A stretch of 42,693 bases of DNA from Candidatus Brocadiia bacterium (GCA_020051675.1 JAGVQN010000103.1:1-42693); one strand, 5' to 3'; positions 1-42,693 are shown, counted from the first letter of the stretch. Made by a program: numbers and translations. The notes: generated by a model not told the origin, from the sequence alone.

Positions 1-7
1 AAACGTC

Positions 8-145
8 TATTTGTTAGGATGGGTTATTTAAAGCAATAACTAAGGTTCACCCCGTAAGAAAGTGCCCTTAAGGACACTTCTTACGGGGTGAATGTGTATT
101 TGCTCGGCTGGGTTCTGTAAAAGTTACCCCGCCTTGCGGGGTTAC
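8..145 (+). repeat. Two direct copies of a ~26-nt motif (8-33 and 97-123), each followed by a GC-rich hairpin (46-92 and 123-145)
   Basis: Copies are tatttgttaggatgggttatttaaag and tatttgctcggctgggttctgtaaaag. Hairpin arms are ttcaccccgtaagaa...ttcttacggggtgaa (about 18 bp, one bulge) and accccgc-ctt-gcggggt. Confidence 0.7.
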
Positions 146-178
146 ACCGCGGGTTACGTTAGGTTACAATGAGGTTAC
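122..178 (+). promoter_or_regulatory. Helically phased GGTTAC direct-repeat array, a candidate regulator binding site upstream of the M48 protease gene
   Basis: GGTTAC at 140-145, 152-157, 162-167 and 173-178, plus AGTTAC at 122-127. Start-to-start spacing is 12/10/11 bp. The array lies about 100 bp upstream of the ATG at 277. Confidence 0.4.
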
Positions 179-276
179 GGTGGCGGCCCCGGTATTCGGC
201 AGGACGGCTGATTAATAAAAAATGGAACGGCGAATTCTTTGACGACAGGTTTTTCTAATGGTTTAATAAGCCTTCT

Positions 277-1929
277 ATGTTCATGCTGATTTTCCTCATC
301 ATCGGCGGGTTTTTAATCGGGCTGTCTTACCCATTGGGCTTTGAACCACTTTACTTTAAGCCCGCGCTTACTCTGATAGCCTGCCCTGCCCTGACCCTTT
401 TATACGTCCTTGCCGGCGGGTTTCTGGTGAGATTCTACCTTAAAAGAATTAAGTCAGCTCAACCATCCAGCGCGGAATTCCATTCCATAATCAGGAAATA
501 CGCGAAACGGGTCCTCTTCTACCGCATTTCGTTACTGCTTGTTTACGCCGCCCAGATTTATCTCCTCCACTGGCCGCTTATCATCACTCACTGGCTCGGG
601 ATTGGAGACGTGGTCTTTGTAACCTTGCTTTTAGTCCTGGCGCCGTTTTTCGTTACTTACACCTTAAGCCTGCTCCCGTTTTACCGGATGGATTGTTTCA
701 TCAGGTCATCGCAATGGACTATCAGGGAGTTTCTGGTCTTCCAGATGAGAAGTTTTTTCCTGGTAATTGCCTTGCCGCAGTTTGTCTTCACTTTCTTATT
801 TGAAGATTTAATCCCCCGGGTAGAAATATGCAGGGAATTAATTTATATCTATCCTTTAAGCGGGTGGCTGATGGCTTTGGGGGTGATGTTTGTGATGTTT
901 GTGTCCGCGCCGTTCGTCCTTAAACTACTCTGGGGCTTGAAGCCGCTTCCGGAGGGCGAATTGCGGGAGCGCCTTATGAAACTCAAGGATAAAGCCGGAG
1001 CGAGGCTTCGGGATATCATGGTCTGGCCTATCGGCCGGGGCAGGATGGCGAATGCAATGGTCATCGGATTAATCCCGCAATGGCGTTACGTTATTTTTAC
1101 GGATACGATATTGGAGCAGTTGACGCCGGAAGAGACCGAGACGGTTTTCGGTCACGAAATCGGCCATGCCCGGCAGTATCACCTCCTGTTTTACCTCATG
1201 TTTGGAATCGGCTTTCTGTGCTTGGCATTGGTTTTAATGCAGATTATGGAAAGCTATTTTAGCGGCAACAGCTTATGGATACAGGGGAATATCTTTGCGT
1301 TTATGATGGTGTATTGGATAGTGATTTTCGGGTATCTTTCAAGGCGGCTGGAGCACCAGGCGGATTTATTCGGTTCTTTGATTACCGATAATTTCAGCGG
1401 GTTTGCCAATGCCCTGCGTAAAATCGCCTCGCTTAACGCGATGTCCGGCTCGGAGAAATCCGTCCAGCATCCGAGCATAGAAAAGCGGGTGCGGTTCCTT
1501 GAGGCGGCCCAAGTCTCCCCGGATTTTATCAAGGGCTTTATTAAATCATTAAGGAAGACTATTTATATATTGACCGCGCTAATGACGCTGGGCGTGCTGG
1601 GGTCTGCCTGGGTGATGTATAAACAGCTGGAAGAAATGCCGGACCTCAAGATGAAGTTTACCAGAAACCGGATGGTCGGCGAAATGGCCGAAAAAGGGGA
1701 AAAACTGCTTAATGAGAAAAAGTATGCCGACGCTGTGAGACAACTGGAAAAGGTGATTTCTTTTTATTCAGCCGAGCCGGTGTATTTTACCCTGCTGGGG
1801 GACGCGTATTTCGCAAGGGATGGCCGGCTTTCAACGGAAGCGAGCGAAGCATACCAAAAGGCGCAAGCACTTGAGCCGATACATCCAATTATCCGGATGC
1901 ACTTGAAAGAAAGGCTGGAAGTGGAATAA
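277..1929 (+). CDS. Polytopic membrane M48-family zinc metalloprotease with C-terminal TPR-like region
   Basis: 550-aa ORF with multiple hydrophobic segments, the HEXXH motif in TVFGHEIGHARQYH, and a C-terminal TPR-like stretch (YFTLLGDAYFARDG...AYQKAQALEP). Confidence 0.8.
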   Translation: MFMLIFLIIGGFLIGLSYPLGFEPLYFKPALTLIACPALTLLYVLAGGFLVRFYLKRIKSAQPSSAEFHSIIRKYAKRVLFYRISLLLVYAAQIYLLHWPLIITHWLGIGDVVFVTLLLVLAPFFVTYTLSLLPFYRMDCFIRSSQWTIREFLVFQMRSFFLVIALPQFVFTFLFEDLIPRVEICRELIYIYPLSGWLMALGVMFVMFVSAPFVLKLLWGLKPLPEGELRERLMKLKDKAGARLRDIMVWPIGRGRMANAMVIGLIPQWRYVIFTDTILEQLTPEETETVFGHEIGHARQYHLLFYLMFGIGFLCLALVLMQIMESYFSGNSLWIQGNIFAFMMVYWIVIFGYLSRRLEHQADLFGSLITDNFSGFANALRKIASLNAMSGSEKSVQHPSIEKRVRFLEAAQVSPDFIKGFIKSLRKTIYILTALMTLGVLGSAWVMYKQLEEMPDLKMKFTRNRMVGEMAEKGEKLLNEKKYADAVRQLEKVISFYSAEPVYFTLLGDAYFARDGRLSTEASEAYQKAQALEPIHPIIRMHLKERLEVE

Positions 1930-1949
1930 AAAGGCGGGGCAGATAATTT

Positions 1950-1996
1950 ACAACCCCCTTTAATCCCCCTTTGAAAAGGGGGAATGAGGGGGGTTG
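1950..1996. terminator. Nested GC-rich hairpin between convergent genes, a probable bidirectional terminator
   Basis: Outer arms acaaccccc / gggggttgt enclose an inner hairpin tccccctt-tgaa-aaggggga. It lies between the M48 stop (1929) and the HU stop (2010). Confidence 0.6.
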
Positions 1997-2009
1997 TTCT
2001 ATATTGCTA

Positions 2010-2279
2010 TTAAATCGTTTTCTTCAGTTCATCACCCGCGTGGAAGCTGACCTTTTTGCCCGGCTTAATCTTAATAGCTGCGCCGGTGCGCGGGTTGCGT
2101 CCGATGCGCCCTTTCCTGGCTTTCACGGCGAAAGAGCCGAATCCGACCAGCCGCAGCGCCTGATGCTTTTTCAGGCCTTCTGCAATGCAGTTAAGAGTGC
2201 AGTTGAGCCACCGCTCCGCGGAAACCTTGGTTTCATGCTGACATTTTGCCATTGCATTAACTAAATCCCCTTTATTCAT
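2010..2279 (-). CDS. hup: HU/IHF-family DNA-binding protein
   Basis: 89 aa. MNKGDLV...GFGSF...RKGRIGRNPRTGAAIKI is the classic HU arm motif. GGAGG lies upstream of the start. Confidence 0.9.
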   Translation of the reverse strand: MNKGDLVNAMAKCQHETKVSAERWLNCTLNCIAEGLKKHQALRLVGFGSFAVKARKGRIGRNPRTGAAIKIKPGKKVSFHAGDELKKTI

Positions 2280-2440
2280 TCAGCTCACCTCCTTCTTATC
2301 TTTTAACCAGACACTTTATTTCGTATATTATTTATTAGCACTAAAGTATATCAATTATTTCTAACAGGGTCAATAGAAAAATCATATCGGCAGAGAAAAT
2401 TAATGTGTCGTAACAAAAGGAGGAGGAACGGAAAATCCGG

Positions 2441-2776
2441 TTAACGGGAAGAGAACTCTTCTTCAAAAGTCCGTTTATGGACCCTTTTAATCATCTCCAC
2501 GGATTTTTTAAGGTGTTCGATTATTTCCTTGCGTTTCCATTTGGGGTTATTTTCTATCTGTTCGATGATGGAGTTAAGCGCTTCTTCGCGGTGGTTCAGG
2601 CGTTTGCCGACTTTCAGCTTCTTAAAATCGTAACCCAGCTTGCGCGCCGTGCCGAAGACCAGATCCATGGTGGATTTTTCCGCCTGGATACCGTGTTTTT
2701 CGGTGAGGATGTCGCGGACTAAATCAGCTTCCATGCGGAGCATTTTCGCCAGCTCACCCAATGTAACAACCGACAT
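2441..2776 (-). CDS. Hypothetical small basic protein, possibly with an N-terminal HTH
   Basis: 111-aa ORF divergent from mtaB. N-terminus is VTLGELAKMLRMEADLVRDIL. I recognise no family. Confidence 0.5.
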   Translation of the reverse strand: MSVVTLGELAKMLRMEADLVRDILTEKHGIQAEKSTMDLVFGTARKLGYDFKKLKVGKRLNHREEALNSIIEQIENNPKWKRKEIIEHLKKSVEMIKRVHKRTFEEEFSSR

Positions 2777-2911
2777 AACCGGGCCCCTTTATAAGAATGT
2801 AATGAATAACCTTATAATACAATCGCATGCCGCAAAGGTCAACATAATTTCACGGGAAAAATACTTGACACTGCAGGAAAATAGTTTATGTTGAATGGAA
2901 AGGTTTGGGAA

Positions 2912-4132
2912 ATGGGCAATAAGTATACATATAATATAGCCACTTTAGGTTGCAAGGTGAACCAGGCGGAAAGCTACGCCCTCCAGTTAAGCTTAAGCCG
3001 CCGGGGCTGGGCTTTGGCCCAAGAAAGCCCCGAGATATATTTTGTCAATACCTGCGCGGTCACGCAGGCGAGCGAGGGAAAATCCAGGCGGATAATCAAG
3101 CGGATTATGCGGGAGAATCCCGAGAGCCGCCTAATCGTAACCGGATGCTATGCCAGCCGCAACCCGGAGGAAATAAGAGAGAGCCTGCGAGAAGGGATTG
3201 ATTTAATCGTCGCGCAGGGGGATAAAGAAACGATTCCCGGCCTGCTTGAGAAACGGGATAACCCGGCAAGCGGATTCAGCCACCGGACCAGGGCGTTCCT
3301 TAAGATTCAGGACGGATGCGCCAATTATTGCTCTTATTGCATAGTGCCTTTTTTAAGAGGAGCGCCCCGGAGCAGGCCGTTACATGATGTCCTGAAAGAA
3401 GCGCGTGAATTAGCCGGGAGCGGTTATAAAGAGATAGTTTTAGTCGGGATAAACCTGGGTAATTATACGGAGCTGGGGGCGTTGCTTAACAAGATGTCTT
3501 TGATGGGAGCGTTACTGAGGATACGCCTGAGCTCTTTGGAGCCGAACCATATAACGGATGAATTATTGAGCCGGATAAAAGATAGCCGGAAGGTATGCCC
3601 GCATTTCCATATTCCATTGCAAAGCGGGAGCGATAAGGTTTTAAAAGAGATGCGCCGTCGGTATGACAGCCGCGGATACCTTGAGATTGTTAAAAAGATA
3701 AGAAAGGCGTTTAAGAATCCCGGCGTGACGACCGATATCATAGTCGGTTTCCCGGGCGAAAGCGAGGCTGATTTTGAAGAGACATTAAATGTTGCCAAAA
3801 GCGCGGAATTTAGTAAGATACATATTTTCCCGTATAGCCCAAGGCCCGGAACCAAAGCGGATGGCGCAAACGAACCGGTTAAGCTAAAAACGGTAAAAGA
3901 AAGATGCGGGGAATTAAAAAGCCTTGGGGAGAGGCTGGCGCTGGGTTACAAGAAACAGTTTGTCGGGAAAAGAGTTGAAGTTTTAACCGAAGGCAAAGGA
4001 GAGAGCGGCTTTACCCCGGAATATGTGAAGGCGCGGTTAAAACATAGCTATCCGGATAAAGTTAATAAAGTAATTGATGTTTTAATTGATAGGGCGGCGA
4101 ACGAATATTTAGAAGGCGATATTTGTTTATGA
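2912..4132 (+). CDS. mtaB: MiaB/MtaB-family radical-SAM tRNA methylthiotransferase (MtaB-like)
   Basis: N-terminal TLGCKVNQAES and radical-SAM CANYCSYCIVP. The ORF opens at 2888, but ATG 2912 is preceded by GGAAAGG. The stop overlaps the next start (ATGA). Confidence 0.8.
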   Translation: MGNKYTYNIATLGCKVNQAESYALQLSLSRRGWALAQESPEIYFVNTCAVTQASEGKSRRIIKRIMRENPESRLIVTGCYASRNPEEIRESLREGIDLIVAQGDKETIPGLLEKRDNPASGFSHRTRAFLKIQDGCANYCSYCIVPFLRGAPRSRPLHDVLKEARELAGSGYKEIVLVGINLGNYTELGALLNKMSLMGALLRIRLSSLEPNHITDELLSRIKDSRKVCPHFHIPLQSGSDKVLKEMRRRYDSRGYLEIVKKIRKAFKNPGVTTDIIVGFPGESEADFEETLNVAKSAEFSKIHIFPYSPRPGTKADGANEPVKLKTVKERCGELKSLGERLALGYKKQFVGKRVEVLTEGKGESGFTPEYVKARLKHSYPDKVNKVIDVLIDRAANEYLEGDICL

Positions 4133-5109
4133 GATTAATAAAAGAGATACTGGCGTTTATCAATAAGCACCAGAGATTCCTTATCACGGCGCATGCCCGC
4201 CCGGATGGCGATGCGCTGGGGAGCGAGCTGGCGCTGGCATTGTTCCTTAAGAAGATGGGCAAAAACGTCCGGATAGTCCATCAGAACGATATCCCCTCGG
4301 AATATAATTTTTTGCCCGGGCGAAAGATGGTCGAGGAGATAAGCGGCCCGGTTACGGACAGCAATCTTGACGCGATATTTATCCTTGATTCGGACGGGCT
4401 TGACCGGCTGGAAAAATTAGCCGGATATATCCCGCTTAATCTGCCGACGGTTAATATAGACCATCATCCTTCAAACAACCATTTCGGGGTAATCAACTGG
4501 GCGGATGGGAGCATGAGCTCGGTTGGGGAGATGGTTTACCGGCTGATAAAGGCATCGGAGGTTCCCATAGACAAGAATATCGCAATCAATTTATATGTAT
4601 CGCTCATGACCGATACGGGCAATTTTTGTTATGCCTCGACCACGCCTTCTTCGCATTTGATGGCGAGTGATTTATTGCGCCAGAAAATAAACCTGACCCA
4701 GGTTTTCCAGAAGATTTATAAGAACCTGACGTTGAAAGACCTTGCCTTAAGGTGCGATTGCACCGGCCGGATAAGAATCGTTGCCGGTGGAAAGATCGCT
4801 TATACGGAGCTGACCCGCTCTATGTTTAGAAAACACCGGACCGAGCCGCGCGATACACAGCAGTATTTTGATTTAATCCGTTCGATTAAGGGCGTGAAGA
4901 TATCGCTGCTTTTCCGTGAGTCCAAGAATAAAGGCGAAGGGGTTAAGGTTGGGATAAGGACCGAACCGCCGATTAATGCCAGCAAGCTGGCGCTTGTCTA
5001 CGGAGGAGGCGGGCATTACCGGGCGGCCGGATGCACGATTTATAAGCCATTGCGGGAAGCGCAGAAGATTATCGTTAAGGAGGCCGAGAAGTTTATCCAG
5101 GGGAAATAA
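4129..5109 (+). CDS. nrnA: DHH/DHHA1 phosphoesterase (NrnA-type oligoribonuclease / pAp phosphatase)
   Basis: Motifs HARPDGDALGS, NIDHHPSN and GGGGH. The ATG at 4129 overlaps the mtaB stop. The track ORF begins at a TTG at 4123. Confidence 0.8.
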   Translation: MRLIKEILAFINKHQRFLITAHARPDGDALGSELALALFLKKMGKNVRIVHQNDIPSEYNFLPGRKMVEEISGPVTDSNLDAIFILDSDGLDRLEKLAGYIPLNLPTVNIDHHPSNNHFGVINWADGSMSSVGEMVYRLIKASEVPIDKNIAINLYVSLMTDTGNFCYASTTPSSHLMASDLLRQKINLTQVFQKIYKNLTLKDLALRCDCTGRIRIVAGGKIAYTELTRSMFRKHRTEPRDTQQYFDLIRSIKGVKISLLFRESKNKGEGVKVGIRTEPPINASKLALVYGGGGHYRAAGCTIYKPLREAQKIIVKEAEKFIQGK

Positions 5110-5123
5110 TTATTCGGGGAATT

Positions 5124-5160
5124 AAAGAAGCGCCCCGACTTACGTCCGGGACGCTTCTTT
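5124..5160. terminator. Bidirectional intrinsic terminator between convergent nrnA and the giant coiled-coil gene
   Basis: Stem aaagaagcgccccg / cgggacgcttcttt (one mismatch) with a 9-nt loop, followed by a T-run on the plus strand. Confidence 0.75.
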
Positions 5161-5161
5161 T

Positions 5162-8100
5162 TTATCTGTTCCGATTTTTAAGCATATCTTTGCTGTTGTT
5201 CAGCCACAGTTCCACCTGGGCGCGTTTGGGGTCGTCTTTCGGAGATAATTCAAGGTATTTTGTGTAGCTGACAATCGCATCCTCCGGGCGGTTCATGCTT
5301 TGGTGATAAAGCATGCCCAGATTATAATAGAAATCCCTGTCCATGGGATCTATCACGATGCCGTTTTTGTAAGCCTGTTCGGCTTCAAGATACATCTGGG
5401 CGCGCGTAAAGGCGACGCCGAGGTTGAAGTTAGCGTCTTTCTTGGTTTTATCTACCAGTTTGTTGGCCTGGCTTAAGCGCACACCGAGTTCCTGCACCTG
5501 GTTAATATAATCGGATTCTATCTTTTTTACTTCCTGGCTGACCTTTTCGTCGAAATCGAGTTTCAAGGCGGTCTTTTCCTTTTCCAGTTCCAGCGCCTTA
5601 TCGCGCAGGTCCATTTCTACCTTTCGCAATTCTTTGGAAGTAGCCCTTTCGTCATCCAATTGTTTTGTCAGGGAGCTGTTCCGGTCACGCAGGTCTTTGA
5701 GCGACTTTGTGGTTTCTTCGTCATGGTCTTTCAAAGAATTCTGCAGGTTAGTAAGTGTTTTATTGGTGTTTTCCAGCTTTGCGGTCAGCTCGGAAACCTG
5801 CCAGGTCAAGCCGCGGTTTTGTTCTTTCGTGGCGGTTAAATCTGTCTGGATTTTGTATTTCTCATCGCGTTCTTTTTGGATGACCTGGTTAAGGTCGGTG
5901 TCGGTGGTTTTAAGTTTGGTCTCAAGCTGGGAAATTTGCTTGTCAAGCTGGGTAATTTTATCCTTATAAGAGGAGTTGTCCCTTGAAAGACCGCTTGAAT
6001 AATCATTCAGCTGTTTAACCTGGTCTTCAAACCTTTTCTTGTCGGCATTTAGCGTTTTAAGCTGGGTGTTTAATTCCGTCATCTGGTCTTTCAGCGAGGT
6101 TTCAAGAGTAGCAACCTGTGCGGTCAGCTGGTTTTTGGACGTCTCCAGCTTGGTTTTTTCCCTGGTCAGGTCCGACAGCTGGTTTTGGGCGGACTCAAAT
6201 TGTTTTTCAACGGATTCCTTTTCCTTACTCACTTTCTTGATGGTTTCGTTAAGGTCGTATTTATCCTTCAGGACATCCAGCATTTTCTTGTTGGTTTCCT
6301 TCATGCTGTCGCTCAGCTTGGAGTTTTCCGCGATATATTTTTTCAGGTCCTGGTCTGTCTGGGCGATGATTTTTTCGTTCTGGGCGTTTGAGTTTTCCAG
6401 GCGGCTGACGTCCTTGGTCAAAACGGAGACCTTGTCCTGGCTGATTTTCCACTGGCTTAAGTATTCGTTCTTTTCGCTCATTTCTTTCCGTAAGGAAGCG
6501 GAAAGCTCATCGAGCTTATCGCGGTTTTCTTTTTCCAGATTGGCGATAGTCGTTGCCTGAAAAGTGTTTTTCTCGCGCAGGTCTTTGACATCCTGTGCCA
6601 GGCTATCCGCCATCGCCACTTTTTCGTTAAGCGAGGTTATCTGGTTCTTGGCGGAGTTAAGCTCCTGCCGGACAGATTGGTTTTCTTCGTGGGCGGTCAA
6701 CAGCGAGTTTTCCATATCTTTGATTATTTTCGCATTGGCCGTGATGGTGTTTTCCTGGGCCAAGGTTTTACCTTTAAGGTTGATTACTTCCTTATCCAAA
6801 TCAGCTAGGCGTTTTTGGGATTCGTTGAATTGCTTATAGTAAGTTTCCTTTTCCATCTTTTCCCGGCTTACGGAATCCGTCAAAGTGGAGACTTTCATAT
6901 TAAGCGAGGCGTTTTCCTCCCGGACCGTATTCATCTGCTTTAAATAGCTTTCTTTGTCTTTGATTTCGCGGGCAAGCGCATCCTTTTGCCTGTTCAGGTC
7001 GTTTTCCAAGGCGGCTATTTTATAAGTGGATTCTTGGAGCTGAGAGTAATACGCTAATTTTTGCTCCTGCTCTTTGGCGATATTTTTTACCAGGTCATCG
7101 CGTTCTTTTTGCAAGCGGTTTAATTGGTCTTGCAGTTGCGTTTTTTCGCGGGACGTTTGGGTTAGTTTGTCCTGAGTATCGTTTAATTCCTTGGTGTATT
7201 TATTTTTATCCGTTTTCCCCGATGTAATTTCTTTTTCGCAGTCGACGATGGATTTTTCCAGAGAGGAAACTCTTTCCTTTAAGGTATTATTTTCATGGGT
7301 CAGTTTATTGGCTTTTTCATCCGCTTTGGTGAAATCGGCGTAGACTTTCATCTTATCCGAGCGTTCAGCAGCCAATTTGTTGCTTACATCCTTTAAGTCG
7401 TTTTCCAGAACGGCTTTTTTGTTTTCCAGTAACGTGATTTCTTTGCTCATCGACTCGACTTTTAACCGGTTGGTATTATTTTCATCCGCTAAAACCGAGC
7501 AGTCCGATTTATATTTTTCCGCGGTTTTCTTTTGGCTTGAAAGCTCTTCGTTTAAACTGTTCAGCCGTTCCGCCAGCATGTTAACCTGTTTTAAAGCGGA
7601 TTCCTTTTCCGTTTCGGCGGTTCTTAAAGACCTGTTTAATTCGGTCGCTTCGGCCTGTGTGAAAAGCAGCCTTTCGTTTAATTTCGCGTTAGCGGCAGTT
7701 GTTTCGGTGACGGTTCTGTTGAGCGCGTCAATAGTCACCTGCAAAGAAAAGAGTTCCCGCTTGGCGTTTTCCAGCTGAGACTCGGTTTTGTTGTATTGAT
7801 TTATACTTTCGGTCATTCGCGCCTGAAGAGTTTCCTTGTCTTTTGTCAGGCGGTCGCGTTCCGCGGTCAAATCCTGGATGCTTCTGCTTGCTTGCGCCAA
7901 CTGGTCTTTTATTGAATGCAATTCGCCCGTCAGCTGGCGCTGTTCATTAGACCACTTATCCCGGTCTTCCTGGGCCTTTGCGGTGGTTTTTTCCAGGACT
8001 TGCTCCAGCCGCCTGAGCGTTTTGCTTGATTCGGTGTTTTCCGCGGACAGGCTGTTTATCGTTATGGTTTTATCCGAGTTTTCCTTTGTCAGTTGGGTCA

Positions 8101-10129
8101 GCTTCGTGGTATATTCCCTGTCTTTTTCCTCGAGAAGTTTCGCCAGGCGGTTACGTTCGGCTTGTTCGGACTTATAAGATTCCTTTAAAGCGTTATATTC
8201 CCTGGTTAAGCTTTGCTGGGTTCGCTCCGCGTCTTTTAAATCGTCATCAAGCTTTAATTTTACGGTTGTTTCGTTCTTCAGCTCGTTCTGGAGCTTATCA
8301 ATCGTTTTTTCAAGAGGGCTGATACGCGATTCCAAATAGGATTTATCTCTTTGGAGAGCGACAATATCGTTGCCTTTTTTTTGCAGGTCTGTATTAAGAT
8401 TATCCTTTTCTTTTTGAAGTTCCTTAGCCTGCGTTTGCAGCTTGTTTATTTCGGCGTTAAGGTTGGAATTCAGCTTTTCCTTTTCGCTGTTCAGGCGGGC
8501 CAGTTCCTGCTGCTGGGTTTTTATCTGCTCCTCAAAACGCTTCTTTTCCAGCGCCATTGTCTGCTCAAGGGTCGATTTTTCCCGTGTTAAGGTGTTTATT
8601 TGCATTTCGCTTTTGTTTAATTTATCTTGCAAGCTTGAGTTGAGGCTGTCTTTTTCTTTTTGAAGCTCCTTAGCCTGCGTTTGCAGCTTGTTTATTTCGG
8701 CGTTCAGGCTGGTGCTTAGCTTATCTTTTTCCGTATTCAGGCGCGATAGTTCCTGCTGATATGTTTTCGCCTGTTCTTCGGAGCGTTTCTTTTCCAGCGC
8801 GATTGTCTGCTCGAGAGTCGATTTTTCCCGCGTTAAGGTGTTTACCTGAATCTCGCTTTTGGCCGATTTATCCTGCATCTCTGATTTAAAGCTGTCCTTT
8901 TCTTTTTGCAGGTCTTTTACCTGTATTTGCAGCTTGTTTATTTCGGCGTTCAGGCCGGAGTTCAGCTTTTCTTTTTCGCTATTCAGGCGGGTCAGTTCCT
9001 GCTGCTGGTTTTTTATCTGTTCCTCAAAACGCTTCTTTTCGATGGCCATGTTTTGCTCGCTGGTCGATTTTTCCCGCGTTAAGGTGTTTACCTGAATCTC
9101 GCTTTTGGCCAATTTATCCTGCAGGTCCTGTTTAGTGCGTTCCGTATCCTTTAGTGATTTTGCCAGGCTCGAAAGATTTTCATCTTTGTCTTTATTTTGT
9201 TTGGCCAGCAGGCTGACTTTTTCGTTCGCCGCGGATAGCTCGTAAGTTAATTTCTCCATGGACGCTTCATTATCCTGGATTTTCTTTTCCATCTCCTTGG
9301 TTTTTTGGGTGAGTTGCTTTGAGGAATCCAGGCTTTTTACTAATTGGCTGTTGGCGTCCTTCAAGCTTTCTTTGGTCTGATTTAGTTCCTTTAAGCAAGA
9401 ATCCGATTTCGCGGTTTCTTTTTTGAGTTCTTCCGACAGCTTGGTTTTTTCCGCTGTTACGGAGGCAAGGTCATTTTGAGTTTGTTTGAGTTGGGTTAGC
9501 AGGCGGATTTTCTCCTCCGTTTCCTGCGATAATTTTCTTTCCAGGTCGTGTGTTTTAGACGAAGAAACCGACAAATCGCGCCGCAGCGTTTCAGTCTCCT
9601 TTTTCCCTTTTTGGAGTTCTGCCTGGATTGAATCCCTTTCGGCTTGAGTTCGGCCGAGCTGTTCCTTTACATCGGCTAGCTGCCGCTGTATATTGCGAAT
9701 GTCCTTTTCAAAAGTGCGCTGGACCTCAGCGATTATCTCATCGCGTTTTTTGGATACTTCTATTAAAAGCTGGTCCCTTTCCTTTGCTATTTGGTCCGTT
9801 TTGGTTTTTAGCTCATCCTTTTCCCTGACAAGCCGGTCCCGTTCAACGACAATATCCTTGGTTTGGCTGGCCAGTTTCTCGTTTTGGGAAAGCAGGTCAT
9901 TGTAAGATTTTTGCTTTGCGGACAAGGATTCTCCCATCGAGTTGTTGGCTAAGACGTATTTTTCCAGCTCAGCCTTTAACTGGTTGATTTTACCCTCTTG
10001 TTCTTTTTGGGTTGCTGTCAGGTGCTCTCCTGATTTATCAACCTGGGACATGAAATAGAAACAAAGGATGTTTACCAGGACGGTATAGATAATCAGTAAG
10101 ATTAACAGTGGGCGATTGAATTTACTCAT
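5162..10129 (-). CDS. Giant (1655 aa) membrane-anchored coiled-coil protein with C-terminal TPR repeats
   Basis: N-terminal basic stretch plus TM (RPLLILLIIYTVLVNILCFYF). About 1500 aa follow of K/E/Q/L-rich heptad-like sequence. The C-terminus is TPR-like (NLGVAFTRAQMYLEAEQAYKNG...YYNLGMLYHQ...YTKYLELSP). AAGGAG lies 7 nt upstream of the ATG. Confidence 0.85.
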   Translation of the reverse strand: MSKFNRPLLILLIIYTVLVNILCFYFMSQVDKSGEHLTATQKEQEGKINQLKAELEKYVLANNSMGESLSAKQKSYNDLLSQNEKLASQTKDIVVERDRLVREKDELKTKTDQIAKERDQLLIEVSKKRDEIIAEVQRTFEKDIRNIQRQLADVKEQLGRTQAERDSIQAELQKGKKETETLRRDLSVSSSKTHDLERKLSQETEEKIRLLTQLKQTQNDLASVTAEKTKLSEELKKETAKSDSCLKELNQTKESLKDANSQLVKSLDSSKQLTQKTKEMEKKIQDNEASMEKLTYELSAANEKVSLLAKQNKDKDENLSSLAKSLKDTERTKQDLQDKLAKSEIQVNTLTREKSTSEQNMAIEKKRFEEQIKNQQQELTRLNSEKEKLNSGLNAEINKLQIQVKDLQKEKDSFKSEMQDKSAKSEIQVNTLTREKSTLEQTIALEKKRSEEQAKTYQQELSRLNTEKDKLSTSLNAEINKLQTQAKELQKEKDSLNSSLQDKLNKSEMQINTLTREKSTLEQTMALEKKRFEEQIKTQQQELARLNSEKEKLNSNLNAEINKLQTQAKELQKEKDNLNTDLQKKGNDIVALQRDKSYLESRISPLEKTIDKLQNELKNETTVKLKLDDDLKDAERTQQSLTREYNALKESYKSEQAERNRLAKLLEEKDREYTTKLTQLTKENSDKTITINSLSAENTESSKTLRRLEQVLEKTTAKAQEDRDKWSNEQRQLTGELHSIKDQLAQASRSIQDLTAERDRLTKDKETLQARMTESINQYNKTESQLENAKRELFSLQVTIDALNRTVTETTAANAKLNERLLFTQAEATELNRSLRTAETEKESALKQVNMLAERLNSLNEELSSQKKTAEKYKSDCSVLADENNTNRLKVESMSKEITLLENKKAVLENDLKDVSNKLAAERSDKMKVYADFTKADEKANKLTHENNTLKERVSSLEKSIVDCEKEITSGKTDKNKYTKELNDTQDKLTQTSREKTQLQDQLNRLQKERDDLVKNIAKEQEQKLAYYSQLQESTYKIAALENDLNRQKDALAREIKDKESYLKQMNTVREENASLNMKVSTLTDSVSREKMEKETYYKQFNESQKRLADLDKEVINLKGKTLAQENTITANAKIIKDMENSLLTAHEENQSVRQELNSAKNQITSLNEKVAMADSLAQDVKDLREKNTFQATTIANLEKENRDKLDELSASLRKEMSEKNEYLSQWKISQDKVSVLTKDVSRLENSNAQNEKIIAQTDQDLKKYIAENSKLSDSMKETNKKMLDVLKDKYDLNETIKKVSKEKESVEKQFESAQNQLSDLTREKTKLETSKNQLTAQVATLETSLKDQMTELNTQLKTLNADKKRFEDQVKQLNDYSSGLSRDNSSYKDKITQLDKQISQLETKLKTTDTDLNQVIQKERDEKYKIQTDLTATKEQNRGLTWQVSELTAKLENTNKTLTNLQNSLKDHDEETTKSLKDLRDRNSSLTKQLDDERATSKELRKVEMDLRDKALELEKEKTALKLDFDEKVSQEVKKIESDYINQVQELGVRLSQANKLVDKTKKDANFNLGVAFTRAQMYLEAEQAYKNGIVIDPMDRDFYYNLGMLYHQSMNRPEDAIVSYTKYLELSPKDDPKRAQVELWLNNSKDMLKNRNR
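8384..9121 (-). repeat. Three in-frame tandem repeats of 246 bp (82 aa) inside the giant gene
   Basis: Units begin at 9121, 8875 and 8629 on the minus strand. Each starts QDK(L/S)(A/N)KSE(I/M)Q(V/I)NTLTREKST and ends ...LQKEKD. They are roughly three-quarters identical at protein level by eye. Confidence 0.9.
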
Positions 10130-10338
10130 AAAATCTCCTTAAATTAATCAATTCTATATTAAAGCGTCCCGATAAACATCGGGGCGCTCTTTGTTCATTA
10201 TAAATAAAGAAAAATCCTGTTTTACCGGCTGAAGCAAAAATGACAGTGGTTGCGCGAGCCGTGATTTTGCTTAAAAAGCTTATGTACATTAAATAACGAA
10301 AACGATCATTAAAACAAGTCAGCATCAAATATCCCTGG

Positions 10339-10366
10339 ATTATAGCTGTAATAACAAAGATTGCAA
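10339..10366 (-). promoter_or_regulatory. Candidate sigma70-type promoter (TTGCAA-16-TATAAT) for the giant gene, implying a ~200-nt leader
   Basis: The minus strand reads ttgcaatctttgttattacagctataat. A hairpin, agcgccccga-tgtttat-tcgggacgct (10163-10188), lies in the leader just before the RBS. Confidence 0.4.
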
Positions 10367-10418
10367 GAATTTCCCGATTATTCACTAATAGTTTTCCTTG
10401 CGCTATAGTTAAAACAGT

Positions 10419-12068
10419 TTATTTTATTTCTCTTATTTCTTGCGGCGCAGGGCGTTCTATTTCTCTCTGTTTGGTCATCCAGGAGGCATCCGCATCGCCC
10501 GAGATAATAAACGGAGTAAGGAAAATAACCGTTTCTGTTTTTATCTTAACCGTTCCGGTCTGGCGGAACATCGGTCCGATTAAGGGGATATCCTTGGCAA
10601 TCGGGATTCCGCCTTTGGATTCGCGGTCTTCATCCCTGATTAATCCGGCGATTACGATGGTGATGCCGTCTTTAATCATTACCGTGCAATCGACATTGGT
10701 TGTCTGGATTATCGGAATAGGGTTGCCCTGGGAGGTTTGCACCCTGTTAATAACCGAGCTTATTTCGGGAACTATATGCATGCTGATATAATTGTCGGCG
10801 TTAATGGTCGGAGTAACGACTAATTCAATCCCGACATCCAGGAACTGGACATTTTCCGCCACTGATTGTCCGCCCTGGGTTGTCGTAACGGTCGTGGTGA
10901 CATAAGCTTCGCGGCTGCCGACCATGAATTTTGCCAGTTCATTATTCTGCGTTGCTAATCTCGGGCTGGAGATAGTCCTGACCGAGCCGAACATGCTTAG
11001 GGCTTTCAGCGCGGTCGTAAAATTATCCGGAGGGATGGTTCCGACCGTCGCGGTCAGGGTATCGGACGGCTTAGAATCAATCGCCACTGGGAACGGGTAT
11101 TTGCCCACAAGGTGCAGCCCTTTCCACGCGGATTGCGTGCTGAAAACCTTTTCCCATTCAACCCCGAGGTAATAAGTATCGTTAAGTTGAACCTGCACCA
11201 TTCTGGCTTCAATCATTACCTGCCTGGGTTTTACATCTAATTCCCTGATAAGCTTGTCAATATCGTTAAGGTTTTCGGTGGTATCGGTAATAAAAAGCTT
11301 GTTGGTCTTATCATCCACTCTCATTGTTCCCACCGGTGTCAGCATGCCTGTTCGGGTAAACAATGCTTCGATGGTGCTTGCTTTAGCATGTTTTGGTTCA
11401 AACACTTTTGTTTCAAGAGGAATATCAATGCTTTTAATAACTTCCTCAACGATTTTCATCCTTTCGGGGAACGCAATAATAATCAGGTTTTGGGAAGCTT
11501 CATCTGGTGTAATGCTAGTTGTTTGTCCTATGAAGTCGGTGAGCACTGCTTTTAAAATTGCCGCGACTTGGCTAGGCTTAAGGTTTTTTAGTTTAACAAT
11601 CTTAAGCTGACGATTTTCGTTATACTGGCGGCCATAAAGCTGCTGGAAGCGGGCAGCGGACATTACATTAATAATATTACCTTTGATTTCCATCCCTAAA
11701 TCGTTGTTTATCAAGGCGATTTCCAAAAGGTCGCCGACGGTGATGTTTTTAAGTTGGCCTAAAAATATGGATAGTTTTGTCTCAACAATTTCCTGCGAAG
11801 CGACAATATCAAGTCTGCCCACCTCTGCGATGGTTTTCAGGAAACTCCTGATTTGCGGGTCTACCCATGTCATTTCAGGAAATTGAGTGGACAGGCCGGC
11901 TCTTATTCCCGGAGGCATTTGGTTTCCGTCTGTCGGAGTTATTTTCTCTAATCTGGAAGTAGCCGAAGATATCTCCTCCGCCGGCTGTATGTTATCCGCA
12001 GAGAATACTTTTCCGTTTACCAAAAGCAATGCCAGACAAATACCGATTAAAAACATTTCTTTTTTCAT
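10419..12068 (-). CDS. Secretin (PilQ/MshL/GspD family outer-membrane channel)
   Basis: Signal peptide MKKEMFLIGICLALLLVNGKVFSA. C-terminal secretin signature SKGGIPIAKDIPLIGPMFR...VIFLTPFII. GAGGAGGGG lies upstream of the ATG. Confidence 0.8.
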   Translation of the reverse strand: MKKEMFLIGICLALLLVNGKVFSADNIQPAEEISSATSRLEKITPTDGNQMPPGIRAGLSTQFPEMTWVDPQIRSFLKTIAEVGRLDIVASQEIVETKLSIFLGQLKNITVGDLLEIALINNDLGMEIKGNIINVMSAARFQQLYGRQYNENRQLKIVKLKNLKPSQVAAILKAVLTDFIGQTTSITPDEASQNLIIIAFPERMKIVEEVIKSIDIPLETKVFEPKHAKASTIEALFTRTGMLTPVGTMRVDDKTNKLFITDTTENLNDIDKLIRELDVKPRQVMIEARMVQVQLNDTYYLGVEWEKVFSTQSAWKGLHLVGKYPFPVAIDSKPSDTLTATVGTIPPDNFTTALKALSMFGSVRTISSPRLATQNNELAKFMVGSREAYVTTTVTTTQGGQSVAENVQFLDVGIELVVTPTINADNYISMHIVPEISSVINRVQTSQGNPIPIIQTTNVDCTVMIKDGITIVIAGLIRDEDRESKGGIPIAKDIPLIGPMFRQTGTVKIKTETVIFLTPFIISGDADASWMTKQREIERPAPQEIREIK

Positions 12069-12131
12069 ACTTTTAACCCCTCCTCTCTACCAGACATTGC
12101 CTTACAACGGCAGGATTCAGTAGACACCTTC

Positions 12132-12878
12132 TTATTGATAAAACCCAAGAACCATTTCTTTATTAGAGTTTTCTTCTATTAATGTAACCGAATCTTCCTT
12201 GACTTCTCGTATTCGGAAAGAGTATTTGAAGTCCCCCCCTGGCGCAACGATGGTTCCTTGGATTCTTGTTTTGCCGTTAAGGGTTAATACATAAGATTCA
12301 CTTCCTTTTTCTATGGTCACCGCGGCTTTTTCTTTATCTATTTTAATAATACCGACTAATTTATAAGTCTTTCTTAATTGTTCTATCAACGGGTCAACTT
12401 GAATTGGCGGAGGAGGCGGGTTTTCAATTGTTATAGGAGTATTAGTAACCGGAGCGGGTATTTCCGGTTTTGGCTTTTCCGGCGGCACAAATATGTTTCT
12501 TTCTTTTAAGGGTTGAGTGAAATGTATGATATCTTCGATTTCGGGCAATACGATGTTAGGGGTGGCGGTTTTCTTGAAATTATCCAGTTCTAGCATCTTT
12601 CTTGTAATATCGGCCTGGGCATGGCTTATTTGCCAGACCAGATAAAGCGCTAATAGGATGCTTACTAATGTAAGAAAGCGATTTGCTAATTTAAGCGAGA
12701 TTGTTTTAACTGAGAAGAATTTAGAAAGCGAACCCGCGCGCGATAAAAACGAAAGCGCAGTTGTTTCTTCTTTAGGCGTGGGTTTTTCCACCACGGTCGG
12801 CTCTGATGCCGGAGCGGCGGTTTTATCCTCGCCCTCAATCAGCCTTAACAATTGTTCTTCCGGAGATAGATTTTCCAT
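12132..12878 (-). CDS. Bitopic membrane protein with a proline-rich linker and a PilP/GspC-HR-like C-terminal beta domain (inferred secretin partner)
   Basis: TM FLTLVSILLALYLVWQI, linker PPEKPKPEIPAPV...PPPPPIQ, and C-terminal YKLVGIIKIDKEKAAVTIEKGSESYVLTLNG...VKEDSVTLIE. AGGTGA lies upstream of the ATG. The functional call is inference only. Confidence 0.6.
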   Translation of the reverse strand: MENLSPEEQLLRLIEGEDKTAAPASEPTVVEKPTPKEETTALSFLSRAGSLSKFFSVKTISLKLANRFLTLVSILLALYLVWQISHAQADITRKMLELDNFKKTATPNIVLPEIEDIIHFTQPLKERNIFVPPEKPKPEIPAPVTNTPITIENPPPPPIQVDPLIEQLRKTYKLVGIIKIDKEKAAVTIEKGSESYVLTLNGKTRIQGTIVAPGGDFKYSFRIREVKEDSVTLIEENSNKEMVLGFYQ

Positions 12879-12891
12879 AAATCACCTGTCT

Positions 12892-13767
12892 CTAAGCAAT
12901 CATCCCTTTTATGCCGGCCGTTGTCTTATTGGGAATCGACCAGCCGTTATTTATTTCCGATTCCATGATTTCCTTTACCGTACGGCCGTCTACGATGGCC
13001 TTACTTTTCATGACGACCGCTTTAAGCGCCTTATGGCATAAAAGCGTTACCTGCCTGGGATACCCTTTGGTATAATGGTATATCTCCCTTAAGGCGTCTT
13101 CGCCGAACAGATTAACCGTGCCGGTATAACCGGCTTGTTTAATGCGGAAGTGTATCATTTCGGCCATTTCTTTTTCGTCCATAGCGTTAAGCGTATACTT
13201 AAAGCTGATGCGGTCCATCAGGTTAGCCATCGGAGCCAGTTTTGAATAAAGTTCAAGCTGGCCGAATAAAACCAGTTGGAGAAGCTTATACTCATTGGTT
13301 TCGTAGTTTAAAAGCACCCGCAAAACCTCCAGCGAGGTGTTTTCCAGCTTCTGGGCCTCGTCAATAATTAAAACCACGGTTTTACTCTGTTCCACCACCT
13401 TCTGGAACAGAAAATGTTCTAACGCTTCCTTTAATTCCACGCGGGAGGTATTATGGCTGTCCGCGTTCACCCCAAAAAGCCTTATCAGGGAGGCTAAGAA
13501 AATATGCTCGGTATCATAGGTCGGGTCAAATATCATATGGAATTCAAATCCTTCCCGTTCTTTAAGGCTTTGGACGAGTTTCCTGGAAAGAGTCGTTTTC
13601 CCCGTCCCGATATCTCCCATCACCACGCTTAATCCCCTCCGGAGCCTCAATTCAATCAATAGATTGGTCATAACCGTTTTATGGCCGCTGGACAGGTAGA
13701 AAAACTCCGGGTCCGGGCTTGTCGAAAACGGCTCTTTTTCCAAACCTAACGTTTTATAATAACTCAT
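12892..13767 (-). CDS. ExeA/GspA/MshM-like AAA ATPase
   Basis: N-terminus YYKTLGLEKEPFSTSPDPEFFY, Walker A GDIGTGKTT and Walker B VLIIDEAQ. At 291 aa it is the MshM-size form, with no TM or peptidoglycan-binding extension. Confidence 0.75.
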   Translation of the reverse strand: MSYYKTLGLEKEPFSTSPDPEFFYLSSGHKTVMTNLLIELRLRRGLSVVMGDIGTGKTTLSRKLVQSLKEREGFEFHMIFDPTYDTEHIFLASLIRLFGVNADSHNTSRVELKEALEHFLFQKVVEQSKTVVLIIDEAQKLENTSLEVLRVLLNYETNEYKLLQLVLFGQLELYSKLAPMANLMDRISFKYTLNAMDEKEMAEMIHFRIKQAGYTGTVNLFGEDALREIYHYTKGYPRQVTLLCHKALKAVVMKSKAIVDGRTVKEIMESEINNGWSIPNKTTAGIKGMIA

Positions 13768-13925
13768 AATTCTTATAGCGCCTTATCGCTATATTAAGTA
13801 TACAACATCCGGATGCCTTTTGTCAACTCCAAGCTGTTTTTCTTAGTAAAATTTTTATAGACATCTTTCAGTTATTTCCGTATCATATATATCGGATATT
13901 TACGGATAAGACATAAATAAAAATT

Positions 13926-14696
13926 ATGAAAAATACGGATTCTTCCAATAAAGAAGCCTCGGCCTGGGCTATAATCGAGAAAATACGTGACGAGCGCGGC
14001 ATTCCCAAAAAGACTTTGGCCGAGCGTTTAGGCATAAATTATAGCTATCTGGTTGATCTTTTGAACGGGCGTTATACCAGCAAGATTGACAGCCACAAAA
14101 TCCAGATTCTTTCGGATGTTTTCCGTATTTCCACGAATAAACTGCTTAAATTCCTGAATGCAAAGAATAACATGGCTAATATTCCGGATTTTCTGGGAGA
14201 TACCCGTCCCGACGTAACGTCGGGGCAGGCGGAAGCGGTCATCTATTCTAAACCAGAGCTCCAAAATCCAGAATTGCCCGCTGCCTTTCCAGTCGCATCA
14301 CGTATAAACCTGATTCGGCATAAATCAGAGGCGGTTATCACCCCTGCGTCAAAACTGATGGGTTTCCCGCAGTCTTTTCCTAATACGGAAGAATACAGCT
14401 TGAAATGCACCAATAATCCTGATATTATCGCCATAAAGCTGGATGATGATTCCATGCACCCCCCTTTCCCGGTCGGGACTATTTTCTTTGTGGACACAAG
14501 GCGCAAGGCGGCGTTAAAAAACCTGGTTTTTACCATAATCCAGGACGGGCGCAGCTGGTTTAGGGAGTGGTATTACACCCTTGACACAAAGGAGATAATC
14601 CTAAAGGCATATAATCCCGGTTACGATTATATCCAGATTCTTATTGAGGATATAGTAAAAATGTATCCTATGGTCGGGATGGAAATTAACCCATAA
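13926..14696 (+). CDS. XRE-family HTH fused to an S24 (LexA/CI-like) peptidase domain
   Basis: HTH KKTLAERLGINYSYLVDLLNG. C-terminal IAIKLDDDSMHPPFPVGTIFFVD and a later ILKAYNP supply candidate Ser and Lys. It is divergent from the secretin block. Confidence 0.7.
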   Translation: MKNTDSSNKEASAWAIIEKIRDERGIPKKTLAERLGINYSYLVDLLNGRYTSKIDSHKIQILSDVFRISTNKLLKFLNAKNNMANIPDFLGDTRPDVTSGQAEAVIYSKPELQNPELPAAFPVASRINLIRHKSEAVITPASKLMGFPQSFPNTEEYSLKCTNNPDIIAIKLDDDSMHPPFPVGTIFFVDTRRKAALKNLVFTIIQDGRSWFREWYYTLDTKEIILKAYNPGYDYIQILIEDIVKMYPMVGMEINP

Positions 14697-14707
14697 TCGG
14701 GGTAAGG

Positions 14708-15148
14708 TTATTTTAAGGCCTTGGATATGGAAATTTCATTGCCAAGTTCGTTATAAGAGAGTTCGTCCGTGCATTTCCTGATTAAGGCGATTCCCAAGCC
14801 CCCCAGCTTGCCTAAAGCGGCTTTTTTAATCAGCGCCTGGGGATTAAAGTCCGAAATCGGCTGATCAGTCATTGATTTATGGTCAAAACCGTTGCCTTCA
14901 TCCCTGATTCGGCAGGTTATTTTATCATGGCAGACCAGGCACTCGACATCCAAAGACTTGTTTTTATCAAGCTTATTACCGTGGTTGATAGCGTTATCCA
15001 AAGCCTCGCCCATGGCGATTATGAATTCTTTTCTCTTTTCTTGGTTAATCACGGCGATATCCAGTAATTCATCTATAATATCAAAGATTTTACGGGTATA
15101 TTGAGGCTGGGTAGAAAACCTCAGCGTTAAGACTTGTTCATGGTGCAT
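14708..15148 (-). CDS. RsbW/SpoIIAB-like anti-sigma factor serine kinase (HATPase_c)
   Basis: N box ALDNAINHGN, G1 DEGNGFD and G2 GGLGIALI in a 146-aa protein. Confidence 0.75.
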   Translation of the reverse strand: MHHEQVLTLRFSTQPQYTRKIFDIIDELLDIAVINQEKRKEFIIAMGEALDNAINHGNKLDKNKSLDVECLVCHDKITCRIRDEGNGFDHKSMTDQPISDFNPQALIKKAALGKLGGLGIALIRKCTDELSYNELGNEISISKALK

Positions 15149-15213
15149 AATTTATTTTTTAGTGTTATTTAGTGTTTTAATTATAATAAAATATAGTGAA
15201 AAGTCAATCTTTT

Positions 15214-15756
15214 TTACAGAATGATTTCCCCCTTAAGTTTATCCTTCAAGTTTTCGCGTGCCCGGAAAAGAAGCGATTTTACCGCTGATACGGATAGCTT
15301 CATTGATTGCCCGATTTCCTCATAGGAAAGCTCCTCGTATTTATTGAGGATAACCACCATTTTTTGGTTGGTCGGAAGCGAATCAAGCGCTTGACGCACC
15401 GCAATCTGGAGTTCCGTTTGCTTGAAATTATCCGAGACCGATTTATTGCGGGTGTCTTCTATATTTAACTCCCGGTTTTCATCCTTATTAAAAATAGAAA
15501 AAGTGTGGTGCCTTTTGGTGTCGCGTATTTTATTCAGGCAAAGATTAGTCAGGATAGTAAAAAGCCAGTAACGGAAAGGGCAAGTCGGGCGGTAGGTTTC
15601 CTTGGATTTGAATACACGGATAAAAACTTCCTGCGACAGGTCTTCAGCTTCAGCCCGGTCGTTGGTATAGCGGTAAATAGTATTAATCACGCTGGTTTCA
15701 TATTTACGGATAAGCTCTTCGAATGCGGAAAGGTTCCCTTTTTGGAATTGAGTCAT
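15214..15756 (-). CDS. ECF-type RNA polymerase sigma-70 family factor
   Basis: Region 2 AEDLSQEVFIRVF...YWLFTILTNLCLNKIR and region 4 LSYEEIGQSMKLSVSAVKSLLFRAR. Confidence 0.85.
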   Translation of the reverse strand: MTQFQKGNLSAFEELIRKYETSVINTIYRYTNDRAEAEDLSQEVFIRVFKSKETYRPTCPFRYWLFTILTNLCLNKIRDTKRHHTFSIFNKDENRELNIEDTRNKSVSDNFKQTELQIAVRQALDSLPTNQKMVVILNKYEELSYEEIGQSMKLSVSAVKSLLFRARENLKDKLKGEIIL

Positions 15757-15837
15757 TAAGCCGATATCGGGGTCTGTTAAAACGGATTCGTTCTTAGGAA
15801 TGGCTGTACCCTCTTCTTCCCAACCAACAAAACACAG

Positions 15838-16395
15838 CTACTCGGTTTTTGGCTCTTCTTCCGGAGTTTTGTTTTCTTCAGCTGGTTTATTTTCTTCTTT
15901 TAGGGTATCCGTTGGGTTGTCTTTTGCCGGCTCGGGTGATTTATTTTCTTCAGTCGCTTTTTCCGTATCTTTGGGCTGGGCGGCATCTGATTTCTTGCCC
16001 GCAGGTTTATCTCCGGCCTGTGCCGGTTTCTGAACAAGGCTAAATACGTAAAAGAACATCCCGATAGCCAAAAACGCGACCAGGGAGCCTACGTATAATA
16101 AAGGTTCCGGCTTTGGTTTCGGTTTAGGGGGTTCTTTTATCTGGGAAGACCGTTTTATTTGTGATGCCCTCATCGGCTGAACCGTGCTCGGCCGGCGTAC
16201 AGTCTGAGATTCGGCCGGGGATTCTTCGGGGAGAGATTCGGGTGCCGGTTTTTGTGCATCCATTACCGGTATCATTTCCCCACTCCTGACCACTCCGAAT
16301 ACCTTCTGGCACTTGCCGCATTTCAGTTTAGTGCCTTCCGGTACTTTTTCGATATCAAATTTAGAATCGCAAATCGGGCATTCAACTAATTTCAT
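15838..16395 (-). CDS. Zinc-ribbon (MJ0042-type) membrane protein with a disordered K/E/P-rich C-terminus
   Basis: N-terminal CPICDSKF...CGKCQKVF, TM LLYVGSLVAFLAIGMFFYVFSLV, and a low-complexity tail. Confidence 0.65.
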   Translation of the reverse strand: MKLVECPICDSKFDIEKVPEGTKLKCGKCQKVFGVVRSGEMIPVMDAQKPAPESLPEESPAESQTVRRPSTVQPMRASQIKRSSQIKEPPKPKPKPEPLLYVGSLVAFLAIGMFFYVFSLVQKPAQAGDKPAGKKSDAAQPKDTEKATEENKSPEPAKDNPTDTLKEENKPAEENKTPEEEPKTE

Positions 16396-16463
16396 AGGTT
16401 TTCCCCCTTTACTTAAGATTTATTCATTATATATCGGTCCTTCTTTAAAATCAAGTAAAATAT

Positions 16464-17495
16464 TCAGTTATTAAACAGATTTTCCCCTTTGTGGATTAAC
16501 TCCTGATGATACATCTGATATGCCGTCCGGATGGCATATTGCATAGAGTTTTTATTTGCTATGCCTTTTCCGGCAATATCAAATGCGGTTCCGTGCATTA
16601 CCGATGTTCGGATAAAAGGGAGCCCCAACGTAATATTAACCCCCTTGTAAGGCTCTAATGTTTTTAACGGAGCCAATCCCTGATCGTGGTAAAGCGCGAT
16701 GACCGCATCGAATTCTTTTTCTATAGCCCGGCGGAATACCGTATCAGCCGGAAACGGCCCCGAACAGTTTATTTTAGCCTTGCGGGCTGTTTCTAATGCC
16801 GGTAAAATAATGGTTTTTTCTTCCTGCCCTAATATTCCCCCTTCGCTGGCATGGGGATTCAGCCCACACACCGCAATCTTGGGGTTTACCATGCCAAAAT
16901 ACTTCTTTAACCCGGCGTTACAGGTTTCTATGGTGGAAATGATATTCGGTGCGGTTAAATGTAATGGTACTTTCCGGTATGCCAGATGGGTGGTAAGCAA
17001 TGCCACTTTTAATTTGTCCGTTACGAATAGCATCACCGGATATTTAGCCCTTGTTTGCTGGGCGATAAATTCCGTATGGCCGGTAAATCTGGCGCCGGCG
17101 GCGCTTATTGCTTGTTTGCTTACCGGAGCGGTTACCAGCACGTCCACTTCTTTATTAAGAGCCAGGCTGACTCCCGCTTTAAGCGCTTCTAATGCCATAC
17201 GTCCGTTGGTTTTAGAGTGATTGCCGGTTACGTAATCGACATCAGCGCCAGCTTTAGGCTCTATCAGATAAACAGTTCCCTCCTTATCCGCGATATCTTT
17301 TATACGGGAAGCCTTTTTATAATTAAACTTCTCTCCGAGAGCCCGGGCTGTTTTATTAAAGACTTCTTCCATTCCGATCAGCACATAGACAGCCGGTATT
17401 TTCTTATCGGGACAGGCAAGTGACTTTATTATTACTTCGGGTCCGATTCCGCCTGGGTCGCCCATGGTAATCGCAATTTTGAAGATATTACTCAT
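16464..17495 (-). CDS. pdxA: 4-hydroxythreonine-4-phosphate dehydrogenase
   Basis: ITMGDPGGIGPEV, HTEF, and the C-terminal IRTSVMHGTAFDIAG pattern typical of PdxA. Confidence 0.85.
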   Translation of the reverse strand: MSNIFKIAITMGDPGGIGPEVIIKSLACPDKKIPAVYVLIGMEEVFNKTARALGEKFNYKKASRIKDIADKEGTVYLIEPKAGADVDYVTGNHSKTNGRMALEALKAGVSLALNKEVDVLVTAPVSKQAISAAGARFTGHTEFIAQQTRAKYPVMLFVTDKLKVALLTTHLAYRKVPLHLTAPNIISTIETCNAGLKKYFGMVNPKIAVCGLNPHASEGGILGQEEKTIILPALETARKAKINCSGPFPADTVFRRAIEKEFDAVIALYHDQGLAPLKTLEPYKGVNITLGLPFIRTSVMHGTAFDIAGKGIANKNSMQYAIRTAYQMYHQELIHKGENLFNN

Positions 17496-17546
17496 AAATA
17501 ATATTTTCTCATTTAATGAGACAGTGAGAATGAGCTATTGCCCCGC

Positions 17547-17993
17547 TCAACTTTGTTTCGGGGACACCCCATTAGCGGGAGTTTCCGCAGGGGTGGGTGC
17601 GCTTAAAATAAAGGTTTCGTTTGTGCCTAACCTGATCTCGTACGGCTGTTGTTTTATGTTAGTAATTACCTTCCGGGTAATCCGTTCGTATTTCTTCTCA
17701 CCGCTGTCGGCAGGCTTTAGCGCAACGTATGTCCCATTAGTGGAAAGGTCTTTCAGCTCCACCGTTTGCCAATTATAAAATCCGATACGCAGGTGTTTTC
17801 TGGAAATGCTTAAAATCGCCTCGTTTTTCAGGTCTTCCGGTTTAAGCTCTTTATATTTAGGGCAGCGCCTCAGGCTTATATCCGCCAGCCGGCTTCTCCC
17901 GATGGTGGCCAGTTGCCCGTAATTAATCTGGAAAGTTTCCCCTTCCGCGATTCCTTTAATACCATCAAATATTAATTGTTCGGTATCCGGCAT
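17547..17993 (-). CDS. FHA domain protein
   Basis: IGRS...ISRKHLRI...DLSTNGTYV core FHA motifs. Confidence 0.75.
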   Translation of the reverse strand: MPDTEQLIFDGIKGIAEGETFQINYGQLATIGRSRLADISLRRCPKYKELKPEDLKNEAILSISRKHLRIGFYNWQTVELKDLSTNGTYVALKPADSGEKKYERITRKVITNIKQQPYEIRLGTNETFILSAPTPAETPANGVSPKQS

Positions 17994-18002
17994 AGCTAAT
18001 CA

Positions 18003-18761
18003 TTATCCCTTTACGATTTCCGCCATGATATTATCTGGGATATCGAAATTGGCGTAGACGTTCTGGACATCGTCATGGTCTTCCAGCGCTTCGACCAGTT
18101 CGACCAGTTTCCGGCCGTCTTCTTTATCGTTAACCGGGACATAATTTACCGGCTGGTAAACGATTTCGCCGGTTTTCAGCTCGAATCCTTTTGCTTTGAG
18201 CACTTTCTTTACGGCGTCAAAATCCTTCGGGTCGCAGGTGATTTCAAAGATATCGCCGGCAAGTTCGGCATCGCTCGCGCCGGCTTCTAAGGCCGCGGTC
18301 AAAACAGCGTCTTCCTGATTGGAACCTTTCGGGATAACGAAAAACCCCTTGCGTTCGAACATGCGCCTGACCGAATTTACCTCTCCCAAACGCCCGCCCT
18401 TTGTTTCAAAGACCTTGCGTATTTCGGAAACAGTCCGGTTGCGGTTATCGGTTAACGCCTCCGCCATAACGGCCACTCCGGCTTTGCCGAAACCTTCATA
18501 CATCACGTCTTCCAGTTTAGAGCCTTCCTGGTCGCCGCCCGCCCCTTTTTTGATTGCCCGGTCGACGTTATCCCTGGGCATATTCACCTCGCGGGCTTTG
18601 TCCATCGCATATTGCAATTTGATGTTGTTGGCCGGGTCTGCCCCGCCTTCGCGTGCCGCCAGCATTATTAATTTGGCTACTTTAGAAAACATTTTGCCTT
18701 TTTTGGCATCGCTTGCTTGCTTTTTATGTTTGATTGTTGCCCAATGTGAATGTCCTGACAT
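18003..18761 (-). CDS. yebC: YebC/PmpR-family transcriptional regulator
   Basis: MSGHSHWATIKHKK start. The ORF opens two codons earlier, at 18767. TTGACA-18-TATAAT lies upstream on the minus strand. Confidence 0.9.
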   Translation of the reverse strand: MSGHSHWATIKHKKQASDAKKGKMFSKVAKLIMLAAREGGADPANNIKLQYAMDKAREVNMPRDNVDRAIKKGAGGDQEGSKLEDVMYEGFGKAGVAVMAEALTDNRNRTVSEIRKVFETKGGRLGEVNSVRRMFERKGFFVIPKGSNQEDAVLTAALEAGASDAELAGDIFEITCDPKDFDAVKKVLKAKGFELKTGEIVYQPVNYVPVNDKEDGRKLVELVEALEDHDDVQNVYANFDIPDNIMAEIVKG

Positions 18762-18866
18762 ATGCACCTCCCTGTAAATTTAATCCGAAAACAATATTAT
18801 AAACCAATCAGGCGATAATTGTCAAGATTAACTGGTTGATAACCGAGATTGAAAAACAGGCGAATA

Positions 18867-19304
18867 TTATTCAGGAGGAACCCTCTCCAAAACGTAAATA
18901 ACCTGTTCTTTGGAGCCGAGTTGCTTTAGTTCGCGGGCGGTTTTGTCTTCCCAGCGGACGTCTATCACGACCTTGCTTTCTTGCCCGTATTTCTTGCACC
19001 GGCCGCCGGTATCATCCGCGGTCCGGATGCCCACGCCCGGTATTAAAACTACGGAACCGTAAGGAATGAGCGTCGGATCAACCGCAATGCCTTTGTCATT
19101 TTTGGCGGAGGTATTAAGCGCTGTTTTTCCTTTCCACCTTTTTTCCAGTTTTTCCTTCCAGCAATAATGCGTTACCAGCGCCTTAACCGGTTTCCAGACG
19201 TATTTAGCTTCCCTGTCGCCTGTTTTCTTTTCCGCCATCAGTATGTAGACGCCGGGTGAAAAGATTATTATTAACGCTATTACGATAACCAGCCACTTTT
19301 TCAT
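18867..19304 (-). CDS. 3D-domain (MltA-like fold) membrane-anchored protein
   Basis: IAVDPTLIPYGS...RTADDTGG. The likely start is MKKWLVIVIALIIIF at 19304. The ORF opens at 19343. Confidence 0.7.
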   Translation of the reverse strand: MKKWLVIVIALIIIFSPGVYILMAEKKTGDREAKYVWKPVKALVTHYCWKEKLEKRWKGKTALNTSAKNDKGIAVDPTLIPYGSVVLIPGVGIRTADDTGGRCKKYGQESKVVIDVRWEDKTARELKQLGSKEQVIYVLERVPPE

Positions 19305-19380
19305 ATAAGCAGATACCATAACAAATGCCTTAAGAATTGTCAAGCGAAATTTTCAATGATAGCGGATATTTTTATTTGGT

Positions 19381-20970
19381 TTACGGGGTGGTTTTATCGA
19401 CAAAAATCCCGCCGGTCACCTCGGCTAAGCTTCTCAGGAAGTTGATATCCGGCAATCCATCCTTTGCCTGTACCTGGGGAGGGACTCCTTTGGAAGAGCC
19501 GACTCCGACCGTGTTTATCTTTATTTTCCTGGTTTCGTTAATCTTTTTTAGTTCGCTTACGATTGTCGGCCGGTCGGTTATTTTTCCCGCGGTCGGCACG
19601 CCGTCGCTTACCAGGAAAATCGTATCCGCGCCGCCGCTTCCTGCGGAAACGTATCCGCTTTTGTCAATGGTTACTGTCTTGTTTTTACCCGAGCCCTGCT
19701 CGTTTAGCTTATAAGCTGTTTCCAGCGCGTCAAAAGTCGCTGTATTTCCGTTCGGCAGCTGCTTATCTATTTCCTGTATCGCTTCCAGCTTGTTTGCCGC
19801 CGTTGCCGGGATGAGCGATTCTTTCCATGGTATCACCCCGCTGTGGAAAAATATTATCGTGAAGTAAACGGAAGAATCAATATTGTAAATCGTATTAATC
19901 AATTCCCTTTTTGCCGCTTCAATCCTTTTGGAGATAGTCCGTTTGTCTATTTCTTCTTTCTTGTTTTTCAGCTCTTCCGCTAATTTATCGTCGGCCGGCT
20001 TGCCGTCTTTGCCCGTGAATCTCGGCTTAAGCTGTTTCTTCTTGCTTTCCTCGTCTTCCGTCCATTCGGCGCCCCAATCCATGCTTCCGGAAATGTCCAG
20101 GATGAAAACAATCCGGGTTGAAGTGACCTTTACCCCGTAGTAAACCGCCGTATAACTGGCATCCTCGTCCGGATTTGAGGGGTTGGCTTCCGTTCCCTGT
20201 TTCTTTTTATTCCACCAGGACATCCAGGCAGAGCCCTGTAATCCGCAATCGACCCCGGTCAGCTTTTTTAAGACTGATGCCACCTCATCCCTGGGCCGTC
20301 CCTCGAGGTTTTTCCCCATTAATGCCTGAATCAGCGGCTCGATTAGCGATTGGTCATTCAGTTTATTCAAATATTCGGTGACGGCGATTTTTACTTCCCA
20401 TATTTCTTCCGAATTAAGCAGTTTACAAGCCGATTCCGCGCCTTCCCGCGCGCCCAGCGAGCCGAGCGCATCGAAAACCGCCAGCTTGATTTTAGGGCTT
20501 TTGTCTTCAATCAGTTCGACCAGCGCCGTTACTTTCTTGGGGGAGGGTATCCCGCCCAGGCCTTTTATTATGTTAAAGCGGGCTCGCCAGTTCAAGCCGG
20601 CGTTCTTGGCGTGTTTTATCAGCTTCTCAACCGCCTTTTCCGTGGTGATTTTCCGAAGGCCCTGCACGCAGGCATCAATAATGTTTGCGTCTATCCTGTC
20701 CTCGAATTTGTTGTTTGCCAGGTTGATTTCATCGGCAATGATTTTTACCAATAAATCAACCGCTTCTGATTCTGCCTCCGGATAGAGCGCATCGGCCAGC
20801 CCCTGGACAGCCCGGAGCCTTTCCCCGTGCTTCTTGCTGTTGTTATTGGCCTGGAAATCCTGCTTGGCTTGTGCCCATTTGGCTTTATCCTGCGCGTTGC
20901 CAGGTTGCGAAAGGACGAAGATGCTTAGAAAAACCGTTATCGCCAGGATGCTTTTATGGAGAGATGGCAT
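19381..20970 (-). CDS. Secreted HEAT-repeat plus von Willebrand factor A (VWA) domain protein
   Basis: Signal peptide, HEAT-like helical repeats in the N-terminal half, and a MIDAS-type VFILDISGSM motif. Confidence 0.7.
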   Translation of the reverse strand: MPSLHKSILAITVFLSIFVLSQPGNAQDKAKWAQAKQDFQANNNSKKHGERLRAVQGLADALYPEAESEAVDLLVKIIADEINLANNKFEDRIDANIIDACVQGLRKITTEKAVEKLIKHAKNAGLNWRARFNIIKGLGGIPSPKKVTALVELIEDKSPKIKLAVFDALGSLGAREGAESACKLLNSEEIWEVKIAVTEYLNKLNDQSLIEPLIQALMGKNLEGRPRDEVASVLKKLTGVDCGLQGSAWMSWWNKKKQGTEANPSNPDEDASYTAVYYGVKVTSTRIVFILDISGSMDWGAEWTEDEESKKKQLKPRFTGKDGKPADDKLAEELKNKKEEIDKRTISKRIEAAKRELINTIYNIDSSVYFTIIFFHSGVIPWKESLIPATAANKLEAIQEIDKQLPNGNTATFDALETAYKLNEQGSGKNKTVTIDKSGYVSAGSGGADTIFLVSDGVPTAGKITDRPTIVSELKKINETRKIKINTVGVGSSKGVPPQVQAKDGLPDINFLRSLAEVTGGIFVDKTTP

Positions 20971-21118
20971 TTTTCGGGACTCCTTCCTTTAGCGTAATTA
21001 TAATTTTCGGCGCTGTATTAGTCAACTAATTTTCTCTTGCCGCCCGGATAATAATAGAACAAATTCTGAAACGCTTTTATTCCCGATTTATTTCTGTTTA
21101 AATAGTCGGCAATAAGAT

Positions 21119-21147
21119 TTGACTTTAGCCGAATAGTTCAATATACT
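21119..21147 (+). promoter_or_regulatory. sigma70-type promoter TTGACT-17-TATACT only 9 nt from the aminotransferase ATG
   Basis: The sequence ttgactttagccgaatagttcaatatact is followed by gattataac and then the ATG at 21157. No Shine-Dalgarno sequence is present. Confidence 0.55.
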
Positions 21148-21156
21148 GATTATAAC

Positions 21157-22293
21157 ATGAACTTCAACGAAACCAAATACATAAACTGGGTCAGGGAAAA
21201 CATAAAAAGCGGGGTGGATTATCCTTTGGTCGTGAGCGGCATCCGCGATATCCCTTTAAGCGAACTTACCAAGCTCGGCTTTTCTTTAAAGGATATCGAA
21301 ACCAAAGGTTCGTATGCGGATTTTGATGGTTTTGCCAGACTTAAGGAAGAAATTGCCTGCCGTTACCGGGTAAAGCCTGCCAATGTCACTTTAGCCGCCG
21401 GCGCCAGCATGGGGATGTTTCTTCCTTCGATTGCGCTCTTAAATCCGGGTGATGAGGTTATCGTGGAAGAGCCCTGTTATCCGCCGCTTCTCAATATTCC
21501 TTTAGGTTTGGGTTGCCGTGTAAAAAGGCTTTCCCGCCCTTTTGAAAACGGATTCCAGCCGGATATTGCCCAGCTGAAGAAATTATTAACCAAACAGGTC
21601 AAGCTTATTTATCTTACTAATCTGCATAATCCAAGCGGGGCAAGAATTTCGCAGGATGATATGTATAAAATAGCTAAGCTTGCCGGGCGGGTTGGCGCTT
21701 ATGTTATCTCCAACGAGATTTATATGGAGTATCTAGGAAAGAATTCCCCTGCACCGGCGTTTAAATTGTCAGATAATGTCATTACCATAGCAAGCCTGAC
21801 TAAGGCATACGGCTTGGGCTGGGTCAGGGCGGGCTGGGTCTTGAGCACGCCGAAATTAGCCAGCCTTTTTAACCGGATTATTGTTTATCTCGTCGGGCAG
21901 AATTCATATCCATCGGAAAAGATGGCGCTCTTTGCTTTCCGTAAGATTAAATATCTGCAAAAATATACGGATACCCTTATCTCAACGAATCTGGCAATAC
22001 TTAAAGACTGGATGGAATCCGAAGAGAAATTGGAATGGGTGGAGCCGGCCGGCGGGGCAATCTGTTTCCCGCGCTTACCGCGAGGGATAAAAGCGATGGA
22101 TTTCGTGGCGCATCTCAAAAAGAAATACAGCACTCTGGTCGCGCCGGGTGAGTTTTTTAGCGAAGCATCCCTGAGCTTGCGAAGGGACGGAGAAGCGAGT
22201 CACTTCCGCTTGGGATTCGGTGTCAAAACCGAAATCCTGAAAAAGGGTTTAAAGCGTATCAGCCAAGCGTTAAGGACGTTTAAACCGAGATAA
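21157..22293 (+). CDS. Class I/II PLP-dependent aminotransferase
   Basis: LTNLHNPSG, and SLTKAYGLGWVRAGW carrying the candidate PLP lysine. 378 aa. Confidence 0.75.
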   Translation: MNFNETKYINWVRENIKSGVDYPLVVSGIRDIPLSELTKLGFSLKDIETKGSYADFDGFARLKEEIACRYRVKPANVTLAAGASMGMFLPSIALLNPGDEVIVEEPCYPPLLNIPLGLGCRVKRLSRPFENGFQPDIAQLKKLLTKQVKLIYLTNLHNPSGARISQDDMYKIAKLAGRVGAYVISNEIYMEYLGKNSPAPAFKLSDNVITIASLTKAYGLGWVRAGWVLSTPKLASLFNRIIVYLVGQNSYPSEKMALFAFRKIKYLQKYTDTLISTNLAILKDWMESEEKLEWVEPAGGAICFPRLPRGIKAMDFVAHLKKKYSTLVAPGEFFSEASLSLRRDGEASHFRLGFGVKTEILKKGLKRISQALRTFKPR

Positions 22294-22465
22294 AAAAAGG
22301 GGTATCGGAACAGGCAGGTTCTATGAATTACGGGCAAATTTAAAATTTTATTTCCTCTTTATACTCTGCCGCTATATAATACTCACGACCATATCAAGTT
22401 TTCCCCATCCAGATCCTTTGGTTCACCACGAGTGACTTAGCTGATTCGGTAAAGGTTCCGTTAAG

Positions 22466-23731
22466 TTAGGGCTGCTTATCCGGCATATTAAACGCCGGTG
22501 ACAGAATAAGCAAGGCGTACGCGGTGCCGTAGGCTTTGTAATAGTTATACAACGGATAGTCCCACCAGGAACCGTCTTTTTCCTGGCAGGGCAGGATCGT
22601 CCTTGCCAGCGCCTGCCAATAAGGTTTTTGTTCTTCCGCAGGCAATTCCGCAATGACCTCTGATGCATAGAAATGCCCGAAGAAGAAATAATATCCGGAC
22701 GTGGCATACCATGATTCATGCGGAGAAGGGCGGTATTTCCCGGCTTCCATAAAGTGATGCTCCTTGAACATCCAATCAAGCCCGAGTTTTAAATCCGCCA
22801 GCGTTACCTCATCTTTATAGCGAAAAAGGGCAAGATTGCAGGGTTGGGAACGGCCCAGAGAGCCTTTGGGTCGGTTGACATGCCATGCCGGATACAAACG
22901 GCTGTCAGTCCCATAACTATAACTCTTTTCCGGAGTGCGCATCCGTTTAAGGCATTTTACGGCTGATGAAATAGTGCCGGGCGAAACCGTTAAGCCTGCC
23001 TTTTGCGCATCCCAAAACGCGCACAAAGCCGCGCCGGTCATGAAACTTGTCGATTCAAAGCCCGGAGGCTTTTGATAGCCATAACCGAAATCATAATAAC
23101 CAAACCCGCCGTCGGCGTATTGCATATGCTGTAACATGCGCAGCCACTTATTCGCCGAATCGACAAGCTCTTTTCTGGGGATATCCAAACCCTCATAGAC
23201 AGTCGCCCTGGAAAGGCACTGTGTAACGTAGAGCAAAGCCCAGGTATGATACAAAACATCCGGTGTCGAACGGCACTCAGGCGGTTGCTTCATCAGGAAG
23301 CGAATCCCTTTAGTCAAGGCTGCACGCCGTTCTGTTTCCTTTCCGGCGCAATCTTTCATCAGCGCCATGCAGCAAAGCGCGCTGGTGGCATTGCGAAAGG
23401 CATCAAATGAGGCAATCGTCCCCAGGTAAATTATTTCATAAGGGAAATCAAAAGAGCCCCAGGAGCCATCCGGATTCTGCGTCTTAAGCAGATAATCGGT
23501 CCCTCTATCCAGGGCGCGCTTGATATCTTTGGATGAAGCGGAAACAGACTCATCAAAAGCCGAGCCGATACGGATAGTCCTCTCACCGGCGCAGGAGACA
23601 ACCAGGGACAAAGCCAGCAAAACTGCAATTAACCGCAACTTCAGCACGAAGCTCAAGCTTCGACTCCCGTAGCAACGGGAATTACATTTTATTCTTATGC
23701 CTAAGATACGATTCAATCCTAAATTTCGCAT
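22466..23731 (-). CDS. Secreted/lipoprotein prenyltransferase-squalene cyclase repeat (alpha/alpha toroid) protein
   Basis: Lipobox-like LSLVVSCAG. Repeats QNPDGSWG, QYADGGFGYY and QEKDGSWWDY. Confidence 0.65.
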   Translation of the reverse strand: MRNLGLNRILGIRIKCNSRCYGSRSLSFVLKLRLIAVLLALSLVVSCAGERTIRIGSAFDESVSASSKDIKRALDRGTDYLLKTQNPDGSWGSFDFPYEIIYLGTIASFDAFRNATSALCCMALMKDCAGKETERRAALTKGIRFLMKQPPECRSTPDVLYHTWALLYVTQCLSRATVYEGLDIPRKELVDSANKWLRMLQHMQYADGGFGYYDFGYGYQKPPGFESTSFMTGAALCAFWDAQKAGLTVSPGTISSAVKCLKRMRTPEKSYSYGTDSRLYPAWHVNRPKGSLGRSQPCNLALFRYKDEVTLADLKLGLDWMFKEHHFMEAGKYRPSPHESWYATSGYYFFFGHFYASEVIAELPAEEQKPYWQALARTILPCQEKDGSWWDYPLYNYYKAYGTAYALLILSPAFNMPDKQP

Positions 23732-23745
23732 GGCTTAATCCTTGG

Positions 23746-25236
23746 TTAAGGAAACACAAGTTCATCGCCCGTTGCAATCCCGTAAAGGATTATCGTATTA
23801 TTATTATCTGACATGCCGGCAAAAACCTCCTGTTCGGAGACGGCATCGTCTTTTTTGACCTTGACAAACACTTTGCCCTTGCGCTCTATAAGCAGCTTTG
23901 AAGGTATCATTATCACGCCTTCAAACGCCTTAAAGTCCAGCTTGACGGTACAACTTAATCCGGGCTGCAATCGCCGAAGGTCAGCTTCTTCAAGTTTAAG
24001 GCAGGTTGAATACTCCGCATCGCCGCCTTTTTTCCCGTCTGCCAAATCCGCTATCTGCGAAACCGCGGCATGGAAACTCCTGTCCGGCAAGGCATTGATA
24101 AGCACCAACCCCTTTAACCCGTTCTCCACCAGAAACCGGACGCTTTCCGGAACCGACACCATCACTCCGTATTTTTCAGGCGCATAAACCGTAAAGGCAA
24201 GCCGATCCGGTTTAACGCTATCGCCTTTTACGGGAATATCATCGAGTTCCTTGAAAATGGGCCTGTCGGAAACCAGGAGTTTCGTCAAATCGCCGTAGAC
24301 CAAAACTCCGCTTGAGCCGGCGGTAAGCGTGCATAAAGACAAGTCATTCTTAAGATGCTCCAAACGCTCCGTCTGCTCCCTCAACTCAAACTCCATATTG
24401 CCCAAAGACTCTTTTGACTTATCCGCGTTCATTGCGGTGCGTTTTTTCAGCAGCTCCAAATCCTCTTTTGCCCATTTCCCCTCATTAACCAGATCCTCCA
24501 GTTTTTTCGGATGTTCCACGTTGTGGCGGAAAGCCTGCTCCCTCTTGGAAAGCTCCAGGGAAATCTTGGATAATTCCACATCGCGCTTAGTTCGCTCGAG
24601 CACCAAATCCTTTGTCTTGGAGGCGATTTCGCTTTCCTCGTACATCTTAACCAATTGTTCCAGTTCTGTTATCTGGTCAGCCAGCCGCCCCTCGCTCCAT
24701 TTCATAGACAAGGCATCTCGATCCTTTTGCAAAGGCCATTCTATTTCGGTATAGTTTTTCAACTGTTCCTTAGCGCGCGCATAACGTATTTCAGCCCGCT
24801 CCAGGTCCTGGGCCGAATTCTTTTCATCCAATGGCAGGCGTTCTTTTGACTGGGCAAAGTCAAACTTCAGGTTGTCCAGCCGCTCAACCGTATTTTTTAT
24901 CTCCTTATCCAAAGGCTCTGTATCCAGCTTCAAAATAATATCACCGCTCTTCACCGACGTTCCCTGGGGGAGGATAGACTCAATCTTAAAGTCACCGCCA
25001 AATTCTTTCATCTCAATCTGCGGCAGGCACTTAAACTCCTGCGGCATAACCACTCCTTTCAGGGATAAATCAGGCTTAAAATCAGTTACGACTTTCACCT
25101 TATAAACCTGTGGACTATCCTTAGGCTCAACCTTCTCCTCGGCAAATCCAGCCAGCCCGCCTAACCCCAGCCAAACCAGAAAACATAGCCCTAGAAAGCG
25201 AAATAACCTTTGTTTACCTAACGAGATACATCTCAT
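23746..25236 (-). CDS. HlyD/membrane-fusion-protein-like periplasmic adaptor
   Basis: N-terminal anchor, lipoyl-like GTSVKSGDIILKLD, a long alpha-helical hairpin region, and C-terminal beta domains. Confidence 0.6.
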   Translation of the reverse strand: MRCISLGKQRLFRFLGLCFLVWLGLGGLAGFAEEKVEPKDSPQVYKVKVVTDFKPDLSLKGVVMPQEFKCLPQIEMKEFGGDFKIESILPQGTSVKSGDIILKLDTEPLDKEIKNTVERLDNLKFDFAQSKERLPLDEKNSAQDLERAEIRYARAKEQLKNYTEIEWPLQKDRDALSMKWSEGRLADQITELEQLVKMYEESEIASKTKDLVLERTKRDVELSKISLELSKREQAFRHNVEHPKKLEDLVNEGKWAKEDLELLKKRTAMNADKSKESLGNMEFELREQTERLEHLKNDLSLCTLTAGSSGVLVYGDLTKLLVSDRPIFKELDDIPVKGDSVKPDRLAFTVYAPEKYGVMVSVPESVRFLVENGLKGLVLINALPDRSFHAAVSQIADLADGKKGGDAEYSTCLKLEEADLRRLQPGLSCTVKLDFKAFEGVIMIPSKLLIERKGKVFVKVKKDDAVSEQEVFAGMSDNNNTIILYGIATGDELVFP

Positions 25237-25263
25237 AACACGCTCCTTCTTAATAACTTACTT

Positions 25264-26799
25264 TCAGCATAATAAACTCTCCCCATCCATTTCCTTTGGC
25301 TTGGGGATGTTTAATAATTCCAATATGGTCGGCGCGACATCGCATAATTTCCCGCCGCTCCTGAGCTTGCGTCCTTTGTAATCATCAGCGACCAGCGTAA
25401 ACGGAACCGGATTTGTCGTGTGATATGTATGCGCTCCCCCTTTATGTTCCACATCAATCATCTCCTCGGCATTGCCGTGGTCTGCGGTTATCATGGCTAT
25501 CCCCCCGACCGCTTTGACCGCCTCCACAATCTTACCTACGCATTCATCCACAATCTCGGCTGCCTTTATCGCTGCTTCCAGAACTCCGGTATGTCCGACC
25601 ATATCACAATTGGCAAAATTAAGAACGATTACGTTATACTTTTTTGAACTAATCGCTTCTAATACCTTGCTGGTCACTTCAGGCGCGCTCATTTCCGGCT
25701 GTAAGTCATAGGTCGGGACCTTGGGAGAAGGTACCAGCATTCGGTCTTCGCCCTTAAACGGGGCTTCCTCGCCTCCGTTAAAGAAGTAGGTGACGTGGGC
25801 GTATTTCTCCGTCTCAGCTATGCGCAGTTCCGTAAGATTATTCTGCGAGAGTATTTCACCGAATATGTTTTTAAGATGCACCGGCTTAAAGGCGATAGGG
25901 AGGGTAAAGTTCTCGTCATACATTGTCATGATGGTGTAGAAAACCTTAGGAAATACCTTACGCTTGAAATCAGTAAATCCTGATTCTGTAAGCGTTCTGG
26001 TAATCTCGCGCGCCCGGTCGGCCCGGAAGTTGAAGAATATAACAGAATCATTATCCCTGATTCGGCTCGTATTCTTTAGAATAATGGGTTTAATAAATTC
26101 GTCGGTTTCCCCACGCGCATAGGCGTTTTTCATCGCAATAATCGGGTCGTCTTCAAGCACCCCTTCTCCGCTTGTCAAGGCGTCATACGCTATCTGCACC
26201 CGTTCCCAGCGTTTGTCTCGGTCCATCAAATAATACCTGCCTGAAATAGTGGCAATTTTGCCGATGCCGATTTCTTTCATCTTGGCAACAATCTTTTCTA
26301 TATAGCCGATGCCGCTGGTCGGGGGCGTGTCGCGTCCGTCCATTGCCGCGTGGAAGAATACTTTATCTTTGGGAAGGCCCATCTTTTTCGCCATTTCCAA
26401 TAACGCGAAATAATGGCGGTCCGAGCTGTGGACTCCTCCGTCAGAGACCAGGCCCATAAGGTGCAGACTAGAATTATTGTTTTTAGCATAAGTCATGGCG
26501 GCAACCAGTTCGGGGTTTGTGAAAAACGTTCCATCCTCTATGGCTTTATCTATGCGGGTGATTTCCTGCCAGACGATTCTTCCTGCGCCGAGATTCAAGT
26601 GCCCAACCTCGGAATTGCCCATTAGGCCTCTCGGTAACCCGACATCAAACCCCGATGCGGAAAGCTCGGTATAAGGATAGGTTTTTTCTAAGAGAGGAAT
26701 ATTCTTAAGCTTGGCTAATTTGATGGCGTTTCCCTCAGTCTTGGGATTAACTCCCCATCCGTCCATGATTAATAAGAAGACAAGTCTGTTTGAACTCAT
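25264..26799 (-). CDS. gpmI: 2,3-bisphosphoglycerate-independent phosphoglycerate mutase
   Basis: LLIMDGWG, GNSEVGHLNLGAGR and ITADHGNAE. Confidence 0.9.
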   Translation of the reverse strand: MSSNRLVFLLIMDGWGVNPKTEGNAIKLAKLKNIPLLEKTYPYTELSASGFDVGLPRGLMGNSEVGHLNLGAGRIVWQEITRIDKAIEDGTFFTNPELVAAMTYAKNNNSSLHLMGLVSDGGVHSSDRHYFALLEMAKKMGLPKDKVFFHAAMDGRDTPPTSGIGYIEKIVAKMKEIGIGKIATISGRYYLMDRDKRWERVQIAYDALTSGEGVLEDDPIIAMKNAYARGETDEFIKPIILKNTSRIRDNDSVIFFNFRADRAREITRTLTESGFTDFKRKVFPKVFYTIMTMYDENFTLPIAFKPVHLKNIFGEILSQNNLTELRIAETEKYAHVTYFFNGGEEAPFKGEDRMLVPSPKVPTYDLQPEMSAPEVTSKVLEAISSKKYNVIVLNFANCDMVGHTGVLEAAIKAAEIVDECVGKIVEAVKAVGGIAMITADHGNAEEMIDVEHKGGAHTYHTTNPVPFTLVADDYKGRKLRSGGKLCDVAPTILELLNIPKPKEMDGESLLC

Positions 26800-26834
26800 A
26801 ATTTTAATATAACATTAAAGCGGGAGAATAGCAA

Positions 26835-28499
26835 TTATTTCTCGGGTAGTTCGGAAGGGGCGAAAGGCAAATCCTGCTGTTGGCCGGGCATCAGGTACCA
26901 CTGGTTTTCCTGGTAAACCCACTGCAGGGCTTGGAGCTTGGTATCCTGCTTACTATCTCTTTTGAAGTGATAGATTACCATTACCTCGGCGATGGGCTCG
27001 GAAGCGGTTAAATGCATTTTCAGCTCGTCTTTGCTCAAGGTGTATTTTTCTATTTCAATCTGGTGCGATTTAAAGTATTCCACGGCTCTTTTAAGAAATC
27101 CCTCCAGCTTTTTAAGAGCTATCCGATTGAATTTAGCGCTGTTGAAATAGGAAAGCATTGCCCGGTCGTTGCCGTTCTTAAACGCATCGCAAAACCCGGT
27201 GCATCGGTTAAGCACGGCCGCTTCCATCTGCTTTTGCATTTTGTATTTTTCGTGTTCTTTATTCAGCCGATTGATTTCATCTTTTATTTTCGGGGCTAGC
27301 GGGTCATGAGGATAGGCTTTTAGGATAGCCTCAAAAGCAGCGATATTTTCTTTGTATTTAGTCGGGTTTTGGTCGCGTAAATCTCTCGCCTCTTTAAGCA
27401 TATCGTTAAACGGTTTCTTGGCGATGACGGGCGGCTCTTTTGTTGGTTCTTTCTGGGTTGTATCAGGCGGTTTCGCATCCTGCTTTTGGTCGCGGTTCTT
27501 GCCGGCTTTTGATATAATTATAAGCGCTAACAACGCCAAAATAACGATTCCGGCAATCTTTACTCCCTTTTTCCATTTAGGCGCGGCTGTTTTAATGGTC
27601 GGCATGGGAGTATAAGTAACCGTCTTGGCGGTTGAACTCATCGCCGAAGGAGTTTCTATGATAAAATTGTCCAGATCGTTTATCAGATCCTGGGCTGATT
27701 GGTAGCGTGATTTCTGCTCCTTCGCCATCATTTTAAGGAGTATTCTTACCAGGCTTTTCGGGATATCCGGGGCGAAAAGGGTCGGGTCAGGCGGCTCGTC
27801 ATTCAGGTGTTTCATGATTACGGTTACCGGCGTGGCGCCGTCAAAGGGGCGTTTCCCGGTCAGGGCGTAGTAAAAAGTTATTCCGAGCGCGTAGATATCC
27901 GCCCGGTGGTCAATCGGTTCGCCTTTTGCCTGTTCGGGCGCCATGTAATGGGGCGTTCCCATGATGTCGCCGGCAGAGGAAATACTGCTGGATGAATCCC
28001 CGATTCTTGCCAGCCCGAAATCCATAAGTTTTATTTCCTTATGAGAGGAAACCATGATGTTTTCTGCCTTGATATCGCGGTGGATTACACCGGAGGAATG
28101 GGCCGCGCCAAGAGCACTGGCGGCTGATTTGATAATCCGGACTGCTTCGGGAATAGGGAGTCTTCCTTGTTTTTTTACCATCATATCCAGGTTGTCACCG
28201 TCGATATATTGCATGATAATAAAATAAAATCCGCCCGTTTTATCTTTTTGGATATCAAAAATCTGGATGATATTCGGATGGTCAAGCTTAGCTGTGGACC
28301 GCGCTTCGCGTATGAAACGTTTTACCCGGTCATCCTCTTTAGAGAAAGAAACCGGCAGTATTTTGACCGCCACGTTTTTATCGAGCCGTTTGTGGTGCGC
28401 AAGATAGACTGCGCCCATGCCGCCTTCGCCGAGCTTTTTCATAAGCTCGCAGGAGCCTAAATCCCTGCCGATAAATGAATCCTTGAGTTCTTCTGCCAT
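26835..28499 (-). CDS. Hanks-type Ser/Thr protein kinase with a TM and a C-terminal extracytoplasmic domain
   Basis: GEGGMGAVY, HRDIKAENIM, DFGLAR, GTPHYMAPE, and TM IAGIVILALLALIII. Confidence 0.9.
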   Translation of the reverse strand: MAEELKDSFIGRDLGSCELMKKLGEGGMGAVYLAHHKRLDKNVAVKILPVSFSKEDDRVKRFIREARSTAKLDHPNIIQIFDIQKDKTGGFYFIIMQYIDGDNLDMMVKKQGRLPIPEAVRIIKSAASALGAAHSSGVIHRDIKAENIMVSSHKEIKLMDFGLARIGDSSSSISSAGDIMGTPHYMAPEQAKGEPIDHRADIYALGITFYYALTGKRPFDGATPVTVIMKHLNDEPPDPTLFAPDIPKSLVRILLKMMAKEQKSRYQSAQDLINDLDNFIIETPSAMSSTAKTVTYTPMPTIKTAAPKWKKGVKIAGIVILALLALIIISKAGKNRDQKQDAKPPDTTQKEPTKEPPVIAKKPFNDMLKEARDLRDQNPTKYKENIAAFEAILKAYPHDPLAPKIKDEINRLNKEHEKYKMQKQMEAAVLNRCTGFCDAFKNGNDRAMLSYFNSAKFNRIALKKLEGFLKRAVEYFKSHQIEIEKYTLSKDELKMHLTASEPIAEVMVIYHFKRDSKQDTKLQALQWVYQENQWYLMPGQQQDLPFAPSELPEK

Positions 28500-28576
28500 A
28501 AGACACCTCGGCGGTCAGTCCCGCAAAGCGGGGCATACCGTAAGTAACACCATAGTAGCGATATAGTTGCGTAAGC

Positions 28577-29056
28577 TCAAGTTTTATTAGCCCTTTTTAT
28601 GGCGACCAGGGCAAGCGAGGCAATCGCCTTTTTCCCGCCGATAGGACCCAGTCCCTCCATAGTTTTTGCCTTGATATTTACTTTGGTTTTGCTGAGTTTT
28701 AAAAGGCGCGCGACAGATTCCCGTATCTTCTGTTTAATAGTCCCGAGTTTCGGCGCCTCGGCAAATATGATAGTATCAATCGAGTTGACTTTTATCTTTT
28801 GCTTGGAAAGCATCGCCAAAATCTCCCTGATAAAAACTGCGCTGTCGATTCCCTTGAATTTCGGGTCGGTATCCGGGAATAAATCTCCGATATCTCCCAT
28901 TCCGCATGCCCCCAAAATCCCATCGCATATCGCGTGCAAAAGAGCATCGCCGTCCGAATGCCCGAGTAATCCGAGCGGGTATTTAATCTTTACCCCGCCT
29001 AATATCAAAGGTCGCCCTTTAACCAAGCGGTGAATGTCAAAACCTAAGCCAATCAT
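28577..29056 (-). CDS. ispF: 2-C-methyl-D-erythritol 2,4-cyclodiphosphate synthase
   Basis: GFDIHRL and GHSDGDALLHAICDG. Confidence 0.9.
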   Translation of the reverse strand: MIGLGFDIHRLVKGRPLILGGVKIKYPLGLLGHSDGDALLHAICDGILGACGMGDIGDLFPDTDPKFKGIDSAVFIREILAMLSKQKIKVNSIDTIIFAEAPKLGTIKQKIRESVARLLKLSKTKVNIKAKTMEGLGPIGGKKAIASLALVAIKRANKT

Positions 29057-29085
29057 AGTGATGCAGCTCCTTATTAATCCAAGTT

Positions 29086-30060
29086 TTATTTAGATTCAAG
29101 CAACTCTAAAATCCTTTGGAAATCCTCATTTGTAAAGAAGTGTATTCCTATGTAACCTTTTGATTTATAAGCGCTTATGGTTATCTTAGTGCCGAACTTA
29201 CGCCGCAGCCTTTCCTCCAGCTCTTTTAAATATAGATTCTGTGAAACAGGCTGGGCGGTTTGCGTTTGCTTTCGGTTAAGATAACTGATATTATACTCAA
29301 GTTTCCGGACAGACATCCCTTCCTTCTTTATTCTTTGGGCGAGCTTTAATTGGGTCGGCTTATCAGCGACTCCGAGCAACGCCCTGGCATGCCCCATCGT
29401 GATAGTTCCACGTGAAACCTCGTCCTGGATCTCTTTCGGTAGTTCCAGAAGTCGTATGAAATTAGTTACGGTAGAACGGTCCAAGCCAATCCGTTTGCCA
29501 ACCTCTTCATGGGTCAGTTTAAAGACATCCGCAAAGCTTTTATACGCCCTGCCTTTTTCAATCGGGTTTAAGTCTTTCCTTTGGGTATTTTCAATAATCG
29601 CCCACTCCAGCATAGTCCGGTCATCAGCCTGCTTTATTAGGGCAGGGATTTTATCCAGCTTTAGAATCTGGCATGCCCTCCAGCGCCGCTCCCCGGCTAT
29701 CAATTCATACTTACTGCCAACGGCCCTGACCAACAAAGGCTGGATTACCCCGCTTGCCTTGATAGACTCGGCAAGTTCGTTTAATGCCTGTGGGTCGAAT
29801 TCCTTTCTGGGCTGGAATCTATTGGGGATAATATCAGTTATGCTTAATGTATCTACCCCCCTGTCAGCCTTGGCAGATAACGCCTTTTCAGGCACTACTG
29901 TATTGTTTATCTCCGGTTTAGGCTCTAATTTAATGCTGATAGGCCTAAGTATGGGGGGTGCAGTGGTATTATTCAGGAATGGTATCATCTCCGGTTTGGC
30001 AGATATCTTGGGCTGGTTAGATATGATGTCACCTAACCCCCTGCCAAGTTTCTTTACCAT
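29086..30060 (-). CDS. parB: ParB/Spo0J chromosome partitioning protein
   Basis: NRFQPRKEF and LIAGERRWRA, plus an HTH. It lies directly downstream of parA. Confidence 0.9.
   Translation of the reverse strand: MVKKLGRGLGDIISNQPKISAKPEMIPFLNNTTAPPILRPISIKLEPKPEINNTVVPEKALSAKADRGVDTLSITDIIPNRFQPRKEFDPQALNELAESIKASGVIQPLLVRAVGSKYELIAGERRWRACQILKLDKIPALIKQADDRTMLEWAIIENTQRKDLNPIEKGRAYKSFADVFKLTHEEVGKRIGLDRSTVTNFIRLLELPKEIQDEVSRGTITMGHARALLGVADKPTQLKLAQRIKKEGMSVRKLEYNISYLNRKQTQTAQPVSQNLYLKELEERLRRKFGTKITISAYKSKGYIGIHFFTNEDFQRILELLESK
29404..29419. promoter_or_regulatory. parS-like site inside parB
   Basis: AGTTCCACGTGAAACC versus the consensus TGTTNCACGTGAAACA, matching 14 of 16 positions. Confidence 0.4.
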
Positions 30061-30082
30061 TAGCCTAATCTCCTATATAGGC

Positions 30083-30838
30083 CTAATTCCGGCCTAAAAT
30101 CTCTCTGGATAATTCTACATAGCCGAATGTTCCACATGAAACAGGGTTATAAACTATCCCTGGTTGCCCAAAACTGGCTGATTCGGCTATAGTTACATCA
30201 CGTCTTATCTTGGTTTTAAAGGTAAGGTCCGGAAAGTGCTTGCTTACCTCGCCGGCAACCTCCCTTGAAAATTCGATATCCGGTTCATACATAGTCAGTA
30301 TAATCCCGTTAACCTTTAATTCCGGATTATATTTATTACGGACATCGTCAATGATGGAAATCATTTGTGATAGTCCCTCCATCGCGAAATACTCGCATTG
30401 GATAGGAATCAAAACTTCATGGGCGGCAATCAGCGCGTTAAGCGAGAACGTCCCGAAAGAAGGGGGGCAATCGACAATCGCATAGTCGTAAATTTTATTG
30501 ACCTCTTTCAGGATATTTTTAAGTTTAAGCGGTCCTATCTGGCGCAAGAGTCCTTGCTGTTCCAGGTCGTTTAAAAGCGGGCTGGAAACCAGGATATCAA
30601 GCCCGAGGTAAGGCGAACTGGTGATTGCTTTGCTGATTTGGTTAGCGCCGGTAATAACGGCATAAACTCCGCTGGTATGATCCGTTTTGGAACCAATTCC
30701 GCTGGTCGCGTTTGCCTGCGGATCCATATCAACCAGGAGGCACGGTTTTTCTGCCAGGCTCAGGCAATACGCCAGGTTAATCGCGGTGGTGGTTTTCCCC
30801 ACGCCGCCTTTCTGGTTTGCCACGGCAATGATTTTCAT
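30083..30838 (-). CDS. parA: ParA/Soj partitioning ATPase
   Basis: MKIIAVANQKGGVGKTTT deviant Walker A. The ORF opens at 30847, but MKII at 30838 is the typical start. Confidence 0.9.
   Translation of the reverse strand: MKIIAVANQKGGVGKTTTAINLAYCLSLAEKPCLLVDMDPQANATSGIGSKTDHTSGVYAVITGANQISKAITSSPYLGLDILVSSPLLNDLEQQGLLRQIGPLKLKNILKEVNKIYDYAIVDCPPSFGTFSLNALIAAHEVLIPIQCEYFAMEGLSQMISIIDDVRNKYNPELKVNGIILTMYEPDIEFSREVAGEVSKHFPDLTFKTKIRRDVTIAESASFGQPGIVYNPVSCGTFGYVELSREILGRN
30128..30143. promoter_or_regulatory. parS-like site in the 3' end of parA
   Basis: TGTTCCACATGAAACA versus the consensus TGTTNCACGTGAAACA, matching 15 of 16 positions. Confidence 0.5.
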
Positions 30839-30887
30839 ACAAGGCATACTTTACCATAATGGGTTGTTGCTTTGCAATATTTTTCTC

Positions 30888-30915
30888 TTGACTTTTTAGG
30901 CTTATTTGTTATGAT
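30888..30915 (+). promoter_or_regulatory. sigma70-type promoter TTGACT-16-TATGAT for clpC, giving a ~105-nt leader
   Basis: The sequence is ttgactttttaggcttatttgttatgat. The leader contains the inverted repeat tatacgg-gaaaa-ccgtata at 30992-31010, next to the RBS. Confidence 0.5.
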
Positions 30916-31025
30916 AACAGCCGTTTAAATTAAGTTATCCGGCAGGCGCCGCGCTCGTATGTGTAACTCGTTGATTTTAATGTAGTTATGTATACGGGAA
31001 AACCGTATAAAGAGGAGCGATAAAT

Positions 31026-33620
31026 ATGTTTGATAAATTCACCGACCGTGCGCGTAAAGTAATGAGCCTGGCACGCAACGAGGCGCAAAAGCTCGGGCAT
31101 GATTCAATCGGCACGGAACACATTCTTCTTGCGCTCGTCCGCGAAGGAAGCGGGGTCGCCGCGCGCGCGCTACTCAGTATGGAAATAGACCTGAAGAAAA
31201 TCATTCAGGAAATAGAAAAGAAAATTCCGACCGAGCCGAAACCGGCCACGGCCGGTTCTTTGCCTTTTACTCCGCGCGCCAAACGCGCTTTGGAATTCGC
31301 CCACGAAGAAGCCGCTAATCTCGGGCATGATTATATCGGGACCGAACATTTATTGCTCGGGTTGTTAAAAGAGCAGGAAGGGCTGGCGGCCAGGACGTTA
31401 ATAAGCATGGGCGTAAAACTTGAAGATATCCGCGCAGAGATACTTGATATTCTTGGCGCAGGCATGCCTCCGATGGATTCCGCGGAAGAAGCGGCTGAAG
31501 AGCCGGAGTCTGCCGGTACCGGCGCAAAGACTATGCCCCGCCCTTCCGGAAAGTCAAAGACCCCGGCGTTGGATGCCTTCGGGCGCGACCTCACCGAGCT
31601 TGCCAAGCAGAACGAGCTTGACCCGGTTATCGGGCGCCGCAGGGAAATCGAGCGCGTTATCCAGGTATTATGCCGCCGGACAAAGAATAACCCGGCGCTT
31701 TTAGGAGAGGCGGGCGTCGGCAAAACCGCCATCGTCGAAGGACTGGCGCAGGATATCATTGCCTTGCGCGTGCCGGAAATTCTTAAGGATAAACGGATTA
31801 TTATTTTGGATCTTGCCATGATGGTTGCCGGAACCAAATACCGCGGCCAATTTGAGGAACGCATCAAGGCCGTGATGAATGAAGTCAGGAAGAACAGGCA
31901 CATTATTCTTTTTATCGATGAGCTGCATACTCTGGTCGGCGCGGGCGGCGCGGAAGGCGCGATAGATGCCTCCAACGTCTTAAAGCCGGCTTTATCCCGC
32001 GGGGAAATCCAATGTATCGGCGCGACCACCCTGGATGAATACCGTAAATATATCGAAAAAGACGGCGCCTTGGAAAGGCGCTTCCAGACTATCATGGTCG
32101 ACCCTCCCTCCAAGGATGAAGCCCTGGAAATCCTTAAAGGATTGAGCGATAAATACGAGGCGCACCATAAAGTAAAATATACCCCAGGCGCTTTGGCAGC
32201 CTGCGTGGAACTTGCTGTGCGCTATATCAGCGGCCGGTATCTGCCGGATAAGGCGATTGACGTCATGGATGAATCCGGCGCCCGGATACGCCTGCAATCG
32301 CTTGTCAAGCCGCCTGATTTAAAGGAAATGGAAGCGGAATTATTAAAGGTGGAAAAAGATAAAGAGGCGGCCGTGCGCGCCCAGGACTTTGAAAAGGCCG
32401 CCCAAATACGCGACAAGCTTTCACGCCTGCGCGGCAAGAAGGAAAGCGTCCTTAAGGAATGGCAGGCGCAGCACCAGGAAGCCGAAGGCGTGGTGGATGA
32501 AAACGTCATTGCCGAAACCGTTTCCCGCATGACCGGCATCCCGCTTTCCCGCATGGAAAAGACCGAGACGGAAAAGCTCCTTAAGATGGAAGATGAATTG
32601 CATAAGATGGTCGTCTCGCAGGAAGAGGCGATTCACGCCATTTCCAAGGCGATACGCCGTTCACGCGCCGGATTAAAGGACCCCAAACGCCCGATCGGCA
32701 CGTTTATCTTTGTCGGCCCGACCGGCTGCGGAAAGACGTTATTGGCGCGCGCGGTTTCAAAAGTGATGTTCGGCGATGAAGACGCCCTAATACAAATAGA
32801 TATGTCCGAATATATGGAAAAGCACAATGTCTCCCGCCTGGTCGGCGCGCCTCCCGGATACGTCGGCTATGAAGAAGGCGGCCAGCTGACCGAGAAAATA
32901 AGGCATCGCCCTTACTCGGTTGTCCTGCTGGATGAAATAGAAAAGGCCCATACCGATGTCTTTAATATGCTCCTCCAGATAATGGAAGAAGGCCGGCTGA
33001 CGGATAGTTTCGGCAGGCACATTGATTTCAAGAACGTTATCTTGATTATGACCTCCAATATCGGGGCGGATGTCATCAAGAACCAGGCGTCTTTAGGCTT
33101 TAAAAAGGTTACGGCGGATTCTTCTTACGATTCCATGAAAGAAATGCTGCTTAAAGAAGTCAATCATTTCTTCCGTCCGGAATTTCTGAACCGCCTGGAC
33201 GATGTCATTGTTTTCCGCGCCCTAACCAAGGAAGACCTGAAGAGCGTGATTGAAATAGAAATGATGGGCGTTAAAAAGCGCCTGAAAGACCGTGGGCTGG
33301 AAGTTATCATGGAAGAACCGGCGCGGGATTTTATCATCGATAAAGGTTATAGCCCTGATTTCGGCGCGCGGCCATTGAAACGGACTATTGAACGGTTCGT
33401 CGAAGACCCCTTGTCCGAACAGCTCCTGAAAGGCGAGTTCAAGGACTTTAACCAGGTTAAAATAACTATGAAAGACGACCACCTTTACTTCGATGCCTGC
33501 CGGGTCGAAACTGAACCATTGGCGTGCAAGACCGTGGCCGAAGGAGAAAAGGCTGAAGAACCTTTAGCCGACCCGCTTCGCTCTCGCGAAGGCGAGGCGA
33601 GAGACAAGGAGATAAAATAA
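31026..33620 (+). CDS. clpC: ATP-dependent Clp protease ATP-binding subunit ClpC
   Basis: Double Clp_N repeat (GTEHILLAL / GTEHLLLGL), Walker A GEAGVGKT and GPTGCGKT, and a UVR-like FEKAAQIRD. Confidence 0.9.
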
Positions 33621-34411
33621 TGCTGAGTAACAATCCCGACAAGTCTGGACCCCAAGCGGGGCTTAAAGGAAAGGTTGCCATCGTTACCGGAGGCGGACGC
33701 GGAATCGGTCGCGAAATCGCCCTTGCCTTAGCCGCTCAGGGCGCTAATATCGTTCTCGTCGATGTGGATGAAAAGACACTTAAGGAGGCGGAGGCTGAGG
33801 TTTCCGCCAGAGGCGGATCCGCCTTAGGCGGAAAGGCCATGAGCATCAAGGCCGATGTTACGAGCTCCGCTGATATGGAAAAACTGGCTGACGAAGCCAT
33901 GGCCAAATTCGGGAGCATTGATATCCTTATCAATAATGCCGGCATCACCCGCGACAACCTGATTATGCGCATGAAGGAAGACGAATGGGATAAGGTCTTG
34001 ACCATAAACCTAAAGGGCACTTTCAACTGCACAAAAGCAGTTTCCAGATACATGATGAAGCAGAGAAGCGGCAGGATAGTCAATATCGCCTCGGTAATCG
34101 GGATTGCCGGCAATGTCGGGCAGGCGAACTATGCCGCCTCAAAGGGCGGAGTGATTGCCTTTACCAAATCCGCCGCGCGCGAATTCGCACCGCGGAATAT
34201 CAATGTCAATGCCGTAGCCCCGGGCTTTATCCAGACCGCCATGACCGATGTCCTGAAGGAAGACGTCAAGTCAAAGATGATGGAGCGAATCCCTCTGGCG
34301 CGTTTGGGAACGCCTAAGGACGTGGCAGATGCGGTCATGTTCCTGGTGAGCGACGCCTCAAGCTATATCACCGGCCAGACCATCGTCGTCGACGGCGGAA
34401 TGGTGATGTAA
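33620..34411 (+). CDS. fabG: 3-oxoacyl-ACP reductase (SDR)
   Basis: [13 protein letters not shown] and YAASKGG. The start overlaps the clpC stop (TAATG). Confidence 0.85.
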
Positions 34412-34432
34412 ACTAGTCAGAGACATGGGTAT

Positions 34433-35107
34433 ATGGTTAATAAAGACAAGAATCAAGAGGCCAAGCCGTTTTTGATTAGCCCGCATGGCGGGTATCGGGA
34501 ATTAAAATCATATCAGATGTCGGAGATTATCTACGATGCCACCGTCGCCTTTTGCCGCCGCTTTATTGACCGTCGGTCAAGGACGAACGACCAGATGGTG
34601 CAGGCGGCGCGCAGCGGCAAGCAGAATATTGCCGAGGGAAGCATGGCTTCCGGCACATCCAAGAAAACCGAGCTGAAATTGGTAGGAGTAGCCAGAGCCA
34701 GCATGGAAGAGCTACTGCTTGATTACCAGGATTTCCTGCGCCAGCGTGGATTGGCTCTTTGGGAAAAGGAGCATCCGGAAAACCGGAAAATCCGCAAGCT
34801 TACCTACGAGCAAAATAGGACCTATACGACCTATAAGTCCTATATTGAGGAAAGCCCCCCTGAAACGGCCGCCAACGCCTTAATCTGCCTGATTCACCAA
34901 GCGAACTATCTTTTGGACCAGCAATTGCGGCAGCTTGAGAAACAGTTTCTGGAAGAAGGCGGCTTTACCGAAAGGCTTTATCAGGACTGTCTGTGCGTAA
35001 CACGCAGACAGGCCTGCCTGCAGCAGGCAGGCGCGCAACCGGGCAAGGAATACAAAGAAATAAAGCTCCACCCCGACGACGCATCGGGGCGTGGGCGGAT
35101 AAGCTGA
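34433..35107 (+). CDS. Four-helix-bundle protein (23S rRNA intervening-sequence protein family) with suffix domain; C-terminus altered by an inserted element
   Basis: The family is recognised from memory (YQMSEIIYDATVAF...QNIAEGS...ARASMEELLLDY...GGFTERLYQ). The last ~40 codons read through a 46-nt insert and are out of the ancestral frame. Confidence 0.6.
   Translation: MVNKDKNQEAKPFLISPHGGYRELKSYQMSEIIYDATVAFCRRFIDRRSRTNDQMVQAARSGKQNIAEGSMASGTSKKTELKLVGVARASMEELLLDYQDFLRQRGLALWEKEHPENRKIRKLTYEQNRTYTTYKSYIEESPPETAANALICLIHQANYLLDQQLRQLEKQFLEEGGFTERLYQDCLCVTRRQACLQQAGAQPGKEYKEIKLHPDDASGRGRIS
34986..35031 (+). repeat. 46-nt double-hairpin (REP/MITE-like) element inserted in the 3' end of the four-helix-bundle gene
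   Basis: Hairpins ctgtctgtgcg-taa-cacgcagacag and gcctgcctgc-a-gcaggcaggc. The element is absent from the homologous fragment at 35782-35868. Removing it restores ...ERLYQARNRARNTKK with a stop at 35061-35063. Confidence 0.7.
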
Positions 35108-35188
35108 GGAGTATTTTCATCTCCATAAAAAGGCGTCCCCGGAATAGTTCCGAATTCCGTGATAATACCGGAAACTAAGAAAAAAGCC

Positions 35189-35217
35189 TTGACAAAATTT
35201 ACATAACAAGATATAGT
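35189..35217 (+). promoter_or_regulatory. sigma70-type promoter TTGACA-17-TATAGT for the toxin-antitoxin pair
   Basis: The sequence ttgacaaaatttacataacaagatatagt lies 33 nt upstream of the ATG at 35250. Confidence 0.65.
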
Positions 35218-35249
35218 TATTAGTGTTAACAAATAATGGAGGAGAAGCT

Positions 35250-35477
35250 ATGACGGTTAAAACTCCCAATTTAACCATAAAACTTGAGCCCGGGTTGTAT
35301 CAAACATTGAATAGATTAGCTCACCGTGAAAAAATCTCTTTATCCTTGATAGCAAGGGATTTAATCAAAGAGGCTTTAGAAATCTATGAGGATGCATACT
35401 GGCAAAAAGAGGCTCAAAAAAGAGAGAGCACTTTCAGCCGTAAAAAAGCTTTATCTCATGATGAGATCTGGAAATAA
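35250..35477 (+). CDS. Type II antitoxin, ribbon-helix-helix (RelB/CopG-like)
   Basis: 75 aa, with GGAGGAG 6 nt upstream. The N-terminal LTIKLEPGLYQTLNRLA is a beta-strand-helix pattern. The stop overlaps the toxin start. The track ORF begins at a GTG at 35223. Confidence 0.7.
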   Translation: MTVKTPNLTIKLEPGLYQTLNRLAHREKISLSLIARDLIKEALEIYEDAYWQKEAQKRESTFSRKKALSHDEIWK

Positions 35478-35752
35478 TGAGTTACGCTCTTTCCTACCAT
35501 CCTGATATTCATAAAGAAGACCTGCCCAACATTCCGAGAAACATGCAAACCAGGATTCGTAACGCGATACAAGAACGGTTATTAAATGACCCGTTAAAAT
35601 ACGGGGAGCCGCTAAAGAGAAGCCTGCAAGGGTACAGGAAATTAAGAGTAGGTGATTACAGGGTGGTTTATCGGCTTGAGAAAGAAAATATCATTATCCT
35701 GAAAATAGGACACAGAAAAGAAGTATACAGTAGAACCCATTTAAGGATTTGA
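35477..35752 (+). CDS. relE: RelE/ParE-family type II toxin
   Basis: 91 aa, with LRVGDYRVVYRLEKENIIILKIGHRKEVY typical of RelE/StbE. Confidence 0.8.
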   Translation: MSYALSYHPDIHKEDLPNIPRNMQTRIRNAIQERLLNDPLKYGEPLKRSLQGYRKLRVGDYRVVYRLEKENIIILKIGHRKEVYSRTHLRI

Positions 35753-35772
35753 AGCGGCGGGGAACGCCTTAA

Positions 35773-35868
35773 GAAGAAGACGGATTTACCGAAAGGCTTT
35801 ATCAGGCGCATAACCGGGCAAGGAATACCATACCGAATCCTGAAAAGCCCAAGGGCGGGATTAAATAA
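35773..35868 (+). pseudogene. 3' fragment (31 codons, no start) of a second four-helix-bundle/suffix-domain gene
   Basis: EEDGFTERLYQAHNRARN... parallels EEGGFTERLYQ(A)RNRARN of the intact gene. DNA 35771-35828 aligns with 34951-34985 plus 35032-35055. Confidence 0.65.
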
Positions 35869-35897
35869 GGGAAATAGATAATAGGAAAGAATACTAA

Positions 35898-36456
35898 ATG
35901 TTAGGAACAAATAGGGTCAAAAAAATCTTAATCTTAAATACTGTATTTTTTATTATTGCGAATTGCCTATGTAATCAAAGAATGGATAATCCACCGGTAG
36001 AAGTCATGAAAATAAAACATAGTTTTGGTGTTTATCTTGTGACAGAAAAAATGGCTCCTATGTGGGAATTGGATACGTTACCATTAGATAAACTTCGGTT
36101 ATCAGCCCCCCCTAATATCTGAAAAAGATATCATCGAATACAACTGGAATGATCAGATAATCAAATTGGTTCCCGGTACGATCGAAAGGTTACCTAAAGG
36201 TCCAGTCGAGCGGCCTTTTGTAGTAGTGGCTGATGCAACCAGGTGTTATTTGGGCGTTTTCTACTCGCAGACATTTTCAAAGAGTCGTTCTATACCAGTA
36301 ATTGTTATACATCCTTTCCCATTAGAGGGATTACAAAAAGACTGTATTCGGATTGATCGGGCATACCCAAGCGATGAGTTCAGCAAAGGTAATGATCATA
36401 GATTAGATAAACGCATTCTAAATTGTCTTGATAAACTGGGAATCCTTGTTAAGTAG
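35898..36456 (+). pseudogene. Gene for a ~186-aa secreted or membrane-anchored protein split by a frameshift in a C7 tract
   Basis: ORFs 35898-36122 and 36166-36456 overlap in open frame across 36088-36122. Deleting one C from the run at 36106-36112 fuses them (...LRLSAP-LISEKDIIEYNWNDQIIKLVPGT...). The N-terminus is hydrophobic and signal-like. Confidence 0.65.
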
Positions 36457-36892
36457 TATCCCCACCATCCCCGATGGCTATCGAGACAAGCTAATCCAAC
36501 CCAATTATTCATCCCCTTTTGGATACTCATTGCCTGCACCGTCCTTAGATTCAGTCCGGGCATTCCCTATCAACAGAGCCGGGTAGATATAGTTTTGGGT
36601 ATAGTGGTCTCCATCTACTCATATAGCCGTAATCACTCCTCCCAATAGCCGGAGCAATTCGCGGACCGGACCGGCGCCGTTCATGCCTATCCTGGGAATA
36701 ATTCGCAGATAGCACTACCTCTTCTCATACTCATAGCCGGGGCGAATCATGGGCAGAGCCGGAGACATTCTTATCTATAGTCAGCGTTAATCATAGGTAT
36801 AATGAGAATGGTTCGTAGGTGGAGTGGTATTCATCATTGAGTAGGGTGGGGGTTATCTGCCGATATACCAGGCGGTATCCTGTCTGGTGATA

Positions 36893-36916
36893 GGGGGGAG
36901 GGTGGGGGGTGGGTGG
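36893..36916 (+). other. Canonical G-quadruplex-forming motif
   Basis: GGGGGGAGGGTGGGGGGTGGGTGG has four or more G runs of at least 3, with 1-nt loops. A further GGGTGGGGG lies at 36844-36852. Confidence 0.7.
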
Positions 36917-37244
36917 ATACACCATCCCTTGTGTTACCAGCAATCCTACCCACTATTAGTTGTGGTCTATTCCCCTATTACCTTTTGGCTATACCCCTAT
37001 TAGTATTATGCTACGGGCCTATTAGTTTCAGGCTACTCTTCTATCATCACTCAACTACCCGGATGGAAGATGCCAGCTACCCTGCTACCACCTAATAGGC
37101 ATACCCCTATTACATCGGAGCTATGCTCCACTCACCCGCTATGGTCGCTGGTAGTGGGTCGTAAGGTAATACCGCCCCCCTTGTTGTAATTCCCTGCACC
37201 GGATTTATCTAACCGGAAAATATGGCGTGTTTTAATAAATACAG

Positions 37245-37273
37245 TTGACAAACGTGGAATCATAGGGTATAGT
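37245..37273 (+). promoter_or_regulatory. sigma70-type promoter TTGACA-17-TATAGT for the 260-aa orphan gene
   Basis: The sequence is ttgacaaacgtggaatcatagggtatagt. A ~100-nt GC-rich leader and the RBS AAGGGAGGA follow. Confidence 0.65.
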
Positions 37274-37381
37274 AATTATGGCGGGGTTGAGCCTGTCTGC
37301 TGGCACAGGCAGGCATGAAGATGCCGCCGTCCCGCCTTGTCGGGATGCGATATATAATTACTAAGAAGGGAGGATACGAAT

Positions 37382-38164
37382 ATGGCAAAGAGGCTGAATA
37401 CCCTGAATATAGTCATTGCGGTGGAGCAGAGCCTGCCCGAGTGGTCGGGAGGCCAGTGGCATGACGGCATGATTACCAACGCCGCCCGGATAAATCTTAA
37501 GCGTAAGAAGAAGATACCTGACCAGCCCCGGTATGAGTCTAAAATCGCCGAGGCGTCGGTCAACGTTTACAAGAACTTCATCGACCCCAACTTTATCAGC
37601 GAGGCAGGGCTGACCAAGAAGGAGATTGTCGCCAAGCACGCCCGTAAAATCTCCGCCGGATTTGAGAAATACAACAAGAATCTTGACCGGGCGTTTGCGG
37701 AAGACGGCAAGATATTCAAACAGCGGATTGCTGATTCGGTCGAGCGCTATGTCAAGAACGCGCAGATTACCATGAGATTGACCGGCGACAAGATACGCGG
37801 CTATGGAGCCTCCGCATTGGTTCCGTTCTGGTTAGTGGCTAACCGGCGGATAGTCCAGCTCCTCGAACACGCGGCTAAAATAGAAGGCGCGCCGGTTAAT
37901 ATCATACAGCCGCTTGAGTTAAGAGGCGCGTTTAAAGCCGGGCTTGAGCCGTTGCTGACCCAAACCGGGCATACCATTATCCGCGCGGAATTCGACCGTG
38001 ACACCATTAACGACCAGAATAAGCTCGTCAATAAATTTATCGCGGGGTTGCAGGACAATAAGTATGCCAAGTTCACGCCGGGCGGCGATTCGCATTGCGA
38101 CTGGGGCGTTGAAGAAAGCGGCGAGTTTTATATTGAAGTCCAGCTATCCGTCGCTACTCCGTAG
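37382..38164 (+). CDS. Hypothetical 260-aa soluble protein, no family recognised
   Basis: Long ORF with a strong RBS and promoter, and no TM or signal peptide. It contains an Rx6H string (RIVQLLEH), but that alone is not diagnostic. Confidence 0.75.
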   Translation: MAKRLNTLNIVIAVEQSLPEWSGGQWHDGMITNAARINLKRKKKIPDQPRYESKIAEASVNVYKNFIDPNFISEAGLTKKEIVAKHARKISAGFEKYNKNLDRAFAEDGKIFKQRIADSVERYVKNAQITMRLTGDKIRGYGASALVPFWLVANRRIVQLLEHAAKIEGAPVNIIQPLELRGAFKAGLEPLLTQTGHTIIRAEFDRDTINDQNKLVNKFIAGLQDNKYAKFTPGGDSHCDWGVEESGEFYIEVQLSVATP

Positions 38165-38210
38165 CTATGGAATAGCGTAGGATAGGTGAGTGAGAAGTGA
38201 ACCAATTTCA

Positions 38211-38255
38211 CCAGTGCGAAGCCTCCCGCGACCAAAGGGAGTAGGGACAGAGAAC
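38211..38255 (+). repeat. Left arm of a ~45-bp inverted repeat
   Basis: ccagtgcgaagcctcccgcgaccaaagggagtagggacagagaac. Its partner lies at 39426-39471 in reverse complement. Confidence 0.85.
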
Positions 38256-38277
38256 ACAAAGAAATTTGTTTCTATAA

Positions 38278-38802
38278 TTATTCAATTATTTTGATATTAA
38301 TGCCATTGGTCCGAAGCCCCCCGCACCAAACACCTTGGTCACCAAAAAAACTATCCTTATTGTAACCATATATTCCTTCAACCCGATAAGTTCCTGGCTC
38401 AAGCTCTATTTTCCAATCTCCCGATTGTTCTCCTTTACCGGTTGGATTAAGCTGTATGGTATATTTTTTGCCTGGTTCAATGGTTCTAAATACAGGACTA
38501 TCGCTAATTCCTCTTTTATAAACTTTGACAAATGATTTCATTTGTTTATCTTGCGCAAATGATAATATATGAAAAAGATATCCTTTGTTTTCCATGCGTT
38601 CAAATATTCTAATCGGTTTATCAGAAATATTCTTGAGAGTAAAATCAATAATGACGTCCTCGCCTTCTTTGTATTCCATTTTATTAGATTTGATAGTGCC
38701 TTCTAATCCATTGGTTGGTTTGCCGGTCTTTGCCGAGGGATTAACGCAACCGATTAAACAGATTATTAACCAGATTATGATTATCCGCTTTCCTGCTCTC
38801 AT
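38278..38802 (-). CDS. Lipoprotein, probably a beta-sandwich, function unknown
   Basis: Signal plus lipobox MRAGKRIIIIWLIICLIGC. AAGGA lies upstream of the ATG. Confidence 0.7.
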   Translation of the reverse strand: MRAGKRIIIIWLIICLIGCVNPSAKTGKPTNGLEGTIKSNKMEYKEGEDVIIDFTLKNISDKPIRIFERMENKGYLFHILSFAQDKQMKSFVKVYKRGISDSPVFRTIEPGKKYTIQLNPTGKGEQSGDWKIELEPGTYRVEGIYGYNKDSFFGDQGVWCGGLRTNGINIKIIE

Positions 38803-38828
38803 GGTTTCCTTATTGTAATTGCGGTTAC

Positions 38829-38857
38829 ATCTTACTTCAAACCGCCTATTAAGTCAA
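38829..38857 (-). promoter_or_regulatory. sigma70-type promoter TTGACT-17-TAAGAT inside repeated intergenic module copy 1
   Basis: The minus strand reads cgcttgacttaataggcggtttgaagtaagat. Confidence 0.5.
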
Positions 38858-38889
38858 GCGATTTTGGGCATTCTCGTTCGGATTTCATC

Positions 38890-39390
38890 TCAACAGCACT
38901 TGCTCCACCAAATAACCTTGTTCTTAAAATCAATCATAATCTTAAGGACGTGACCGGTATAATTCTCCTCGCCAACTCCCCAATCTATAAAGACGTAATA
39001 ACCAAGCCTATTTTTATTGATGGATTTGATTTTATAGATCTTTTTATCATTGTAGATGGTAAAGGCGATTTTATCTCCTATGACCATAGCCTTGTCAGCA
39101 TCCGATAACTCTTCCTTAAAGCTTACTTCTAACCTACCTTCTTTAAAATAGCACTCAGCACCATGGGACTTTTCAGGGATGACAAATCGTTTCCTGCCAA
39201 CTTCTTTAACAAACCAATCGTCGTGTTCTTTATCATCAAATAACGGTGCATCGTCAAATGCAACAATACTTTCAGGTGTTATATTGTAAGTTTCTTGGGT
39301 TTCCTTAACCACTACTTTGCTCGCGCACCCCACCCCCAAAACAGGCACCAATCCTAGTATGAATAAAATTATTGGTTTTCCTGGTCTCAT
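38890..39390 (-). CDS. Lipoprotein, function unknown
   Basis: ATG 39390 gives MRPGKPIILFILGLVPVLGVGC (lipobox). The track ORF extends to a GTG at 39468, but that extension is the inverted-repeat/leader sequence. Confidence 0.7.
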   Translation of the reverse strand: MRPGKPIILFILGLVPVLGVGCASKVVVKETQETYNITPESIVAFDDAPLFDDKEHDDWFVKEVGRKRFVIPEKSHGAECYFKEGRLEVSFKEELSDADKAMVIGDKIAFTIYNDKKIYKIKSINKNRLGYYVFIDWGVGEENYTGHVLKIMIDFKNKVIWWSKCC

Positions 39391-39425
39391 AAAAATCTCG
39401 TAAAAGTCCCTGTTATAATCTCTGA

Positions 39426-39471
39426 GTTCTCTGCCCCTTACTCCCTTTGGTCGTGGGAGGCTTCGCACTGG
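39426..39471 (-). repeat. Right arm of the ~45-bp inverted repeat
   Basis: The reverse complement, ccagtgcgaagcctcccacgaccaaagggagtaaggggcagagaac, differs from the left arm at 3 substitutions plus a 1-nt indel. Confidence 0.85.
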
Positions 39472-39474
39472 CTA

Positions 39475-39502
39475 AGTATATCACTCTTTGGCATTAAGTC
39501 AA
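39475..39502 (-). promoter_or_regulatory. sigma70-type promoter TTGACT-16-TATACT inside repeated intergenic module copy 2
   Basis: The minus strand reads cgcttgacttaatgccaaagagtgatatact. Confidence 0.55.
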
Positions 39503-39606
39503 GCGAATTTTGGCATTGTCATTCGGATTTCACCGCTAAGGCGCAAAGGACGCGGAGGGGATTATTTCTTTTTCAGAATTCGGTACGGCGTTCCAGGAAT
39601 TCTCTG

Positions 39607-39810
39607 CTATTTAATATTCACCAACTGGTCATAAGATAGATGAGGCAGGTCGGCCTGCTGGTTAGCGTGTTCAATGGTCATAGCGACCAGATTCCCGATT
39701 TCATCTAAATCAATATAGATGTTTTCATTTATCTCTTTAGTCTCGGCAACCTTATGGTCGGAAAACTCTACCAGGGCAGTATCGGTATCAGGAAAATATT
39801 TTATTTTCAT
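39607..39810 (-). CDS. DUF2283-family small protein, the antitoxin-like partner of DUF4258
   Basis: MKIKYFPDTDTALVEFSD...IDLDEIGNLVAMTIEHA. Its start overlaps the stop of the upstream pseudogene (ATGA). Confidence 0.6.
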   Translation of the reverse strand: MKIKYFPDTDTALVEFSDHKVAETKEINENIYIDLDEIGNLVAMTIEHANQQADLPHLSYDQLVNIK

Positions 39811-40048
39811 TTTGCATCCTCATTAAAACTTCTATCAAAGAAAGCATTATGGACGGTCATTCCGTCGGGCAGCAGTATTACCCGTAACATCCTTCCGACC
39901 TCTTCTACCCATCCCCATTTCCGGATTCTACCGTCTGCCTGCGCCTTTGTATGTTTAGGGTTTTTGATCGTATCTTCAATCTACTCATCTTTTATTTTAG
40001 CACGGTCAGGCCGTTGCCTGGTATAAAGAAAATACTGAGTAAACTTCA
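39807..40048 (-). pseudogene. Degraded DUF4258-like gene with a frameshift plus an in-frame TAG
   Basis: ATG 40048 gives MKFTQYFLYT and then runs out of frame near 40019-40023. The continuing frame reads RQRPDRAKIKDE*IEDTIKNP...GRMLRVILLPDGMTVHNAFFDRSF. TAG at 39981-39983 sits where the family has Trp (EWIE). Confidence 0.6.
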
Positions 40049-40092
40049 TTGGCTTTTATTTCGGCTTCTTTTAGATATTAAACAGTAAGATA

Positions 40093-40121
40093 TAATTTAT
40101 ATGATAACATGAGAGAAGTCA
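40093..40121 (-). promoter_or_regulatory. sigma70-type promoter (TTGACT, with an AT-rich -10 region) inside repeated intergenic module copy 3
   Basis: The minus strand reads ctcttgacttctctcatgttatcatataaatt. The -10 assignment is ambiguous (TATAAA at 15 nt or TAAATT at 17 nt). Confidence 0.4.
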
Positions 40122-40238
40122 AGAGAAAAATCACGGAGTTTCCCTAATTCGGATTTCACCGCGGAGACGCCGAGGGGGTTATTTTGTTTCTGACGGGGGA
40201 AAGATTTTACCGCAAAGGCGCGAAGGTGGTTAAGTTAA

Positions 40239-40685
40239 TTATTTACCCTTTACAGGAAATTTCTCTAGTATTTTTTTACAATCAGTTATGGCGTTTTGTA
40301 AATAACTTTGGTCTATACTAAAAATAAACGAGTGTTTTTGGGTCAAATTATCAGGCGTTATATCTACAGTCATTTCTATATGTCCAAGTTTTTGGGATTT
40401 CATAGTAACATAAAGCTCTGGTTCTATACATGGAAGTTCAGCCTCACCACTTAATTGTGAATACATCGTTTCAATACCGTTTAATAAAAATACTATGTCT
40501 GTTACTAGAATAATTGGTCCGTTAATCCACACGCTTGCGTTTTTGTCGGCACAGGTAGCTGTAATATATAGCCAATTACCATCATAGTAATCCATTGAAT
40601 CTGGAAACTGGCGCTTATGTATCCAGATTTTTAGTCCAGCTATGGATAAATCTGGTTCCCCTAAATACTCAAATGATTTTTCCAT
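40239..40685 (-). CDS. WapI-like immunity-type protein (orphan)
   Basis: The pattern LKIWIHKRQFPDSMDYYDGNWLYITA...W...PIILVTDIVFLLNGIE...IEPELYV resembles the WapI immunity family as I recall it. No toxin gene is adjacent. Confidence 0.45.
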   Translation of the reverse strand: MEKSFEYLGEPDLSIAGLKIWIHKRQFPDSMDYYDGNWLYITATCADKNASVWINGPIILVTDIVFLLNGIETMYSQLSGEAELPCIEPELYVTMKSQKLGHIEMTVDITPDNLTQKHSFIFSIDQSYLQNAITDCKKILEKFPVKGK

Positions 40686-40693
40686 ATTATGAA

Positions 40694-40722
40694 TATATAC
40701 CCCTTTGTTGGTTTGGTGTCAA
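40694..40722 (-). promoter_or_regulatory. sigma70-type promoter TTGACA-17-TATATA only 8 nt from the ATG
   Basis: The minus strand reads ttgacaccaaaccaacaaaggggtatata, followed by ttcataat and then the ATG at 40685. Confidence 0.55.
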
Positions 40723-40807
40723 GAGATATTTTAGGGATAGTCTTTCGGTAAATTCATACTGTAATAGTTAGTCTGTCCTGCCGTTTTGGTCGCAGAGGCT
40801 TTTTTAT

Positions 40808-40837
40808 TTGACCATTCTTTATTTCTAAGGATATAAT
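40808..40837 (+). promoter_or_regulatory. sigma70-type promoter TTGACC-18-TATAAT for the carboxyltransferase gene
   Basis: The sequence is ttgaccattctttatttctaaggatataat. The ~85-nt leader has possible atacccc / ggggtat closing pairing. Confidence 0.55.
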
Positions 40838-40924
40838 ACCCCCTACGGGGACTCCCAATAATCGGGTGTCCCGAGACGAAGGAACGGGGTATCTTTGTGA
40901 TTTTAGAGAAGGGTTAAACTAGAT

Positions 40925-42469
40925 ATGAAAGATAAAATCAAGATATTCAAAGACAAGCGCGCTGAAGCCATGTTAGGCGGAGGCAAGGACCGCATTAAGA
41001 AACAGCATGAACAGGGCAAATTAATCGCTCGCGAACGCATCGAGCACCTCCTCGATAAAGGCAGTTTCCACGAGCTCGATATGTTCGTGGTCCACCAGTG
41101 CACCCACTTTGGACTGGAAGACAAAAAGTATCCGGGCGACGGAGTAGTCACCGGTTACGGGACGATAGACGGCAGATTGGTTTATGTTTTTTCCCAGGAT
41201 TTCACCGTCTTCGGCGGGGCGCTGGGCGAAGCCTTTGCCAATAAGATATGCAAGGTCATGACCCTGGCAATGAAGGTCGGCGCGCCGGTTATCGGCATCA
41301 ATGATTCAGGCGGCGCGCGCATACAGGAAGGCGTCGTCTCGCTGGGCGGTTACGGTGAAATATTCTTCCGTAATACCATCGCATCAGGAGTGATTCCGCA
41401 GATTTCCGCCATCATGGGACCCTGCGCGGGCGGCGCGGTTTATTCGCCGGCACTCACAGATTTTATCGTCATGACCAAAGGCACTTCCCACATGTTCATT
41501 ACCGGGCCGGAAGTGATTAAGTCCGTGACCAAAGAGGAAGTGAGTTTTGAAAACCTGGGCGGAGCCGATGTCCATATGACCCGCTCCGGCGTGGCCCATT
41601 TCTCAGCCGAGAGCGAGGAAAAAGCGCTTGCTTTCATACGCAAGCTCTTATCTTATATCCCGTCCAATAACATGGAAGACGCTCCTTATGCCAAGCCGGA
41701 AGATAAGCCCAACCGGATGGATAAAGAGATGGCGAGTATTATTCCGGATGATTCAGACAAGCCTTATGATATGAAAAAGGTGATTAAGGCGGTGTTTGAT
41801 GATGGTGAATTCTTAGAGGTGCAGGAAGGCTGGGCGAAGAATATCCTTATCGGTTTCGGAAGATTGAACGGGCACTCGGTGGGCATAGTTGCCAACCAGC
41901 CGAACTTTCTTGCCGGATGCCTTGATATAAACGCATCGGTTAAAGCCGGGCGGTTCGTCCGCTTCTGCGATGCCTTTAATATTCCGCTGGTTACCTTTGT
42001 AGATGTGCCGGGATTTTTGCCGGGGACGGCGCAGGAATACGGCGGCATTATCAGGAACGGCGCGAAACTCCTTTATGCCTATTGCGAGGCGACTGTCCCT
42101 AAGCTGACCGTGATTACCAGGAAGGCTTACGGCGGCGCTTACGACGTTATGTGCAGCAAGCACGTCGGGGCGGATATGAATTTTGCCTGGCCCTCGGCGG
42201 AGATAGCCGTGATGGGACCGTCCGGCGCGGTCAATATTATTTTCAGGAAAGAGATTTCAGAATCCAAGGATAAAGAAGCCACCAGGGAAAAGCTTGTAGC
42301 GGAATACGCGGAGAAGTTTGAGAATCCGTATATCGCCGCCGAACGCGGTTATATTGACGAGGTTATCGAGCCGCAGGAAACCCGGCCCAAGCTGATTGCC
42401 GCCCTGGAAAGCCTGATGAATAAAAGGGAATCCCGTCCGCCCAAAAAGCACGGGAGTATACCTTTATAA
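40925..42469 (+). CDS. Acyl-CoA carboxyltransferase (propionyl-CoA carboxylase beta / methylmalonyl-CoA decarboxylase alpha family)
   Basis: 514 aa, with [28 protein letters not shown] and [14 protein letters not shown]. Confidence 0.9.
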
Positions 42470-42500
42470 GATTGAAAGCGTTTAATAAAATGAACAATAA

Positions 42501-42576
42501 GATTGCTTCAGTCTCCCGCCAAGGCGGTATCCCTCGCAATGACAGTCATTGCGAGCCCCATAGGGGCGTGGCAATC
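42501..42576. repeat. 76-nt composite palindromic element (three hairpins closed by an outer stem) downstream of the carboxyltransferase gene
   Basis: Outer arms gattgc / gcaatc. Inner hairpins ccgcc-aa-ggcgg (42516-27), ctcgcaatgac-a-gtcattgcgag (42533-55) and gcccc-ata-ggggc (42555-67). Confidence 0.7.
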
Positions 42577-42606
42577 ACATTTTGTTATAGGCGCTAAATA
42601 AGAGAT

Positions 42607-42693
42607 ATGAAAGAAGATATTGCAGTTATCGTTGCCGCAGTGACCAGATACCTGGAAATCCCGATAGAAGAGGATTGGGTTATTGACGTGATG
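42607..42693 (+). CDS. 5' end of a small ORF running off the window, possibly an OadG-like small decarboxylase subunit
   Basis: MKEDIAVIVAAVTRYLEIPIEE resembles the EEIAAIAAAI-type motif of decarboxylase gamma subunits. Only 29 codons are visible. Confidence 0.3.
   Translation, partial: MKEDIAVIVAAVTRYLEIPIEEDWVIDVM

What the first reader, a model, noticed from the sequence alone, without database searches (positions are those of the whole stretch)
5162..13767. Orphan secretin module co-oriented with a 1655-aa membrane-anchored coiled-coil/TPR giant
Four consecutive minus-strand genes with short gaps and good RBSs encode:
- an ExeA/MshM-like AAA ATPase;
- a bitopic protein with a proline-rich linker and a PilP/GspC-HR-like beta domain;
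- a secretin;
- after a 289-bp gap with its own candidate promoter and a leader hairpin, a giant protein with one N-terminal TM, about 1500 residues of coiled-coil-like sequence and a C-terminal TPR module.

In MSHA-type pilus loci, the secretin MshL sits with the ATPase MshM and the TPR protein MshN (established). This block has the same three domain types. However, the TPR protein carries a coiled coil that, at about 0.15 nm per residue and if continuous, would be on the order of 200 nm long, far more than a periplasm width. No pilin, prepilin peptidase, platform protein or PilB/GspE ATPase is present anywhere in the 42.7 kb. This may be an uncharacterised envelope or surface-fibre apparatus built around a secretin.
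Basis: partly seen in the sequence, partly recalled or inferred. Interest (0 to 1): 0.7.

Follow-up and report, generated by a model that had tools for sequence, protein, structure and literature searches.

The report
Secretin module with giant periplasmic tether
A small group of ultra-small Omnitrophota bacteria keeps the outer-membrane pore part of a type II secretion / type IV pilus-like machine next to a 1,300-1,800-residue membrane-anchored coiled-coil protein with a TPR tip. This protein is a greatly lengthened version of a short helper found beside the same pore in relatives, and nobody has described it.

Summary
Four co-oriented minus-strand genes encode an ExeA/GspA/MshM-type P-loop ATPase, a bitopic GspB/GspC/PilP-type HR-domain protein, a secretin with N0-N1-N3 domains, and a 1655-aa protein with an N-terminal TM helix, about 1450 residues of heptad coiled coil, and two TPRs.

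The module recurs with a divergent HTH/S24-like regulator in six other lineages, at 41-86% secretin identity. Every complete or nearly complete copy of the giant there is 1284-1799 aa.

It is not a free-standing new apparatus. In other Omnitrophota the same ATPase-HR-secretin trio closes a complete gspE-F-G-H-I-J-K-L-M operon. In sister lineages the secretin is followed by a short (341-466 aa) exported coiled-coil-TPR protein. In MSHA-like pilus loci, the coiled-coil and TPR parts are two adjacent genes beside the secretin.

Best reading: a detached secretin assembly and anchoring sub-module. Its coiled-coil-TPR accessory has gained a conserved inner-membrane anchor and a four- to five-fold longer rod, about one cell diameter if continuous.

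Which machine uses this secretin, and what the long rod does, remain untested. I rate it a new variant of a known kind, of moderate interest.

The parts
13926..14696 (+). Divergently transcribed regulator of 256 aa: an HTH_3 DNA-binding domain plus a Peptidase_S24-like (LexA/CI-type) C-terminal domain.
   Evidence: Pfam gives HTH_3 at 3.6e-7 and Peptidase_S24 at 1.5e-7. An orthologue sits divergently next to the ATPase gene in L001, L004/L089, L005, L090 and L091. The DDSM serine is conserved, but no lysine is invariant, so self-cleavage is doubtful.
13768..13925 (.). Divergent control region. It holds promoter-like TTGACA-18-TATACT (13826-13797, minus strand) for the ATPase operon, TAGACA-17-TATCAT (13858-13886, plus strand) for the regulator, the palindrome TATAGCG-N6-CGCTATA (13774-13793), and TCCG-N12-CGGA.
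   Evidence: The promoter scan gives 11/12 and 10/12 matches. By my count from the two sequences printed, the region is roughly 93% identical to L001, against 79-85% for the flanking coding DNA. The palindrome arms are kept while the spacer differs. The function of these sites is inferred.
12892..13767 (-). Cytoplasmic P-loop ATPase of 291 aa, of the ExeA/GspA/MshM type. It has no TM segment and no peptidoglycan-binding domain.
   Evidence: Pfam AAA_22 at 3e-21. The best NCBIfam hit is TIGR03015 at 185 bits, below its 324.5 cutoff. Walker A GDIGTGKT and Walker B IIDEAQ are visible in the sequence. It is 61-67% identical to the L004 and L005 orthologues and about 28% to the AAA_22 protein of the MSHA-like locus L006.
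12132..12878 (-). Bitopic protein of 248 aa. It has a cytoplasmic N-terminal helix with the motif PEEQLLRLIE, one TM helix (about residues 68-84), a Pro-rich linker, and a periplasmic beta domain (about 160-248) of the GspB/GspC/PilP 'HR' type.
   Evidence: This copy has no Pfam hit alone. Of 19 proteins at the same position in related loci, 13 hit T2SSC (best 2.6e-8) and 9 hit T2SSB. The family profile hits the GspC HR domain 3OSS_C at 2.9e-5 and PilP 3JC8 at 7.9e-5. AF2 models the C-domain at pLDDT 85-92, but Foldseek against the PDB gave no significant match.
10419..12068 (-). Secretin of 549 aa with a signal peptide, N0, N1, N3 and the secretin core. It has no lipobox and no AMIN domain.
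   Evidence: Pfam Secretin at 3e-41 and Secretin_N twice. NCBIfam PilQ, GspD and MshL models all score below their cutoffs. The family profile hits GspD and PilQ equally (1e-57). Positions 62-136 match the PilQ fragment 4AR0 (128 residues; the N0 domain, from my knowledge of that entry) at 2e-15. Positions 63-271 match GspD N-terminal (N0-N1) fragments.
10130..10418 (-). Non-coding leader of the giant gene. It holds a promoter-like site (10366-10339), a terminator-like hairpin (10163-10188) and the RBS AAGGAG.
   Evidence: The 87-aa ORF here shows no codon-position bias. A hairpin of different sequence lies at the same place in L001, and another lies in the L004 gap. L005 has only a 25-nt gap, so the leader is not universal.
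5162..10129 (-). Giant protein of 1655 aa: an N-terminal TM anchor, about 1450 residues of coiled coil, and a C-terminal two-repeat TPR head.
   Evidence: Orthologues: L004/L089 (1799 aa), L005 (1284 aa), L091 (about 1770 aa with a scaffold gap), L092 (at least 1415), L090 (at least 763) and L001 (at least 345). The C-terminal 500-765 residues align at 31-36% identity.
10049..10108 (-). TM anchor of the giant (residues 8-27) with the conserved motif Y-x-V-x-x-N-x-L-C-F.
   Evidence: In an alignment of seven N-termini, Y15, C23 and F24 are invariant and N20 is present in 6 of 7. The adjacent coil is barely conserved. K3 and R6 precede the helix, so the positive-inside rule places the N-terminus in the cytoplasm (inference).
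8403..9123 (-). Tandem repeat of 246 bp (82 aa), 2.9 copies at 81% identity, inside the N-proximal half of the coiled coil.
   Evidence: TRF. This shows recent lengthening of the rod by duplication.
5165..5569 (-). Conserved C-terminal 135 residues: the ESDYI segment plus a near-consensus TPR pair and a capping helix (KYLELxPxDxxRAxVExW).
   Evidence: Alignment A1 has 35 invariant columns across three giants. The region is homologous to the 205-220-aa signal-peptide TPR proteins of Omnitrophota MSHA-like loci. Against the PDB it matches only generic or consensus TPRs.
5129..5155 (-). Terminator hairpin just after the giant's stop codon. It lies between convergent genes and is a near copy of the leader hairpin.
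   Evidence: The pattern AGCGYCCCGR-N-YCGGGRCGCT occurs twice in the window, against 0 expected. The fold has an energy of -30.7 kcal/mol.

Best explanation
**What it is.** This is a conserved five-gene module of an Omnitrophota lineage.
- A divergent HTH/S24-like regulator faces an operon encoding three proteins: a cytoplasmic ExeA/GspA/MshM-type ATPase, a bitopic HR-domain protein of the GspB/GspC/PilP kind, and a GspD/PilQ-type secretin with an N0 domain.
- The fourth gene follows after a leader that carries a terminator-like hairpin. It encodes a 1655-aa protein anchored in the inner membrane by a conserved TM helix. About 1450 residues of coiled coil and a TPR head project into the periplasm.

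**The trio.**
- Shown: the three proteins are the outer-membrane-channel sub-module of a type II secretion / type IV filament machine.
- Inferred by analogy with ExeAB-ExeD and OutB-OutD: the HR domain docks on secretin N0, ties the pore to the inner membrane, and with the ATPase helps the secretin multimer to assemble.

**The giant.**
- Shown: it is the elongated, membrane-anchored form of a short exported coiled-coil-TPR protein that accompanies the secretin in sister lineages. In MSHA-like pilus loci the same two parts exist as two separate genes.
- Inferred: the TPR head binds the secretin or another outer-envelope partner, and the TM helix contacts an inner-membrane partner. The protein would then act as a tether or scaffold for the secretin.
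- Inferred: the rod would be about 220 nm long if continuous, roughly the diameter of these cells. It therefore cannot be a simple radial strut. It must lie along the periplasm or fold back on itself.

**Missing core.** Inferred: the machine's ATPase, platform and pseudopilins are encoded elsewhere in the genome.
For: **Domain assignments.**

**Synteny.**
- The order regulator / ATPase / HR protein / secretin / giant holds in six further lineages at 41-86% secretin identity, in different chromosomal surroundings.

**The trio in complete operons.**
- The same ATPase type (290-380 bits), an HR protein and the secretin close complete operons: T2SSE, T2SSF, T2SSG, N_methyl pseudopilins, T2SSJ, T2SSK, a PilM/PilN fusion, and PilO/T2SSM.
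- This is seen in L010, L013, L016, L020, L027, L030 and L031.

**Short orthologues.**
- Coiled-coil-TPR proteins of 341-466 aa lie directly after the secretin in L009, L011, L014 and L024. These loci also lack E/F genes nearby.
- The secretins of these 'orphan' loci group apart from the operon type in an NJ tree.

**Split version.**
- The MSHA-like loci L006 and L008 have a 473-aa TM+coiled-coil gene overlapping a 218-220-aa TPR gene, both beside the secretin.

**Periplasmic location.**
- Basic residues precede the giant's TM helix.
- The homologous TPR proteins have signal peptides, and the short orthologues have cleavable-looking signal peptides.

**Coiled-coil character.**
- One search shows growth of the rod by tandem duplication.

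**Published model.**
- GspB's HR domain binds secretin N0, anchors the pore to the inner membrane, and works with a cognate GspA. Some GspAs lack the periplasmic region (PMC9239104).
- Most Omnitrophota are ultra-small cells that pass 0.45-um and collect on 0.2-um filters (PMC10066038).
Against: - The window's own HR-domain protein gives no significant family hit alone. Its AF2 model found no PilP or GspC match by Foldseek (best E 0.056). The assignment rests on the family profile and on gene position.
- The TPR head is near-consensus and matches only generic TPRs. Its partner is unknown, and similarity to the pilotins Tgl and PilW is weak and non-specific.
- No interaction has been tested.
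- No core T2SS/T4P genes occur in 42.7 kb here or on the relatives' contigs. The partner machine is therefore assumed, not seen.
- Continuity and oligomeric state of the coil are unknown. The AF2 single-sequence model had pLDDT 51 and is unreliable.
- A 220-nm rod is hard to reconcile with a plain tether role.
Confidence: 0.5

Rival explanations
1. Surface fibre. The module is a self-contained apparatus. The coiled coil is threaded through its own secretin, so the TPR head is displayed up to about 200 nm from the cell. It would serve as a non-pilus tether for host or prey contact, while the TM helix stays in the inner membrane.
For: - The rod is far longer than any periplasm is wide, and heptads are nearly uninterrupted.
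- The giant and secretin are strictly co-conserved.
- No pilins or E/F genes lie nearby.
- The short orthologues carry cleavable-looking signal peptides and so could be released.
- Omnitrophota are thought to be host-dependent or predatory (PMC10066038).
Against: - The homologous TPR and coiled-coil proteins in full pilus loci look like ordinary periplasmic accessories.
- In relatives the trio belongs to complete T2SS-like operons.
- The module encodes no extrusion motor other than a small cytoplasmic AAA_22 protein.
- No known secretin passes a membrane-anchored protein.
Confidence: 0.12
2. Secreted or periplasmic cargo-handling factor. The coiled-coil-TPR protein does not serve the secretin itself. 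Instead it acts as a chaperone, receptor or substrate connected with the very large Laminin_G_3 proteins encoded just downstream in several relatives.
For: Multi-LamG proteins of at least 413, 2396, 1111 and 1535 aa follow the module in L005, L091, L011 and L014. Published work notes T2SS-like loci next to giant Omnitrophota genes (bioRxiv 10.1101/2023.11.21.568195).
Against: No LamG gene follows the module in the window or in L004/L089, where the next genes are convergent and encode DHH or DUF3160 proteins. The association is therefore not required.
Confidence: 0.13
3. Cytoplasmic landmark, like FimV or HubP. The topology is the reverse of that proposed, and the coiled coil and TPR lie in the cytoplasm. 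There they organise the cell pole or the cytoplasmic side of the machine.
For: FimV and HubP are large TM proteins with C-terminal TPRs that promote secretin assembly or polar placement (my own knowledge of the family, not tested here).
Against: - K3 and R6 precede the TM helix, and the residues after it are net acidic.
- The homologous TPR proteins and the short orthologues have signal peptides.
- The giant has no LysM or other periplasmic N-terminal domain.
Confidence: 0.08
4. Polysaccharide-export nozzle. The secretin exports an exopolymer. The ATPase belongs to the PEP-CTERM/EPS-associated group, and the long coil acts like a chain-length or co-polymerase protein.
For: The best NCBIfam hit of the ATPase is TIGR03015, the XrtA/PEP-CTERM system-associated ATPase. 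Secretins have been reported as slime nozzles (PMC12475490).
Against: The TIGR03015 score is far below cutoff (185 against 324.5). No glycosyltransferase, exosortase, Wza or Wzc genes occur in the window. Relatives place the trio in T2SS operons.
Confidence: 0.05

Closest known systems
GspA-GspB-GspD (ExeA-ExeB-ExeD of Aeromonas; OutB-OutD of Dickeya)
   Same: - A P-loop ATPase gene sits next to a single-TM protein whose periplasmic HR domain binds the secretin N0 domain. Together they help the secretin to assemble and anchor it to the inner membrane.
- Some GspAs lack the periplasmic part, as this one does (PMC9239104).
- Here the gene order is ATPase, HR protein, secretin, and the family gives T2SSB/T2SSC and GspC-HR/PilP profile hits.
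   Different: - The ATPase has no TM segment or peptidoglycan-binding domain.
- The HR protein has a conserved cytoplasmic PEExLLxLI helix and, in this lineage, an insertion in the beta domain.
- The phylum is Omnitrophota, not Proteobacteria.
- A coiled-coil-TPR gene follows the secretin.
MSHA-type pilus loci (MshL secretin, MshM ATPase, MshN TPR protein)
   Same: The same three domain types are encoded together. Omnitrophota MSHA-like loci (L006, L008) also carry a TM+coiled-coil gene between the secretin and the TPR gene, and that TPR is homologous to the giant's tip.
   Different: - No MshE, MshG, MshI/J/K or pilins lie nearby.
- The MshL model scores below its cutoff (163 against 250).
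- The window's ATPase and secretin are only 28-30% identical to those of L006. They are closer to the T2SS-operon type by phmmer bit score.
- Here the coil and the TPR are fused and greatly lengthened.
TPR pilotins and secretin helpers (PilF/PilW, Tgl, TadD)
   Same: Each is a small TPR module dedicated to one secretin. The short orthologues give weak hits to the Tgl and PilW models.
   Different: Those proteins are outer-membrane lipoproteins with 4-6 TPRs and no coiled coil. This protein has no lipobox, an inner-membrane anchor, only about two TPRs, and a 1450-residue rod. The hits are far below cutoff, and the TPR is near-consensus.
CpoB/YbgF of the Tol-Pal system
   Same: The architecture is the same: an export signal, a coiled coil, and a C-terminal TPR domain in the periplasm.
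   Different: CpoB has about 260 aa, is soluble, and sits in the tol-pal operon. The TIGR02795 hit is only 18-25 bits against a cutoff of 90. No tol-pal genes are nearby.
T2SS-like loci beside giant genes of Omnitrophota (West-Roberts et al. 2023 preprint; 2026 complete-genome preprint)
   Same: The phylum is the same. Those loci contain gspD/E/F-type genes next to very long ORFs.
   Different: Those giants are multi-domain proteins of tens of thousands of residues with many TM helices and enzymatic domains. Neither paper's main text contains the words 'coiled' or 'secretin' (word counts).

Membership tests
Secretin superfamily (GspD/PilQ type) | C-terminal secretin pore domain (PF00263) | tested here: met
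   Pfam Secretin at 3.2e-41 over residues 357-522. The family profile against PDB gives GspD and PilQ at 1e-57.
Secretin superfamily (GspD/PilQ type) | Periplasmic N0 plus N1/N3 ring-building domains | tested here: met
   Secretin_N twice. Profile positions 62-136 match the PilQ fragment 4AR0 at 2e-15, and positions 63-271 match GspD N0-N1 fragments at 1e-10.
Secretin superfamily (GspD/PilQ type) | Assignment to one subfamily (GspD, PilQ, MshL, HofQ or SctC) by the curated equivalog score | tested here: not met
   All NCBIfam subfamily models score below cutoff: PilQ 208 against 284, GspD 207 against 351, MshL 163 against 250.
GspA/ExeA/MshM ATPases | P-loop NTPase of AAA_22 type with Walker A and DEAQ-type Walker B | tested here: met
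   AAA_22 at 3e-21. GDIGTGKT and IIDEAQ are in the sequence. TIGR03015 gives 185 bits over the full length, below its cutoff.
GspA/ExeA/MshM ATPases | Archetypal GspA: a C-terminal TM segment and a periplasmic peptidoglycan-binding region | tested here: not met
   The protein has 291 aa, with no TM segment and no further domain. It resembles MshM and the Alteromonas-type GspA that lack this region (PMC9239104).
GspB/GspC/PilP HR-domain proteins | A single TM helix followed by a periplasmic HR (homology region) beta domain | tested here: inconclusive
   At family level the test is met. T2SSC hits 13 of 19 members, T2SSB hits 9 of 19, GspC HR 3OSS scores 2.9e-5 and PilP 3JC8 scores 7.9e-5. The window copy alone has no hit, and its AF2 model has no significant Foldseek match.
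GspB/GspC/PilP HR-domain proteins | Direct binding of the HR domain to secretin N0 | not testable with these tools
   This needs complex prediction or biochemistry.
Complete T2SS or T4P/MSHA locus | GspE/PilB ATPase, GspF/PilC platform, (pseudo)pilins with a class-III signal peptide, and a prepilin peptidase in the locus | tested here: not met
   No scanned ORF (every long non-overlapping ORF of at least 110 aa) hits these families. No class-III motif occurs in any frame. These genes are present around the orthologous trio in other Omnitrophota.
TPR pilotins (PilF/PilW/Tgl/TadD) | Outer-membrane lipoprotein (lipobox cysteine) made of TPRs | tested here: not met
   TPRs are present, but the N-terminus is an uncleaved TM anchor without a lipobox. 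The Tgl and PilW models hit the short orthologues at 17-44 bits (Tgl) and 18-31 bits (PilW, in three of the four), against cutoffs of 225 and 154.
CpoB/YbgF | Score above the TIGR02795 cutoff, and a tol-pal gene context | tested here: not met
   The score is 18-25 bits against 90. No tol or pal genes are in the window.
LexA/CI-type self-cleaving repressors (the neighbouring regulator) | A Ser-Lys catalytic dyad in the S24 domain | tested here: inconclusive
   The serine of the DDSM motif is invariant, but no lysine is invariant among four orthologues.

The most novel reading that the evidence does not exclude
The membrane-anchored rod, about 200 nm long, passes through its own secretin and displays the TPR head outside the cell. 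This would be a pilin-free, secretin-dependent tether of roughly one cell diameter, used by a nanobacterium to reach a host. A less radical variant is that the rods form a periplasmic girdle that fixes where secretins sit on a cell about 0.2 um across.
Probability: 0.12. Interest if true: 0.85.

Novelty: new variant of a known kind. Interest (0 to 1): 0.55.

Why it matters
Secretins normally get help from small pilotins or from GspAB-type factors. A conserved 1,300-1,800-residue inner-membrane-anchored coiled coil dedicated to a secretin has not been described.

The length series gives a natural experiment on what rod length does in a cell envelope:
- about 190 aa, coil only;
- 341-466 aa, coil plus TPR;
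- 1284-1799 aa, with a TM anchor.

Omnitrophota are uncultured, host-dependent nanobacteria whose surface machines are thought to mediate attachment or predation. This module is therefore a concrete target for cryo-ET and metatranscriptomics.

The work also corrects a tempting over-reading. The 'orphan' secretin block is a detached piece of a T2SS-like system, not a new apparatus.

Tried and rejected
1. **Exact look-up of the window's secretin in public assemblies.** It is not on record.
2. **Word-index homologue search with the 248-aa protein.** It found only 3 sequences. The AF2 alignment was therefore shallow, and Foldseek against the PDB gave only fatty-acid-binding-protein-like noise. The HR assignment had to come from an alignment of 19 positional homologues instead.
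3. **Representative-library phmmer with the giant's last 135 residues.** It returned 31,509 hits dominated by multi-TPR proteins, so it was uninformative. A PDB profile search likewise returned consensus TPRs.
4. **Metagenome scan with the C-terminal alignment.** The 3-sequence alignment only re-found the L004 organism as L089.
5. **AF2 of giant residues 456-1655 from a single sequence.** It gave pLDDT 51. The model is all-helical, but the break positions are not trustworthy.
6. **The 87-aa ORF in the 289-nt gap as a fifth gene.** Rejected, because it shows no codon-position bias.
7. **Long-range pairing or concerted evolution of the 5' and 3' hairpins across relatives.** This is not seen in L004, L005 or L091.
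8. **Rfam and tRNA scans of the window.** Both found nothing.
9. **Genomes holding both an operon-type and an orphan-type secretin.** None appears among the 23 Omnitrophota loci returned.

Full report
**1. Observation**

The four minus-strand ORFs exist at the stated coordinates.
- Pfam gives AAA_22 (3e-21) for the 291-aa protein. It gives Secretin (3e-41) and two Secretin_N domains for the 549-aa protein.
- In the 1655-aa protein, Pfam finds TPR_1, TPR_2 and TPR_11 at residues 1566-1632, plus only non-specific coiled-coil hits. The 248-aa protein has no hit.
- NCBIfam places the secretin equally near PilQ, GspD and MshL, all below their cutoffs. It places the ATPase nearest TIGR03015, at 185 bits against a cutoff of 324.5.

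Gaps between the genes are 13, 63 and 289 nt. Three of the four starts have strong Shine-Dalgarno motifs.

The giant has one proline and 13 glycines between residues 8 and 1594. It shows a 3.5-residue hydrophobic period from about residue 40 to 1470, with long stable heptad registers. It also has an 82-aa tandem repeat of 2.9 copies.

The rest of the window is housekeeping: M48 peptidase, a radical-SAM enzyme, a DHH phosphoesterase, an ECF sigma factor, PdxA, YebC, a Ser/Thr kinase, iPGM, IspF, ParAB, ClpB and an ACC carboxyltransferase. The scanned ORFs cover every long non-overlapping ORF of at least 110 aa. None of them hits a GspE/PilB, GspF/PilC, prepilin-peptidase or pilin family. No class-III signal-peptide motif occurs in any reading frame.

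**2. The 289-nt gap**

The gap contains a promoter-like TTGCAA-16-TATAAT and an 11-bp GC-rich hairpin 34 nt before the giant's start codon.
- The promoter-like site is identical in the 86% relative L001. The hairpin there has a different stem sequence but still pairs.
- L004 also has a hairpin in its gap. L005 has only a 25-nt gap.
- The 87-aa ORF that fills the gap is not a gene. Its substitutions against L001 fall 17/17/19 over the three codon positions. The secretin shows 54/33/213 and the ATPase 24/8/102.
- A near copy of the hairpin sits just after the giant's stop codon. These are the only two copies in the window, against none expected.
- Both copies are followed by TTTAAT, so the leader copy looks like a partial terminator or attenuator. 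That function is inferred.

**3. Relatives**

The secretin's homologues are almost all from Omnitrophota MAGs. Some are labelled Planctomycetota by their submitters.

I fetched the contigs of the closest ones. The table lists the gene that follows the secretin in each.

| Locus | Secretin identity to window | Protein after the secretin |
|---|---|---|
| L001 | 86% | at least 345 aa (contig end) |
| L092 | 62% | at least 1415 aa (contig end), after an inserted PAS gene |
| L090 | 60% | at least 763 aa (contig end) |
| L004 = L089 | 53% | 1799 aa |
| L005 | 43% | 1284 aa |
| L091 | 41% | about 1770 aa, across a scaffold gap |

- All six carry the ATPase, a protein of about 250 aa and the secretin, wherever the contig reaches those positions. 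The ATPase gene is interrupted by a scaffold gap in L091 and lies off the contig in L092.
- A divergent HTH/S24-like regulator is present wherever the contig reaches that far.
- The giants share an N-terminal TM helix with an invariant Y...C-F and a near-invariant Asn.
- They also share a C-terminal 135-residue block with 35 invariant columns, and 500-765 alignable residues of the C-proximal coil.
- The N-proximal coil is variable and carries the tandem repeat.
- The flanking genes differ between lineages, so the synteny is not simply inherited neighbourhood.

**4. What the trio is**

I scanned one genome per GTDB species with a secretin alignment. This gave 23 Omnitrophota loci, which I annotated against reference proteins.
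- In L010, L013, L016, L020, L027, L030 and L031, the window-type ATPase (290-380 bits), a bitopic protein of 160-240 aa and the secretin end an operon.
- In L010, Pfam calls that operon T2SSE(+MshEN), T2SSF, T2SSG, two N_methyl pseudopilins, T2SSJ, T2SSK, a PilM-PilN fusion and PilO/T2SSM_b. A small MerR-like gene then precedes the ATPase.
- L026 and L028 show permuted versions of the same operon.

I aligned the 19 proteins found between ATPase and secretin.
- They share a conserved cytoplasmic PEExLLxLI helix, one TM helix, an (R/K)(N/D)(I/L)F motif and a C-terminal beta domain.
- Thirteen of the 19 hit Pfam T2SSC and nine hit T2SSB.
- The profile hits the GspC HR domain that was crystallised with GspD N0-N1 (3OSS_C, 2.9e-5) and M. 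xanthus PilP (3JC8, 7.9e-5).
- The window's copy has an insertion of about 13 residues in this domain and is not significant on its own.
- Its AF2 model is confident for residues 160-248 (pLDDT 85-92), but Foldseek found no PDB match.

The secretin has the N0 domain that such HR domains bind.

The published model fits. The GspB HR domain binds secretin N0, anchors the pore to the inner membrane, and works with a cognate GspA. Some GspAs lack the periplasmic region (PMC9239104).

**5. What the giant is**

Three observations place it.
- (a) In L009, L011, L014 and L024 the secretin is followed directly by a protein of 341-466 aa. It has an N-terminal export signal, 200-300 residues of coiled coil and the same TPR end (...HYNLGxLYDDYL...KYLxLxP...). 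These loci, like the window, have no E/F genes within reach.
- (b) In operon-type loci the secretin is sometimes followed by a TM+coiled-coil protein of about 190 aa without TPRs (L013, L018, L026).
- (c) The giant's TPR block is homologous to 205-220-aa signal-peptide TPR proteins. These lie in complete MSHA-like pilus loci with this order: PilM/N, a 203-aa gene, a 150-aa gene, secretin, a 473-aa TM+coiled-coil gene, the TPR gene (overlapping the previous stop), MshE, AAA_22, T2SSF, PilZ, pilin (L006, L008).

A coiled-coil protein, with or without a TPR, beside the secretin is therefore a recurrent Omnitrophota theme. In the window's lineage the two parts are fused.
- The signal peptide has become a conserved uncleaved TM anchor.
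- The rod has grown four- to five-fold, partly by tandem duplication.

An NJ tree of the secretins separates the operon-type sequences from the 'orphan plus coiled-coil-TPR' sequences.

**6. Topology and geometry**

- Basic residues precede the giant's TM helix.
- The homologous TPR proteins and the short orthologues have signal peptides.
- The bulk of the protein is therefore most likely periplasmic.

At about 0.15 nm per residue, 1450 residues of continuous coil would span about 220 nm. Omnitrophota cells are mostly ultra-small, passing 0.45-um filters and collecting on 0.2-um filters (PMC10066038). The short orthologues' coils would be 30-45 nm long, on the order of the width of a periplasm by my own estimate. 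The giants clearly exceed that. Continuity could not be established, because the AF2 single-sequence model is all-helical but has pLDDT 51.

**7. Mechanism proposed**

Shown:
- the domain identities;
- the conserved gene order;
- the relation to full T2SS-like operons, to the short coiled-coil-TPR proteins and to the split MSHA-type genes.

Inferred:
- The ATPase and HR protein act like GspA and GspB on the secretin.
- The TPR head binds the secretin or another outer-envelope partner.
- The conserved TM helix contacts an inner-membrane component.
- The long rod lies along or folds within the periplasm as a scaffold or spacer.
- The leader hairpin lowers giant expression relative to the trio.
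- The S24-like regulator controls the divergent promoters through the conserved palindromes at 13774-13793 and nearby.
- The machine's core is encoded elsewhere.

**8. Rivals**

- **Surface fibre through the secretin.** Not excluded. It lacks any positive evidence and conflicts with the ordinary periplasmic look of the homologues.
- **Cargo-related role.** Suggested by huge Laminin_G_3 proteins just downstream in L005, L091, L011 and L014. These are absent in the window and in L004.
- **Cytoplasmic FimV-like landmark.** Contradicted by the topology evidence.
- **EPS nozzle.** Rests only on a sub-threshold TIGR03015 hit.

**9. Comparison and novelty**

- The trio works like GspA-GspB/C-GspD and belongs to those superfamilies. 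It meets no curated equivalog threshold, however, and the ATPase lacks the archetypal periplasmic part.
- The module is not an MSHA locus.
- The giant is neither a pilotin (no lipobox) nor CpoB.
- Searches of the open literature gave no description of a coiled-coil-TPR partner of Omnitrophota secretins. The two papers on Omnitrophota giant genes mention neighbouring T2SS-like genes, but their main texts contain neither 'coiled' nor 'secretin'.
- I rate this a new variant of a known kind: a known secretin sub-module with an undescribed, extreme accessory protein.

**10. Verdict**

- Interest is moderate (0.55). The strangeness lies in the conserved rod, about one cell diameter long if continuous, tied to a secretin in nanobacteria.
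- The main uncertainty is the missing genome context and the absence of any interaction evidence.

Noticed in passing
window 5129-5155 and 10163-10188: The giant ORF is bracketed by two near-identical GC-rich palindromic hairpins (AGCGYCCCGR-loop-YCGGGRCGCT, each followed by TTTAAT). One lies in the 5' leader and one just after the stop codon. They are the only two copies in 42.7 kb, against 0 expected. The arms of one are complementary to the arms of the other, so long-range 5'-3' pairing is formally possible.
   Followed up: partly
window 36947-37129 (and the surrounding 35.1-40.9 kb): A 22-bp-periodic array of CCCCTATTA-type direct repeats (5-8 copies) lies just upstream of an unannotated 260-aa ORF (37382-38164) and looks like iterons. 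The surrounding region has low GC (0.39-0.43) and only small or unannotated ORFs. It also holds a partial duplication of the tail of the 23S_rRNA_IVP-like gene (34861-35061 matching 35750-35828), a 36-nt inverted repeat (38211-38246 / 39436-39471) bracketing two ORFs, and a WapI-like immunity gene (40239-40685). It may be an integrated element.
   Followed up: no
L005:16838-18077, L091:10924-14300, L011:12569-15903, L014:12831-17436: In four relatives the module is followed on the same strand by a very large multi-Laminin_G_3 protein (at least 413, 2396, 1111 and 1535 aa, all cut by contig ends). These are possible cargo or partners. No such gene follows the module in the window or in L004.
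   Followed up: partly
L092:2516-3484: One relative (62% secretin identity) has a 322-aa gene inserted between secretin and giant. It encodes a PAS domain, a TM helix, a coiled coil and a small beta domain, which hints at sensory control of the module.
   Followed up: no
window 13768-13925: The divergent control region between the ATPase and the S24-like regulator is more conserved with the 86% relative (roughly 93%, by my count from the sequences printed) than the coding DNA around it (79-85%). It contains the perfect palindrome TATAGCG-N6-CGCTATA over the predicted transcription start, plus TCCG-N12-CGGA. These are candidate operators.
   Followed up: partly
L010:7902-8132, L013:8151-8372 and the equivalent position in L020, L021, L026, L027, L028, L030, L031: In T2SS-operon-type loci a 72-84-aa gene immediately precedes the ExeA-like ATPase. 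The L010 copy gave MerR-family hits when scanned, and the L013 copy is visibly homologous to it. The giant-bearing lineage instead has the divergent HTH/S24-like regulator, so the regulator was swapped when the sub-module was detached.
   Followed up: no
window 22466-25236 and 19381-20970: Upstream housekeeping genes include a prenyltransferase/squalene-hopene-cyclase-like repeat protein (421 aa), a 496-aa protein with no Pfam hit, and a HEAT-repeat/VWA protein (529 aa). The HEAT/VWA gene is syntenic in L001.
   Followed up: no
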